In this document: piece by piece, positions 1 to 64,000 of the stretch
Layout: the number at the start of each line of letters is the position of its first letter
How positions within the stretch are numbered: position 1 is the stretch's first letter
Source: an uncultured Holophagales bacterium
GTDB lineage: Bacteria; Acidobacteriota; Thermoanaerobaculia; Multivoradales; UBA5704
NCBI GenBank assembly: GCA_963844885.1
Contig: CAWJQA010000008.1
Location: 250,039 to 314,038 of the forward strand
Direction: 5' to 3'
DNA length: 64,000 nucleotides
Notes under the pieces: model-generated
What the model saw: the letters and a program-made list of their open reading frames with translations, nothing else
Told to the model about the DNA's origin: nothing
Databases searched by the model: none
Position numbers and translations under genes: made by a program

Positions 1-91
1 CAGCGGGGATTTCATACGCGTCGGCCCCGAAGGCCGATCGGGCGCGGCTCTCATATCAAGCCAGCTCTGCCGCCACTGGGACGTTCGCTTC

Positions 92-388
92 GTGCAGGAT
101 ATACCAGCAGGCTCGAACACCAGCTTCCTCTTCTACCTGCAAGACGGCGGAGCCCCCACAGGCACTGCCTATAATGAAAGTGGGCAATTCTCGAGCGACG
201 TCAGCATCCCGGGCCCCACCTTCCCAAGCTTCCTGGTCCCCGCCTCCAGCCTCGGCCTCAACGGCAGCGGCTCGGTCGAGTGGGATCTCGGCGACAACGC
301 CACCGGCTATGTCGCGATGCTTTTCACCAGCAAGGGTCCTGGAGGGAACGATTCCGTGCTCATCCCGGGCGCCTGTCGGCGCCCTTGA
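92..388 (+). CDS. hypothetical protein, possibly the 3' end of a gene entering from the left edge
   Basis: The frame is open from nt 2 to the stop at 386-388. The composition looks like real protein (NTSFLFYLQDGGAPTGTAYNESGQF...VEWDLGDNATGYVAMLF). No family recognised. Confidence 0.3.
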   Translation: MQDIPAGSNTSFLFYLQDGGAPTGTAYNESGQFSSDVSIPGPTFPSFLVPASSLGLNGSGSVEWDLGDNATGYVAMLFTSKGPGGNDSVLIPGACRRP

Positions 389-552
389 GTCAACCGCCTG
401 AGTCGTCGCAGACCGGAGACCTCTTGATGCGACTTGTAGCGGAGAAGGACGTCTCGCGCGGCGCCGTCGCGAAGCGTGGTGTCCTCTCGGGGAGGCCGGA
501 ATCCTCCCAAGGTGTCCTTGACAAAAGGACACCTTACCGGCAAGGTACGGCC

Positions 553-950
553 ATGCCTCTCCATCCGGTGCTGCTCAAGAAGCTCAACGCCGCGGCCGGC
601 TTGGCGTCTCCCCTTCCTCTCACCCGGCGTGACGCCAGCCTTCCGGCGATGCCGGGGAAGGTACATGCGGTCATCGGCATGCGCCGGGCGGGCAAGACCA
701 CCTTCCTGCGCCAGTGGATTTCCATGTCCGCTATCTCGCCGGCGCCGAAGAGCTGGTGCAAGTCTGCGCCGATCCTTCGGCCCCCGCGACGATGGACCGC
801 GAGCTGCGCGCGCTCACCCAGGCCGCACCTGCCGGTCCGCGCACGGTCCGGCGCCTGCTCGTGCTGACCCGCGATCAGGCGATCCCCATCGAGGCGTCCG
901 GGATCCGCGTACAGCCTGCCTACGAGTGGCTGCTGGACGAACCGACTTGA
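553..950 (+). pseudogene. AAA+ ATPase (DUF4143-type) remnant with a large internal deletion
   Basis: From ATG 553 there are about 55 aa including a Walker A motif (GMRRAGKTTFLRQW). After a frame change near 715 these run directly into the C-terminal ~75 aa typical of this family (VDFHVRYL...IRVQPAYEWLL, stop 948-950). The several hundred residues normally between them are absent. Confidence 0.6.
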
Positions 951-1087
951 TCGGCCGGGGCGGCCGGCGAAAAGCCGTGAAAAAGGCGGGCAACGGGGAG
1001 GCGAGACTTTCTGGGAGACATGGTATAAATACCGCCCATGAACCAAGCAAGTCGCGCCTCTTCGCGGCCAGGGGACGTATCTCCGCG

Positions 1088-2178
1088 ATGACATCGATCC
1101 AACAGTTGCAGGAGTGGCTGAGCGCCAAGGAAGACGAGCACCTCGAATTCAAGGAAGCCAAGAACAACTTCCACTTCGAAAAGCTGGTCAAGTACTGTGC
1201 CGCGCTGGCTCTTCGAATACCGGTCCACGGAAGCGTCAGGCCCCGCCAATCAGCGCGAGGAGTATCGCCAGGGGTTCCTGCTGTTCTACGACAAGCTTTG
1301 GGACACGGTCAACCTGAGAAACGACAAGCAGTACTATCAAGACCGCTTTGTCATGCACGAGGTCCCAACCTTGCGCGAAGGCTCGGTTCGAGAAGCGATT
1401 CTCAACGCGGTCAGTCACCGTGACTATCGCCACCCCGGCTCCATCTTCATCCGCCAGTACCCCAAGCGAATCGAAATCGTCAGCCCCGGCGGCTTCCCGC
1501 GCGGCATCAGCCCCGAAAACATTCTGGACAAACAAGCGCCACGCAACCGCCGGATTGCCGAATCCCTCTTGCGTTGTGGGCTTGTCGAGCGCTCCGGGCA
1601 AGGCGCCAACCGGATGCTGGCCGAGTGTGTGCGCGACAGCAAGCCACTGCCGGACTACTCCCACTCTGACGGGCACGAGGTGTTCCTGCGCCTGCACGGA
1701 GAGATGCAGGATGCCGCGTTCGTGAAGTTTCTGGCAAACCTGCCGCCTGCCCGATCCATTGCGTTCTCGTCGCATCACTTTCTCGTGCTCGACCATATAC
1801 GCCGGGGACAACCTGTCCCTCGCTGGTGCCGCGACGGAGTTGGATTCTCTGCGCTCGCTGGATCTTGTCCACTTCGAGGGTCGCGGGCGGGGAACCCGCT
1901 ACTTCCTGAACGAGAGCGTTTACGAGGGCACCGACCGGGAAGACGGCATCGCCCGCCAGCCGGCCCCTGACCGGGAAGCGAATCGAGCCCTGCTGCTCAA
2001 GCACCTTGAAGACCACCAGCAGAACGGCAGCACGCTGGCTGATCTGCACCAGATCCTCTCGTTCCTGTCACGCGGTCAGCTACAGAAGTTGCTCAAGGAT
2101 CTCAAAGCCGAAAACAAGATCCGCAGCGTCGGCCGTACCAAGGGCGGCCGTTGGTACCCGGCGGAGGCGGCTGAATGA
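1088..2178 (+). pseudogene. AlbA_2 / HATPase_c_4 (RecG-like putative DNA-binding protein) gene, frameshifted and internally deleted
   Basis: The N-terminus MTSIQQLQEWLSAKEDEHLEFKEAKNNFHFEKLVKYCAALA begins at ATG 1088. It continues in a second frame from ~1200 (EYRQGF...AILNAVSHRDYRHPGSIFIRQYPKRIEIVSPGGFP...RNRRIAESLLRCGLVERSGQGANRM). It continues in a third frame from ~1800 to stop 2178. Most of the AlbA_2 domain is missing. Confidence 0.65.
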
Positions 2179-2200
2179 CCGGCGGCGGCGAGCGCCAAAA

Positions 2201-2258
2201 CGCAATCCGGCGCAATTCCGACGCAATCCGGGCGCAATCCGGATCGCCAGGCGCAATC
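2201..2258. repeat. five direct CGCAAT(C/T)C repeats at about one helical turn spacing
   Basis: CGCAAT starts at 2201, 2211, 2222, 2233 and 2252, with a sixth at 2322. The array lies in the gap between the AlbA_2 pseudogene stop and the convergent CHAT gene. Confidence 0.5.
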
Positions 2259-2531
2259 ATAAAGCTATTGTTTTCATGGGCTTGGTAGATTCGTCAGCGC
2301 GGTTTCGAGCCCGGATAAAAACGCAATTGGGAAGGGATGCCGCCGCCACCGACCGCCGGTGGGTTGAGCGGCTTGACCTCGCCGCCGCCTTCGGAGTCGC
2401 GGCGTCGGCTCCGGCTCGGCGCGGCTTCGGGGGGTCGCGGGCTCCAACCCGGCGCGTCCTCCGCGAAGGAACGGACCCCGGAGCCGGGGCGCCGCCCGAG
2501 AACCGGGCGGCTCCCCCCGCGGGCATGTGCC

Positions 2532-4787
2532 TCAGGGAGACCCGCCGGCAGGGATTTTGTTGAGGCCGTCGCCCTCCAGCACGAAGCCGGCCCAGTAGAA
2601 AGGCGCGCTCCAGCGCGGGTCGCGCCAGAGGGCGAGCTGGGCCTGCCGCAAGGCCTCCGCCGGCGGCAGGCCGGCGACGAGAAGCCCTTGATAGAAATTC
2701 TCCATGAGGACGGCCGTAGCCCGGTCGTCCACGCTCCAGAGGCTCATCACCACTCCCGACGCCCCCGCCGACAAAAAGGCGTGCGTCAGTCCCATCGGCG
2801 CTTCCCCCCTCAAGTCACGCCCGAGCGCCGTCTGGCAGGCGCTCAGGACGATCAGGTCGGTCGACAGGTTGAGCCCGCGGACGTCCTCGGCGGTCAGCCT
2901 CCCCTCCCGGTGCCGCCCGCGGCGGTCGAAGCGGGAGAGCAGAAGCGCCGAGCGCTCCGGGCGCTCCGCATCGAGCAGTCCGTGCGCGGCCAGGTGGGCA
3001 ACCGAGGAGCTGCCGAGCACCCCTTCCAAGACCAGGCTTCGAGCCGCCTCGAACCCGGTGGCGGAGGTGGCCTTCTCCCCGGGCAAGACGCTCCGGACGA
3101 GCCGCAGGATGTCCCGGACCTCCCTCCCGGCATCGGGGAGCCGCGGCAGCCGGCCGTCGGCATCGCCGAAACCCGGCGCCCCCTTCGGCAGCCGGTCGTC
3201 CGAGTCGCTGGAGACCGGATCGCCGATCAGTGTCAGCAGCCTCTCGGGCTTCCGGCGACCGGCGCGCCGGTCCCGCAGCCGCTTCAGCACCGAGGCCGAG
3301 GGGATACGGCTGACGGAATGCCCGGCGATCAGCGGCTCGGACCACGCCCGGCCTTCCGAAATGCCGGCGGGATCGGGCAGCGCCTCGAACGGGACGTAAT
3401 GCAGGATCTCCGGCGCGACGAGGAGCAGCCGCTTCCCCCGGATCCGGTCCGCCACGGGTCCGAGAAGCCGGACGGAGAGATCGGCGGCCATCCTCCTCGC
3501 CGCCGCGATCCCGCCCGGCCCGCGGGTGTGCTTCATCGCCTCGTAGAGCCTGCGGACGGCCGGTTCCAGGACACCGCGGCCGGGCAGCACAATGCAGCCG
3601 TGGCCGTCGCGCGCGACCCACCAGAGGACGCTCCGCTCCTCGCCCAGCGCGTACTCCAGGAGAACGGTCTCACCATCCAGCACGGCAGCCTGAATCTCTG
3701 GGAGCGAGAGCGCCCCGGCTCCCCCGAGATTGTCGGACAGGCTGCGGGCGCGCGACCGTTCGCTGACCTCCAGGGCCGCGGTGCCGTCACCGCTTTCCAT
3801 GAGGAGATCGACGAGGTATTCGTAATCCTCCTGCCGCGAGGCCTGATAGGACGCCTTGAGGAGATCGACCACGAAGCCTCCGCCGGTTCCCGGGCCGGTG
3901 TCGGAGCGGAGGGACTCCGCCACGCGCAGCGCGCGCTCGACGCGGTCGCGGGCGGCGATGCGGTTGCCGCGGCGGCGCTCGGCTCGGGCCATGCCGGAGT
4001 AGGCCGCGGCCTGCGCCTCCCGGTTGCCGGACGCGGCGGAAAGCTCCAGGGCCTTCTGGAAGGCGTCGATGGCCGGCAGGTTCTCCTTCTGAGCGAGGAG
4101 AAGCCAGCCCAGGTTGCTCCACACGGTGGCCTCTCCCGGAACGTCGCCGAGGGATTGGAAGATCCCGAGCGCCCGCCGGAACGACCGCGAGGCCTGGTCG
4201 AGCCGGCCGGCCTTCTGCCACGCCAGCCCCATGCCGTTCAAGGCCGCGGCCTCGCTCTCACCGGACTCCCTGGGTGGCGCCAGAGCGGCCCGGAACAGTT
4301 GCAGGGCGCGACGGGGGGCGCCGAGCCGGTAGTAGGTGTTGCCGAGCTGGGTGAGAACGGCGCCGCGGGCGGCGCGGTCGTCCGCGATCCGCAGAAGCGC
4401 GAGCGCCTGCGCGTAGGCTTCCAGGGCCCGGTTCAGCTCTCCCAGGGAGGTGTAGAGCGTACCCTGGTCGATGCGGACGATCGCCTGCCGGTGCAGGCTG
4501 TGGAGAGCCCCCCAGGCCTGGTAGGCGCGGCCGTAGCACTCCAGGGCCTCCCGGGCGTAGCCGCGGAGATGGTCGAGTTGGCACATCCGGTAGGCGCCGG
4601 CGATCCCCGACCCGTCCGGAGTCTGGATGTCGACGCCTTGCTGCTCGTGAGAGAGATGCAGAAGCCGGCCCTCCTTCAGGTTGAAAGCATGGACGTGGGC
4701 GGCGCGGGCGTGCGGCCAGAGCCTCAGCCCGACAAGGCAGAGCGTTGCGGCTCCCAGGAGGAGCCCGATAGGCCTCCAGCAGCGCAT
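2532..4787 (-). CDS. TPR repeat + CHAT (caspase-like protease) domain protein with N-terminal hydrophobic leader
   Basis: The ORF 2532..4862 has a probable start at ATG 4787 (MRCWRPIGLLLGAATLCLVGL). The central region is TPR-like. The C-terminal CHAT domain keeps His (VAHLAAHG) and Cys (LIVLSACQTALG) and ends APFYWAGFVLEG. Confidence 0.85.
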   Translation of the reverse strand: MRCWRPIGLLLGAATLCLVGLRLWPHARAAHVHAFNLKEGRLLHLSHEQQGVDIQTPDGSGIAGAYRMCQLDHLRGYAREALECYGRAYQAWGALHSLHRQAIVRIDQGTLYTSLGELNRALEAYAQALALLRIADDRAARGAVLTQLGNTYYRLGAPRRALQLFRAALAPPRESGESEAAALNGMGLAWQKAGRLDQASRSFRRALGIFQSLGDVPGEATVWSNLGWLLLAQKENLPAIDAFQKALELSAASGNREAQAAAYSGMARAERRRGNRIAARDRVERALRVAESLRSDTGPGTGGGFVVDLLKASYQASRQEDYEYLVDLLMESGDGTAALEVSERSRARSLSDNLGGAGALSLPEIQAAVLDGETVLLEYALGEERSVLWWVARDGHGCIVLPGRGVLEPAVRRLYEAMKHTRGPGGIAAARRMAADLSVRLLGPVADRIRGKRLLLVAPEILHYVPFEALPDPAGISEGRAWSEPLIAGHSVSRIPSASVLKRLRDRRAGRRKPERLLTLIGDPVSSDSDDRLPKGAPGFGDADGRLPRLPDAGREVRDILRLVRSVLPGEKATSATGFEAARSLVLEGVLGSSSVAHLAAHGLLDAERPERSALLLSRFDRRGRHREGRLTAEDVRGLNLSTDLIVLSACQTALGRDLRGEAPMGLTHAFLSAGASGVVMSLWSVDDRATAVLMENFYQGLLVAGLPPAEALRQAQLALWRDPRWSAPFYWAGFVLEGDGLNKIPAGGSP

Positions 4788-4923
4788 GGTTTCATTCGCG
4801 GGACCGCGGACCAGTGGAGAAAGAGTGTAGACGCCCGATCCCCCGGTCCGAAAGCACGGCAAATGTTCATAGATACAGAAGACGAAGGATCATCTTCCCC
4901 GGCCGGACCGGCCGAGCCCGGGG

Positions 4924-5202
4924 CTACCCGAAGATCTGCCGTCGCAGCTCGCGCCAGGAGGCGGCGGTGTCCAGGCCGCCGTCTTCCGGGAGGGGTTCCA
5001 GGAAGCGCTCGAGCCCCAGCAGCAGGTCCGGACAGTCGAAGCAGACGCCGAGATGGAGGCACACCCGGGCGTCGCGGCGCGCGGAGAGGCGGTCGTCCCG
5101 GTAGGCGGTCAGCTCCTCGGGAGACGGGTGCCAGCCGGCGCCGGGACGGAGACGGGTCTCGCGATGGAAGTGGCGGAGGGCGCGGGCGAGGGTGTCCGTC
5201 AT
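4924..5202 (-). CDS. putative zinc-finger (zf-HC2 type) anti-sigma factor, soluble, 92 aa
   Basis: It lies 28 nt downstream of the ECF sigma gene on the same strand. It has an H-x3-C-x2-C motif (CLHLGVCFDC) and no transmembrane segment. Confidence 0.6.
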   Translation of the reverse strand: MTDTLARALRHFHRETRLRPGAGWHPSPEELTAYRDDRLSARRDARVCLHLGVCFDCPDLLLGLERFLEPLPEDGGLDTAASWRELRRQIFG

Positions 5203-5230
5203 GGCCGCCCCTTGCGGAGGCTGGCCCCGC

Positions 5231-5836
5231 TCAGTCCTCCGGTTCCGCCAGCTCGAGCTTCAGCCGCTTCCTGGCCTGGAACAGGTGGGCCTTCACGGTG
5301 TCGATGGAGATCTTCATCAGCACCGCGATCTCTTTGTACTTGCGCCCCTGGTCGTAGCGCAGGAGGAAGCAGGTGCGCATCTGGTCGGGCAGCGCCTGGA
5401 TGGCCTGGCTGAGGGCGATGGAGCGCTCCCGCTCCAGCACGTCGTCCAGGGCTCTGGGCTCGGAGGGCGGCGGCTCGTAACCGGCCGGCTTGCCCTCCTC
5501 GTCCTTCCCGCCGGTCTCGAGGGAGATCTCCCATCCTTTGCGCTTGCCAGCCCCCCGCCTGCGCAGCTCGTTCTGGTAGACGTGATCCGCGATCTCGAAC
5601 AGCCAGGTCTTGAAACCGGATTCGAGGCGGAACGAAGCGATACCTCTGAAGACCCTCAAAAACACGTCTTGTGTGAGGTCGCGGGCGTCCTCGGGGGAGA
5701 AGCCTCTCTGCTGGAAAAAGTTGCGCACACGGCGGTCGTGCAGCTCGAACAGCCGCCCGAAGTCGGCCTCGACACCGGTCCCGGCCTGGATCAGCTCGAC
5801 AAGGCGCCGGCTGGGATCGTCGTCGGGGAGGGACAT
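5231..5836 (-). CDS. RNA polymerase ECF-type sigma-70 factor
   Basis: Region 2 (DLTQDVFLRVFRG...WLFEIADHVYQNELRRR) and region 4 (CFLLRYDQGRKYKEIAVLMKISIDTVKAHLFQARKRLK) are recognisable. The start is ATG 5836 with AAGGGA upstream. Confidence 0.9.
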   Translation of the reverse strand: MSLPDDDPSRRLVELIQAGTGVEADFGRLFELHDRRVRNFFQQRGFSPEDARDLTQDVFLRVFRGIASFRLESGFKTWLFEIADHVYQNELRRRGAGKRKGWEISLETGGKDEEGKPAGYEPPPSEPRALDDVLERERSIALSQAIQALPDQMRTCFLLRYDQGRKYKEIAVLMKISIDTVKAHLFQARKRLKLELAEPED

Positions 5837-5924
5837 TCCCTTAGTCTATCCGACGGTCACTGGTGAGTTGGAGTAGACGATGCCATCCGGCGGGTCGGGG
5901 GACGCGTCCGGCGATCGGTTTGCC

Positions 5925-6335
5925 CTGCAACACAACGACACACAAGGATGCACAAACCATGACCCGCGAAGAGTACGAAGCCCGCAGACAGCGGGTAAAA
6001 GCACAATTGCCGACTCCGGACTCGTTCGCGGGAATCCGCGGGCCCTTCGACCCGACCTTCGGATCACGGCGGAACGCTCCGGAGACACAAAACCCGGGGG
6101 TGGGAACATTTTACCCGCGGGTTGAAGCCTTGCGGACGCATAAAAAATGAGTCAACCCGCCGGTTGACTCACTCAACCCGCGGCTGGATGCATTTTACCC
6201 GCGGGTTGACTCATTTCACCGCCGGGTTGACTCGCTCGACCCGGCTGCGGATTCATTGTGCCCGCGGGTGCTGTGAGTCGCGAGCCGGGTAAAATGCCTC
6301 AACCGCCGGGTCAGACGGGCCGGAATCACTCCGCA
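5925..6335 (+). repeat. dispersed element copy A: small ORF followed by a 21-bp-phased ACCCGCGGGT palindrome array
   Basis: By eye it is about 80 percent identical to 33385-33915. Core motif starts fall at 6092, 6113, 6155, 6176, 6197, 6218, 6239, 6260 and 6302, all multiples of 21 apart. A near-perfect 24-bp palindrome TGAGTCAACCCGCCGGTTGACTCA lies at 6148-6171. Confidence 0.8.
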
Positions 6336-6398
6336 TCACCTCCACTCTCGGGTCGAAACGCGTAACCCGCGCCGTGAGGCGGTCGCGGGGTCGGTAGG

Positions 6399-7448
6399 TC
6401 AAGCGTCTCCCAGCAGCTCCCGTGCAAGAGCGTCGATCCGCTCCCGGAAATCCGTCTCCAGGACGGCCTTCTCCGCTTCCGGCAGGAAGGACTGGCGCAG
6501 GGCGGCCAGCGAAAAACCGGCCAGCTCGGCGGGGGTGTAGCCGAACGTCTCGTGCAGGCGGAGGTACTCGCGGCTCAGATCGGTGTCAAAGAAGGCGGGG
6601 TCGTCCGAGTTGACCGAGACCGGGACGCCGGCCCGGTAGAGGCGGTCGAAGGAGTGGCTCGCCAGGTCCGGGAAGACTCCCAGACAGACGTTGGAGCTCG
6701 GGCAGACCTCCAGCGGGATGCGCCGGTCGCGCAGCTCCGCGACGAGCGACCGGTCGTCCACCGCCCGCACTCCGTGGCCGATGCGCTCGGCGTCGCAGAC
6801 GTCCAAGGCGGCGCGGATGGCTTCCGGACCGGCGTGCTCCCCGGCGTGCGCCACCCGGTGGAGACCCTCCCGCTTCGCCACCGCGAAGTGCTCCCGGTAG
6901 GGATCGTTCGCGAAACGCGCCTCGCTGCCGGAGAGGCCGAGCGCCACCACGCCACCATCACCGGAACGACTGCGCGCGGCCAAGGCCCACTCCAGGGTGC
7001 GGTCCGCCGCTTCGACGCCCACGTTGCGGACGATGTCCGGGATGAGCCGCAGCCTCGATCCGTAGCGCCGCTCCCCCTCCCTCATCGCCTCTTCGAGGGC
7101 GGCCAGGATCTCCTCCCCGTTCCCGCCGTTCGCCAGGTGGGTCGAGATGGTGAAGTGGGCCTCGGTGTAGACCACGGCCTGGGCGGACTGCATCTCCAGG
7201 AAGTCCAACGCCAGGAGCTGGAAATCCTCCGGCTCGCGCAGGGCGCGCGAGCAGGTGAGGTAGACCTGGACGAAGTGCTCGAAGTCGCGGAAGCGGAACC
7301 AGCGCCGGAGGCCTTCTTCGTCACCGGCCGGCAGCTCCACGCCGTTGCGCCGCGCCAGCTCCAGGAGCACGCCGGGACGCATGGAGCCTTCCAGGTGGAC
7401 GTGCAGCTCCACCTTGGGCATCCGCCGGAGAAAGAGCTCGAGACTCAC
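6399..7448 (-). CDS. add: adenosine deaminase
   Basis: Motifs MPKVELHVHLEGS and SVNSDDPAFF are present. I prefer the GTG start at 7448, which gives a GTGA overlap with the coaD stop and matches the 4-nt overlaps along this operon. ATG 7421 is the alternative. The upstream part of ORF 6399..7769 is Arg/Pro junk that overlaps coaD. Confidence 0.85.
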   Translation of the reverse strand: MSLELFLRRMPKVELHVHLEGSMRPGVLLELARRNGVELPAGDEEGLRRWFRFRDFEHFVQVYLTCSRALREPEDFQLLALDFLEMQSAQAVVYTEAHFTISTHLANGGNGEEILAALEEAMREGERRYGSRLRLIPDIVRNVGVEAADRTLEWALAARSRSGDGGVVALGLSGSEARFANDPYREHFAVAKREGLHRVAHAGEHAGPEAIRAALDVCDAERIGHGVRAVDDRSLVAELRDRRIPLEVCPSSNVCLGVFPDLASHSFDRLYRAGVPVSVNSDDPAFFDTDLSREYLRLHETFGYTPAELAGFSLAALRQSFLPEAEKAVLETDFRERIDALARELLGDA

Positions 7449-7963
7449 CGCCCCGCGACCACCGCGTCGGTCGGATCGGTCGGACGGAGGCGGACGCGGA
7501 GGCGCTCCAAGACCGGCTCGGGCACCAGGCCGGTGAGGTCGCCGCCCAGGGAGTAGACCTCTTTGACCAGGCGGCTCGACAGGTAGCTGTAGTCCTCCTT
7601 GGGCATCATGAAGACGGTCTCGACGCGCGGGTTCAGGCGGCGGTTCATGAGCGCCATCTGGAACTCGTACTCGAAGTCCGAGACGGCCCGCAGCCCCCGC
7701 ACCACGGCGCGGGCACCGATCGACTCCATGAAATCGACGAGCAGGCCGGAGAAGCTCAACACCCGGCAATCCTGCCGACCGTCGGTGAGCGAGCGGATGA
7801 TCTCGATCCGCTCGTCGACGGTGAACAGCGGTTTCTTCTGGTCGTTGAACAGCACCGCCACGACCACTTCATCGAACAGCGGGCGGCAACGCTCGATGAT
7901 GTCGAGGTGGCCGTTGTGGAGCGGGTCGAACGATCCGGGATAGACGGCGATCCGTTTGGTCAT
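7445..7963 (-). CDS. coaD: phosphopantetheine adenylyltransferase
   Basis: MTKRIAVYPGSFDPLHNGHLDIIERC... is the canonical CoaD N-terminus, and the length (172 aa) fits. Confidence 0.95.
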   Translation of the reverse strand: MTKRIAVYPGSFDPLHNGHLDIIERCRPLFDEVVVAVLFNDQKKPLFTVDERIEIIRSLTDGRQDCRVLSFSGLLVDFMESIGARAVVRGLRAVSDFEYEFQMALMNRRLNPRVETVFMMPKEDYSYLSSRLVKEVYSLGGDLTGLVPEPVLERLRVRLRPTDPTDAVVAGR

Positions 7964-10203
7964 CTCGCGTCGCGGGCCTCGGAAAGGTTGAAGGTGACCA
8001 TATTGTAGGCGGCATCGGTGACGCGCAGCAGGAGCAACCCGCCGGGTTTCGGTTTTTCGTCACGGGGCTCGACGAGCAGCGTCTCGGTCTGGCCGTCGAT
8101 CAGCCCGTCCGCGGACGCTACCGGTTTCCACTCCTGCGCGTCCACGCTCACCATGGCCTCGCGCAGAGGGTTCGCGGCGTCGCGGACGGTGGCGCGCAGC
8201 CGGCCGCCCTGGCGGTCCACCTTGATCAGCACCGGCGTGGTGTTGTCCACGACCACGGGATCGCTCACCCGCTCGGCGGCCAGGGCGCTTCCCGGATCGT
8301 TCGACGGCCGGTCCGACGCCCGCAGCCGGAAGCGATAGATTCCGTCCGGCAGGGCCGTGGCGTCGAAGGCGTAGTAGCTCTCCTCCAGCCCGTCCGCGAC
8401 CCGCATCCAGTCGCCCTGCGAGTCGGCCGGCCGGAAGGAGAGCTCGTACTCCAGCGCATCCTGGTTGGGGTCGGAAGCGGCCCAGCGGAGCGTCCGGAAT
8501 CCTTTCTTCCACAGCGGCTTGGTGCGGCCGTCGTCCTCGTCCGCGGGTTGGCCGAGGGTGGTGAAGATCCCTTCGCGGGTCGGGTGCGCCGGCTCGTAGA
8601 CCTGGTTCGTGGGGTTGAAGTTCGCCGGTACCAGAATCTGTCCCGGCTCCAGGGCGCCGAAGCCGTCGATGCGCGGGCTCAGGTTCTCCTGGCGGTAGGA
8701 CAGCTCGGCGGTCTGGAGGACGGGAGGCGCGGCGGTACTCGCCGCGGTACTCCCCTCCAACTCGGCCCGCCACTGGACGTAGCGGCCGCGGGGGAGGTCG
8801 TCGAGAACGATCTCCTCGCCTTTCTTCGCCGCGGTCCAGGGCGACCAGGTGCGGTCCGGCGCGGCGCTCATGCCGCTGCGGAAGGAGAAGCGGATTCCAC
8901 TGCCGCCCGGAGTTTCGCCGTGCCACCGGAAGGTGCCGAAGCGGGCGGCCTGCGCGGCGTCGAGCGCGGCGCTGATGTAGGTGCCGGTCTTTTCGGTCCC
9001 CGAAGTGATCCGGTAGAGGGCCGCCGCGTTGGTGGTGGCGAAGGCCGGCCCGGCCTCGCCCGGCAGCAGGGTCACGATCTGCCGCTCGTCCACGTCCTTT
9101 TCGAGGAGGAGCTGGCGGTCGGACCAGCTATAGAGCTTGCCTTCCAGCCCGGTGGCCACCCAGACGCGCCCCTTGGACCAGAGCACGTCGTAGACGGTTT
9201 CGTTGGCGAAGCTCCAGAGGCTCTCGACGACGCCGCTGGGCGAGATCGCCAGCAGCTCGCTGCGCGGTCCGGTGGCACCGGCCGGGCGGGTACCGGCCGC
9301 GACCTCTCCGGCGTCGGCAGCCCCCCCGGTAGCCGCGGCAGGCGGCGCCGCGGCCTGGCCGTCGGCCGCCCCCCCGCCCGCCCCCCCGCCAGTACCGGGC
9401 TGGGAGAGATCGACGAGGCTGGACTCCGACGCCACCGCGCCGGCATAGCAGGTACCGTCCGGACTCACGCTCAGGGCCACGATCTCGGGTTCGTCGGCGT
9501 CATAGAGCGTGCGGGCGGTGCCGTCCTTGCCCAGCCGCAGGACGAGCCCCTCGCCCGCGGTGCCGAGGAGAATGTCGCCGTCCGGCAGCACCGTCATGGA
9601 GCGCAGGTGGGTGTCGTCGCTGTCGTAGAGCACCTCGCCGTGGCCGTTCGCAGCCACCTTGAAGAGCTTGCCCTGGGTGCCGGTGGCGACCAGGAGGCTG
9701 CCGTCCCTGGCCCGGGTCAGCGCCCAGATGTAGGTCTCGCCAGGATCGAAGAAGACATCCGCCTTTCCCTGGGTTCCCTTGGGGATGCGGTAGACCTTGC
9801 CGCGCGGCGAGGTGCCCGCGAACACGGTGCCGTCGGGGTCCACCCAGACGGCGAAGACCTCGGGCTCGGGCGCCGCGAACAGCTCGGTGATCTTGCCCTG
9901 GCGGTCGATCCCGAGCACCTTGCCGGCGTTGCCGGTGCCGGCGATCCAGCCGCCGCTCCCGTCACTCCCGCTTGCAACTGAAAGCAGGAAGGGTTCGCCG
10001 ATCGAAGCGACCCGCTCGGCGCGGGGTGCGAGCGACATCCGGCCGAGCGAATCGACGCTCACCCCTTCCAGCGTACCGGCGAGGAAGCCGGCCTGGCTCT
10101 GAGTCTGGAAGATGTGGACCTGCGTGGCCGACGCCGCCGCCGGCACGAGAAGAACCAGGAGAAAAGCCAGTGCGAGTCCGACACCTGCAGCGCGCTGCTT
10201 CAA
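7960..10203 (-). CDS. exported beta-propeller repeat protein with C-terminal Y_Y_Y-like domain
   Basis: TTG start with GGAGG 6 nt upstream. Signal peptide KQRAAGVGLALAFLLVLLVPAAASA. There are repeated G-x-V/L-Y/F propeller-like blades. The C-terminus reads LEYELSFRPADSQGDWMRV...YYAFDATALPDGIYRFRLRASD. Confidence 0.7.
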   Translation of the reverse strand: MKQRAAGVGLALAFLLVLLVPAAASATQVHIFQTQSQAGFLAGTLEGVSVDSLGRMSLAPRAERVASIGEPFLLSVASGSDGSGGWIAGTGNAGKVLGIDRQGKITELFAAPEPEVFAVWVDPDGTVFAGTSPRGKVYRIPKGTQGKADVFFDPGETYIWALTRARDGSLLVATGTQGKLFKVAANGHGEVLYDSDDTHLRSMTVLPDGDILLGTAGEGLVLRLGKDGTARTLYDADEPEIVALSVSPDGTCYAGAVASESSLVDLSQPGTGGGAGGGAADGQAAAPPAAATGGAADAGEVAAGTRPAGATGPRSELLAISPSGVVESLWSFANETVYDVLWSKGRVWVATGLEGKLYSWSDRQLLLEKDVDERQIVTLLPGEAGPAFATTNAAALYRITSGTEKTGTYISAALDAAQAARFGTFRWHGETPGGSGIRFSFRSGMSAAPDRTWSPWTAAKKGEEIVLDDLPRGRYVQWRAELEGSTAASTAAPPVLQTAELSYRQENLSPRIDGFGALEPGQILVPANFNPTNQVYEPAHPTREGIFTTLGQPADEDDGRTKPLWKKGFRTLRWAASDPNQDALEYELSFRPADSQGDWMRVADGLEESYYAFDATALPDGIYRFRLRASDRPSNDPGSALAAERVSDPVVVDNTTPVLIKVDRQGGRLRATVRDAANPLREAMVSVDAQEWKPVASADGLIDGQTETLLVEPRDEKPKPGGLLLLRVTDAAYNMVTFNLSEARDAR

Positions 10204-12143
10204 CGATCACCTCCGACGGTCTCTCCGCCGCCCGAAATGGGATCGCGGCGTTTCACTTCCAAGTCGACCCGCACGAGCCCGGAGATCGGGACCGGCATGG
10301 TCTCGTGGTATTCCTGGGCGATGGTGGCGCGCAGCGGCACGGCGCTGCCGGACGCGGCGGCACCCCAAAGCGAGCGCATCGAGCCGGGCAGGCGCGGCAT
10401 CACCTCCCCGGCCACCGAGAGGCCCGCGCCGCCGTAGAAACCGAGCACGACGAGGTCGCGCCGGGAGTGCAGCGAGCGCAGCAGCTCCAGGAGCTGGGGA
10501 AAATTCACGGGGTCGGCGGGCTCCAGGGCGAGGCGGGCACCGTCGGCGCTCGCGCCGTCGCCGATCAGCAGCGAGTAGCGGCCGGCCGGCAGATCCTCCG
10601 GCAGGTCGAGCGCGACCGAGCGCCGGAAGCGCTCGCCGCGGTAGGCGGCGAGGTCGAGGGTGATCCCGACGCGGTCGCCCGGCCGCACCACGGTGCGGTC
10701 GGCGTGGGCGCCCTCGAGGGTCGCCGCGCGCGGCTGGGTCGCCTGGACGACGTCGACCTGGATGTCCTCGAAGCCGACCTGCTCGATCGCGCTCTGGCTC
10801 ACGAAGGAGGCCACCGCCAGCAGAAACGATGCGGCCTCACCGGTGGCGCTGTCGCCGTCGAAGCTCTGCCGCACCTCCAGGTCGCCGTACTTCTCGAGCC
10901 GGAAGCGCGCGGTCACGTCGAGCCCCTGCGAGCCCGAGGTGTACGAGGCGGACTCCAGTCCCGCCACCATGGCGCTGCTCACCAGCATGGGGGTGTAGAC
11001 GGTCACGTCCGCGAGCCGCATCCGGAACTCGCGCGGCTTGTCACCGCCGCCAGTGCCGCCGCCCGAGATGCGCAGCACCATGGGCACGGTGGGCGCCTTG
11101 ACGCCGAGCCGCCCCTGGATGCCGGCCTTGCGGTCCTGCTCGAAAGCGCCGACCTCCTCGCCCAGGTTGGAGATCTTGAAGGAGGTGTTCTGGTTCGACA
11201 GCACCATCACCACCTCGGCGCTCGCCATGGGCACCGTGATCGGGCCGAGGCCCAGGAAGGGGTGGCCGAAGGCGAGCACCTGATCGCCGTAGCGGTCGGT
11301 CACCGTGCCGATGGCGGCGAGCCGGAAGTCGCCGTCCACGAGCACCGCGCCGACGGCGCTGCCGAGCTTGAGATCCTCGTCCGTGTCGCCGGGCAACGCC
11401 TTGCCCGCCGAGCCGACCGAGCCGAGCGCCTGCGCCAGGATGCCCTGCGACTGTACGCCGAACCCGGAGGTGGCCCACTGCACGCTGGCCACGGCGTCGT
11501 TGGCCATGCGGGGGCGGAGCTTCGCCAGCTCCCGCTGCAGGAGATCCGGCGGGATCTTCCCCGAGAGCAGGTCGGCGAGGCTCAGCATCCGAGCCATGGG
11601 GACCGCCGGCATCGGCGGTGTCGGCGGCATCGGCGCCACGCCCTTGAGCCCCGAGAGCCGCCGCATGGACTCGATCGGGGTGATGCCGGCGATGGCCTCG
11701 TGCGAGAAGGGCCAACTGAAGGCGACCGCCCCGGCAAGACGGCCGTCCAGGAAGACCGGGCTGCCGCTCATGCCGGCGGCCACGCCGCTCTTCTCCAGCC
11801 CCTTGCCGGTCAGACGGGCCAGGATGTAGCTCATGTCGACGGCGCCCTGGTTGCGCATGACGCCGACCACCTCGACCTCGAAGCGCTCCGGCTCGCTGCC
11901 GGAGAACACCGTGAGACCGTAGCCCTTCTGGCCGGCCTTGACTTCATCGACCGGGATGATGGGCAGCTCCTTGGGTCCGGACTGCCGTTCGATCGGCTGG
12001 ATCGGTGCGGGCGGCTGAACCGGCGCGGGCGGCTGGGGCGGTCCGGGCGGCTGCGGCTGGCCGGCCCGGGCGGCAGACGAGACGGACGCGAGGAGGAGCA
12101 GGCCCGCGAGGGCTCGCCGGTGGAGGCGGGGTGATCGCATCAT
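10200..12143 (-). CDS. SpoIVB/S55-family serine peptidase-like exported protein
   Basis: Signal peptide MMRSPRLHRRALAGLLLLASVSSAARA. Serine-protease motif AAGMSGSPVFLDGRLAGAVAF. Its start overlaps the tsaC stop by 4 nt (12140-12143), and its stop overlaps the TTG start of the downstream propeller gene by 4 nt (10200-10203). Confidence 0.7.
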   Translation of the reverse strand: MMRSPRLHRRALAGLLLLASVSSAARAGQPQPPGPPQPPAPVQPPAPIQPIERQSGPKELPIIPVDEVKAGQKGYGLTVFSGSEPERFEVEVVGVMRNQGAVDMSYILARLTGKGLEKSGVAAGMSGSPVFLDGRLAGAVAFSWPFSHEAIAGITPIESMRRLSGLKGVAPMPPTPPMPAVPMARMLSLADLLSGKIPPDLLQRELAKLRPRMANDAVASVQWATSGFGVQSQGILAQALGSVGSAGKALPGDTDEDLKLGSAVGAVLVDGDFRLAAIGTVTDRYGDQVLAFGHPFLGLGPITVPMASAEVVMVLSNQNTSFKISNLGEEVGAFEQDRKAGIQGRLGVKAPTVPMVLRISGGGTGGGDKPREFRMRLADVTVYTPMLVSSAMVAGLESASYTSGSQGLDVTARFRLEKYGDLEVRQSFDGDSATGEAASFLLAVASFVSQSAIEQVGFEDIQVDVVQATQPRAATLEGAHADRTVVRPGDRVGITLDLAAYRGERFRRSVALDLPEDLPAGRYSLLIGDGASADGARLALEPADPVNFPQLLELLRSLHSRRDLVVLGFYGGAGLSVAGEVMPRLPGSMRSLWGAAASGSAVPLRATIAQEYHETMPVPISGLVRVDLEVKRRDPISGGGETVGGDR

Positions 12144-12799
12144 ACTTCCTCTCCCTGGGCCGTCTGAAGCGTCACGCCGGATTGCCGGAGCGCCTCGAGC
12201 AGCCGATCGACGGGAAATCTCCCTGTCCGTAGAACCACGGGTCCGCCCTCCTCTATTGCCACCACGGTCGACGGCAGCCCGCCGGGCAACACGCCGCCGT
12301 CCACCACCACCGCATCCTCGCCGGCCAGCAGCTCCGCCGCGCCCGCGGGATCCAGGACCGGCTCCCCGCCGCTCGGGTTGGCACTGGTCGCCGTCAGCCC
12401 GTGCCCCAGCTCGGACAGCAGGTGCCGCAGGCCCTCGTGGCCCGGGATCCGCACCGCGAGCGCCGCCTCTCCTCCCGAAGCCGGAAGCGCGCGCGCGGCG
12501 GGCAGGATCACGGTGAGAGGCCCCGGCCAGCAGGCGGAGAGGGGGATCAGTATAGAAAGGTCTGGATCGATCCCCAAATCCGCGAGCTGCTCCGGCCCCG
12601 CCACCACCGCGGGCAACGGCTTGCGCGGCTCGCGGCCCTTGATACGATAGATCGCCTCCACGCCGGTCCGGTTCCGCGGATCGGCTCCCAGGCCGTAGCT
12701 TGACTCCGTCGGAATGGCCAGGACGCCGCCCCGCCGGAGGAGCGCCCGCAGCGGCTCGACCGGATCGCCCGGGTGCCAGAGCGGGGCGGGAGTCTTCAT
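12140..12799 (-). CDS. tsaC: L-threonylcarbamoyladenylate synthase (YrdC/TsaC family)
   Basis: Contains GGVLAIPTESSYGLGADPRN...AIYRIKGREPRKPLPAVV and LTATSANPSGGEP. It has an ATGA overlap with the recN stop. Confidence 0.85.
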   Translation of the reverse strand: MKTPAPLWHPGDPVEPLRALLRRGGVLAIPTESSYGLGADPRNRTGVEAIYRIKGREPRKPLPAVVAGPEQLADLGIDPDLSILIPLSACWPGPLTVILPAARALPASGGEAALAVRIPGHEGLRHLLSELGHGLTATSANPSGGEPVLDPAGAAELLAGEDAVVVDGGVLPGGLPSTVVAIEEGGPVVLRTGRFPVDRLLEALRQSGVTLQTAQGEEV

Positions 12800-14562
12800 C
12801 GGCGCTTCGGCTTCGGAGCCGCCTTGGCTCGACGGGCGCTCCCTTCGATCAGCTCGCGGGCGTGGGAGAGCGACAGTGGAGTCACCTGGGAGCCGGCGAG
12901 CATGCGCGCCACCTCCTCGACCCGCGCGCCGGCCGCCAGCTCCTCCACCTGGACCCGGGTGCGCCCCTTGTCCACCGTCTTGCTCACCTTGAAGTGGACG
13001 TCGGCGAAGCAGGCGACCTGCGGCAGGTGGGTGACGGCGAGGATCTGCCCGCCTTCGGCCAGCCGCTGGAGCTTGCGGCCGAGCGCCGCGGCCTCGGCGC
13101 CGCCGATGCCGGTGTCCACCTCGTCGAACACCAGGCTGGGCCGCGCCGTATCCGCGGCATCCGCGGCCGTGGTCTCGCCGTGGGCGGCGAGCTGGAGGGC
13201 GAGGTGGATGCGCGAGAGCTCGCCGCCGGACGCGATGCGCGCCATCGGCCGGGGCTCCTCGCCGGGGTTCGGCGCGAAGAGGAAGACCACCTGGTCGATG
13301 CCGTCGCGGCCGAAGTCGGTTGGCACCTCGTCGAGAACGAGCGGGCTGCCGGCCCGGCGGCGGCGCTCCAGCGCCACGCCGAGACGGGCGCGGGCGAGCC
13401 CGAGATCCTCGAGCTCGGCCTCGATGCGCTCGACCAGCGCCTTGCCCCAGCGCTCGCGGGCCTGGGAGAGGGCGACGGCCGCCGCGCGGTACTCTTCGAG
13501 AGCGGCGGCCACGCGGGCCTCCAGCTCGTCGCGGTTCAGGGCGTCGCCTTCCAGCTCGGCCAGCTCGGTCTCGATCTCGGCGCGCCGGGCGAGGACGGCA
13601 GCGGTGTCTCCACCGTGCTTACGGCAGAGCCGTTCGAGCAACGCGAGCCGCTCCTCGATGAAGTCGAGCCGCGCCGGATCGGCCTCCAGGCCGTCGAGGC
13701 GGTGGCTGAGCGAGGTGGACAGCTCGGCGAGCCGGATGCGCACCTCCTCCAGCTCGGCGTTCCAGGCCGCGGCCTGCGGCTCCCAGGATTCGACGTCGGC
13801 GAGCAAACTCTGGCTCTTGCCGACCCGCTCCAGAGCCGAGCCTTCCTCCTCGGAGATCAGGGAGAACGCGGTGCCGAGGGCGCGGGTGATGGCCTCGGCG
13901 TGGCGGAGCACCTCGCGTTCGGTGCGCAGCTCGGTCTCCTCACCGGCGCGGATCCGGGCGCCGTCGATCTCGGACGCCTGGAACCGGAGAAGGTCGATGC
14001 GCTCGCGGCGGGCGCGGGCGTCGCCGGTGAGACGCTCCAGCCGTTCGGCGAGCCGGGAGTACTGGTCGAAGGCGGACTCCACCCGGCCCCGCAGAGGCTC
14101 ACCCTCCGAGCCTCCGCTGCGGTCGAGCATCCGCTTCTGAAGCTCGGGCTCGACCAGGCCCATCTCGTCGCGCTGGCCGTGGATGCGCAGCAGGTAGGGG
14201 GCGAGATCCGAGAGCAGGCGCAGGGTGGTGGGCTGATCGTTGACGAAGACCCGGTTGCGCCCGCTGCGGGCGATCTCGCGCCGCACGAGCACCTCACGGC
14301 CCTCGGTCTCCAATCCAGCTTCGTCGAAGACCGTGCGCCAGGCGTCGCCTTCCAGCTCGAACACGCCGCTCACGGTGAGCGCGTCGGCGTCGCTGCGGAT
14401 CATCTCCGTGCTGGCGCGGGAGCCGGAAAGAAGCGACAGCGAGTCGACGATGATCGACTTGCCCGCCCCCGTCTCGCCCGAGAGAATATTCAGGCCGGCC
14501 CCCAGCTCGACGGAGGCTTCGGCCATGACGGCCAGGTTGCGGACGTGGATTTCGCGCAGCAC
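12796..14562 (-). CDS. recN: DNA repair protein RecN
   Basis: GTG start. N-terminus LREIHVRNLAVMAEASVELGAGLNILSGETGAGKSIIVDSL, a long coiled-coil middle, and C-terminal SGGELSRIHLAL...LVFDEVDTGIGG. Confidence 0.95.
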   Translation of the reverse strand: MLREIHVRNLAVMAEASVELGAGLNILSGETGAGKSIIVDSLSLLSGSRASTEMIRSDADALTVSGVFELEGDAWRTVFDEAGLETEGREVLVRREIARSGRNRVFVNDQPTTLRLLSDLAPYLLRIHGQRDEMGLVEPELQKRMLDRSGGSEGEPLRGRVESAFDQYSRLAERLERLTGDARARRERIDLLRFQASEIDGARIRAGEETELRTEREVLRHAEAITRALGTAFSLISEEEGSALERVGKSQSLLADVESWEPQAAAWNAELEEVRIRLAELSTSLSHRLDGLEADPARLDFIEERLALLERLCRKHGGDTAAVLARRAEIETELAELEGDALNRDELEARVAAALEEYRAAAVALSQARERWGKALVERIEAELEDLGLARARLGVALERRRRAGSPLVLDEVPTDFGRDGIDQVVFLFAPNPGEEPRPMARIASGGELSRIHLALQLAAHGETTAADAADTARPSLVFDEVDTGIGGAEAAALGRKLQRLAEGGQILAVTHLPQVACFADVHFKVSKTVDKGRTRVQVEELAAGARVEEVARMLAGSQVTPLSLSHARELIEGSARRAKAAPKPKRR

Positions 14563-14576
14563 GGAGGCGGAGAATA

Positions 14577-14978
14577 TCAGAGCTGGGGTTTCGGCCCGTT
14601 CCAGCAGGACGGCACGAACTCGGGGTCCTCCTGGGCGCGGCGCTCGAAGCTCAGGAAGTCGTAGTAGCCGCAGCGCACGGTGGCCGGGTAGAGGCGGCAG
14701 ATGTCGGGCCGCGCCTCGTAGATGGTGCAGCGCCGGGTCTCCGTGTCCAGGAAGCGGCAGACCGTGCCGTAGACCGTGTCCGGCTGGTGGCGCATCACCA
14801 CTTCCCCGGGATCCTCGCCTTTCTTGGTAAACTTCCGCGCGGCCGACTCCACGCTCAGGCCGAAGTGCTGCGCCAGACGCTCGACGTCCGCCGGCTGGAG
14901 TGGGATCCTCGGATAGGAACAGCAGTAGGCGGGACAGCGGTTGCAGTTGTAGAAGATCGTCAGGCCCACGGTCCGCAT
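14577..14978 (-). CDS. YkgJ-family cysteine-cluster (zinc/iron-chelating) protein
   Basis: MRTVGLTIFYNCNRCPAYCCSYP...CRFLDTETRRCTIYEARPDICRLYP. I chose ATG 14978 because GAGGG lies 4 nt upstream. Confidence 0.75.
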   Translation of the reverse strand: MRTVGLTIFYNCNRCPAYCCSYPRIPLQPADVERLAQHFGLSVESAARKFTKKGEDPGEVVMRHQPDTVYGTVCRFLDTETRRCTIYEARPDICRLYPATVRCGYYDFLSFERRAQEDPEFVPSCWNGPKPQL

Positions 14979-15000
14979 TCTACCCTCGGGAGGCCCTTTC

Positions 15001-17010
15001 ATGCGCTCGAAGTCTCTCTTCCAGGTTGCCTTCGCGCTGTTCCTCGCCCTGGCCGGCCCCGGTATCACCGGGGGGGCAGCGGATGCGGGCGGCGACATGG
15101 TGTCCGTCCCGGACAGCATCGTCGCGCGCCACGTGCCGCCCATCCCACGCGCCGCCACCGAGGGGCTCCTGCCTTACGAAAACCTGCGCGCCGCCTGGTT
15201 CGCGGACTGGCATCCGAGCGAGCGCCGCCTCCTCATCCGCACCCGCTTCGGCGAGAGCGTGCAGCTCCACGAGGTCGCCATGCCCATGGGCGCCCGTACG
15301 CAGCTCACGTTCTACAAGGACACCGTCAACGAAGGCGCATACCGCCCGGGACGCCCGCAACAGATCGTGTTTTCGATCAACGAGGGCGGCGCCGAGAACT
15401 ACCAGCTCCTGCTCCTCGACACCGGCACCGGCAAGGCCCGGCGCTTCACCGACGGCAAGAGCCGCAATACGGACCTGTCCTGGTCCCACGACGGCAAGCT
15501 CCTCGCCTACCTCAACAACTCCCGCAACGGCCGCGACTTCGACCTCTACACGATCGATCCCGGAATGTCCGCCGGCAGCGGCGGCGGCGGCGAGCGCCGG
15601 GTCGCCGAGCTTCCGGGCACCTGGTCGATCCTCGATTGGAGCCCGGACGACCGGCGCATCCTGCTGCGGGAGGAGATCTCCGCCAATGAGACCTACCTGC
15701 ACTGGGTCGACCTGGCGAGCGGCGAGGTCCACGCCCTGACCCCACGGCAATCTCCGGGCGCCCCGGGCGGCGAGCCCGTCTCCTGGCAGGACGCCCTATG
15801 GTCCGGCGACGGGCTCTCGGTCCTCGCGGCCAGCGATCTGGACAGCGAGGTTCTCCGCCTCGTGCGCATCGACCTCGCGGGAGGCAAGCCGATCCCCCTG
15901 CCCGCTACAGCCGGCCTGCGCTGGAACGTGGAGTCGTTCGGCCTCTCGGACGACGGCAGCCTCCTCGCCTTCCTGGTCAACGAGGACGGCGTCAGCCGGC
16001 TGCACTTCCTCGACCTGCGGACCGGCAAGGAGCTGCCGGCGCCCGAGATGCCCGAGGGCGTCGCGACGCGGCCGCGGTTCCGGCCGGGCTCGCACGAGGT
16101 GGCGTTCTCGCTGAACTGGGCGCGCTCGCCGCGCGATGTCTTCAGCTACGACGCCGACTCCCGTCGCCTGGAGCGCTGGACCGCCAGCGAGGCCGGCGGC
16201 CTCAACACCTCCGCCTTCGTCCTCCCCGAGCTGGTCCACGTCAAGAGCTTCGACGGTCTCCCCATCCCGGCGTTCGTCTACCGTCCGCCCGCCGATCGCT
16301 TCCCCGGCAAACGGCCGGTCTACATCGACATCCACGGCGGTCCCGAAGATCAGGCCCGGCCCGGCTTCCTCGGCAGCAACAACTATTTCATCAACGAGAT
16401 GGGCATCGCGCTCGTAGTGCCCAACGTGCGCGGCTCCACGGGCTACGGCAAGAGCTACCTGAAGCTCGACAACGGCGAGAAGCGCGAGGATTCGGTCAAG
16501 GACATCGGCGCGCTTCTCGACTGGATCGCCACCCAGCCCGGCCTCGACGCCTCCCGCGTCATGGTGTCCGGCGGCTCTTACGGCGGCTACATGGTGCTCG
16601 CCTCGCTCGTCCACTACAGCGACCGGCTGCGCTGCGCCTTCGACTCCGTGGGGATCAGCGACTTCGTGACCTTCCTGGAGAGCACGAGCGACTACCGCCG
16701 CGACCTGCGGCGCGTCGAGTACGGCGACGAGCGGGATCCCGAGATGCGCGAGTACCTCCTCAAGATCGCGCCGGCCCGCAACGTCGAGAAGATGAAACGG
16801 CCGCTGCTGGTCACCCAGGGGGCCAACGATCCGCGCGTACCGATCTCCGAGTCGGACCGGATCGTCGCCGCTCTCGAAGGGCGCGGCGTACCGGTCTGGT
16901 ACCTCGTCGCCAAGGACGAGGGCCACGGCTTCCAGAAGAAGAGCAACACCGACTACCAGCGCGCCGTGGTGGTGCGGTTCATCGAGGAGTTCCTGCTGGG
17001 GCCTGGCTGA
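15001..17010 (+). CDS. S9-family serine peptidase (beta-propeller + alpha/beta hydrolase)
   Basis: Signal peptide, TolB-like propeller region, nucleophile motif VSGGSYGGYM, and LLVTQGANDPRVP...GHGF. Confidence 0.85.
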   Translation: MRSKSLFQVAFALFLALAGPGITGGAADAGGDMVSVPDSIVARHVPPIPRAATEGLLPYENLRAAWFADWHPSERRLLIRTRFGESVQLHEVAMPMGARTQLTFYKDTVNEGAYRPGRPQQIVFSINEGGAENYQLLLLDTGTGKARRFTDGKSRNTDLSWSHDGKLLAYLNNSRNGRDFDLYTIDPGMSAGSGGGGERRVAELPGTWSILDWSPDDRRILLREEISANETYLHWVDLASGEVHALTPRQSPGAPGGEPVSWQDALWSGDGLSVLAASDLDSEVLRLVRIDLAGGKPIPLPATAGLRWNVESFGLSDDGSLLAFLVNEDGVSRLHFLDLRTGKELPAPEMPEGVATRPRFRPGSHEVAFSLNWARSPRDVFSYDADSRRLERWTASEAGGLNTSAFVLPELVHVKSFDGLPIPAFVYRPPADRFPGKRPVYIDIHGGPEDQARPGFLGSNNYFINEMGIALVVPNVRGSTGYGKSYLKLDNGEKREDSVKDIGALLDWIATQPGLDASRVMVSGGSYGGYMVLASLVHYSDRLRCAFDSVGISDFVTFLESTSDYRRDLRRVEYGDERDPEMREYLLKIAPARNVEKMKRPLLVTQGANDPRVPISESDRIVAALEGRGVPVWYLVAKDEGHGFQKKSNTDYQRAVVVRFIEEFLLGPG

Positions 17011-17016
17011 GGGAGG

Positions 17017-18048
17017 CTACGCCTCCGGCGAGTAGATCGCGACGCGGTTGCGCCCGCTCCGCTTCGAGAGGAGCAGGGCGTGATCGGCGGCGTGATAGAG
17101 ATCCTGCGGCGCCGGCATCCGGTCGGAGAGCTGCGCCACGCCGAAGCTGCAGCTCAGGGAGATCTTGAGGTCGCCGTAGCGGTGGTCGAGATCCAGGACC
17201 CGGTCGCGCAGCTTGAGCGCCAGGTTCTCCGCCTGGGCGGCCGTGGTCTCGGGCGACAGGATCACGAACTCGTCACCGCCGACGCGGGCCAGGGTCTGCT
17301 CCGGCCTCACCAGATCCTTCGCCAGCGCGGCCACCTGCTTGAGGGCGAAGTCGCCGCAGAGATGGCCGTAGGTATCGTTGATGCGCTTGAACTCGTCGAG
17401 GTCGAAGATCATCAGCGACAACGGCCGCGAGTGGCGGACGGCGCGCGCGAACTCGCGCTGCACCTCCTCCTCGAACTTCCGCTTGTTGTAGATCTCGGTC
17501 AACCCGTCCAGCGACACGAGCTCGTAGATCGCCATGTGGTAGGCGCTCTCGACGTCCTGCTCGTGGAGGAACTTGAAGTGGACCGCGGCGGTCTGGAAGC
17601 GGTCGCCGGTCTTCAGCACCGTCCGGCCATGGATGGCCTGGCCGTTGACGTAGGTGCCGTTGGTGCTCCCGAGATCCTCCAGAGTCACCAACGAACCGAC
17701 GTAGCGCAGCCGGGCGTGCTTGCGCGAGATCGACATGACCTCGGGCAGGCTGATCGCCACCGAGCTCGACCGGCCGATCTCCAGGGTCGTCCCCGAGGAG
17801 AGGCGGAAGCGCGAGCCGAGCCGCTGACCCTCGGGGTGGGCGATCAGGATGATGTCCGCCTCGGACTCCCCCGCCACCGCCAGACCGCCGCGCACCACCC
17901 GCTCCCGGGTAGCGGTCTGGAAGGTCTGGGTGAGGCCGCTCTCCTGGAGAGAGGACGAGTCGATGCCGTCCGTGTCGCTCTCGCCACGCTCGAGTTGCTG
18001 GTACGAATCCGAACGCTGGCGCTCGTCCATGATTTGACGCGATCTCAT
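17017..18048 (-). CDS. FHA domain-containing diguanylate cyclase (GGDEF)
   Basis: FHA signature (GRSSSVAISL...ISRKHARL...GSTNGTYVNGQ) followed by a GGDEF domain (RVGGDEFVILS). Confidence 0.85.
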   Translation of the reverse strand: MRSRQIMDERQRSDSYQQLERGESDTDGIDSSSLQESGLTQTFQTATRERVVRGGLAVAGESEADIILIAHPEGQRLGSRFRLSSGTTLEIGRSSSVAISLPEVMSISRKHARLRYVGSLVTLEDLGSTNGTYVNGQAIHGRTVLKTGDRFQTAAVHFKFLHEQDVESAYHMAIYELVSLDGLTEIYNKRKFEEEVQREFARAVRHSRPLSLMIFDLDEFKRINDTYGHLCGDFALKQVAALAKDLVRPEQTLARVGGDEFVILSPETTAAQAENLALKLRDRVLDLDHRYGDLKISLSCSFGVAQLSDRMPAPQDLYHAADHALLLSKRSGRNRVAIYSPEA

Positions 18049-18103
18049 CTCTTCCTGACGTGGCAGATTTGAATTGTATCACGCCGCTGCGCGCGGCCGA
18101 AGG

Positions 18104-19003
18104 TCAGCGCCCGGACAACATGGCGCGCAGGACGTGGCGGGCCACTTCGGGGTTTTCGCGGAGCCGGCGCATGGAATAAGGATACCAGTCCCGGCCGTAG
18201 GGGACATAGACCCGCAGCCGGTGGCCGCCGGCGATCAGGATGCGCCGCATCTCTTCGTCCACCCCGAGGAGCATCTGGAACTCGTACTGCTCGCGGTTCA
18301 GGCCGTGGCGGTCGATCAGCCCCACCGCCCGGCAGACCAGGTGCTCGTCGTGCGTGGCGATGCCCGGGTAGACCCCGTTCTCGATCAGCTTCTCGAGCGC
18401 GCGGACGTAGTTTGCCCGAATGGTCTCGGCGCCCTTCCAGGCGATCGTCCGGGGCTCGACGTAGATCCCCTTGCAGATCCGCACGCTCGCGCCCTGCTTC
18501 GGCAGCGCCGCGATGTCCGCCAGGGTGCGCCGCATGTAGGCCTGGAGCACCACCCCGACGTTGCCGTGCTTGGCGTGCAGCTCGTGATAGATGCGCAGGG
18601 TCGCATCGGTGGTGGTGTTGTCCTCCATGTCGATGCGGACGAAGTTGCCGTACTTCTTCGCCGTGGCCACGATCCGGTCGACGTTGTCGCGGCAGAACGA
18701 TTCGTCGATCTTGAGACCCAGGAGGGTCAGCTTGATGGAGACGTTGGCGTCCAGGCGCTCACGGTCGATCGCCTCGAAGACCCGCAGGTACTCCTCCACC
18801 GCGGCCAGGGCTTTCTCCTTCTCCTTGACCTCCTCGCCGAGCACGTCGAGGGTGGCCATGGCCCCTTCCTGGTTGAGGTTGCGGACGGTGCGCACGGCGT
18901 CGGCCAGGGTCTCCCCCGCCACGTAGCGGGAGGCGACCCGGCCGACGATCGGCTTGGGCACGATGGGCAGACCGGTGACCAACAAGCGATTGAACACGCT
19001 CAT
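18104..19003 (-). CDS. proline dehydrogenase family protein
   Basis: MSVFNRLLVTGLPIVPKPIVGRVASRYVAGETLADAV...ATLDVLGEEV...GIYVEP... is typical of monofunctional proline dehydrogenases of about 300 aa. Confidence 0.8.
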   Translation of the reverse strand: MSVFNRLLVTGLPIVPKPIVGRVASRYVAGETLADAVRTVRNLNQEGAMATLDVLGEEVKEKEKALAAVEEYLRVFEAIDRERLDANVSIKLTLLGLKIDESFCRDNVDRIVATAKKYGNFVRIDMEDNTTTDATLRIYHELHAKHGNVGVVLQAYMRRTLADIAALPKQGASVRICKGIYVEPRTIAWKGAETIRANYVRALEKLIENGVYPGIATHDEHLVCRAVGLIDRHGLNREQYEFQMLLGVDEEMRRILIAGGHRLRVYVPYGRDWYPYSMRRLRENPEVARHVLRAMLSGR

Positions 19004-19022
19004 ATCGTCGATCCGATCCCGG

Positions 19023-20345
19023 TCAGAAGGCCGCGACGGCCGGAACTGGCTCGTCGACCACCCAGCGCACGGACTTGGAGCACGGGCACGAGCCGCCGAC
19101 CCGCCGCAGCGCGGGCATGCGCCCGGCCGCCTGCTCGGGCTGCATCTCGCCGCGGGCGACCTGCGCCATGGCGTCCACGAAGTCCTTGTAGTCGCGGCCG
19201 GCGCGGTAGGCGTCGGGCAGGTGCGCCTCCAGGTGGCGCAGCCAGGCCTGGAAATCGTCGAAGCGCTCGCCCGCGAAGCCCGTCATCCGGAAGGCCGGCA
19301 TGCCGCGCCGCCGGAAGAATTCGGCATGGGGCATGTGCAGGAGATCTTCCCGTTTCACCCCCTCCGCCACCTCACCCGCCAGGATGCGGTCCAGGACGGT
19401 CTCGGCCTCCTCGTTGGCGAGCGCCGGCACCCGGGCGCGCAGATAGCGGAGGTTCAGGTCGCGGACCAGCTTCGCGACCTCGTCGTAGTACTGGCTCTGC
19501 GCCTCGGCGTTCTTCATCGGCTTGAGGCCGAAGCGGACGTTCGTGCCGCCGCCGCGCTCGTCGCCGAACATCTCCAGGCCGCGCGGCAGCCACTTGTTGA
19601 TCGCCTTCTGGATCATGTCGATGCTGATCAGCCCCTCGCCCTTGGCGGCCTGCATGACCCAGCGCCGCATCGGCACCACGCCCGAGGCCAGGTGGAACGC
19701 CTCCTCGCGCAGCATCTGCGGCATGCTCTCGGCCATCGGCTGGTAGGCGCTGATCTTCTGCATGGCAAGCTGGTACTTGCCCACCCGGTCGATCAGGGCG
19801 CAGAACACCACGTTGTCCACGAACGAGTCGAAGTCGATGTTGAAGGCGCCCAGCAGGTGGGAGCCCGTGTTCATCGACAGGATGTCCTCGATCATGTCCG
19901 AGGCCGAATCCTTGGCGACCGACGTCCAGTCGTCCTCGACCAGGAGGTGGAGCATCTGGTAGCCGTGGCGCAGCTCCTCGGCCATCATGCGGAGGATCCA
20001 GAACTGCTCCTCCTCGTCCTGGGCGCGGGCCAGGGTCAGGCGGTGCTGCTGGATGGAGCCGAATTCGGTGGAGGCCTGGGCGCGGATCGCGCCATGGAGG
20101 TGATGGGCCTGCTCGGGGTTCATGTCGCCCGCACGGGTGAACTTGGGCTTGCCCTTCAGATCGCCGCACTCGATCTCGGTACACATGCCGTGCTCGCGGT
20201 AGGCGCACAGCTCGAAGCGGGGCTCCCGCGGAAAGTGCTTCTCCCAATTCTCCAGGAGGAACTCGTAATCGGGGAGATAGGCGTCCTTCCACTTGAGAAC
20301 CGCATCGTGGAAATTCTTGGGCAGGGTGGTCGTTTTGACGCTCAT
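19023..20345 (-). CDS. ferritin-like diiron oxygenase, PaaA/BoxB-like
   Basis: Two E-x-x-H diiron motifs (MAEELRHGYQM and REEAFHLASG) plus upstream STEFGSIQQH, in 440 aa. The family assignment rests on motif spacing only. Confidence 0.55.
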   Translation of the reverse strand: MSVKTTTLPKNFHDAVLKWKDAYLPDYEFLLENWEKHFPREPRFELCAYREHGMCTEIECGDLKGKPKFTRAGDMNPEQAHHLHGAIRAQASTEFGSIQQHRLTLARAQDEEEQFWILRMMAEELRHGYQMLHLLVEDDWTSVAKDSASDMIEDILSMNTGSHLLGAFNIDFDSFVDNVVFCALIDRVGKYQLAMQKISAYQPMAESMPQMLREEAFHLASGVVPMRRWVMQAAKGEGLISIDMIQKAINKWLPRGLEMFGDERGGGTNVRFGLKPMKNAEAQSQYYDEVAKLVRDLNLRYLRARVPALANEEAETVLDRILAGEVAEGVKREDLLHMPHAEFFRRRGMPAFRMTGFAGERFDDFQAWLRHLEAHLPDAYRAGRDYKDFVDAMAQVARGEMQPEQAAGRMPALRRVGGSCPCSKSVRWVVDEPVPAVAAF

Positions 20346-20361
20346 CCTCTCTTCTCTCTCC

Positions 20362-20811
20362 TCAAAGGGTCCGCACGAACGGCCTCAGGGTCGATGGCTG
20401 GAAACCGAGGGCGCTGAAGAAGCCGCGGATCTCCCCCATGTCCTCGTCCACCAGGGTCCGGACGCTGCGGACACCCTGCCGCCGGAAGTAGTTCATCATG
20501 ACGTCGGCCAGACGCCGGCCGACCGCCTTGCCCCGGGCGCCGGGATCGACGCCCAGGTGCTCGATCCAGCCGGTCGGCTCCTCGATGCCGAACTCTCCGG
20601 ACCGGACCTCGCCCAGCATGAAGCCGACGGCCCGGCCGTCCACCTCGGCGATCACCGACGCCTCGGGGTCCCGCCGCAGGTAATAACCGACGCGGCGCTC
20701 CCAGACTTCCGGCCTGTACTGGCCGGTGATCTTTTCATCGATGCCGACGATGGCGCTGATGTCGAGCTCGTCGACGGGGCGGACGCGGACCTCGGTTGCC
20801 GTTTCAGCCAT
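20362..20811 (-). CDS. GNAT family N-acetyltransferase
   Basis: 149 aa. The acetyl-CoA binding region HLGVDPGARGKAVGRRL is present. Confidence 0.8.
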   Translation of the reverse strand: MAETATEVRVRPVDELDISAIVGIDEKITGQYRPEVWERRVGYYLRRDPEASVIAEVDGRAVGFMLGEVRSGEFGIEEPTGWIEHLGVDPGARGKAVGRRLADVMMNYFRRQGVRSVRTLVDEDMGEIRGFFSALGFQPSTLRPFVRTL

Positions 20812-20906
20812 TTCTTAGAACCTTTTCTCTGCGAGGAGCCGGGGACGGCGGGCTGGCCGGCCGGACCGCTGCGATCACCGCGATTCTACCTTATCCTTGC
20901 GCCGCC

Positions 20907-21857
20907 ATGGAAAGCCCTGCTGCCGCCTCCTCTCCATCCGTGTCCGGGACCCGCCCCGGGCCGGCGGTCCATCTCGGCCTGCTTTTCGTCCAGGTCTGCT
21001 TCGGCGGCTTCCACGTCGTGGCCAAGAGCCTCCTCTCCGGCCTGGCCCCTCTCGCCGTGGTCGGGCTGCGGGTCGCCATCGCCACCCCCATCCTGGTCGC
21101 CATCGCCTGGCGCCACGACCGCCCGCACCGGACCCTACCCTCCGGCCGCGACCTCCTCCAGCTCGCCTTCCTGGGCGCCCTGGGCGTCGCCGCCAACCAG
21201 ATTCTCTTCATCCTCGGGCTCCAGCACACCACGGCCAACAACGCCTCCATTCTGATGACCTGCCTGCCGGTGTTCGCCGTGGCTGCCGGCGCTCTCCTCG
21301 GCATCGAGACCATCGGCCCGCGGCGGGCCCTGGGCATCGCTCTCGCCGTCGCCGGCGCCCTGGTCATGGTCAATCCGATGCGCTTCTCGTCGTCCGGCAG
21401 GATGGGTCTGGGCAACCTGCTGATCCTGGGCAACTGTCTTTCCTACGCGCTGTTCCTCGTGTTCCAGCGGCCGATCCTGCGGCGCCTCCCCTGGCGCACG
21501 GTCATCGCCGGCTCGTTCGTGTTCGGCGGCTCCGCGGTCTTCCTGACCAGCCTGCCGGCGCTCGCCGCGCTCGACTTCCGGGCGGTGCCCGTGACCACCT
21601 GGCTCGGAATCCTCTACATCGCGCTGTTCGGGACGGTGGCGGCGTACGCCCTGAACACCTGGGCCGTGCGGCGCTCCTCGCCGGCCCTGGTGGCGGCCTA
21701 CGGCATGCTGCAGCCCGTGGTGACGGCGACGCTCGCCGCGGCGTTCCTGGGAGAGACCTTGGGCTGGACCGAAGGCGCGGGCTTCGCGCTGATCGTGGCC
21801 GGGCTCTGGCAGGTCAACGCAGGAGGCGCCGGCGAAGCCGCTCGAGCCAGAGGCTGA
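20907..21857 (+). CDS. EamA/DMT family transporter
   Basis: About ten hydrophobic helices in two EamA-like halves. I chose ATG 20907 (MESPAAASS...). Confidence 0.85.
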   Translation: MESPAAASSPSVSGTRPGPAVHLGLLFVQVCFGGFHVVAKSLLSGLAPLAVVGLRVAIATPILVAIAWRHDRPHRTLPSGRDLLQLAFLGALGVAANQILFILGLQHTTANNASILMTCLPVFAVAAGALLGIETIGPRRALGIALAVAGALVMVNPMRFSSSGRMGLGNLLILGNCLSYALFLVFQRPILRRLPWRTVIAGSFVFGGSAVFLTSLPALAALDFRAVPVTTWLGILYIALFGTVAAYALNTWAVRRSSPALVAAYGMLQPVVTATLAAAFLGETLGWTEGAGFALIVAGLWQVNAGGAGEAARARG

Positions 21858-22719
21858 GCACACTGCGGCGAATCTGCCGCAGCCGGGCCTCTGCATACGT
21901 TTGTTGGAACGCTTGTTGGAAATTACCGCGGATGCAGCCCAGCTCCAGGAAGATCCGGCCCACCCGGTCCCACTGCCCCATGCGGCGGTACAGCAGGATG
22001 GCCCGGCTGAGCAGGCGGGCCGCCTCCTCGGGCCGCTCCTGGGCGGTGCGCAGCGCGGCCTTGCCCTCCAGAACCCGGGCCCTTTCGAGCCGGTCGCCGG
22101 TGCCGCGCAGCAGGTGAGCCTCGGCTCGGCGCAGGGCCTCCTCGGCGCCGCGCAGGTCGCGGACCAGGCGCCGGACGTCGGCGAGAGACGTCCAGGCGCG
22201 GGCGGTCAGCTCCTGGACCAGGGCCTGGGGATGGACCGCGGTGTCGATCCGGCCTGCCAGGCTGATGGCCAGCCCCGCGCAAAGCGCGGACTCCCTCAGA
22301 TCGCGCACGGTCCGCGCGCGGTCCAGAAGGAGCTCACAGGCGCCCCAGGTGTGGAAGCGCGGATCGGATTTGAGCACCGCCGGCCACTCTTCGCGCGGCC
22401 GGGCCTCCAGCTCCACCATGAGCCGGCGGGCCTCGGCGCGCTCCGCCTCCAGGCCGGCGCGGGCGTTGCGTACCCGTTCGACGACGCGGTTCAGGGTGCT
22501 GTCGTAGCGGAACCGCTCCGACAGCTCGCCGCCGTCCTCGACCCCCGCATTCCAGAACGTGGTGGTGACTTCCTGGCAGCGCGGGCAGCCGGGCAGCAGG
22601 TGCAGGATCACCCGCCGGGACTCCCGCTGGGACAGCCGGCCCAGCATGAAATCCTCGAGATCCGCCCGCTTGGGATGGAGATCGGGCCTGGCCCCAACGT
22701 CATGCAAGATCGGTGGCAT
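21814..22719 (-). CDS. hypothetical protein with N-terminal Cys-x2-Cys motif and helical repeat body
   Basis: 301-aa ORF with LHLLPGCPRCQ near the N-terminus and an Ala/Arg/Leu-rich helical remainder. Its 3' end overlaps the convergent EamA gene by 44 nt. Confidence 0.5.
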   Translation of the reverse strand: MPPILHDVGARPDLHPKRADLEDFMLGRLSQRESRRVILHLLPGCPRCQEVTTTFWNAGVEDGGELSERFRYDSTLNRVVERVRNARAGLEAERAEARRLMVELEARPREEWPAVLKSDPRFHTWGACELLLDRARTVRDLRESALCAGLAISLAGRIDTAVHPQALVQELTARAWTSLADVRRLVRDLRGAEEALRRAEAHLLRGTGDRLERARVLEGKAALRTAQERPEEAARLLSRAILLYRRMGQWDRVGRIFLELGCIRGNFQQAFQQTYAEARLRQIRRSVLSLWLERLRRRLLR

Positions 22720-22803
22720 GATCGTAATTGTACCCTATTTCCACGAAAACACCGCAACCGGGCCGCGTCCAGTCTGGAGGAAGGCCCGGCTTTTCGGAAG
22801 CTC

Positions 22804-23784
22804 CTACCGTGTCACCAGTATCTCCCCGGTCGGTTTGACTCTCTCGCCGGCCGCCGCCGCGGCCCCGGCGACGTGCTCGTGGGCGTGGTAGCTGCTCCTC
22901 ACCAGGGGGCCGGCCTCGCAGTGGGCGAACCCCAGCGACAAGGCGTATACGCGGTAGCCTCCGAACTCGTCCGGATGCACCCAGCGGTCCACCGGCAGAT
23001 GCTTGGGGGTGGGCTGGAGGTACTGGCCGAGGGTCAAAATCTCGACCCCGGCACCGCGGATGTCGCGGATCGTCGAACGGACCTCGTCCGGGGTCTCTCC
23101 CAGGCCGACCATGATCCCGGTCTTCACCCGGCCGGCGTACTCCCCTTCGCCGCGACGCCGGGAGGCCTCGGCCAGCAGGGCGAGGCTGCGATCGTAGCGG
23201 CTGCCCGGCCGCGCCTGGCGGTACATCCTCGGGACCGTCTCCATGTTGTGCGAGAAGACCTCCGGCGCGGCGCCGAGGACCACGTCGAGGGCACCGGGCA
23301 CGCCGCGGAAGTCGGGCGTCAGCACCTCCACCGCGGCCTCCGGACTGCGCCGGTGGATCGCGCGGATGACCTGGGCGAAGTGGCCGGCGCCGCCGTCGGG
23401 AAGGTCGTCGCGGTCCACCGAGGTGATGACGGCGTGGCGCAGGCCCATGACCTCCACGGCCTCGGCCACGTGCTCGGGCTCGCCGGGGTCGACGCCGGCC
23501 TGCGGCCGGCCGGAGGTCACGGCGCAGAAGCCACAGCGGCGGGTGCAGACGTCGCCGAGAATCATGAAAGTGGCCGTGCCGTGCTCGCCCCAGCACTCAT
23601 AGATGTTGGGGCAGCGGGCCTCCTGGCAGACGGTGTGGAGGCTCAAACGGTCCACGAGGCCGCGGACCTTGTGATAGGAGGCCGGGGTCGCCAGGCGAAT
23701 GCGCAGCCAGTCGGGCCGCGGCTCTCGAGCGGGGCGGGCAGGCCGGTTCGCACGGCCACCGATCTGGATTAGAGTCTCGCTCAT
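22804..23784 (-). CDS. lipA: lipoyl synthase
   Basis: CQEARCPNIYECW and the radical-SAM motif CTRRCGFCAV are present. I prefer ATG 23784; an upstream ATG at 23814 is the alternative. Confidence 0.9.
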   Translation of the reverse strand: MSETLIQIGGRANRPARPAREPRPDWLRIRLATPASYHKVRGLVDRLSLHTVCQEARCPNIYECWGEHGTATFMILGDVCTRRCGFCAVTSGRPQAGVDPGEPEHVAEAVEVMGLRHAVITSVDRDDLPDGGAGHFAQVIRAIHRRSPEAAVEVLTPDFRGVPGALDVVLGAAPEVFSHNMETVPRMYRQARPGSRYDRSLALLAEASRRRGEGEYAGRVKTGIMVGLGETPDEVRSTIRDIRGAGVEILTLGQYLQPTPKHLPVDRWVHPDEFGGYRVYALSLGFAHCEAGPLVRSSYHAHEHVAGAAAAAGERVKPTGEILVTR

Positions 23785-23812
23785 GGGCGCTAGTGTATCC
23801 CGGGTCTCAGCC

Positions 23813-25027
23813 ATGAACCGCACCCTTCTCCGGCTTGCCGCCGCCTGCGCCCTCCTGGCGCCGGGCCCGGCGGCCTTTGCCGGTATCCTTTCGGGCAACT
23901 GCCGGATCGCCGACCAGCCCGCGGCCACCCTGCTCTACCCTTACTTCGAGACCGACCTCGATCGCAGCGACGGCACCACCACCCTGATCTCGATCAACAA
24001 CGCCTCTTCGCGGCCGACCCTCACCCGCGTCGTCCTGTGGACGGACTGGGGCGTGCCGACGCTCGCCTTCGACCTCTACCTGACCGGCTACGACATCCAG
24101 AGCCTCAACCTGCGCGACGTGATGCACGGCCTGATCCCGGGCACCGGCCCGGGGATCAGCCCGAACGGGCCGCTGTCGGACACCGGCACCGTCTTTCCCG
24201 GCTGCGGCGCCACCCAGCATGCCGCCTCCGGTCTGGATCGCGACTATCTGCAGGCGGCCCACACCGGCCGGCCCCTGCCCGGTACGGCTCCGGCGCAGTG
24301 CCTGAGCAGCGGCTCGCGGGGATCCCGGATCGCCACCGGCTACGTCACCGTCGACGTGGCCAACCGCTGCTCTCCCACCACGACCGGCGGCACCCAAAAC
24401 ACCCCCGCCGATCCGGCCTATTTCAAGGCCGGCGGCACCGGCCTGGCCGCGGACAACAACGTGCTCTGGGGCGAGTACTTCTACGTCGACCCGAGCCGGA
24501 ATTCTTCGGACAGCCAGACCGCGGTCCACATCGTCGCGGACCCCGACGCCTTCTCGGCCGGCGACTACACTTTCTACGGCCGCTACGTCGGCTTCGACTC
24601 GCGGGACGACCGCGCGCCGCTGTCCAGCCTCTATTACGTCCGCTACCTGAACGGCGGACCGTTCTCGGGCGGCACGGACCTGGTGGTCTGGCGCGACAAC
24701 CGCTCGTCCGTCACCAGTGCCCGGAGCTGCGGCGGCAGCCCGGAATGGGCGCCGCTCGGGGAGTTCCAGCTCGTGGCCTTCGACGAAGAGGAAAACCCCG
24801 AGGAGATTCCACACAGCCGGGCCTTCCCCCTGACCACGCAGAAGGTCCACGTCGGGAGCGACAGCCTGTCCGTAGGCGACAACTTCGGCTGGATGATGAT
24901 CGATCTCTGGCACCCCGACGCCACCCACGCGCAAGGCTGGGTAGGAGTCGTGATGACCGCCGAAGGCCGCTTCTCGGTCTCCCACCAGGCGATCCGGGCG
25001 GACGACCTCTGTAATTTCGGGTTGTAA
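23813..25027 (+). CDS. exported hypothetical protein (404 aa)
   Basis: Signal peptide MNRTLLRLAAACALLAPGPAAFAG. The rest has non-junk composition. No family recognised. Confidence 0.65.
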   Translation: MNRTLLRLAAACALLAPGPAAFAGILSGNCRIADQPAATLLYPYFETDLDRSDGTTTLISINNASSRPTLTRVVLWTDWGVPTLAFDLYLTGYDIQSLNLRDVMHGLIPGTGPGISPNGPLSDTGTVFPGCGATQHAASGLDRDYLQAAHTGRPLPGTAPAQCLSSGSRGSRIATGYVTVDVANRCSPTTTGGTQNTPADPAYFKAGGTGLAADNNVLWGEYFYVDPSRNSSDSQTAVHIVADPDAFSAGDYTFYGRYVGFDSRDDRAPLSSLYYVRYLNGGPFSGGTDLVVWRDNRSSVTSARSCGGSPEWAPLGEFQLVAFDEEENPEEIPHSRAFPLTTQKVHVGSDSLSVGDNFGWMMIDLWHPDATHAQGWVGVVMTAEGRFSVSHQAIRADDLCNFGL

Positions 25028-25038
25028 GGAGCCATTCC

Positions 25039-26304
25039 CTATGTTTCGGAGTCACCCATCAGGGTCCGGCCCCAATCCGCCCACTGCCAGAAGTCCGGGT
25101 AGAAGGGGATGCGCGGAAACTCACGCTTGAGGTTCAAGGCATACTTCTCGCGGTACACCGGGTCGTGCAGCACGCCGTAGACGTAATGGAAGATCGCCTC
25201 CTTGGTGATCAGCCGATCCTTCTTGCCTCGGCCCGGCTTGTAGTGCTGCTGGAACTGGTCGAGGGCCCAGTCTGTGATGTTGTCGTGCCGCCTACCCTCT
25301 TGATCATAGCGGTATAAGCCGACGCCTTGGAATCCATCCGAGCTTGCCGCCAAATGGTATTCCGCGAGATCGCGTGATGCCAAGGGACTGAAGGGCGAAC
25401 GTGAACCGCGGTCATTAAAGAAGATGGCAAGATTAGGGGCGTTGGGTGGAAAGAACGCAGGCATCTGGTTTGGCATCTCGACCAGGCTCGGGGCGAAGTA
25501 GAGCCACTTGCGAACGAAGGGCCGATATAGTGAAGTCACAATAGCGCTGTCGTCGAGATTGAGCTTCACCCGCCAGTTGCATAGGGAAAACCACTTGAAC
25601 CGCATCAAAGCCCCGTCAAACAAGCGTTCGGAGCTTTCCATACCTCTGCTTCTGGATCTCACCGTGGGTGACCTCCTCCGGCCGCGGCATGACCTCCAAG
25701 CAAGGGCGCGTTGCAAAGCGCCGCGGTTCTTGTTGTTCTCATTCTCGTTGAGCTGGTTCGCGTTGTAGGGCGGATTGCCGATGATCACGCTGATCCTGCG
25801 ATGAGGCTGCGCCCGAAGTGCTCCTCGCAAAGCCAGTCGGCGCTTTCGATCATGAAGCGCACGATCTCGTTCGGGGTGTAGACCACACCGAGCCGGTCCG
25901 CTGCCTTGGGGTTGTAGGCCTTGTAGAAACCTTCGTAGATCACCTTGAGGAAGCTCTGCTTCTCGTGGTGCGTGGCGATCTGGGCGGCGGCGGAGCGGAT
26001 GGCTGCGTAGTAGGGCTCTGTCCTGGTGGAGCCGGGTGCCCGGGAACACCGCGACGAAGATCTCCTCCGTGAGGATGTGCTGGATGAGCATCTCCCGCAC
26101 GTCCGCCGCGGTGAGGCTGGGGTTGATGGTCTCCTGGGCGCGGACGAGGAAGCTCTCGGCCGCCCGGCGAAACTCGGCGCCGGCCTTGTGAGCCGCTTCG
26201 ATCCGGTCGCGAAGCGCATCGAGCACGGCGGCGAGGTCGGCCTTGAACTGGTCCACGGCCTTGCGAAACTGAGCGACTTCGGGCCGCGTGTAGGAGAAAG
26301 ACAT
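25039..26304 (-). pseudogene. type ISP-like restriction-modification enzyme remnant (methyltransferase + C-terminal specificity part)
   Basis: The pieces lie in two frames. These are INPSLTAADVREMLIQHILTEEIF, LGVVYTPNEIVRFMIESADWLCEEHFGRSL, IIGNPPYNANQLNENENNKNR, and YRPFVRKWLYF...ITDWALDQF...IFHYVYGVLHDPVYREKYALNLKREFPRIPF. The SAM-binding region and the helicase/nuclease parts are absent. GC content is visibly lower around 25300-25780. Confidence 0.7.
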
Positions 26305-26370
26305 ACCTCGAAGACCCTGCTGCCGGGGCGGAGAGGACGGCGGACCTTTTCTAAATCGAGGCTCAGCCCC

Positions 26371-27471
26371 TCACGAGCTGCGCCCGACATACCCCGCCCA
26401 CTGCGCCAGTCGTTCCTGGACCGTCCGGCCAAGGCTTTCGAGTGACGCCAGGTCGGTGGGCTCTTCCGGGAGGAGAGGGATATCGATCAGAGGCTGCTCG
26501 CGGTCGAGGAGCTTCTGGAGCTCGATCAGCCCGTAGTGGTCCCGCTCGCCGAGCCAGGTCAGGAGCTCCCAGCCGTTCGGCTGGCAGATGTCCTTGCTCG
26601 GCGGGGCGTTCTGGACCTGGTAGTGCGGATGCACCCGGTTGACGATGACCGGACCCAGATGGAAACCGGCCTGCTCCAGACGGCGGGCGAAGAAAAGGGT
26701 ATCCGGAATGCGCTCTTCCCCGGGACCGGAGACGAGGATGAAGCGGGTTTTCGGCGAGCGCAGGAGCTTCTCCACGGCCTGCGCCCGCTCCCGGAATCCT
26801 TCGAAGAGCGGGCCGAAGGCCTGGAAAAACTCGGCCATGTCGCGCAGGAGGTCGAGGCCGACCACGTCGTCCAGGAAGCGCTCGGCACGGCGGCCCAGCG
26901 GACCCCAGCGGCTCGCTCCCTTGAGCCTCCCCTCTTCGTCGAACCAGGGCTTCAACGCCACGCGGATGGCGCCGCTCTCCAGAAAACCGATGATTCGCGC
27001 CGGCGCCTCCAGAAAGTCCAGGGCCTGCCGCGTCGGCGGTGTGTCCAGGATGATTTGGGAGTAGCCGCCTTCCGCTTCCACTTCGAAAAGGCGCTCGACC
27101 GCCATGTATTCCAGGATGCCGCCCAGGCTCCCGGAGAGATGCTGATAAAAACGGTTGCCGAGGATCCGGCCCGCCTGATCTCCGGTCTGGGCGTAGCGCT
27201 CGATGAGCCGGTCGAAGGTCTGGCGGGCGTCGAGAAGGCTCGCGCTCAGCCGGCCGGGCGCGTCCAGCGGCACGGGGATCTCGTGGAGCTTCGCTTCTTC
27301 CCCCACTCCCAAGGCGTCCTTGAGGCGGAGCGACGGATCGAACGTCATCACCAGGGTATCGCGGCCCTGGCGCGCCGACAGGACTCCCATGGCGGCGGCG
27401 AGCGTGGTCTTCCCCACGCCTCCCGAGCCCACGACGACGACCAGCGGATGCCGGTCCGAGATCAGCTCCAT
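26371..27471 (-). CDS. ArsA-family (GET3/ArsA-like) ATPase
   Basis: MELISDRHPLVVVVGSGGVGKTTLAAAMG (deviant Walker A). GGGAGGGAG precedes the ATG. Confidence 0.8.
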   Translation of the reverse strand: MELISDRHPLVVVVGSGGVGKTTLAAAMGVLSARQGRDTLVMTFDPSLRLKDALGVGEEAKLHEIPVPLDAPGRLSASLLDARQTFDRLIERYAQTGDQAGRILGNRFYQHLSGSLGGILEYMAVERLFEVEAEGGYSQIILDTPPTRQALDFLEAPARIIGFLESGAIRVALKPWFDEEGRLKGASRWGPLGRRAERFLDDVVGLDLLRDMAEFFQAFGPLFEGFRERAQAVEKLLRSPKTRFILVSGPGEERIPDTLFFARRLEQAGFHLGPVIVNRVHPHYQVQNAPPSKDICQPNGWELLTWLGERDHYGLIELQKLLDREQPLIDIPLLPEEPTDLASLESLGRTVQERLAQWAGYVGRSS

Positions 27472-28363
27472 GTCTCCCTCCCCGCTCCAGGCAGGTATGG
27501 AGCGCCTTGATCAGGGCCGGTCCGCGGCTCATGGCGAGGAGCGGCAGGTCCGCCCGCGGCCCTTCCCATGCGGAGATCAGGCGGGCCATCTCGTCCTCGT
27601 TGAGCTTGCGGCGGCGCCGCCAGAGGGAGACGAAGTCGTTGTCCGGCTTCCGGCCGGCTTTGGGAGGCGCCGGCGGATACAGGCCGTTGACGATCAGCAG
27701 CTCGGGGTCGCGCTTGACTTTCTCCCGCAGCGCCTGGCGCAGCTCGATGACTTCCTGGACCGGCATCTCCTCCGCCTGGGTCACCACGACGATACCGCAC
27801 CGCTCCGGGTCCGACACCAGGGAGGCCAGATCTCCGGCCATCTCGGAGAAGGGTCCGCGGCGGATGACGTCCGTCACCAGGAGCGGCGCCGCCAGGAGAG
27901 CGACGCCGTGGCCGGTGGCGGGGGCGTCGAGCACGACCGTGTCCAGCTCCGGCGCGTCCTTTCCGCCCAGGCCGTTGAGGAGCCGGAAGGCGTGGCCGAG
28001 GACGGCGATCTCCTTGAGCCCGGGCGCGCCCGCGGTGAAGTGCTGGTAGATGGTGCTGTCCAGCACCCGACGGGCGAGAAGCTCCAGCTTGAGGCGCTCG
28101 CGGACGACCTCGTCCAACACCTGCCTGGGCTTGAGGTTCTGGACCCAGAGCCGGGAGCCGGCCATTTCGATGCTGCCGCCCGAAGGGGGCAAGCTGAACA
28201 TCTGGTGGAGGTTCTCGCGGGGATCGACCTCCACGACCAGGGTGCGGCGGCCGGCCTGCGACAGCGCGCGCCCCAGCAGGGCCGCCACCGTGGTCTTGCC
28301 GACGCCACCCTTGCCGGTGACGACGATGAGCTGCCGGCGGGTGAGGGGTTCGAGAAGGCTCAT
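27462..28363 (-). CDS. ArsA-family ATPase, 3' end uncertain
   Basis: MSLLEPLTRRQLIVVTGKGGVGKTTVAALLG. As sequenced, its frame has no stop until 26363. The frame turns to Arg/Pro/Gly junk once it overlaps the next gene. A stop at 27462-27464 exists in another frame, so an indel near the junction is suspected. Confidence 0.65.
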
Positions 28364-28445
28364 GAGGGTCTCCGTGCGATGCCGTCGATGCCGCGATGCG
28401 GCTAACTCTATACCGAGACCGCGCCCGATGTCTCCCCCCGCCCGG

Positions 28446-28603
28446 CCTCACCCCCCTTCCCCCTCTCCCATCGCTCACCCCCCGACCGGGAGAGGGGGCG
28501 CCACCACCCAAGACTCCAATGCGGCTTCTGTTTTGTCTTTGGGAGGGGGTGCCCCCTCTCCCGGGGGATGGGAGAGCGATGGGAGAGGGGGACAGGGGGT
28601 GAG
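28446..28603. repeat. nested GC-rich palindromic (REP-like) element
   Basis: Two arms of about 63 bp (28446-28508 and 28541-28603) are imperfect reverse complements. Each arm also contains its own 11-bp stem, CCCCCTCTCCC ... GGGAGAGGGGG. The element lies between the divergent arsA-like and hemB genes. Confidence 0.7.
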
Positions 28604-28686
28604 GTCCAGCCCTCGGGGTAGCCTCCATCTCCTACCCTTCCGGGGCGTTGCATTCCCCCCCCCCGCCGCGATACAACCGCAGTGCC

Positions 28687-30964
<2,278 letters not shown>

Positions 30965-30965
<1 letters not shown>

Positions 30966-32146
30966 TGGCAATCTCCGATGTCCCCGACGTCCTGATCATC
31001 GGCGGCGGCATCATCGGCCTCGCCTGCGCCAGGGAGCTTGCCCTGGCGGGGCTGAAAGTCGAGGTTCTCGAACGGCGCTCGGCCGGCGCCGAGGCGTCCC
31101 TCGCCGCCGCCGGCCTTCTGTCTCCCATGGCCGAAGCCGTGCCCGGGCCGCTCCTCGACGCCTGCCGCGCCTCCCGGGACCTCTGGCTCTCCTGGGTGCC
31201 GGCGCTCACCGAGGAGACCGGCCTCACCATCGAGCACGACGCCAGCGGCGCGATCCTGGTCGCCCTCGACGACCGGGAGGAGATCTGGCTCGACCGCGTG
31301 GCAAGCTCCGCCCGCGACTGCGGCGAGCCGGTCGAGGAGATCGACGGCTCCGTGCTCTCGCGCTGGATTCCGGACGCCTCGCCGGGCATCCGGCGCTCTC
31401 TGCTCCTCACCGGCGAGCACCGGGTGGACAACGTCCAGGCCACGAGCGTGGTCTCCATCGCGGCCCAGAAGGCCGGAGCCGTGGTCACCCACGGTGCCGA
31501 GGTCGAGCGGATCGAGCGCGCGGGAGACGGCGTCCGGCTCGTCGGCCGGGACCGGGACTGGGAAGCGGGGCTGCTGGTCATGGCCGCGGGCTCCTGGAGC
31601 GGCCACATTCCGGGCCTCCCTCCCCTGCCGGTCCGGCCCGTGCGCGGCCAGATGCTCATGCTGGGCGGAGTGGACTGGCCGTGGAACGGAAGCCTCCGCG
31701 GTCCCCACGGCTACGTGGTGCGGCGCGGCGCGACCGGTCTGCTGGTGGGGGCCACCAGCGAAGAGGTGGGCTTCGCCTCCCACAACACCGCGGGCGGCGT
31801 GGACCGCCTGCTGCGCTTCGCCCTCCAGACCCTGCCCGGCCTGGAGAACGCGCGCCTGGAAACCACCTGGGCCGGGCTCCGGCCGGCCACGCCGGACGGC
31901 TTTCCGATCCTCGGACCCGTCCCCGGCTGGCCCGTGATCGCGGCCACGGGCCACTATCGCAACGGCATCCTCCTGGCCCCCTGGACAGCCCGGGAGATCG
32001 CGAGGATCGTGGCCGAAGGCGATATTGGCGGCATGGGCGACATCGGCGGCATCGGCGACCTCAATGGAGCGGGTCCGTTCTCGCCGGCGAGATTCCTCCG
32101 GCAGGACGCGGCCGGCCCATTGAGCCCGGGCGGGCCTTCTGTATAA
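30965..32146 (+). CDS. FAD-dependent oxidoreductase, glycine oxidase (ThiO)/DAO family
   Basis: Dinucleotide-binding N-terminus DVLIIGGGIIGLACARELALAGLKVEVLER. About 393 aa. GTG 30962 is an alternative start. Confidence 0.7.
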
Positions 32147-32193
32147 TGCCGCAGCCACAACCGATCTAGAGGCCTTATAGGAGGGGCCCCGGT

Positions 32194-32448
32194 ATGACTC
32201 ACATCATCTGTGAACCCTGCGTCGGCGTGAAGGACACGGCCTGCGTCGACGTCTGTCCGGTGGATTGCATCTACGGGAAGAACGAGGACTGGGAGATGCT
32301 CTACATCCATCCGGAGGAGTGCATCGACTGTGGGCTGTGCGTCGACGCGTGCCCCGTGGAGGCCATCTACCCCCTGGAGGAGACTCCGGACAAGTGGAAG
32401 TCCTACATCGCCAAGAACTACGAGCACTTCGGCTTCACCCCTCCGTGA
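32194..32448 (+). CDS. ferredoxin (FdxA-type, 3Fe-4S/4Fe-4S)
   Basis: 84 aa: CEPCVGVKDTACVDVCPVDC ... CIDCGLCVDACP. Confidence 0.9.
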   Translation: MTHIICEPCVGVKDTACVDVCPVDCIYGKNEDWEMLYIHPEECIDCGLCVDACPVEAIYPLEETPDKWKSYIAKNYEHFGFTPP

Positions 32449-32485
32449 GCTGACGGCGAGTCTCCCCCCTCCTTCCGGGTGATTC

Positions 32486-32512
32486 AAGGCGCGGCTCGTC
32501 CGCGCCTTTGCC
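32486..32512 (+). terminator. putative intrinsic terminator after the ferredoxin gene
   Basis: 9-bp stem AAGGCGCGG / CCGCGCCTT with loop CTCGT, followed by a weak T-containing tail TGCCGTTG. Confidence 0.4.
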
Positions 32513-32551
32513 GTTGTGGGGGGCTTCCGATATCGTGATATCATCATTTTC

Positions 32552-32800
32552 ATGGCTCAACTCGTGGTCCGCCATCTCGATAATGACGTGAAGGCCAAGC
32601 TTCAGATCCGTGCGCGCCGTCATGGTCTCAGCACCGAAGAGGAAGTCCGCCAGATCCTCAGCAATGCTGTGCGCGAAGAAGGCGGTCTCCGGCCACCGCT
32701 CGGTACACGGCTCGCCGCCCGTTTTGCCGGCATAGGCCTCGATGAGGAGATCCCCGAGCTGCGCGGCGAGTTGGCACAGCCAGCCGAGTTCGAGCCGTGA
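32552..32800 (+). CDS. FitA/VapB-like ribbon-helix-helix antitoxin
   Basis: MAQLVVRHLDNDVKAKLQIRARRHGLSTEEEVRQIL. Its stop overlaps the GTG start of the PIN gene (GTGA). Confidence 0.8.
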   Translation: MAQLVVRHLDNDVKAKLQIRARRHGLSTEEEVRQILSNAVREEGGLRPPLGTRLAARFAGIGLDEEIPELRGELAQPAEFEP

Positions 32801-33246
32801 TCGTCCTCGACACCAACATCATCTCAGCCCTGATGTTGCGCGAGCCCGACCCTGTTGTGGTGGCGTGGCTCGACGGTTTGCCGGCCGAGTCCATCTGGAC
32901 GACCGCCGTCACCGTCTTCGAGGTTCGAATGGGACTGGAGATCCTTCCCGCAGGCCGTCGGCGGAGCCAGCTCGAAGAGGCTTTTGCGAAGGCTCTCGAA
33001 GACGACTTCGAGAGCCGAGTTCTGCCCTTCGATCAGCCTGCCGCGGAGGCCGCAGGCCGCATCGCCGCCGAACGTCGCCGCGCCGGTCGCACCGTAGAAG
33101 TTCGCGATGTCCAGATCGCCGGGATCACGAAGGCACGCAAGGCGACTCTGGCGACGCGCAATGTCCGCCACTTCGAGGGATGCGGCGTTGTCTTGGTCAA
33201 TCCTTGGTCGGCATCCCCGGCAGGGCATGGAGAGATCCTCCGTTGA
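32797..33246 (+). CDS. vapC: PIN-domain toxin (VapC/FitB-like)
   Basis: IVLDTNIISALM...VTVFEV...DVQIAGI...TRNVRHF carries the conserved acidic PIN residues. Confidence 0.85.
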   Translation: MIVLDTNIISALMLREPDPVVVAWLDGLPAESIWTTAVTVFEVRMGLEILPAGRRRSQLEEAFAKALEDDFESRVLPFDQPAAEAAGRIAAERRRAGRTVEVRDVQIAGITKARKATLATRNVRHFEGCGVVLVNPWSASPAGHGEILR

Positions 33247-33384
33247 CCGGGGGCCCTGCTTTAGCAGAAGGAGGAGCCTCTTCAGTCATGCCTGAGCCTC
33301 GCTCCCCCACCGAGATGTCAGCGGCAAGAGCGGGGCCAGATAATAAGGATGGGATAGCGGCTTGTGTGTCACGCTACGTTGTGC

Positions 33385-33915
33385 TGCAAGCAACACAACG
33401 ACGCACAAGGATGCACAAACCATGATCCGGGAAGAGGAGGCGCGGATCGCGCAGCTTCCGGACTCCCGCGCGCTCGGCTACAAACCGGACCGCACCGTTC
33501 CCTACCGCATCCTCAACCGGCTCGCCCGGGACGGGAAGCTCCGCGCCGCCTCCCGGGGCGAGGGGCGGAAGCTCGCGAGAGATTGCCGGAGCGGGTAACG
33601 TCCCGGTTGCCGGCTCCGGACTCGTTCGCGCACACCCGCGAGCTCTTCGACCCGGTTTCTGAGGCACAAAACCCGGGACCGGGAACGTTTTACCCGCGGG
33701 TTGAAGCATTCGGGGTGCATAAACAATGAGTCAACCCGCGGGTTGACTCATTCAACCCGCGATCGGATGCATTTTACCCGTGGGTTGACTCATTTCACCG
33801 CGCGGTTGAATCGTTCGACCCGGGGGTTGACTCATTCAACCCGCGGGTATGGTGAGTCGCGAGCCGGGTAAAATGCCTCAACCGCCGGGTAAGACGGCCC
33901 GGCATCGCTCCAACT
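33385..33915 (+). repeat. dispersed element copy B: small ORF followed by a 21-bp-phased ACCCGCGGGT palindrome array
   Basis: Homologous to 5925-6335. Core starts fall at 33671, 33692, 33734, 33755, 33776, 33797, 33818, 33839 and 33881, all multiples of 21 apart. A perfect 24-bp palindrome TGAGTCAACCCGCGGGTTGACTCA lies at 33727-33750. It carries about 137 bp more than copy A inside the small ORF. Confidence 0.8.
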
Positions 33916-34064
33916 CACCTCTACCCCCGGGTCGGAGGGCTCGCGTCCGCGTCGAGAGTGATGGTCAGGTTCGCCATGTGCTGCCCGTATTGCTCGAACG
34001 CCCGGAGTTGGGGAAACGGCAGGGGGGAAGAGGGGATCCGCCAGATCCTCAGTGGCCGGGCAAA

Positions 34065-34271
34065 CTACCGTGAGCTCAAATCATCTTGGGAAATGCCAAG
34101 GCCCTTGAGGATTGCCCGCAGTGTCCCGGCGGGAATGTCGCCTGGATGTTTTGGAATGACAGCCGATCGATTCTGGCGTGGGTTGTGCCAGATTTCATGG
34201 CTCCCCTTGCTCTGACGCTGCAAATCGCAGCCGAGCCGACGAAGCTGGCGGGTCAGCTCGCGATAGGTCAA
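34065..34271 (-). CDS. hicA: HicA-family mRNA interferase toxin
   Basis: TTG start. TYRELTRQLRRLGCDLQRQSKGSHEIWHNP...IPKHPGDIPAGTLRAILKGLGI. Confidence 0.85.
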   Translation of the reverse strand: MTYRELTRQLRRLGCDLQRQSKGSHEIWHNPRQNRSAVIPKHPGDIPAGTLRAILKGLGISQDDLSSR

Positions 34272-34501
34272 GCGGGAACGAGGACCGAAACACGCCCCGG
34301 AGCGGTGACCGTCTCGACGCCCGGCGGCAGTTGCTGGTGGGTTTCGACCATCACCGCGATCAGGTCGCGGGCGATGTCGGGCGCCAGTCCGAGAACCTCT
34401 TGGACGCTGTCGCCCTGCACGACGAGCCCGGGGAGGTCCATGCTCGTGCCGAGGTAGGGGCCCTCGGGTAGTTGCTCGATTTCCAGAGTGATCTTGTACA
34501 T
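34268..34501 (-). CDS. hicB: HicB-family antitoxin (short form)
   Basis: MYKITLEIEQLPEGPYLGTSMDLPGLVVQGDSVQEVL..., 77 aa. Its stop overlaps the hicA TTG start (TTGA). The longer ORF 34268..34930 upstream is junk. Confidence 0.75.
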   Translation of the reverse strand: MYKITLEIEQLPEGPYLGTSMDLPGLVVQGDSVQEVLGLAPDIARDLIAVMVETHQQLPPGVETVTAPGRVSVLVPA

Positions 34502-34560
34502 CGTTCGACCTCCGCAGACCCGCGTTCGCCCTATTCTAGCAGCCTGAGACGATTTCCCCT

Positions 34561-36261
34561 CTACGGTGGGGAGCCGGCGGTGTCCCCGTCCGAGCCCGAC
34601 GCCTCCTCGGTCACGCCGAGCTCGCGCAGGATCTGGCGGCCCGCCTCGGCCCTGTCGGCCCAGGCACCTCCTTCGAGCAGCACCAGGGAGCCCTTGATGA
34701 AGCCCGCGCGCTGGGCGTCCTGCAGCCTGGGGTGGCTCAACAGGCTTCGCGTCAGCTCGCGGACTTCGGCCGCCTGCGCCTCGCTCCCCCAGCGAGCCGT
34801 CAGCGGCAGGAGCGGCGCCAGGTAATACCTGGCGCTGCCGGGGCGACCTTCCTGGAGCCGGCTTTTGGCCTCGGCAATCCCCGCTTCCAGGATCTCGACA
34901 GGTGGTCCCGCCGCTCGCCGCTTGAACCAACGGAATAGATCGTCGACGGTCACGGAGGGACTTCGCGGAGCGCGCTCCAACCCGAACAGCTCATCGATCG
35001 GTCCAGCCGACAGATCCGAAGGACCGGCTCCCCTGGCTTTCTCACGCTCCGCACGGCGCAAGACGCGCCGAAGCGTCTCGACAACGCTCCCATCGATGGA
35101 CAGATCCCGGCACCATGCGTAGATATCCTGCTTCAAGAAACTCAGGTCGGCCTCTGTCAACAAGGAAGGACGGACGAGGCAGGACAGAAAAAGATAGTCC
35201 CGAGTTGGTGCATGCGGAGTCTTTCGAAGCCAGGCGAGGGCGAGGCGGAGGGCCCGCGACCACTCATCGTCGGAAAGGCCCTTGCGCCGGAGAATCGGCT
35301 TCATGAGAAACGAGGCTTCCGGGCTGAATGGATGCCGCTCGCACCAGGCCAGGCCGAGCTGGACCGCGCGCGCTTCCTCCTCCTGCGTCAGTCCTTTGGA
35401 CTCGAGGACCCATCGCAGCAAGTAGCTCAATTCACTGAAATCGAAGGGAAGCGCCTCCGCTCGCCGCAGAGCCAGGCGAACACATCGGTCGTGAACCGGC
35501 GCTTCGAGCTTGGATTTGAATAGATTCTTGAAGATGAAGTCCGGCTCCCTGAGCGCATGATAGCGGTCGAGCCAATCGAGTGCCCGGGAAACCGTCTCTT
35601 CCCGCTGCCATTTCCCCAGCTCCGCGCGTTCGAGCAGCACGGGCAGCACGAAGCCGGCATCTCTCTCCAAGGGGAACCGCGACAGCCACTTCAAACCGCG
35701 CCCGATCGCCTCCCCCGACCTCTTCCCCAGGTTCGAACGGCCGAGCAGAGGCGGCAGCACGAAACCGGCCTGCATCTCCTCCGGGAACCGCGACAGCCAC
35801 TCCAAACCGCGGTCGATCACTTCCCTGGACCGCGCTCCCAGGTCCGAACGGCCGAGCAGGGGCGCAAGCACGAAGCCGGCCTCCATCTCCTCCTGGAACC
35901 GCTCCAGCCAAGCCAGGCCGCGCTCGATCGCTTCCCCCGACCGCGCTCCCAGATCCGAACGGCCGAGCAGGGGCCCGAGCACGAAGCAGGCGTCCTTGTC
36001 GTCCGGGAATCGCGACAGCCAGGACAGGCCACGGTCGATCGCTTCCCCCGACCGCGCTCCCAGGTCCGAACGGTCGAGCAACCGGCGCAAGGCGAATTGA
36101 GTCTCCCTCTCCTCTGGGAACCGCGACAGCCAGGACCAATCGCGGTTGACCGCATCCCCGGACCGCGCTCCGGTCGAGGTCGCCCTGTCGGACGGTTCGA
36201 ATCCATCGGGAAGGAGCTTCCCGGGCGCGCCTCTCTGCTTGGTGACGGTGGTTTCCCCCAT
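34561..36261 (-). CDS. alpha-helical tandem-repeat protein (37-aa repeat), function unknown
   Basis: Five near-identical 37-aa units (RSGEAIDRGLSWLSRFPDDKDACFVLGPLLGRSDLGA) are encoded by an exact 111-bp periodicity. The marker GAACCGC... occurs at 35674, 35785, 35896, 36007 and 36118. More diverged units of the same pattern follow. Confidence 0.75.
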   Translation of the reverse strand: MGETTVTKQRGAPGKLLPDGFEPSDRATSTGARSGDAVNRDWSWLSRFPEERETQFALRRLLDRSDLGARSGEAIDRGLSWLSRFPDDKDACFVLGPLLGRSDLGARSGEAIERGLAWLERFQEEMEAGFVLAPLLGRSDLGARSREVIDRGLEWLSRFPEEMQAGFVLPPLLGRSNLGKRSGEAIGRGLKWLSRFPLERDAGFVLPVLLERAELGKWQREETVSRALDWLDRYHALREPDFIFKNLFKSKLEAPVHDRCVRLALRRAEALPFDFSELSYLLRWVLESKGLTQEEEARAVQLGLAWCERHPFSPEASFLMKPILRRKGLSDDEWSRALRLALAWLRKTPHAPTRDYLFLSCLVRPSLLTEADLSFLKQDIYAWCRDLSIDGSVVETLRRVLRRAEREKARGAGPSDLSAGPIDELFGLERAPRSPSVTVDDLFRWFKRRAAGPPVEILEAGIAEAKSRLQEGRPGSARYYLAPLLPLTARWGSEAQAAEVRELTRSLLSHPRLQDAQRAGFIKGSLVLLEGGAWADRAEAGRQILRELGVTEEASGSDGDTAGSPP

Positions 36262-36382
36262 ACCGCCATTCTTTCAGACGCGGAAGGCGGCGGTCCATGC
36301 CTACGGAACGCGACGCCACCCCACCCCCCCGGGTAGCCATGCCTTGCGTCTCTTCCGCTAAACTTTCCCCAGATCAGGGGAA

Positions 36383-36431
36383 TGGACGAACCGCACCGTC
36401 CGTTCTACAATGTGAGTGCCGAGGACTCAAA
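36383..36431 (+). promoter_or_regulatory. putative sigma-70 promoter with overlapping HAIR-like (HspR-type) inverted repeat upstream of cbpA-clpB
   Basis: TGGACG (36383-88), a 17-nt spacer, then TACAAT (36406-11). Immediately after comes TGTGAGT-N7-ACTCAAA (36411-36431), compared with the HAIR consensus CTTGAGT-N7-ACTCAAG. Confidence 0.45.
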
Positions 36432-36489
36432 GCTACTTCCGGAGGCACGAGGTACGCATCGCAGGGAACCCGGGACGGGAGGAGATCCG

Positions 36490-37464
36490 TTGGAATACAA
36501 GGACTATTACGCGATCCTCGGAGTCAAGAAGGACGCCTCGCAGGATGACATCCAGAAGGCGTACCGGAAGTTGGCGCGCAAGTTTCACCCGGACGTCAAC
36601 AAGGCTCCCGAGGCCGAGGTCAAGTTCAAGGAGGTCGGCGAGGCGTACGAGGTTCTCAAGGACGCGGACAAGCGCCAGAAGTACGACCAGTATGGCTCGG
36701 CGTGGAAACGGGCGCAGCAGTCCGGCACGCCTCCTCCGGGCTGGGAGGGTGTCCACTTCGACTTCGGCCGGGGCGGAGGGGGCGGGGGCGGCGGCTTCGA
36801 TTTCGGGGACGGCGAGTTCAGCTCATTCTTCGACATGCTGTTCGGGGGCGGCGCGGGACGTCGCGGGCGGGGCGGGGCCGGGTTCGGTGGCTTCGGCGGC
36901 CAGGGCGGTGTCCGCGACGCGCGCGACGCGGGCGGCGACTCCGAGGCCGTGATCTCGCTCAGCCTCGAAGAGGCTGTCCGCGGCGGCAAGCGGGAGATCA
37001 CCCTCTCCGATCCCTACTCCGGGCAGCGCAAGACGCTGTCGGTCAAGATCCCTGAAGGGGTGCGGGCCGGCCAGAGGATCCGCCTTGCGGGTCAGGGCCA
37101 GCCCGGCATGGGCGGCGGACCGGCCGGCGATCTCTATCTGAAGATCGAGGTCGAGCCGGATCCGAGGTTCCGCGTCGAAGGCGCGGATCTCCATACGGCG
37201 GTGGCGGTCGCCCCCTGGGAGGCCGCTCTCGGCGGCGACGCCGAGGTCCAGACGCTCGACGGAGCGGTGCGGGTGAAGATCCCGGCCGGCTCCTCGTCGG
37301 GCCGGAAGATCCGCCTGCGCGGCCGGGGGCTCCCCCAGCCGGGCGGCGAGAAGGGAGATCTCCTCGCGGAGATCCGCATCATGGTTCCGGAGAGGCTGTC
37401 GGACCGCGAACGCGAGCTGTTCGAAGAGCTCGCGGAGGCCTCCAGCTTCCGGGCTCGTGCCTAG
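36490..37464 (+). CDS. cbpA: DnaJ-class co-chaperone lacking the zinc finger (CbpA-like)
   Basis: J domain [36 protein letters not shown], a Gly-rich linker, no CxxCxGxG repeats, and C-terminal DnaJ_C repeats. I chose TTG 36490 because GGAGGAG lies just upstream and the promoter/operator sits inside the longer ORF. Confidence 0.8.
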
Positions 37465-37497
37465 ACGTTCGCAAGGCAAGGTCAGGAGGGCAGACAG

Positions 37498-40154
<2,657 letters not shown>

Positions 40155-40190
40155 GGCCGCTCCCCTTCTCCATCTTCTCGGACTTCAGGA

Positions 40191-40217
40191 AGCCCGGCTC
40201 CGGCCGGGCTTTTCTTT
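40191..40217 (+). terminator. intrinsic terminator after clpB
   Basis: 8-bp GC stem AGCCCGGC / GCCGGGCT with loop TCCG, followed by TTTCTTT. Confidence 0.7.
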
Positions 40218-40239
40218 GACGGATTGGAGCGTGTCCTGA

Positions 40240-40473
40240 TCAGCCGCCGCGGCGCGCCGCGACAGGCACTGCGTCCAGCAGAGCCCGAAGGGCTCTATTG
40301 ACCGCCTCGGAGGTGGTAAAGACCTCGGCAATGTCCTCGTCGAGGACAATGGCCCGGCGCTGCCTCCGTTCCGGATCAGCGAAGCGGTTCGGTCGCGCTT
40401 TTCCGTAGTCGAAGTGGTACTCAGGACGCATGCCGTCGGAAGCTGGGACCGGATCAGGGGATGTTTTCTTCAT
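40240..40473 (-). CDS. brnA: BrnA-family antitoxin
   Basis: 77 aa. MRPEYHFDYGKARPNRFA... with a C-terminal ribbon-helix-helix-like part. Its 5' end overlaps the 3' end of brnT. Confidence 0.75.
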   Translation of the reverse strand: MKKTSPDPVPASDGMRPEYHFDYGKARPNRFADPERRQRRAIVLDEDIAEVFTTSEAVNRALRALLDAVPVAARRGG

Positions 40474-40741
40474 AATCTTGCCGCTCTTGCCGGGTTGCCT
40501 GACGTGCGCTGATGATCCGGACTACTTCTCCTCGCTCCGTAAAGCATACGAGAAGCAGGTTGGACTCGCTGGAATGGCCGATCAGGATCTCTCGGCGCTC
40601 CCCCTCCGGACTGTCTTCGTCTTCGAAGATCCTGGCGAGCGGGTCATCGAAAACCGTCGTCGCTTCCTCGAAGGTGACTCCATGCTTCCTTCGATTGGCA
40701 GCGGCCTTCAGGTCATCCCACTCGAGCTCCACCCGACTCAT
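40454..40741 (-). CDS. brnT: BrnT-family (DUF497) toxin
   Basis: LEWDDLKAAANRRKHGVTFEEATTVFDDPLARIFED...RIISARQATRQERQDY. Confidence 0.85.
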   Translation of the reverse strand: MSRVELEWDDLKAAANRRKHGVTFEEATTVFDDPLARIFEDEDSPEGERREILIGHSSESNLLLVCFTERGEVVRIISARQATRQERQDYEENIP

Positions 40742-40973
40742 TATAAGCCAAGAGGCGCCGAACCTGGCGCCCCCTCCTCCCCTATCCGCTCGGACGGTGC
40801 GGGTGAGGGAGGTCGGGCGCCCGTGGGCGCATCGCGGGCGAGAGTGCTACGAGCTCGATGGCCGCGTCCGTCTCCGCGTTCCCCCGGCGGTCTTCGCGGC
40901 GATCCGCGACGCCAAGGCGCGCCACGCCGCCTGATCGCCAGTGTACGGCCTCACCACCTTTTCAAACGCCCTC

Positions 40974-41909
40974 TCAGGATGGGCTGACGCCTTGCAGGCC
41001 CTTCCGGACGGCCGTGGCGAAGGCCTGCGACTGGTCCGGACTGAAGGATGAGAAGTTCCAGAGCCATCCGCCCCCGGCGTTCGGGTTCGCCTGGCCGAAC
41101 GGCGCATAGGCAGATTGGACCTGATCGGCGGAATCGCCCTGGGAGATCTGCATGCCGGACGACACGAACCCGGCGAGGTTCGACACGCCGATCGCCTTGC
41201 CCGTGAGGGCTTGCACGAAGCCGGCGTTGTCCGCCGGATAGAGCCCGCCTCCTTGCAGATTCACCCAGGCTACCTGCTGCGTGCCGCCGGCATACGTCTT
41301 TTCGAGCAGGTCCGCCCAGAAACCGTAGCTCTCGTACGGCGCGATCGTCGTCAATCCACCGTGGCTTTGCATCCAGCCCGCGAGGGTGGTCAACGTGTCC
41401 ATGAACTCGGAATAGGATGCCGAGAACCCTCCCTGGCACAAACCGGCGTCCGCATAGACCTCCAGGTCGATGTCGACACCGTTGACCGGGTAGGCCGCGA
41501 AAATGGCGGACAGGTTCTGAAAGAACGGGTTGTCTGCCGGACTCGGGTACTGCGCGATCAAGTTTTTCAGATGCAGGAAGTCCCAATAGCCGATGGCCTG
41601 GCCGCTGAAACACCCGCCGCCACCGAAAGAGAGGAGGATATTCTTCACCGTGCCGGTTTTCATCTGTCGAAGGACAGCCGCCAGGTTCGGATCGAGATCC
41701 GTCGAGATCACACCTCCCGAGGCCATGGTGGTGTCGTTGTAGTTGATGCCGCCGTCGGCGCTGATATGCAGCGAGGCGAGGATGACGGTGTCAAAACCCG
41801 CCGCTCCCAAGAGCTTGCCTGTCGCGGCAATCGTCTGTTGCTGGGCGGGTGTCGGGTTTGCGGTATCGAAGGGACCGAGGGCGTAGATTCCCACATTCTG
41901 CGCGGCCAT
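40974..41909 (-). CDS. GH18-like (class III chitinase/narbonin-like) TIM-barrel protein, no signal peptide
   Basis: NGVDIDLE matches the GH18 D-x-x-D-x-D-x-E catalytic motif. LLSFGGGG strand motif is present. 311 aa. AGGAG lies 10 nt before the ATG. Confidence 0.55.
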   Translation of the reverse strand: MAAQNVGIYALGPFDTANPTPAQQQTIAATGKLLGAAGFDTVILASLHISADGGINYNDTTMASGGVISTDLDPNLAAVLRQMKTGTVKNILLSFGGGGCFSGQAIGYWDFLHLKNLIAQYPSPADNPFFQNLSAIFAAYPVNGVDIDLEVYADAGLCQGGFSASYSEFMDTLTTLAGWMQSHGGLTTIAPYESYGFWADLLEKTYAGGTQQVAWVNLQGGGLYPADNAGFVQALTGKAIGVSNLAGFVSSGMQISQGDSADQVQSAYAPFGQANPNAGGGWLWNFSSFSPDQSQAFATAVRKGLQGVSPS

Positions 41910-41996
41910 GATCTTGATCTCCTGCGTAGTGAATCAATGTCAAGGAGGATACCGGACCAACCCGGGGGGCGCTGCTCCGCCCCCCGGTTCAGACTC

Positions 41997-42392
41997 TTAC
42001 GACTGCGGTTTGGCCTTGCAGATCAGGCACTCGCAGACCGACATCTTGTTCGGCACGGTCGTCCACCACTGGCCATCCCAGGTGCCGTTGGCGGTCTGGC
42101 AGACGCCCGGGCACTTGGCTTCGGCATCCTGCTGGTTCCAGAGCGGCCCGGCATCGATGGCATAGGCGGGAGCGAGGCATTCGCAGACCGACATCTTTCC
42201 CCACACGGTGGTCCACCACTGGCCGTCCCACGAGCCCCAGCCGGCGCCGCACGTCTTCGGACACTTGACCTCGGCGTCGTGCTGGTTCCAGATCGGCCCG
42301 GCATCGACGACACAAGACTTCCCTTGCGCGAGCCCGGCATTGGCGAAGGCGACGAGCATCAGCACGGCCAACAGCATGACGGTTTTCTTCAT
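41997..42392 (-). CDS. exported tandem MVL-like (mannan-binding lectin) domain protein, Cys-rich
   Basis: AAGGAG lies before ATG 42392. Signal peptide MKKTVMLLAVLMLVAFANAGLA. There are two repeats of DAGP(I/L)WNQ.DAE.KCP..C...G.WDGQWWTTV..KMSVCEC. The GPLW and GQW-TT-MSV motifs are those of Microcystis viridis lectin. Confidence 0.65.
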   Translation of the reverse strand: MKKTVMLLAVLMLVAFANAGLAQGKSCVVDAGPIWNQHDAEVKCPKTCGAGWGSWDGQWWTTVWGKMSVCECLAPAYAIDAGPLWNQQDAEAKCPGVCQTANGTWDGQWWTTVPNKMSVCECLICKAKPQS

Positions 42393-42593
42393 TTGCAGTC
42401 TCCTTGGTCGAAGCACTTGGATTGTGTTTGACGGACCGGTCGCTCCGATCCGCCGGGAGAGGGCTGGAGCGCCCCCGGATCTGTGTGCAAAGGAGATGTG
42501 CCCCGGCCCGCCGGTTTATCTCACCCGAGTTTTTCCGTCCGTCCTTTTCCCGGGTCAGTGCTATCCTCAGCACACTCAACCGCGGGAGCCGGA

Positions 42594-45500
42594 ATGCGCA
42601 CTCGGAGCCTCTGCATCGCATGGCAGGCGGTCGCCCTTCTCACCCCCGGCGCGGTCGCCATGCCTCCGCAAGTCCTCGGGACCGGAGCCGCGGTCGAGCG
42701 ACCGCTGGCGGGAGGAGAGAGGCACGTCTATCGCATCGAGCGCATCGAGCGCATCGAGCGCATCGAGGTAAAGCCCGGTGCCCGGCTGCTGGTGACGGTC
42801 GACCAGCGAGGTATCGATGTCGTCTTGGAGGTGCGGCAGCCGGACGGCAAGACTCTGATCGCGGTGGACAGCCCGACGGACAGCGAAGGTCCGGAATCCG
42901 CCTTGCTCCCTGAAGAGGCATCGGGTGCGCTGGAGATCCGAGTGCTGTCGCCGAGCCCGGGAGTCGCGCCGGGAACCTATGAGATCCGCCTGGACGAGCT
43001 CGCGGAGACGACTCCCGCCGAGCGCGAGCGCGTCGAGGCCGAGCGGCTGATGACCGAAGCGGCGGCGCGCAACCGCGAGGGCGGCTCGGAGGGCAAGCGG
43101 CTCGCCGCCGTCCGTTACGAGGAGGCTCTCCTCCACTGGCGCGCGCTGGGCCGCGGGCGCGATGAGGCCCGGTGCCGGCTCGCGCTGGGCGGGATCGACA
43201 CCGCCCTCGGCCAGCCGAAACCGGCGCTGGAGCACTATCAACAGGCGCTCGATCAGCTCGTGGAGCTGGCCGACGAGCCGGGGCAGGCGGCGGCCTGGAG
43301 CGGCATCGGTCTCGCCCGGACCGCCTCGGGGGATACGGCCGGCGCCGCCGAGGCGCAGCGCCGGGCGCTCGCTCTCGAACGGCGCCTCGGACGCCTCACC
43401 GAGGAGGCCAAGGCGCTCAACAACCTCGGCTTCGCCCTGCACATGCAGGGCGACCTGCGCCCGGCCCTGGGGTTCTACCAGCAGGCGCTCGATGCCTTCG
43501 AAAGGGCCGGGGAACAGGGGTTCTGGAAGGCGAACGTGCTGCACAACCTGGCGGGGGTCTACATCGGCCTGGGCGAGCCCGACGCGGCGCTGGCGAGCCA
43601 CCGGCAGGTTCTCGAGCTGCAGCGTGCGCTGGGCGACCGGAGAGGCGAGGCGCGGACGCTCCACAATCTGGGGGTCCTCTACGGCAACCTCGGCGAGTTC
43701 GGCCAGGCTCTCGCGGCCTACACGCCGGCCCTCGCGCTCTTCCGCCAGTCCGGCGACCGGCTGTGGGAAGCCGCGCTCCTGCACAGCCGGGGTGTGGCCT
43801 ACTACGGGTTGGGTGACTTCGAGCGCGCGCTCGCCGACCTGGAGCAGGCATTGGCGATCCGCCGCGAGGCGGGCGACCAGAGGGGTGAGGTGATGACCGA
43901 GATCAGCATCGGCCACACGCGCCTTCGCTCCGGGCAGATCGCCCAGGCTCTCGACTTCGGCCGCCGGGCCGCCAGTATGGCCGCCGCCGCCGCCAACCGC
44001 CGGGGGGAGATGTTCGCGCGCCTGCTGGTGGCCCAGGCGGACGTCGCCGCCGACGCGCCGGAGGCGGCTCTCGCCGAGCTGGTCCCGGCTCTCGGCCTCG
44101 CCCGCCTCCTGGAGGACCGGGTCGGCGAAGCCTCGATCCTGCGGCTCACGGGAGAGGCATACCTGGCTTCACGGCAACCGGAAAAGGCCGCCCAGGTGCT
44201 GGGCGAGGCGGTCGACCTCGCCCGCGCCGTCGAGTCTCCACCCCTGATCATCGAAGCGCTGACGGCCCTCGCCCGCGCCGAGAGAAGGCTGGACAAGCCG
44301 GAGGAAGCCCGCTCGCGGGTCGAAGAGGCCCTCCTCCTGGTCGAGACCCTGCGCACCCTGGAGACGGACCCGGACCTGCGGGCTTCCTTCCTGGCGGCGC
44401 AGCGGGCCGCGTTCGAGCTCGAGATCGACCTGCTGATGGGGCTCGACCGGCGGCAGCCCGGTCAGGGACATGCGGAGGCCGCGCTCGAGGTCAGCGAGCG
44501 CGCCCATGCCCGCTCTCTCCTCGACCTGTTGCAGGAGGCGCGCGCCGACATCCGCGAAGGGGTCGATCCACGGCTGCGCGACCGCGAGCGCGGCCTCCTC
44601 GCGCGTCTGAATGCCAAGGCCGGCCAGCAGGCCGAGCTGCTGAGCCGCCCCGTGACCGCGGAGCGCCGGCGGGCGGCCGAAGGCGAGATCCGGGCGGTGC
44701 TCGACGAGCTCGCCGAGGCCGAAGCCGAGATCCGCAAGAGCAGCCCGCGATACGCCGCGCTCACCCGGCCGTCCCCGGCCACGAGCGCCGAGATCCGGGG
44801 CCTGCTCGACGGCGAAAGCCTGCTCCTCGAATACTCGCTCGGCGAGGAGCGGAGCTTCCTCTGGGCGGTCGATGCGGGCTCCGTGACGGGCTTCGAGCTA
44901 CCGTCGCGCGCGCGGATCGAAGCGGCTGCCCGCGCGGTCTCCGGCCGCCTGGCCGTCCTCGCGCCGGGAGACGATCAGCTCGAGCCGGCCGCCGAAACGC
45001 TGAGCCGGATGCTGCTCGGACCGGTCGCCGGGAGGCTCGGGACGCGGCGCCTGATCATCGTACCCGACGGCGCTCTGCAGTACATACCCTTCGGAGCGCT
45101 GCCGGTCCCGGATGCCGGCGGCTTCACTCCCCTGCTCACTCGGCACGAGATCGTCGACGCTCCCTCGGCCTCCGCCATCGCCTTGCAGAGACGGCTTACC
45201 CGAAAGACATCGGTGACCGGAGACGTAGCCGTGTTGGCCGATCCGGTCTTCGCGCCCGACGATCCCCGGGTGACCCCGGGAGCCGGGGCGAGGGCCGCGG
45301 CCGGCTCGGGGTCACGGTCCGCGGTGCCCTATCCTTCCTCTTCCTTCCTCCGGCTGCCCTGGACCCGTCGCGAGGCCGAAGCGATCGCCGCGGTCGCCGA
45401 GGTCGCCGCGATCGGGCCCGCGGGCCGGCCTCTCCTGGCGCTCGACTTCAAGGCCAGCCGCGCGACCGCCCTGTCGCCGGACCTGGCCGGTTACCGCATC

Positions 45501-45962
45501 GTCCACTTCGCGACCCATGGCATCATCGATGCCCAAACCCCCGCCCTGTCCGGGTTGATGCTCTCGCGCGTCGGCGAGCACGGCGAGCCGCTGGACGGCT
45601 TTCTGGGACTGCGCGACATCTACAACCTGCGGCTCGGGGCCGATCTGGTGGTGCTCTCCGGATGCGAAACGGCGCTGGGCAAGGAGGTGCGGGGCGAAGG
45701 CCTGGTGGGGTTGACGCAGGGCTTCCTCTACGCCGGCGCCAGGCAGGTGGTGGCGAGCCTCTGGCGGATCGAGGACCGGACCACGGCGGAGCTGATGTCG
45801 CGCTTCTACCGCGGCCTCCTGGTCGAGGGCCGGCCGCCGGCCGCGGCCCTGCGGCTGGCCCAGCTCGCCATCCGGGACGACCGGCGATGGCGGTCCCCCT
45901 ACTATTGGAGCGGATTCGTGCTGCAAGGCGAGTGGGCCGGCTTCGAAGGCGGCCTGAGATAG
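42594..45962 (+). CDS. exported TPR + CHAT (caspase-like protease) domain protein with N-terminal beta-rich domain
   Basis: ATG 42594 with GGGAG upstream. Signal peptide MRTRSLCIAWQAVALLTPGAVA. There is a long TPR block. The C-terminal CHAT domain has His (IVHFATHG) and Cys (LVVLSGCETALG) and ends SPYYWSGFVLQGEW. Confidence 0.85.
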   Translation: MRTRSLCIAWQAVALLTPGAVAMPPQVLGTGAAVERPLAGGERHVYRIERIERIERIEVKPGARLLVTVDQRGIDVVLEVRQPDGKTLIAVDSPTDSEGPESALLPEEASGALEIRVLSPSPGVAPGTYEIRLDELAETTPAERERVEAERLMTEAAARNREGGSEGKRLAAVRYEEALLHWRALGRGRDEARCRLALGGIDTALGQPKPALEHYQQALDQLVELADEPGQAAAWSGIGLARTASGDTAGAAEAQRRALALERRLGRLTEEAKALNNLGFALHMQGDLRPALGFYQQALDAFERAGEQGFWKANVLHNLAGVYIGLGEPDAALASHRQVLELQRALGDRRGEARTLHNLGVLYGNLGEFGQALAAYTPALALFRQSGDRLWEAALLHSRGVAYYGLGDFERALADLEQALAIRREAGDQRGEVMTEISIGHTRLRSGQIAQALDFGRRAASMAAAAANRRGEMFARLLVAQADVAADAPEAALAELVPALGLARLLEDRVGEASILRLTGEAYLASRQPEKAAQVLGEAVDLARAVESPPLIIEALTALARAERRLDKPEEARSRVEEALLLVETLRTLETDPDLRASFLAAQRAAFELEIDLLMGLDRRQPGQGHAEAALEVSERAHARSLLDLLQEARADIREGVDPRLRDRERGLLARLNAKAGQQAELLSRPVTAERRRAAEGEIRAVLDELAEAEAEIRKSSPRYAALTRPSPATSAEIRGLLDGESLLLEYSLGEERSFLWAVDAGSVTGFELPSRARIEAAARAVSGRLAVLAPGDDQLEPAAETLSRMLLGPVAGRLGTRRLIIVPDGALQYIPFGALPVPDAGGFTPLLTRHEIVDAPSASAIALQRRLTRKTSVTGDVAVLADPVFAPDDPRVTPGAGARAAAGSGSRSAVPYPSSSFLRLPWTRREAEAIAAVAEVAAIGPAGRPLLALDFKASRATALSPDLAGYRIVHFATHGIIDAQTPALSGLMLSRVGEHGEPLDGFLGLRDIYNLRLGADLVVLSGCETALGKEVRGEGLVGLTQGFLYAGARQVVASLWRIEDRTTAELMSRFYRGLLVEGRPPAAALRLAQLAIRDDRRWRSPYYWSGFVLQGEWAGFEGGLR

Positions 45963-46034
45963 ACGTGGCCTCCGCGGCACTTGAGTGGGTGACGCCGGCA
46001 TCCCGCCGCGTCTTCGCAGGAGAGGAGATCCAAA

Positions 46035-46472
46035 ATGACAACCATTGACCAGTTCGCCATTCCCGAGGGGTGGAAAATCATAAGTTGGGATGTCCCCTCC
46101 GAGCCCTTGGGTCCAATCCCGTCGGATGGCTTCGCCGTGGGGGGGACTCTGCTGATTGGGGTCTCAGCGAATCAATCCCCGGCCTGCGATCTCGCCTGGC
46201 TGAATTCAGAGAGCAAGCAGTGCTCCATGACCAACCTCCCTTTCCTCGACAACAAGCTGAATGGCAGCGTGCGGGTGAGCTTCGGGGGAGTGATCGTCCC
46301 TTGTATCGCGACGCTCTCTCTCGAGGACGATGTGCTCACAGGTGTGTTCACCGTGGTCTTGGGCGACGGCAACACCGGCACCTTCGTTGCCGACGCGAAC
46401 CCACCGCGAGCGGACAGGCCGTCGAAGCGAACCCGGGCTGAGGAGTTGGAGCTTGTCTCGACGCGGGAGTGA
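46035..46472 (+). CDS. hypothetical protein (145 aa) between CHAT and ECF sigma genes
   Basis: A strong GGAGAGGAG lies before the ATG. The composition looks like real protein and the stretch is visibly less GC-rich than its neighbours. No family recognised. Confidence 0.6.
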   Translation: MTTIDQFAIPEGWKIISWDVPSEPLGPIPSDGFAVGGTLLIGVSANQSPACDLAWLNSESKQCSMTNLPFLDNKLNGSVRVSFGGVIVPCIATLSLEDDVLTGVFTVVLGDGNTGTFVADANPPRADRPSKRTRAEELELVSTRE

Positions 46473-46516
46473 CGGCGGTCTTGCGGTATCATGCTCCCTC
46501 TGCAATCCGAGGGAGC

Positions 46517-47119
46517 ATGAACGAAGCCGGCGTGTCTCAAGGGGAGCCCGATCCGATCGTGGACCTGGTCCGCCGCATCGTCTCCGGGGAGCCGGCGGCG
46601 GAGGCGGAGCTGGTCCAGCGCTTCAGCCGGGCTCTGTCGTTTCTGTTGCGGCGGCTGACGCGGGACGAGGCCGCGGCGGAGGATCTGTATCAGGAGACCT
46701 TCCGGCTGGTGATCGAGAAAGTGCGGCGAGGGGAGCTGCGCGAGCCGGAGAGGCTGCCGGGCTTCGTGAGCAGTCTGGCGCGCAACCTGTTCCTCGGCTC
46801 GGCCCGGCGCGGCGGCCGGCGCCAACAGTGGCACGGCGACTTCGAGGCGATCGAGACCGCACCCGATCCCGCCCCCGGGCAGCTCGCAAAGCTTCTCACC
46901 CAGGAACGGGCGGCGGCCGTCCGGCACGTGCTGGCGGAGCTCAAGAACGACCGCGACCGCGAGATCCTCTCGCGCTACTACATCGCGGGCGAAGACAAAG
47001 AGGCCATCTGCCACGACCTCGGGCTCTCCGACCTGCACTTCAACCGCGTGCTGTTCCGTGCCCGCCAGCGCTACAAGGAGCTGTTTGAAAGACGGCAGGG
47101 TGACCGCCATGGATCATAG
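46517..47119 (+). CDS. RNA polymerase ECF-type sigma-70 factor
   Basis: Region 2 (EDLYQETFRLVIEKV...LPGFVSSLARNLF) and region 4 (EILSRYYIAGEDKEAICHDLGLSDLHFNRVLFRARQRYKELF). The alternative GTG start at 46469 overlaps the upstream stop (GTGA). Confidence 0.9.
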   Translation: MNEAGVSQGEPDPIVDLVRRIVSGEPAAEAELVQRFSRALSFLLRRLTRDEAAAEDLYQETFRLVIEKVRRGELREPERLPGFVSSLARNLFLGSARRGGRRQQWHGDFEAIETAPDPAPGQLAKLLTQERAAAVRHVLAELKNDRDREILSRYYIAGEDKEAICHDLGLSDLHFNRVLFRARQRYKELFERRQGDRHGS

Positions 47120-47960
47120 CTACGCCGAAGAGCACGACCTTGTCGAATCCTACCTCGCCGGCCGGCTGAGCGAGAGCGAGCGGGACGCGTTCGAGGCCCA
47201 CTATTTCGCCTGTGAGACGTGCCTCGAGCACCTGGAGACCGCGGAAGGTTTCCGGGAGGGGATGCTCCAGGCCGCGGCCGAGGACGTCGCCGCCGCCGCC
47301 GCGGTGCGCGTCCGAGTCGGCCTGCTCGCCCGTATCGCCGGCATTGCCGCGTTGTCGCGCCGGCATCGGCTTGCGCTGGCGGGCGCCCTTCTGCTGCTCG
47401 CGGCGCTCCCCGCCTTCTGGCTGGCCGGCCGCAACCGCGGCCTCGAACGGCAACTGGCCACCGTCTCCACCGGGGCCGAGCGCGAGCGCGCCGCTCTCGC
47501 GGCCCGGCTCCACACCGTGGAGCAGGCCGGGGCCGCCGATCGCCGTCGGCTCACCGAGGAGTTGGATCAGATGCGCCAGGCGCGCGAAAAGACGGCCGCC
47601 GCCCATCCGGAGGTGAACGTCCCGATCTTCCTGCTCGCCGCGGTGCGCGGCGGGGAGGGAGCCGACAGAGAGCCGGTGAACCAGATCCCGCTCGCCGCCA
47701 CAACCGGCTCGGTCATCCTCACCTTCGAGCTCGCCACGATCGACTACCCCGCCTACCACGCCTCCCTGCTCAGCGCGGACGGCAAAGAGATCTGGCGGAC
47801 GGGCGGCCTGCATCCGGACAGCCGGGACACGCTGGTCCTCCTTCTGCCGGCTAGCATGCTTCAGCCCGGCGTCTACCGGTTGACGATCGAAGGCGCGCAA
47901 AGCGGCGGCAAAGGGTCTGCCGTCGCGGCCTGTCCGTTCCGGGTGGTGCGGCGTCCGTAG
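47109..47960 (+). CDS. membrane-anchored zinc-finger (zf-HC2 type) anti-sigma factor
   Basis: The start overlaps the sigma gene by 11 nt. H-x3-C-x2-C motif (HYFACETC). One transmembrane helix (LALAGALLLLAALPAFWLAG). About 170 aa lie outside the membrane. Confidence 0.75.
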   Translation: MDHSYAEEHDLVESYLAGRLSESERDAFEAHYFACETCLEHLETAEGFREGMLQAAAEDVAAAAAVRVRVGLLARIAGIAALSRRHRLALAGALLLLAALPAFWLAGRNRGLERQLATVSTGAERERAALAARLHTVEQAGAADRRRLTEELDQMRQAREKTAAAHPEVNVPIFLLAAVRGGEGADREPVNQIPLAATTGSVILTFELATIDYPAYHASLLSADGKEIWRTGGLHPDSRDTLVLLLPASMLQPGVYRLTIEGAQSGGKGSAVAACPFRVVRRP

Positions 47961-47984
47961 GCGATCGTCTTCAGAAGACACACG

Positions 47985-48425
47985 CGGCCACCGGATCGAG
48001 GGAACGTGGCTTTCCCTCCATTCGGCGAGCCGCCGGATCGGGGGAAAGAGCCTTTCCCTCCTTCCGGGAAGTCGCCGGAAGGAGGGAAAGAGGCTTTCCC
48101 TCCTTCCGGGAAGCCGCCGGATCGAGGGAAAGAGGCTTTCCCTCCTTCCGGGGAGCCGCCGGATCGGGGGAAAGAGGCTTTCCCTCCTTTCCGGGAGCCG
48201 CCGGATCGGGGGAAAGAGGCTTTCCCTCCTTTCCGGGAGCCGCCGGATCGGGGGAAAGAGGCTTTCCCTCCTTCCGGGATGCCGCCGGATCGAGGGAAAG
48301 AGGCTTTCCCTCCTTTCCGGGAGCCGCCGGATCGGGGGAAAGAGGCTTTCCCTCCTTCCGGGGAGCCGCCGGATCGGGGGAAAGAGGCTTTCCCTCCTTC
48401 CGGGGAGCCGCCGGTCGCGGGAACA
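47985..48425. repeat. 42-bp tandem repeat, about 10.5 copies, each unit with an internal hairpin
   Basis: CCGGATCG (or a variant) starts at 47991 and then every 42 bp up to 48411. The unit is CCGGATCGGGGGAAAGAGGCTTTCCCTCCTTCCGGGGAGCCG and contains GGGAAAG-AGG-CTTTCCC. Confidence 0.9.
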
Positions 48426-48477
48426 CATGGAAGTCTTGAAGCCCTGAGGAGCGCTGGCCGGTAGGTAGGACCGAAGA

Positions 48478-48792
48478 CTACCCTCCCGATCCTATTTGGA
48501 CTTCAGTGGCGCCGTTTCCACAAAGCCGGATCTCGGCTTGTATGAAAACACGCCACGAAGACAACCGTGTCCTTGACGATTCATAAAACAGGCCGTACGA
48601 AAACCGCCGAACGAGAGCTCTCCGTGTCTGGCGCAAGACGATCGGGTACGTCGCAGGCATATCCTGGACGGATTGCGCGGTCGCCCTCACTTCGGCCAGA
48701 AACTCCTCACCGAGCCCTTTCCGTTCCTTTTCGTACCACCCATAGGCACGATCGATATCCGCCGCGGCTGCAGGCCGATAGATGACCTTCAC
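48478..48792 (-). pseudogene. ParE/RelE-family toxin, one frameshift as sequenced
   Basis: GTG start. KVIYRPAAAADIDRAYGWYEK...RRFSYGLFY, then the expected C-terminus VKDTVVFVACFHTSRDPALWKRRH appears in another frame (stop at 48503-48505). Confidence 0.7.
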
Positions 48793-49012
48793 CGGGCATG
48801 CGCCCGCGCCTGGGCGGTGACCTCGTCCAGGAAAGCCCCGTCGGGCCCTCGACCTCCAACTCGTCGAGCCGGCGGTCCAGCTCCTCTCTCTGGGCGTTCG
48901 TCATGGGCAATGCATCAGGATCCTGGCCCAGACTCGCCCAAAGCCGGTCAAGAAGGTCAAGCTTTTCGTCACTGCTCAGTCGTGCGATGTCGAGAGCGGC
49001 TGTTTGTCCCAT
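48789..49012 (-). pseudogene. putative addiction-module antitoxin, one frameshift as sequenced
   Basis: MGQTAALDIARLSSDEKLDLLDRLWASLG...AQREELDRRLDELE. The expected ending WDEVTAQARAHAR-stop, which forms a GTGA overlap with the toxin start, is restored by adding one G to the run TGG(G)AC. Confidence 0.6.
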
Positions 49013-49210
49013 GACTTCGTTCCTCGATGGGCGTGCCTACACCTTCTGAAGAGTCCTCGTGGCAACGCTGCCTCGACATTCTAGCGCGAAATCCCGTTAC
49101 CCGGCCAGCCGGGCGAGGTGCGGCGGCGAAGGTGGGAGCTCGCGGCGCCCACCTCCCCCTCAGAGGGCGTGAAAGAATCGCGAATGACTTTGCCGCAACG
49201 TGGCCTTAGA

Positions 49211-49257
49211 CACAAACCTCGGAGGGAACATCGCGCACCCGCGACGCCCCCTCCGAG
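49211..49257 (-). terminator. possible terminator hairpin downstream of the adhesin gene
   Basis: 9-bp stem CTCGGAGGG / CCCTCCGAG (49218-26 and 49249-57) with a long 22-nt loop. T-rich runs flank it on both strands. Confidence 0.3.
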
Positions 49258-49280
49258 TTTTCGCTCAGAAATCCAGGCCC

Positions 49281-52200
49281 TCAGACCCGCCGTTCGCCAG
49301 TCCGGAAGCGCCAGGCCGCGGCGGCGGCGAGCAGCAGCGCCAGGAGCATGGCGCCCCACTCGGAAACCGTCGGGATGTCGGGCACTCCGATCACCGTCAC
49401 TACGTCCACCGTGGGATCGTCCGACGGAGTGGTTGCGGGGTTGTCGGACACCACGTCCGGGAAGTTGCTCCCGGTGACGGTCGCCTGGTTGACGACCGTG
49501 GTGACGCCGGACGGGAAGGGGTTGTCGAGCTTGACGGTGAAGTTCACCGTCGCCTGCCCCGTCGTGGCCACCAGGGTACCGAGGTTGACCGCGACGCTGG
49601 TCGCCCCCGGCAGGTTGCCGACGGTCACCGTACCCTGCGTGGTGGTCACCGAGCCGGCGACCAGGGTGGAGTGGGCTCCCGGCGTATCGGTCAGGATCAC
49701 AGCCAGGGCATCGGCGTTGCCGGTGTTGGCGATGTGGATCGAGTAAGCGAGCGTGTCACCCGGCGAGAGAACGCCGTTCCCGTCGAGGTCGTTGGTGGTC
49801 ACCACGAAGCTGCTCGACTTGACCGCCTTCACCAGCGGTGCCGTCTGATTGACCGTCAACGTATCGCTGCCCGTATTGCCGGTTCCGCCGTTGGTCGAGG
49901 TCACGTTACCCGTCGTGTTCGCCTTCGAGCCGCTGGTCGTCGCCGTGACGTCGACCGTCACCGTGCAAGTGCCGCTCGCCGCGACCGTGCCGCCCGAGAA
50001 GCTCACGGACGTGTTGCCGGCCGCCGGTGCGAACGTCGGCGAGCCGCAACCCGAGGTCGAGACGTTCGGAGTCGCTGCCACCTGCAAGCCCGCCGGGAAC
50101 GAGTCCGTGAACGCGACACCGGTCAGCGCCGTGCCCGTGTTCGGATTCGTGATCGTAAAGGTCAGCGTGCTCACTCCGCCGACCGCGATCGGATTCGGAG
50201 AGAACGCCTTCGCGATGCTCGGCGGTGAAATCACCGTCAACGTATCGGTACCCGTGTTGCCGGTGCCGCCGTTGGTCGAGGTGACGTTGCCCGTCGTGTT
50301 CACCTTGGCACCAGCGGTCGTGGCGGTGATATCGACAGTCACCGTGCAGGTGCCGCTCGCCGCGACCGTACCGCCCGAGAAGCTCACCGACGTATTGCCA
50401 GCGGCCGGTGCGAAGGTCGGAGAACCGCAGCCGGTCGTGGTGACGTTCGGAGTCGCCGCCACCGCCATGCCTGCCGGGAACGAGTCGGTGAAGGCCACGC
50501 CCGTGAGGGCGAAGCCGGAGTTGGGATTCGTCACCGTGAACGTAAGCGTGCTCACGCCACCGACGACGATGGGGTTGGGAGAGAACGCCTTGCTGATGCC
50601 CGGCGCGGTGCCGACCGTCAGCGTATCGCTGCCCGTATTGCCGGTTCCGCCGTTGGTCGAGGTCACGTTACCCGTCGTGTTCGCCTTCGAGCCGCTGGTC
50701 GTCGCCGTGACGTCGACCGTCACCGTGCAGGTGCCGCTCGCCGCGACCGTGCCGCCCGAGAAGCTCACGGATGTGTTTCCGGCCGCCGGTGCGAACGTCG
50801 GCGAGCCGCAGCCCGAGGTCGAGACGTTCGGAGTCGCTGCCACCTGCAAGCCCGCCGGGAACGAGTCCGTGAACGCGACACCGGTCAGTGCCGTACCCGT
50901 GTTCGGGTTCGTGATCGTAAAGGTCAGCGTGCTCACTCCTCCGACCGCGATCGGATTCGGAGAGAACGCCTTGGCGATGCTTGGCGGTGAGACCACCGTC
51001 AGAGTGGAAGTGCCGGTGCCGCCGGTTCCGCCGGTGGTCGAAGTGACGTTGCCCGTGGTGTTCACCTTGGCCCCAGCGGTCGTGGCGGTGACATCGACAG
51101 TCACCGTGCAGGTGCCGCTCGCCGCGACCGTACCGCCCGAGAAGCTCACCGACGTATTGCCAGCGGCCGGTGCGAACGTCGGAGAGCCGCAGCCGGTCGT
51201 GGTGACGTTCGGAGTCGCCGCCACCGCCATGCCTGCCGGGAACGTGTCGGTGAAAGCGACGCCCGTAAGGGCAAAGCCGGAGTTGGGATTCGTCACGATG
51301 AACGTAAGCGTGCTCACGCCACCGACGACGATGGGGTTGGGAGAGAACGCCTTGCTGATGCCCGGCGCGGTGCCGACCGTGAGCGTATCGCTGCCCGTAT
51401 TGCCGGTTCCGCCGTTGGTCGAGGTCACGTTACCCGTCGTGTTCGCCTTCGAGCCGCTGGTCGTCGCCGTGACGTCGACCGTCACCGTACAGGTGCCGCT
51501 CGCCGCGATCGTGCCGCCCGAGAAGCTCACCGACGTGTTGCCGGCCGCCGGTGCGAACGTCGGCGAGCCGCAACCCGACGTCGAAGCGCTCGGAGTCGCA
51601 GCCACTTCAAGGCCGGCCGGGAACGAGTCCGTGAACGCGACACCGGTCAGCGCCGTGCCCGCGTTCGGATTCGTGATCGTAAAGGTCAGCGTGCTCACCC
51701 CGCCGACCGCGATCGGATTCGGCGAAAACGCCTTCGCGATGCTCGGCGGCGAAACCACCGACAACGTATCCGTACCCGTATTGCCGGTTCCGCCGTTGGT
51801 CGAGGTCACGTTACCCGTCGTATTCACCTTCGAGCCGCTGGTCGTGGCCGTGACGTTGACCGTCACCGTGCAGGTGCCGCTCGCCGCGATCGTGCCGCCC
51901 GAGAAGCTCACCGACGTATTGCCGGCCGCCGGTGCGAACGTCGGCGAGCCGCAACCCGACGTCGAAGCGCTCGGAGTCGCCGCCACCTCGAGGCCGGCCG
52001 GGAACGAGTCCGTGAACGCGACGCCGGTCAGCGCCGTCCCCGCGTTCGGATTCGTGATCGTAAAGGTCAGCGTGCTCACTCCGCCGACCGCGATCGGATT
52101 CGGAGAGAACGCCTTCGCGAGGCTCGGCGGCGAAACCACCGACAACGTATCCGTACCCGTATTGCCGGTTCCGCCGTTGGTCGAGGTCACGTTACCCGTC

Positions 52201-55200
52201 GTATTCACCTTCGAGCCGCCGGTCGTCGCCGTGACGTTGACCGTCACCGTGCAGGTGCCGCTCGCCGCGATCGTGCCGCCCGAGAAGCTCACCGATGTAT
52301 TGCCGGCCGCCGGTGCGAACGTCGGAGAGCCGCAACCCGTCGTCGAAGCGCTCGGAGTCGCCGCCACCTCGAGGCCGGCCGGGAACGAGTCCGTGAACGC
52401 GACGCCGGTCAGCGCCGTCCCCGCATTCGGATTCGTGATCGTAAAGGTCAGAGTGCTCACTCCGCCGACCGCGATCGGATTCGGAGAGAACGCCTTCGCG
52501 AGGCTCGGCGGTGAAACCACCGACAACGTATCGGTACCCGTGTTGCCGGTCCCACCGTTGGTCGAGGTCACGCTACCCGTCGTGTTCACCTTCGAGCCGC
52601 TGGTCGTCGCCGTCACGTTGACCGTCACCGTACAGGTGCCGCTCGCCGCGATCGTGCCGCCCGAGAAGCTCACCGATGTGTTACCAGCCGCCGGTGCGAA
52701 CGTCGGAGAGCCGCAGCCCGAGGTCGAAGCGCTCGGAGTCGCCGCCACCTCGAGGCCGGCCGGGAACGAGTCCGTGAACGCGACGCCGGTCAGCGCCGTG
52801 CCCGCATTCGGATTCGTGATCGTAAAGGTCAGCGTGCTCACCCCGCCGACCGCGATCGGATTCGGAGAGAACGCCTTCGCGAGGCTCGGCGGTGAAACCA
52901 CCGACAACGTATCCGTACCCGTATTGCCCGTGCCGCCGTTGGTCGAGGTCACGCTACCCGTCGTATTCACCTTCGAGCCGCCGGTCGTCGCCGTGACGTT
53001 GACCGTCACCGTGCAGGTGCCGCTCGCCGCGATCGTGCCGCCCGAGAAGCTCACCGACGTATTGCCAGAGGCCGGAGAGAACGTCGGCGAGCCGCAACCC
53101 GACGTCGAAGCGCTCGGAGTCGCCGCCACCTCGAGGCCCGCCGGGAACGAGTCCGTGAACGCGACACCGGTCAGCGCCGTCCCCGCGTTCGAATTCGTGA
53201 TCGTAAAGGTCAGCGTGCTCACTCCGCCGACCGCGATCGGATTCGGAGAGAACGCCTTCGCGAGGCTCGGCGGTGAAACCACCGACAACGTATCCGTACC
53301 CGTATTGCCGGTTCCGCCGTTGGTCGAGGTCACGTTACCCGTCGTATTCACCTTCGAGCCGCCGGTCGTCGCCGTAACGTTGACCGTCACCGTGCAGGTG
53401 CCGCTCGCCGCGATCGTGCCGCCCGAGAAGCTCACCGATGTATTACCAGCCGCCGGTGCGAACGTCGGCGAGCCGCAACCCGACGTCGAAGCGCTCGGAG
53501 TCGCAGCCACCTCGAGGCCGGCCGGGAACGAGTCCGTGAACGCGACGCCGGTCAGCGCCGTCCCCGCATTCGGATTCGTGATCGTAAAGGTCAGCGTGCT
53601 CACTCCGCCGACCGCGATCGGATTCGGAGAGAACGCCTTCGAGATGCTCGGCGGTGAAACCACGACCGCGCTTGGGACGGTCTTGGAGTCGGTGTTGGAG
53701 GTAACCCCATCCGCCGTGGCCGAGGCCAGGTTGGTTACGAAGCCCGCCGACACGTCCGCGGGGGTGACCGTATAGGTCGCCGTGCAGGTGATGCTTTCTC
53801 CGGGATCGAGAAAATTGTCGAGGTCGCCGACCGTGCTGACCGCCGGGCAACTCTCGTCGGTGGCCTTGTTGTCGGAGACCGTGACCGGCCCGGCCAGCGC
53901 CGCGAATCCGCTGTTGGTCACCAGGAAGCTGTAGTGCAACACCTCGCCGGCCATCAGGAAGCTGGTCTCGGTGACGCTCTTGACGATCGTCAGTCCGGTG
54001 GTCGCGTAGGTCGCGGTCGAGCTGTCCATCACCGTCGTGCCGTTGGTGCCCGAGGCGGTCGCCGTGTTCGGGTGGGTGCCGGACAACGCGGTGATCGGCC
54101 CCACGACGCAGGTGGCGGTCGGATCGTCGGTCGGCGAGGCGACCGGCAGCGGTGCCGGCCAGGTGCAGGAGGCCGTGCTCACCTGCGGATCGCTCACGCC
54201 GACGGAATTCAGCGGTACGTTGCCGATATTTTCGACCGTGAAACGATAGAACACGTTGCCGCCCACCGATGCCGCCAGGAACGAGCTCCACGGACCGGAC
54301 GCGGTCGGACCGACCTGCTTGAGCAGGGCGATCGCCGGAGTCGCCGGAGTGACGGTCAGGGTGTCGGAGGCCGTGTTGCCGTTGACCGGAACGCCGTTGA
54401 CGAGGTGCGACACCGCGCCACTGGTATTGGCATAGCTGCCGGCGACCGGAGCCACGACGTTGACGGTCACGATGCAGGTGCCGCCCGCGGCGATCGTGCC
54501 GCCGCTGAAGCTGATCGAACCGCTTCCGGCCGACGGCGAAAACGTCGGCGAGCCGCAGCCGCTCGTCGTCGCGGCCGGCGCCGGCGCCACCACCATCGCT
54601 CCCGGCGCGACCGGGAACGTGTCCGAGAAGGCCACGCCCGACTGCACCAGGCTCGCGTTCGGGTTGGTGATCGTGAAGGTCAGGGTCGTGGCCGTGCCGG
54701 CGAGCACCGGGTTCGGCGCGAACTGCTTGGCGATGGCCGGCGGCAGGATGCCGGTGATCGAGGCCGTGGCGATGCCGGTGGGTCCGGTGTTGGTGCCGCC
54801 CTCGATAGAGCTGACGAAGCCGCTCACGTTGTCGTGCGGCCCCGAGGCGGTCACCGTCACCGTCGCGGTGATATTGCACGAGCCGCCGGCGGCGAGAGTG
54901 CCGCCGGTGAAAGTGAGGGTGCTCGGCGCGGTGCGGGTGAGCGTGCCACCGCACTGGGCCGAGCTGCCGGAGGTCACCGTGACGCCGGACGGCAGCGTGT
55001 CGTTGAAGGCGATGCCCGAGAGGGCGACTCCGGTGTTGGGATTGGTGACCGTGAACGTGAGCGTCGAAGTGTCGCCCACCGCCACCGGGCTGGGCGAGAA
55101 ACTCTTGCTGATCGTCGGCGGGCTCGGCGTCACGCAGCCGGTGAACGTTACGTTGTCGATGAAGCTGTCGGATCCGGAGTTGGTATTCCCCGAATTGAAC

Positions 55201-57066
55201 ATATAGACGCGAACATGCGTGGTGCCATTCGGGAGCGCGAGAGGACCGAACGAGCTGAAGGCGGTCGTCGAGAGCGGCAGCGCCGTGGAGTTCGCGGCGT
55301 AGACGACGGTGCCCGGATCGGTGGCGGGCCCATTGCCCGCGGTGGCGTCGGTGGCCAGGGAGCTCGTCGCCGCGTAGACGGCGATGCCCTGCGGACTGTT
55401 GGGCGTATTCTTGCGCGCCGCGTCGAAGGCGACCTCGAGGCCGGTATAGCCCGTCATGTCGACGGCAAACTCGAGGTAATCCTCGTTGGCGGAGACCAGC
55501 GTGGCGCCCGTAGTGATGCTGCCGTTCGAGCCCCAGGAGTCGGTACCGGCGGTGAAAGCGGCGGCACTGATGCCGTCACCCGGTTTGGCCGACGGCGTAC
55601 CGGTCACGTTGTCCACGGCCGGCGCCGGCGAGGCGACCGTAAAGCCGGTCGGGAAGGTCCACTGCGCCAGGGTGAAACCGCAGACCAGCGGCGGCGGCGG
55701 CGGCGCGCTGTTGACGGTCAGCGTATCGGTCGCGAACTTCCCCGTATCGATGCCGGCGGCGAAAAGATGGTTCGAAGTGTTGGTGTAGGTGCCGGTCGCG
55801 GGCACGGTCACGTTCACCTTCACCGTGCAACTGCTGTTGGCCGCCACCGTGCCGTTCGAAAACGAGATCGAGCCCGCCCCCGCCACCGGCGCGAACGTCG
55901 CGGCGCCACAGCCGTTGGTGGTGGCGCCCGGCGCACTGGCGACCACCATCGCTCCCGGCGAGGTCGGGAACACGTCCGAGAAGCTCACTCCCGAGACCGC
56001 CGCCGCATTGGGATTGGTGATCGTGAACGTGAGCGCGGAGACGCCGTTGACGTTGGTGGGATCGGGGCTGAAATTCTTGGCGATCGTGAGCGTCGTGGGA
56101 TCGACGACCACCGCGAAGCGCGTCGAGGTACCGAAGTCGTCGTTGTAGTGATAGCTGCTGCCCGAGAAGTCGTACAGCAGGCTGCTGAGCGGCTCGGGAT
56201 TGACCAGCGGCGCGCCCGGGACCTGCAGGATCTTGACAACGTAGGTGACGACGACACCGCCGCCGACCTTGCCCACGTCCCGGCAGGAGCGGTAGTAGGG
56301 GCTGTTCGGATCGTTGTCCCACTTGCAGGCATCGCCGTACAGCTTGTCGTTCGGATTGCTCACGTACACCGACGTGTCGGCGGTGTATGTGGTGGACACC
56401 GACTGCACCTGGAAGATCGTGTTGGGAAAGTTGATGAAGCTTTCGAGCTGCTCGTAGCCGTTGGTGGCCGTCGAGCCGACGAGGTCGATGGTGTAGGTCT
56501 GACCGACCAGGAGCGTCATCGTCCCGCGCGTTGGGGATCGAGGTGCCGTTGAGCTTGACGTCGAGGATGTGGTTGCGCGACTGGGAGATGAGGTGCTCGA
56601 CGTAAAGGTCCCGCGGGGCCGGCGTGCTCACGGTCCCGAGCGTGTCGGCGGTGGTAGTGATGTGGTAGCGGCGGGTCGTGTCGTACGCGGCCGGGTTCCG
56701 CGTCACCTCGACCTCGTAGTAGAAGTCGTGGCAGGCAGCGGGCGCGAGGCTCGGCACCGGGCTGGCGTTGAAGTCGGAGAGCGTCCCGGGCCGCAGGTTG
56801 ACCAGGGCGTTGGCCGAGTCCCAGACGAACGCCGAGGTGACGTTGGTGGCGGCGGCGTCGCCGGTGTTGCAGACGCGGGCGCCTACGGGGAAGTGGTTCG
56901 GCCCGGCGTTGACGTCGTTGCTGTCCAGCCCGATGACGTTCCAGGTGATCGGGCTGATGGAGAGGCTGGCGACGGCGAAGGCCGGCGACTGGCCGAACAA
57001 TAGCGCCGCGGCCAGGGTCAGGCCGCAGAGCAGGTTTCTGCGAGGGAACGCGATCCGGTCGAGCAT
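49281..57066 (-). pseudogene. giant surface protein: signal peptide, about 17 DUF11-type beta-sandwich repeats, IPTL-CTERM-type sorting tail; one frameshift as sequenced
   Basis: The N-terminal ORF starts at ATG 57066 (MLDRIAFPRRNLLCGLTLAAALLFGQSPAFA). It joins the 2412-aa ORF 49281..56519 across one extra C near 56525 (LNGTSIPNA|GTMTLLVGQTY). The repeat signature is KAFSPNPIAVGGVSTLTFTITNPNAGTALTGVAFTDSFPAG. The C-terminus is IPTVSEWGAMLLALLLAAAAAWRFR. Confidence 0.85.
49855..53665. repeat. about ten near-identical 381-bp (127-aa) tandem repeats inside the adhesin gene
   Basis: The marker GTCA(A/G)CGTATCG recurs at 49855, 50236 and 50617 (period 381). The protein shows about 10 consecutive near-identical units. 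Confidence 0.85.
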
Positions 57067-57207
57067 GGTCTCTACCGCCTCTCCAGGAACGGAATCTGGA
57101 TTCTGAATTATTGAACTGCGTCGATACGATTCGAAGAACCATAGCGTAGCATAAGCCGCTCTACCTTGGGAAGCGGGAAGCCTCGAGGGAGATCGGCGGC
57201 CAAAAAA

Positions 57208-57504
57208 TCAGGACGAGCCGGAGGATGCACCTCCTCCGGACCTCGTCCCGAATCCCACAGAGGACGTCAGCCTCCCGGGGGAGGCTGGGGGACATTGGGG
57301 CCCGCGGCGCTGAGCGCGCACGACGAGCCAGGCGACGCACCCGATCGAGAGGAACGGGGCCGCGAGGAGCAGGAGAATGCCGTGGCGGAACCCCTCGGCC
57401 AGAGCAGCGGCCTGGGGTGACTGCAAGGCCGTGCGGCACATCGGGCACTGGGCTGCCGCCGCTTCGGGCAGCAGCAGGAGCGCGAGGATCAGCCATCGCT
57501 TCAC
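57208..57504 (-). CDS. small membrane protein with CxxC motif, last gene of the oxidase operon
   Basis: The GTG start forms a GTGA overlap with the upstream stop. KRWLILALLLLPEAAAAQCPMCRT is followed by one hydrophobic helix. The C-terminal third is low complexity. Confidence 0.45.
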   Translation of the reverse strand: MKRWLILALLLLPEAAAAQCPMCRTALQSPQAAALAEGFRHGILLLLAAPFLSIGCVAWLVVRAQRRGPQCPPASPGRLTSSVGFGTRSGGGASSGSS

Positions 57505-57797
57505 GGCGAGACCATCCGGAAGATGCGCAGGCCGTCGGGTGCGATCAAAAGGAAAAGAATGGCGCCGTTGAGGAGAAGGCCGAAGAAGACGGCCAGTCCC
57601 AGCACCATCCGCTCGAAGCGCAGATGCATGAACCAGCCACTGATCAGCCCCGCTTTCGCCAGCATGGCCACCACCAGCACTCCGATCAGCAGGCCGCGCG
57701 GAATCGGCGCCGTGTCCAGGAACAGCATCACCACCGTGAGGGACAGCAGGACCAGCCAGATGCGGATGTAGGTCCGGTAGCCCGGCGCTGTGCTCAT
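57501..57797 (-). CDS. prokaryotic cytochrome c oxidase subunit IV family protein
   Basis: 98 aa with three hydrophobic helices, located between subunit III and the operon end. Confidence 0.65.
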   Translation of the reverse strand: MSTAPGYRTYIRIWLVLLSLTVVMLFLDTAPIPRGLLIGVLVVAMLAKAGLISGWFMHLRFERMVLGLAVFFGLLLNGAILFLLIAPDGLRIFRMVSP

Positions 57798-57809
57798 GCC
57801 CGCCTCCGT

Positions 57810-58398
57810 TCAGATCAGATAGAAAAAGGTGAAGATGAAGACCCAGACGAGGTCGACGAAGTGCCAGTAGAGGCCGGCCATCTCAACGCCTTCCGGCTTC
57901 GTCTTCCCCGCCCGCCACCGCAGCGCGGTGATGAGGAGCACCAGCACCCCCGTGAGCACATGCGTGCCGTGGAAGCCGGTGATCAGAAAGAAATAGGCAC
58001 CGAAGAGCGCCGCGCCCCAGGGGTTCGAGCCCAGGCGCATTCCCTCCCCGATCAGGGTGTTCCACTCGTAGGCCTGCATGCCGAGGAACCCCAGGCCGCC
58101 CAAGGCCGTCAGCATCAGGAAAGTCCCGGCTTTCGGCCGGTCGCCGTCCCGCGACGCCTGCACTGCCGCGGCCATCGTGGCGCTGCTCGAGATCAGGAGG
58201 AAGGTCATGGCCGCGATGAAAGAGAGGTGGAAGACCGCTCCCTGATCGGGCCAGCCCGGGTTGGACAATCCGGGCAAAACCGTAGCTCGCCAGAAACCCG
58301 GCGAACAGCAGGCCGTCGGTGATGATGAAGGTCCACATCATCATCTTGCGCCAGCCCATGTCGAACGGCGTCAGGGCCGGATGAGTCGCTTCGGACAT
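57810..58398 (-). pseudogene. ctaE: heme-copper oxidase subunit III, one frameshift as sequenced
   Basis: AAGGAG lies before ATG 58398. MSEATHPALTPFDMGWRKMMMWTFIITDGLLFAGFLASYGFARI, then the frame changes near 58270 to SNPGWPDQGAVFHLSF...FFLITGFHGTHVLTG...YWHFVDLVWVFIFTFFYLI. Confidence 0.8.
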
Positions 58399-58411
58399 GC
58401 AGGCTCCTTTC

Positions 58412-58960
58412 TCAACCGCCCAGCAGGAGAAGGAAAAGGAAAATCCAGAGAACACCCAGGAAGTGCCAATACGTCGTACACAGCCGCAGGCGCCGCCAGG
58501 CCTGCGCGGAGTCGCGCCGGATCAGTGCCCATAACGTCGCGGACAGGAACAGGATGCCGCCCAGGAGATGAATCCCGTGCAGCCCGCTCAGGATGTAGAG
58601 GAACGAGCTGTACGGGCCGGTCCGCACCAGGATCCCGCGCCGCGCCAGCTCCAGCCACGCCGCGCCCTGACCGATCAGAAAAAGCAGGCCCGACAGCAGC
58701 GCCATGCCCACCCATGACGCGCCGCGCCTCCCTTCGCGGCTCCGCGCCAGCTCCAGGAAGACGCTGCTCGCCACGAGCACGCCGGTGTTCACCCAGAGCA
58801 CGGCAGGCAAGGATACCGGCGCCCAATCGACGGCCGTGCGGCGGATCAGATAGGCGCTCGCGAAGGCGGCGAAGAGCATCACCACCGTTGAAAGGAAGAT
58901 CCACAGAGCCAGGGCTCCGGGGTCCAAGGCGGGACGGCGGTCGGAGATCGATGCTTGCAT
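58412..58960 (-). CDS. second heme-copper oxidase subunit III-family protein
   Basis: Intact, 182 aa. SSFLYILSGLHGIHLLGG...YWHFLGVLWIFLFLLL. Confidence 0.75.
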   Translation of the reverse strand: MQASISDRRPALDPGALALWIFLSTVVMLFAAFASAYLIRRTAVDWAPVSLPAVLWVNTGVLVASSVFLELARSREGRRGASWVGMALLSGLLFLIGQGAAWLELARRGILVRTGPYSSFLYILSGLHGIHLLGGILFLSATLWALIRRDSAQAWRRLRLCTTYWHFLGVLWIFLFLLLLGG

Positions 58961-58973
58961 GATGGCCGACTCC

Positions 58974-60726
58974 TCAGAACGTCACCGGCAATTGAGCCGC
59001 GCCCACGGTCTGCGGTGCGAAGTCCACGTCCGTGTTGTCCGGGCTGTACTCATAGGCCCAGCGCTCCACCACGGGCAACTCGCCCACCCAGTTGCCGTGC
59101 GGCGGCGGAGACACGGTCGTCCACTCCAGAGTGGTGGCGCGCCAGGGGTTCTCCGCCGGTTTTCTGCCCCGCGCGAGGCTCCAGACGAAGTTCACCAGGA
59201 ATATGAGCTGCGCCGCGCCGAGCGCGAAAGCGAACCAGGTGACCACGATGTTCAGGTTCCGGACCGGCTCCAGGTACTGATAGGTCTGAAACATGTAGTA
59301 GCGCCGTGGCATCCCGGCCAGGCCGATGAAGTGTTGGGTCAGGAACACGCCGTAGAACGGGACGAGCGTCAACCAGAAGTGGAGCCGCCCGAGCCCCTCG
59401 TTCATCTTGCGGCCGAACATCTTCGGGAACCAGAAGTAGATCGCCGCGAAGGTGGCGAACAGCGTGACGCCGCCGATCACGAAGTGGAAGTGGCCGACCA
59501 CGAAGTAGGTGTCGTGGAGCTGGATGTCCGCCGTGGCGTTGCCCAGGAAGATGCCGCCGAAGCCGCCCGTGCCGAACAGCGAGATCAGGCCCAGGGCGAA
59601 CAGCATCGGCGTGTCGAAACGCAGGCTCCCGCCCCACAGGCTCGCCAGCATGTTCACCCCGATGATCGCCGACGGGATCGTAATCATCAGCGTCACCAGC
59701 GTGAAGTACTCGCCCGAGTAAGGGCTCATGCCGCTGACGAACATGTGATGGCCCCAGACGATCATGCTCAAGGACGCGATCGTGAGGTAGCTGTAGACGG
59801 TCAGCTTGTAGCCGAACACCGGCTTGCGCGTGAAGGCCGACAGGATCTCGAACACGATGCCGAGCGCCGGCAGAATCAGGACGTACACCTCCGGATGGCC
59901 CAGGAACCAGAACAGGTGCTGCCAGAGCAGCGGCGTGCCGCCTTGATGATTCGTGACGAGCTGGCCGCCGACAATCAGCCCGGACGGGCAGGAAGAAGCT
60001 CGTGCCGCCGTGGCGGTCGAACAGGAGCATGATCGCGGCCGCCGTGAGCGGCGGAAAGGCCAGCACTCCCACCACCGCGGAGATGAAATAGGACCATACC
60101 GTGAGCGGCATGCGCAAGAGGCTCATGCCGGGCGCCCGCAGGCAGAGCACCGTAGCGATCACGTTGAGCCCGCTCAGGGTGAAAGAAGCGATGAACAACG
60201 CCATGGCCAGGAGCCACAGCGTCTGCCCCATGCCGGAGCCGGGCACCGCCGCCTTGAGCGCGCTGAGCGGCGGATAGGCGGTCCACCCCGCCGCCGCCGC
60301 GCCGCCCTCCACGAGGAAGGACGACAGCGCCACCAGCGCGCTCGTGATCGCGATCCACACCGAGAGCATGTTGAGGAAGGGGAACGCCATGTCGCGGGCG
60401 CCGACCTGGAGCGGCACGAGATAGTTGCCGAAGCCGCTGACCAGCACGTAGGAGATGAAAAAAAACACCATGATGGTGCCGTGCATGGTCACCAGAGAGA
60501 TGTAGAACTCGGGCGCCATGATCCCGCCCTGCATCCCCTGGGGAAAGATTTTTTCCAGCAACGGCCAGGCATGCCCGGGCCACGCGAGTTGCAAGCGGAT
60601 GATCATCGCCAGCGCGCCTCCGGCGAGCGCCATGAGGAACCCGGTGAGCATGTACTGGATGCCGATCACCTTGTGATCGAAGCTGAAAATGTAACGCCGC
60701 CAGAAGCCGAGCCGCTCTTCGGACAT
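58974..60726 (-). pseudogene. ctaD: cytochrome c oxidase subunit I, one frameshift as sequenced
   Basis: MSEERLGFWRRYIFSFDHKVIGIQYM...GTSFFLP, then one extra G near 59990 shifts the frame to SGLIVGGQLVTNHQGGTPLLWQHLFWFLGHPEVYVLILPALG...HDTYFVVGHFHF. Confidence 0.9.
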
Positions 60727-60741
60727 GGATCTCCTCGCCTT

Positions 60742-61600
60742 TCAACTCTTCTGGCGGGCCTTGTCCGCCAGGATGCGCTCGAGCTCCGCGCTCGAAGACC
60801 ACGTGAACCAACCCTTTCATCTGGTAATGCCCCAGCCCGCACAGCTCGGCGCAGGCCAGCTCGAATTCTCCCTCCTGCGTGGGGATGAACCAGATGTCGA
60901 TCGCCATGCCCGGAACCGCATCCTGCTTCACCCGGAAGTTGGGCAGGAAAAAACTGTGGATCACGTCGCGCGCCCGCAGCCGCACCTTCACCGGGCGGTC
61001 CTTGGCGAAGTAAAAATTGTTCAGGTCGACCAGATCGTCCCGGCCGGCCGGGTCGGCGGGGTCGATCCCCAGCGGATTGGCGGTTTCGACGCGGGCAGGA
61101 TCGGTGCGGCCGAAGACGCCGTCCGGCCCGGGATAGCGGACGTTCCAGGCGAACTGCTGGGCCGTCACCTCGATCTGGATCGCGTCCGCGGGCGGCTGGG
61201 TCATGAAATATTCGTTGAACACCGGCAGCCCGATAGCGAGCACGCCCCCCTCCGCCACGGCGGTCATCAGCAGCCCGAGCGCGAGGGAGAGGCGCCGCTC
61301 GATCCTCGGCCCGCCGAGGCGCCAGGTGATCCGGGGCTGCCGTCCGAAGCGCAGGATCGAATAGACAAGAACCACGTGCCCGGCGAGGAACAGCGCTCCG
61401 GTCGTGGTCAGCAGATAGATCAGCATGTGATCGATCCCGGCGCCGTGGCGGGAGGCCAGAGCGGGAATCCAGGAGCGGGTGCCGAGCGCCACGCCTCCGA
61501 GCGCCAGGAACCCGAACGTGAGAGCCACGGCGAGCGCCATGCCTCCCCTGGGTTTCGTGATGGTTGCCGTCTCGTCCAAGGCCTCTCCCCCGCCGCCCAC
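60742..61600 (-). pseudogene. coxB: cytochrome c oxidase subunit II, frameshift near the 3' end as sequenced
   Basis: Two N-terminal transmembrane helices. The CuA site is HSFFLP...CAELCGLGHYQM. The expected ending AELERILADKARQKS-stop (stop 60742-60744) is in another frame from about 60800 onward. Confidence 0.8.
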
Positions 61601-61769
61601 CGGGGCGGCTGTCGTGACCAGCCTGCAACAGCCTGAATGCGGGGGAGATTCTCCAAGACCGGCCGGGACGCCGCCACGCTCGGAAGGATGGTTGTCGACC
61701 CACCCCGGGTGGTCGGTTTCCCCACCCGAAAGGGTCGTTTTTCGGCCTTGCGCTAGTGATGCCTTTGCG

Positions 61770-62738
61770 CTAGTGATGCCAGACGATCTGGAGCGTCAGC
61801 GCGCGGCTCACTCCCTTGTGGACGATGCCCTCTCCGCCGGCGAAGTAGGCGGCGCCGCCGAGATCCACCCCGAGGCCGGAGGGCCGGTGCAGGATCTCCA
61901 GGCCGAGGGCCACGAAGGGATCTCCGATGTTCGTGCCCCGCCCGCTCGTGGCGTTCTTGCCGCCCAGGTCGAACCCGGGGCCGGTGATTCGACCGGTGAA
62001 GTCGCCCTTGGGTAGCGGTGCGGCGGCGAGGACGCGCGGCGCGATCGAGAATCTCTCCCCGATCAACCGGGTCTGCTGCAGGCCGACGAAGGGAGTGGCG
62101 TAGTCGTTCGTGCTGCTGTGGTCCAGGATGCCCTTCGCCCCTGCGCTCTGTCCGGTCGCCACCACGTAGTCCATCTGGAAGCCGGTCAGCTCGAGACGGG
62201 TCCAGAGCACGCCGGCCGTGAAGGTCAACCAGCGGTCCGGGGTGGGGCCGGGACGATCCCAGAGCAGGCCGATGCCCGCGCCGGTGTAGAGGTAGTCGCC
62301 TCGCGGATGCGAGAAGTCCGCGGATTCGGGAAGGTCGAGCGGCGGCCGCGCGAAGGTGGGGTTCAGGATCTCCCGGCCTCGGCTGCCGGAGATCGTCAGG
62401 GCGTCGTAGAAGCCCATGCCCGCCAGCGCCCAGCCGTCACGGAAGGAGTAGGCGGCGGAGGCCGCGATCATCGGTCCGTCGAGGGTCAGGAAGCTGGCGG
62501 CGGTATCGACATAGCCACCTTCGACCGCGGTCTGCCACTCGCCCTGGCGGAGGCGCTCCGCCGGCCAGGGCAAAGCTGTGAAACGGGCATCCATGCCGCT
62601 CTCGGGCAGGTGCTCGGTGACGTAGTCGATGTCTTCGCGATCGGGGTTCTGGATGGCGGCCCGGACCGGGACCGCGGCCAGGGGAAGGAGGGCTGTCAGG
62701 AGGAGGGCGGTGGATAGCGAGGTTCTCATGGGAATCAT
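61770..62738 (-). CDS. exported hypothetical protein, possibly beta-barrel
   Basis: Signal peptide MIPMRTSLSTALLLTALLPLAAVPVRA. The rest has alternating Gly/aromatic-rich composition. No family recognised. Confidence 0.55.
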   Translation of the reverse strand: MIPMRTSLSTALLLTALLPLAAVPVRAAIQNPDREDIDYVTEHLPESGMDARFTALPWPAERLRQGEWQTAVEGGYVDTAASFLTLDGPMIAASAAYSFRDGWALAGMGFYDALTISGSRGREILNPTFARPPLDLPESADFSHPRGDYLYTGAGIGLLWDRPGPTPDRWLTFTAGVLWTRLELTGFQMDYVVATGQSAGAKGILDHSSTNDYATPFVGLQQTRLIGERFSIAPRVLAAAPLPKGDFTGRITGPGFDLGGKNATSGRGTNIGDPFVALGLEILHRPSGLGVDLGGAAYFAGGEGIVHKGVSRALTLQIVWHH

Positions 62739-62861
62739 TGTAGACCCGGGACGAAGTGTGGGCCTCGCATTCGCGACGAATCTTGCCGACCAGGTTCCGA
62801 AAACTCTTACTGCACCCCGGCAGAGCCGGGGGACTCGGCTCACGGGGTTAAGGAGTTCCTG

Positions 62862-63044
62862 GTGGAGCGGGTGCTGGACTGGCCAGGAGTCCACGCGGCG
62901 CGGGCGATCCTGGAAGACAAGCCGCTCAAGGGATATTGGCTCGACCGGACCCAGGAGTACGCCGCAAGGAATCGCGGAGAGGAATTCGGCCGTCTGACCT
63001 ATGCCACGGAAGAGACGTTCTTCCTGAGCCGCTTGCCCTGCTGA
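62862..63044 (+). CDS. hypothetical small protein (60 aa)
   Basis: The GTG start is preceded by AAGGAG at 6-nt spacing. No family recognised. It may be a fragment. Confidence 0.35.
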   Translation: MERVLDWPGVHAARAILEDKPLKGYWLDRTQEYAARNRGEEFGRLTYATEETFFLSRLPC

Positions 63045-63270
63045 GCCTCTTCCTGGCCGCCTTCCGGGATGCCGCTGAGCAGCTCAAGGCCGGCGACCGG
63101 TCGGCAAAGTTTCCTTTGGGATCGTTTCCGCCCGGCTTGCCGTTCGTGAGAGCCCTGCCCGCCATGCCGCCGTAGGCGAACGGCGATCGCCGTAAACCTC
63201 AGGAACCTTTTCCGGGGCCCGCGCTGCTCCCCTTTTCCCAGGGGGCAGCCTGCGTGATACGCTTGACTGG

Positions 63271-63498
63271 ATGACCCAGGAAGAGATCGCGTCCGTACGG
63301 CTGAGAACCGCCTTCGACCTCTTCACTGCGGGCGAACGGATGATGCGCCAGAACCTCCGGCGCCGGCATCCGGAGGCATCCGCCGCGGAAATCGAAGAGA
63401 TGCTGTGGGCATGGCTCATGCATCGCCCTGGCGCGGAATACGGCGACGGTGTCGGGAGGCCGGTCACGTGGCCACGGAAGGCTTCGCAAGTCGGTTAG
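63271..63498 (+). CDS. hypothetical small protein (75 aa)
   Basis: MTQEEIASVRLRTAFDLFTAGERMMRQNLRRRHPEASAAEIEEMLWAWL... has real-protein helical composition. No family assigned. Confidence 0.45.
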   Translation: MTQEEIASVRLRTAFDLFTAGERMMRQNLRRRHPEASAAEIEEMLWAWLMHRPGAEYGDGVGRPVTWPRKASQVG

Positions 63499-63521
63499 AG
63501 CGCGTTACCGTCCACGCCAAG

Positions 63522-63855
63522 GAGACGTTGGCAGACCTGGGGGTGCAGCGCGGTCCTCCACTTCGCCCGGGACGAGGCGCAGTTTGACCGCATGCTTGCC
63601 GAGATGTGGCGAGTTCTCCGGCCCGGGGGCCTCTTCTTTGCGCGCCTGGCTTCGACGATCGGCATCGAAGGTCTCATCCGCAATCTCCAAGGAAGGCGCT
63701 ACCTGCTCCCGGACGGCTCAGAGCGCTTCCTCGTGGACGAGGCGATGCTCCTCCAAGCCGCCGAACGGCGCGGCGCGACGTGGATCGAGCCGCTCAAGAC
63801 GACGGTCGTCCAGAATCAGAGGTCAATGAGCACCTGGGTACTGCGCAAGCGATAG
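63522..63855 (+). pseudogene. class I SAM-dependent methyltransferase 3' fragment
   Basis: SAVLHFARDEAQFDRMLAEMWRVLRPGGLFFARL is the post-motif-I/II region of a methyltransferase. No SAM-binding N-terminus lies upstream. A 5-G run at 63539-63543 separates ETLADLG from CSAVLHF in different frames. Confidence 0.45.
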
Positions 63856-64000
63856 ATCTCCCGCCATCTTGTGGCCGGAAAAGGTGCCTGAGGTTTGAAG
63901 AGAGGCGCGACTGGAGAGAGGGATTCCGGTTCTGGGTTTCGGAGCAGTCCGAGAGCTTTGCGATCAGCAGCTCAAGGCCTGCGACCGGTCGGCTAAGTTT

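Follow-up and report, generated by a model that had tools for sequence, protein, structure and literature searches.

Anti-sigma factors are classically removed by regulated intramembrane proteolysis, as in the case of RseA with DegS and RseP, and of RsiW with PrsW. This pathway is summarised in PMC11506125, which also describes the closest known system to the one reported here, DdvA-DdvS of Myxococcus xanthus. In DdvA, a membrane helix joins a zinc-binding anti-sigma domain to a periplasmic TPR-CHAT part within one polypeptide, and the protein is stable until the TPR-CHAT part is removed, after which it undergoes RseP-dependent degradation (PMC11506125). Its CHAT domain was seen in a resting state, with a proposed role as a steric block on RseP; CHAT-mediated cleavage is a proposal in that work and not a demonstration (PMC11506125). 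Sensors of the DdvA type have so far been studied in this one bacterium only. In type III-E CRISPR systems, the TPR-CHAT protein Csx29 cleaves Csx30 and thereby controls an ECF sigma factor (PMC10028731), and in the actinobacterial group ECF54, CHAT-domain proteins belong to the conserved neighbourhood and proteolytic control has been proposed (PMC8999054). An earlier note on the present DNA knew of no characterised example of a CHAT protease in a CRISPR-independent ECF switch, but DdvA-DdvS is a characterised relative (PMC11506125).

Results

The window (the whole 64-kb stretch of DNA that was analysed) carries what appears to be a conserved, modular ECF signalling unit of a soil-type acidobacterium, consisting of CHAT, small barrel, ECF sigma and anti-sigma genes:

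42594 to 45962, plus strand: exported TPR-CHAT protein, 1122 aa (Pfam CHAT and TPR)
46035 to 46472, plus strand: small 145-aa protein, predicted barrel (AlphaFold2 fold, family clusters)
46517 to 47119, plus strand: ECF sigma factor, 200 aa (Sigma70_r2, TIGR02937)
47109 to 47960, plus strand: anti-sigma factor, 283 aa (zf-HC2)

The arrangement of four co-directional plus-strand genes from 42594 to 47960 that the earlier note had described is borne out, and profile searches for the families it had named gave matches to CHAT, TPR, Sigma70_r2 and zf-HC2. The CHAT frame is open from GTG 42483, starts at ATG 42594 and stops at TAG 45960-45962; a 72-nt gap then leads to the small ORF, which has the Shine-Dalgarno sequence GGAGAGGAG on its 5' side. 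The alternative GTG sigma start proposed earlier (46469) does overlap the small-ORF stop, but the true start is ATG 46517, giving 200 aa, because the N-terminus (MNE...) is conserved and the gene calls of the relatives agree. The anti-sigma gene runs from ATG 47109 to 47960, and its first 11 nt are shared with the end of the sigma gene (stop at 47119).

The CHAT protein has a Pfam CHAT match (PF12770, E=1.2e-65) and TPR_12 (E=7.5e-44) along with many other TPR families. The signal peptide, which the earlier note had thought cleavable, occupies residues 1-22 (MRTRSLCIAWQAVALLTPGAVA|MP) and has Sec-type counterparts in 57 of 60 CHAT relatives. The remaining landmarks are as follows:

about residues 35-150: N-terminal beta-rich domain
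about residues 190-620: TPR region
residues 798-1113: CHAT domain
45516 to 45518, plus strand: His975 (HFATHG)
45663 to 45665, plus strand: Cys1024 (LSGCET)

The N-terminal beta domain has a weak match to PPC (E=0.11). The assignment of the His/Cys pair holds in the alignment, where both residues are invariant in 77-78 of the 78 related CHAT domains, and catalysis is therefore favoured; judged from these sequences, both catalytic residues are in place and selection acts on them. Among PDB chains, sequence-level matches were limited to separase and TPR proteins, and the Cys region of the CHAT-domain profile aligned (E=0.026) with the LMGCSSA segment of the separase chains, which we take to be their catalytic-Cys segment.

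The sigma factor matches Sigma70_r2 (E=1.6e-8) and TIGR02937 (57 bits; cut-off 42.9), with no Pfam region-4 match at E<0.01. Its relatives at an identity of at least 79% form more than 120 clusters, named Thermoanaerobaculia by the sources. The start of the gene lies within a putative hairpin:

46490 to 46519, plus strand: CATGCTCCCTC / GAGGGAGCATG, 12-bp stem (RNAfold)

As predicted, this stem would occlude the sigma Shine-Dalgarno sequence and ATG by pairing; an equivalent stem, with base changes in both arms, occurs in loci L005, L006, L008, L012, L017 and L032.

The anti-sigma factor scores 26.1 bits with zf-HC2 (cut-off 22.2), and a search of PDB sequences found no relative. Its topology is simple:

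residues 31-38: HxxxCxxC, in the cytoplasmic zinc-binding anti-sigma domain
about residues 88-106: membrane helix, single pass

The outside part, announced as about 170 residues and found to be 177, divides into a helix-prone linker and a domain of about 95 aa that is rich in beta structure; the H-x3-C-x2-C and the one helix are likewise as first described. A single membrane helix follows the zinc-binding domain in 81 of 86 relatives, and the architecture as a whole is kept in 81-82 of them. Given this helix and the CHAT signal peptides, the claim stands that the C-terminal end of the anti-sigma factor lies on the same side of the membrane as the CHAT protein. The linker is poorly conserved, and a shared cleavage motif is not evident in it.

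The 145-aa protein lacks a signal peptide, and Pfam, NCBIfam and PADLOC gave no match to it. The orphan label that it was given initially is wrong: the family has at least 100 clusters (104 representative clusters within 1.84 billion proteins) and is a conserved fourth component of the unit. AlphaFold2, from 81 sequences, predicted an 8-stranded up-and-down beta-barrel (pLDDT 91.2, pTM 0.78), with W18, W55 and GNTGTFvAxA as conserved motifs, the last forming the final strand. In the PDB the closest folds, FABP/lipocalin barrels, reach a TM of about 0.45-0.5; no match attains E<1e-3, and staphostatins are absent among the top 50 fold matches listed. Wherever it was detected, in both gene orders, the barrel gene is directly downstream of CHAT. 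Across orthologous loci the median identity of the barrel protein is 34%, against 80% for the sigma factor, making it the fastest-evolving member of the unit. Most probably its partner is the CHAT protease. In Staphylococcus, staphostatin genes directly follow staphopain genes. By analogy with that inhibitor (described in PMC10254297), one might speculate that the barrel protein inhibits CHAT in the cytoplasm; since it has no signal peptide, an encounter with the mature protease in the periplasm is ruled out.

A bipartite promoter-like motif, TGAGATA-N14-GGCAC, was found in two places, and a different element precedes CHAT:

45955 to 45980, plus strand: promoter-like motif copy 1 (PWM 33 bits)
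42498 to 42523, minus strand: promoter-like motif copy 2 (PWM 38.6 bits)
40974 to 42416, minus strand: candidate target genes behind copy 2, lectin and GH18-like
41997 to 42416, minus strand: secreted MVL-type mannan-binding lectin (MVL E=1e-26)
40974 to 41909, minus strand: GH18-like protein (weak Glyco_hydro_18 match, E=0.0077)
42558 to 42567, plus strand: candidate CHAT promoter GTGCTATCCT, resembling an extended -10 element

These are the only two motif matches of at least 12 bits in the window, and 10 shuffles gave none. Copy 1 overlaps the CHAT stop codon and its end lies 54 nt before the small-ORF start, a position that is the same in most orthologous loci. Copy 2 faces the divergent lectin gene, ending 81 nt before GTG 42416 or, if the gene starts at ATG 42392 as a 131-aa gene call in L001 implies, 105 nt before that codon (calculated from the coordinates); the same divergent arrangement is found in L001, L003, L012, L015 and L019. 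When spacings of 13, 14 and 15 nt were all scanned, 80 of 81 matches had 14 nt. A credible ORF lies within 130 nt of 67/77 motif copies, with a distance peak at 53-57 nt, as compared to 39/77 in the opposite orientation and 197/400 for random positions, and these distances support the orientation of the motif. Since in the window it stands 5' of the barrel-sigma-anti-sigma operon and of the mannan-lectin/GH18-like genes but not 5' of CHAT, the four genes are probably not one sigma-dependent transcription unit. In some paralogues the motif is located between the sigma and anti-sigma genes, a placement that counts against the main reading given below. Although it is unlike the usual ECF promoters (GGAAC/CGTC), we infer that TGAGATA-N14-GGCAC is the promoter used by the sigma factor of the unit. 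GTGCTATCCT, about 36 nt 5' of the CHAT start codon, is a candidate housekeeping-type promoter for CHAT; a GTG[C/A/T]TA core is present some 35-53 nt before the CHAT start codon in 21/23 orthologous loci, with the consensus GTGCTAyCCT.

Behind the motif at other loci are genes for ricin-type lectin, MACPF, aegerolysin, ETX/MTX2 and EndoS-like proteins (Pfam). L031 has a GH18/EndoS-like protein there, and L015 a GH18-like protein that is similar by eye and has no Pfam match. It appears that the unit turns on adjacent lectin and pore-forming-toxin genes.

The association of CHAT with the sigma factor, which the earlier note had argued was not accidental, is well supported by a neighbourhood survey of relatives: of 85 sigma copies, 75 lie no more than 10 kb from a TPR-CHAT gene, which in 70 is directly adjacent and co-oriented (62 in the order CHAT-sigma-anti-sigma, 8 in the order sigma-anti-sigma-CHAT; 5 more have CHAT within 10 kb). 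The module is present in 29/29 orthologous loci. The hosts are mostly Thermoanaerobaculia with a few Gammaproteobacteria; outside the former class the module was seen in Lysobacterales, a gammaproteobacterial MAG and Thalassomonas sp. RHCl1. No CHAT gene was found within 10 kb of seven to ten paralogous sigma/anti-sigma pairs, so that CHAT is either not obligatory or acts from elsewhere in the genome.

The window also contains a second, smaller cassette (cassette 1):

2532 to 5836, minus strand: cassette 1, in the order sigma, anti-sigma, CHAT
5231 to 5836, minus strand: ECF sigma factor (Pfam)
4924 to 5202, minus strand: anti-sigma remnant, 92 aa, with HxxxCxxC and no membrane helix
2532 to 4787, minus strand: exported TPR-CHAT protein, 751 aa, without the N-terminal beta domain

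It had been described as having the same parts. The families are indeed the same, but the gene order differs, there is no small ORF within 2532-5836, and both the anti-sigma and the CHAT protein are truncated, the latter missing about 200 N-terminal residues of its relatives; a 136-nt gap separates these two genes. Among the relatives, the membrane anti-sigma factor is full-length in L085 and L092 and the CHAT protein in L086 and L088, and L090 has both truncations too. Cassette 1 is a decayed relative of the four-gene unit; its anti-sigma factor has no way of reaching the periplasm, and the cassette speaks for a common ancestry of the association but not for the same-compartment argument. That it keeps its sigma and CHAT genes although the anti-sigma factor has lost the outside part is a point against the main reading given below.

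Discussion

Our main reading, which we favour tentatively, is that an exported CHAT sensor protease cleaves or unblocks the anti-sigma factor and so releases a sigma factor that drives the motif-bearing operon and its cargo. CHAT would be made from its own promoter and sit in the periplasm as a sensor protease. On some cue it may cut the extracytoplasmic linker plus beta domain of the anti-sigma factor, or lift a block there, and this site-1 step would lead, as in established ECF biology and the DdvA model, to RseP-type intramembrane proteolysis and sigma release. The free sigma factor would then use TGAGATA-N14-GGCAC to transcribe the barrel-sigma-anti-sigma operon, an autoregulation, and the adjacent locus-specific cargo: in the window the mannan-binding lectin and the GH18-like protein, in relatives the lectin, toxin-like and EndoS-like proteins named above. 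In this scheme the CHAT cut in the anti-sigma factor is a presumed step.

The same genes could also be read as secreted weaponry, with CHAT and the barrel as protease and inhibitor merely co-located with a sigma/anti-sigma pair that senses its cue independently, for instance redox at the zinc site, or envelope damage via the outside domain. The ZAS-type HxxxCxxC, the exported lectins and pore-forming toxins encoded nearby, the staphostatin-like placement of the barrel gene directly after a protease gene and the pairs that have no CHAT gene nearby all fit such a view. We nevertheless consider it unlikely: CHAT alone is the constant partner while the cargo varies from locus to locus, it is not behind the sigma-type motif as the cargo genes are, and DdvA fuses the same parts (PMC11506125). 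Moreover, the CHAT linkage persists through changes of gene order and across phyla, and the gammaproteobacterial versions are without the zinc motif but retain CHAT.

TPR arrays are protein-binding modules, and CHAT might accordingly be a sensor that does not cut the anti-sigma factor at all, its TPR or N-terminal domain holding the outside domain and letting go when a ligand binds. Another possibility is that CHAT cuts itself or some third protein of the periplasm, a fragment of which would be the real signal. The conservation of the outside domain (64% identity) exceeds that of the linker (53%), as expected of a docking surface, and the DdvA CHAT domain was caught at rest, perhaps blocking RseP (PMC11506125). 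However, the invariant dyad argues for catalysis and nothing in our analysis identifies a third substrate, and we regard this possibility as no more probable than the preceding one.

We find it more doubtful still that the barrel is a Csx30-like protease substrate or sigma co-regulator, with CHAT active in the cytoplasm, either ahead of export or with no export at all. Csx29 does control an ECF sigma factor through Csx30 (PMC10028731), and the barrel gene is the first of the sigma operon, following CHAT directly. Against this stand the clear Sec signal peptides of the CHAT relatives, the C-terminal conserved motif of the barrel, which is a strand of the fold and not a free tail, and an hhalign probability of 1% between small-protein families A and B, whose relationship is not demonstrable. 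Finally, an accidental adjacency or annotation artefact, for which we found no supporting point, has a negligible chance and is refuted by the neighbourhood survey (75/85 loci, several gene orders and phyla).

With respect to described systems, the unit shares with RseA and RsiW a single-pass anti-sigma factor and, in our main reading, an autoregulated sigma operon and a site-1 removal of the outside part that precedes site-2; it differs in that the site-1 role would fall to a caspase-fold CHAT protein of the same module, where those systems use a serine protease or metalloprotease. ECF54 similarly has CHAT-domain neighbours and proposed proteolytic control (PMC8999054), but it lacks an anti-sigma factor and has carboxypeptidase and subtilase neighbours, whereas a canonical membrane anti-sigma factor is present here. 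The staphostatin-staphopain pair resembles our locus in having a small, signal-peptide-less 8-stranded beta-barrel gene immediately 3' of an exported cysteine protease, although no sequence similarity is detectable, the folds do not match closely, and the protease is papain-like there and caspase-like here. Craspase also couples a TPR-CHAT protease genetically to an ECF-type sigma factor, with proteolysis as the switch, but Csx29 is cytoplasmic, Cas7-11-bound and RNA-activated while the present CHAT protein is exported (PMC10028731). There are no cas genes among the annotated genes between 34.5 kb and 59.9 kb (not every ORF there is annotated), the repeats at 42.4-48.6 kb are plain tandem arrays without spacers and not CRISPR arrays, and the seven module and cassette-1 proteins matched only a generic TPR model in PADLOC.

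The resemblance to DdvA-DdvS is the closest: an ECF sigma factor held by an N-terminal zinc-binding, one-helix anti-sigma factor, a periplasmic-side TPR-CHAT module with a His/Cys dyad (PMC11506125, PMC6061681), the proposed logic of a CHAT site-1 step ahead of RseP, and many copies per genome with variable, defence-type cargo adjoining. In contrast to DdvA, the TPR-CHAT protein here is separate, with a signal peptide and an extra N-terminal beta domain, and a small outside domain belongs to the anti-sigma factor itself. The unit includes a fourth gene, for the barrel protein, and its cargo comprises lectins and pore-forming-toxin-like genes instead of CBASS and CRISPR. DdvA-like fusions are reported only in Myxococcota and one Comamonas, whereas the hosts here are mainly Thermoanaerobaculia. 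The unit is a split version of DdvA-DdvS, encoded by separate genes, and the fusion of TPR-CHAT with the anti-sigma factor in DdvA argues for a physical and functional link between the separate proteins described here.

The gene module and its surroundings

The four plus-strand genes that the earlier note described at 42594-47960 of the window are borne out by both the sequence and the domain calls:

ATG 42594 to stop at 45962, plus strand: TPR-CHAT protein, 1122 aa (CHAT E=1.2e-65, TPR_12 E=7.5e-44)
46035-46472, plus strand: small ORF, 145 aa, starting 72 nt past the CHAT gene, with a strong Shine-Dalgarno sequence upstream
from ATG 46517, plus strand: ECF sigma factor, 200 aa (Sigma70_r2; TIGR02937 above cut-off)
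ATG 47109 to the module end at 47960, plus strand: zf-HC2 anti-sigma factor, with an 11-nt overlap with the sigma stop

The module is chromosomal and lies in high-GC DNA (about 64-73% across the window), and the close relatives of the window's proteins come from sources named as Thermoanaerobaculia or Acidobacteriota. On its left are DnaJ and ClpB-like genes; on its right follow a 42-nt tandem array, a ParE/antitoxin pair, a 2412-aa DUF7933/DUF11 surface protein and cytochrome oxidase genes. A PADLOC search with the seven proteins of the module and of the second cassette described below found no known defence-system protein, a generic TPR model being its sole match.

Several features of these flanks deserve a brief description. 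The ClpB-like chaperone is apparently in pieces (Clp_N and AAA at 37498-39120, AAA_2 at 39352-39795), which could be due to frameshifts, assembly errors or a pseudogene. The tandem array (47987-48423; 10.4 copies, 91% matches) begins 27 nt past the anti-sigma stop codon and has open frames on both strands; the close orthologous locus L001 has a 166-aa gene call at the corresponding position. Just past the array, the toxin-antitoxin pair (48478-49012, minus strand) matches ParE-toxin (E=3.4e-6) and Unstab_antitox (E=1.8e-11). The 2412-aa protein (49281-56519, minus strand) combines 13 DUF7933 repeats with domains of the DUF11 and DUF7507 families and, weakly matched, an IPTL-CTERM sorting signal. 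It is a giant repetitive surface protein; the strand opposite its gene bears a long spurious ORF.

An exported TPR-CHAT protein

Both CHAT proteins of the window, that of the module and that of a second cassette considered below, pass the curated PF12770 cut-off of 24 bits by a wide margin (222 and 213 bits, respectively). The His and Cys of the dyad, which had been read from the sequence alone, hold up in alignment: 77-78 of 78 related CHAT domains carry the motifs HFATHG and LSGCxT unchanged. A profile of the CHAT domain aligned the Cys segment with LMGCSSA of separase chains (E=0.026), which we take to be their catalytic-Cys segment, and the catalytic His is presumably placed at the HG pair by analogy with caspases and separases. 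By its dyad, the TPR-CHAT protein is predicted to be catalytically intact. An N-terminal export signal, basic, then hydrophobic, then with a small-residue cleavage pattern, is present in 57/60 complete CHAT relatives, and behind it lies a conserved beta-rich domain with a weak match to PPC (E=0.11). Within this N-terminal domain the window gene has a perfect in-frame 9-nt tandem repeat (CGCATCGAG x4, 42732-42767) encoding RIERIERIERIE; because L001 has only RIEA there, this is a recent in-frame expansion. The CHAT gene also has an upstream element of its own, GTGCTAyCCT, conserved about 36 nt before the start codon.

Conservation of the linkage

A search in which aligned sigma relatives were run against a single genome for each species gave 80 loci, and 4 more were obtained via the small protein, for a total of 84 loci with 85 sigma copies. 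Six-frame ORFs of these loci were then scored against the window proteins.

Position of the CHAT gene relative to the 85 sigma copies
CHAT - sigma - anti-sigma: 62
sigma - anti-sigma - CHAT: 8
CHAT elsewhere within 10 kb: 5
CHAT absent within 10 kb (several on short contigs): 10

The suggestion that the association of CHAT, sigma and anti-sigma genes is not accidental is thus upheld, 75 of the 85 sigma copies having a CHAT gene within 10 kb, and the full arrangement is present in all 29 orthologous loci (sigma identity 66-89%). Since the flanks differ from locus to locus, it is the module as a whole that moves. A Lysobacterales MAG has the same architecture, and so have a gammaproteobacterial MAG and in the isolate Thalassomonas sp. 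RHCl1 (locus L078), a cultured bearer of the module; all three lack the zinc motif. The gammaproteobacterial loci L070, L076 and L078 retain the exported beta-domain-TPR-CHAT protein and the outside domain of the anti-sigma factor and have lost HxxxCxxC; in L078 the CHAT-sigma gap has no small ORF.

Median identity to the window proteins across orthologous loci
sigma: 80%
CHAT domain: 72%
anti-sigma, outside (C-terminal) domain: 64%
CHAT N-terminal domain: 59%
anti-sigma, whole: 59%
anti-sigma, linker: 53%
small protein: 34%

The sigma and anti-sigma factors

The sigma factor passes the TIGR02937 cut-off (residues 44-203, 57 bits against 42.9), matches Sigma70_r2, and has the small size and the restriction to regions 2 and 4 that characterize ECF (group 4) sigma-70 factors. 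Its region 4 must be divergent, as the Pfam region-4 models gave no match at E<0.01, and none of the NCBIfam subfamilies reached cut-off. The earlier note's GTG does overlap the small-ORF stop, but it is probably not the sigma start: the relatives all open with MNE or similar and the gene callers give 200 aa, which makes ATG 46517 the most likely start. A 12-bp hairpin at 46490-46519 would sequester both this ATG and the sigma-gene Shine-Dalgarno sequence, and equivalent stems with both arms changed are found in six related loci (L005, L006, L008, L012, L017 and L032). This hairpin suggests translational damping of sigma. In the main text of PMC7826278 the word CHAT is absent, as is any protease-linked or Acidobacteria-specific ECF group of this kind.

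The anti-sigma factor was correctly described as a one-helix membrane protein with a zinc motif. It scores 26.1 bits against the zf-HC2 cut-off of 22.2, and among 86 relatives HxxxCxxC is found at residue 31 in 82 and a single membrane helix near residue 84 in 81. With its N-terminal HxxxCxxC domain and a gene overlapping that of sigma by 11 nt, it has the hallmarks of a class I ZAS anti-sigma factor. The outside part, of about 180 residues, consists of a linker prone to form helix and a beta-rich domain of about 95 aa. Sigma has to be bound by the zinc domain in the cytoplasm; this C-terminal part should therefore be periplasmic, and the CHAT protein, judging from its export signal, would lie in the same compartment.

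A promoter-like motif and its variable cargo

When the regions upstream of CHAT were aligned, a bipartite motif came to light, TGAGATA-N14-GGCAC. With spacings of 13, 14 and 15 nt all scanned, 80/81 matches (at most 1 mismatch) have the 14-nt spacing. Our first reading was of the opposite strand, GTGCC-N14-TATCTCA, as an autoregulatory promoter pointing into CHAT and accompanied by antisense copies; the ORF-distance statistics led us to drop it. Read as TGAGATA-N14-GGCAC, 67/77 copies have a credible ORF (at least 90 aa, GC3 at least 0.68) within 130 nt, with a distance peak at 53-57 nt, whereas the opposite orientation gives 39/77 with flat distances and random positions give 197/400. A PWM matches the 64-kb window at only two places, and ten shuffled versions gave no match:

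45955-45980, plus strand: motif copy overlapping the CHAT stop codon, 54 nt ahead of the small ORF
42498-42523, minus strand: motif copy aimed at a divergent gene pair

CHAT is therefore flanked by two outward-facing copies. The divergent pair encodes an MVL mannan-binding lectin (E=1e-26) and then a weakly matched GH18-like protein (E=0.0077). At other loci the genes behind the motif, which we call cargo, are different.

Motif cargo at related loci
L010: ricin-type lectin
L031: MACPF and GH18/EndoS-like protein
L022: ETX/MTX2
L033: aegerolysin
L012: VapA-like protein
L007: S74-chaperone fibre protein
Further cargo: weak GDPD-like and HBL-like proteins, cupin, DUF1842, and several uncharacterised small proteins

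Variable lectin and toxin genes, and the barrel-sigma-anti-sigma genes alike (the barrel being the small protein discussed below), are thus preceded by a module-specific motif. ECF sigma factors are typically autoregulated, and the motif does not occur outside these modules and the genes next to them; we infer from this that it is the promoter for this sigma factor. Such a motif would offer a ready reporter and a means to read the regulon from genome sequence, and the cargo so far suggests that these soil Acidobacteriota, of which little is known, produce lectins and pore-forming toxins when needed.

In seven orthologous loci (L007, L009, L013, L019, L022, L024 and L033) the sigma start codon has an extra motif copy 17-23 nt upstream of it, at about 9946-9983; that start codon is TTG in L007, L009 and L013, and the window-type hairpin is absent from all seven. 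In five paralogous loci (L034, L058, L062, L076 and L082) the junction of the sigma and anti-sigma genes contains the motif, aimed at the anti-sigma gene, which could be a feedback on the inhibitor.

A small barrel protein accompanies the protease gene

The 145-aa protein had been called an orphan, and it matched no Pfam, NCBIfam or PADLOC family. That label must be given up: word-seeded searches yielded merely 3-10 relatives, but an exhaustive profile search gave 104 representative clusters. The CHAT-to-sigma gap is nearly always 480-1010 nt long, and in 26/29 orthologous loci iterative searches found there a relative of the 145-aa protein (family A, marked by W..W and, at the C-terminus, GNTGTFvAxA). 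A second family, B, takes this slot after CHAT in 16-18 paralogous loci (for example L056 9292-9873 and L075 9257-9829, among L047-L084), with a C-terminal TWVAxEGG and, in many members, a glycine-rich hydrophobic segment of about 45 residues. The two families are not related by hhalign (probability 1%), a short similar C-terminal motif being their only common part. In four loci with the order sigma - anti-sigma - CHAT (L043, L055, L061 and L071) the small ORF follows CHAT, and it therefore accompanies the protease gene and not the sigma gene. This uncharacterised family that travels with these CHAT genes is the fourth component of the module.

From 81 sequences, AlphaFold2 models the protein as an 8-stranded up-and-down barrel (pLDDT 91, pTM 0.78); a model from 9 sequences was too weak (pLDDT 62). 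Comparison with PDB folds gave nothing at E<1e-3, and nearly every one of the best 50 matches listed is a FABP or lipocalin barrel (TM 0.45-0.5). The barrel protein has neither a signal peptide nor an N-terminal hydrophobic segment. It resembles the staphostatins in being small, without signal peptide, and encoded right after an exported cysteine protease; staphostatin is absent among those best 50 matches listed, which give no sign of kinship in fold or sequence. By analogy, its position, size, fold class and missing signal peptide would fit a staphostatin-like cytoplasmic inhibitor.

The second cassette

A second cassette with the same parts had been noted at 2.5-5.8 kb; it occupies 2532-5836 on the minus strand. 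The gene families are indeed the same; the order is sigma, anti-sigma, CHAT, and the anti-sigma factor, of 92 aa, ends after the zinc domain and so has no membrane helix. The possibility of a frameshifted DdvA-like fusion was rejected, since there is a real stop codon followed by a 136-nt lower-GC spacer, the CHAT ORF is in a different frame, and in relatives, too, anti-sigma and CHAT are two genes. Related loci have longer proteins: L085 and L092 encode a full-length membrane anti-sigma factor with an outside domain of the same kind, and in L086 and L088 the CHAT N-terminus is about 200 residues longer; L090 has both truncations of cassette 1. We found neither a small ORF nor a motif copy in cassette 1. 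Given these absences and the truncations relative to its relatives, it is a decayed member of the same broad system, one that supports the common ancestry of the association and not the compartment argument.

A possible mode of action

What is conserved is a unit of an exported, dyad-intact TPR-CHAT protein, a barrel protein, a sigma factor and a membrane anti-sigma factor. On the reading we think most likely, the CHAT protein would be a periplasmic sensor protease, whose action on the outside part of the anti-sigma factor would license intramembrane proteolysis and release of sigma. In favour of this are the shared compartment, the invariant dyad, the constancy of CHAT while the cargo varies, and the precedent of the DdvA fusion; on the other side of the balance, some paralogous sigma/anti-sigma pairs have no CHAT gene. 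As the presumed enzyme and substrate are separate proteins, it is simple to assay cleavage in trans and to use Cys1024Ala as the control.

A broader reading, which we think possible but rather doubtful, is that the module is a periplasmic caspase-like cascade sensing an outside threat (a grazer, fungus or competitor), in which the dedicated ECF sigma factor, via the unusual TGAGATA-N14-GGCAC promoter, would switch on an arsenal, different from locus to locus, of lectins and pore-forming toxins (MVL, ricin-B, MACPF, aegerolysin, ETX/MTX2, EndoS-like). The fast-evolving barrel would then represent a new class of proteins that inhibit CHAT proteases inside the cell or act as feedback regulators. 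If true, this would be a widespread CRISPR-independent and phage-independent counterpart, in Acidobacteriota, of DdvA and Craspase signalling.

Comparison with known systems

Sequence searches found no link between the module proteins and the solved structures of DdvA, DdvS or Csx29. Against solved structures generally, full-length CHAT retrieved TPR proteins only, the domain alone nothing, and its profile, weakly, separase. In full-text literature searches, a split, exported TPR-CHAT protein with an ECF sigma/anti-sigma pair was nowhere described. The ECF54 group has CHAT neighbours and no anti-sigma factor (PMC8999054). With Craspase, the type III-E CRISPR system, the one common theme is an ECF sigma factor under the control of a CHAT protease: its Csx29 is a cytoplasmic TPR-CHAT protein found with Cas7-11 and a CRISPR array, whereas the protein described here has a signal peptide. 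The annotated neighbours of the module are lectin, GH18-like, toxin-antitoxin, adhesin, DnaJ and ClpB genes.

The closest known system is the anti-sigma/sigma pair DdvA-DdvS of Myxococcus xanthus. DdvA, the one studied membrane CHAT-ECF system, is stable as long as it retains its TPR-CHAT part, and loss of that part leads to its RseP-dependent degradation; self-cleavage has not been seen (PMC11506125). DdvA unites the zinc anti-sigma domain, the membrane helix and the periplasmic TPR-CHAT in one chain, whereas here these are separate genes in 84/84 loci and in both cassettes of the window. What is new beside these known systems is a fourth component, a candidate promoter and a candidate regulon.
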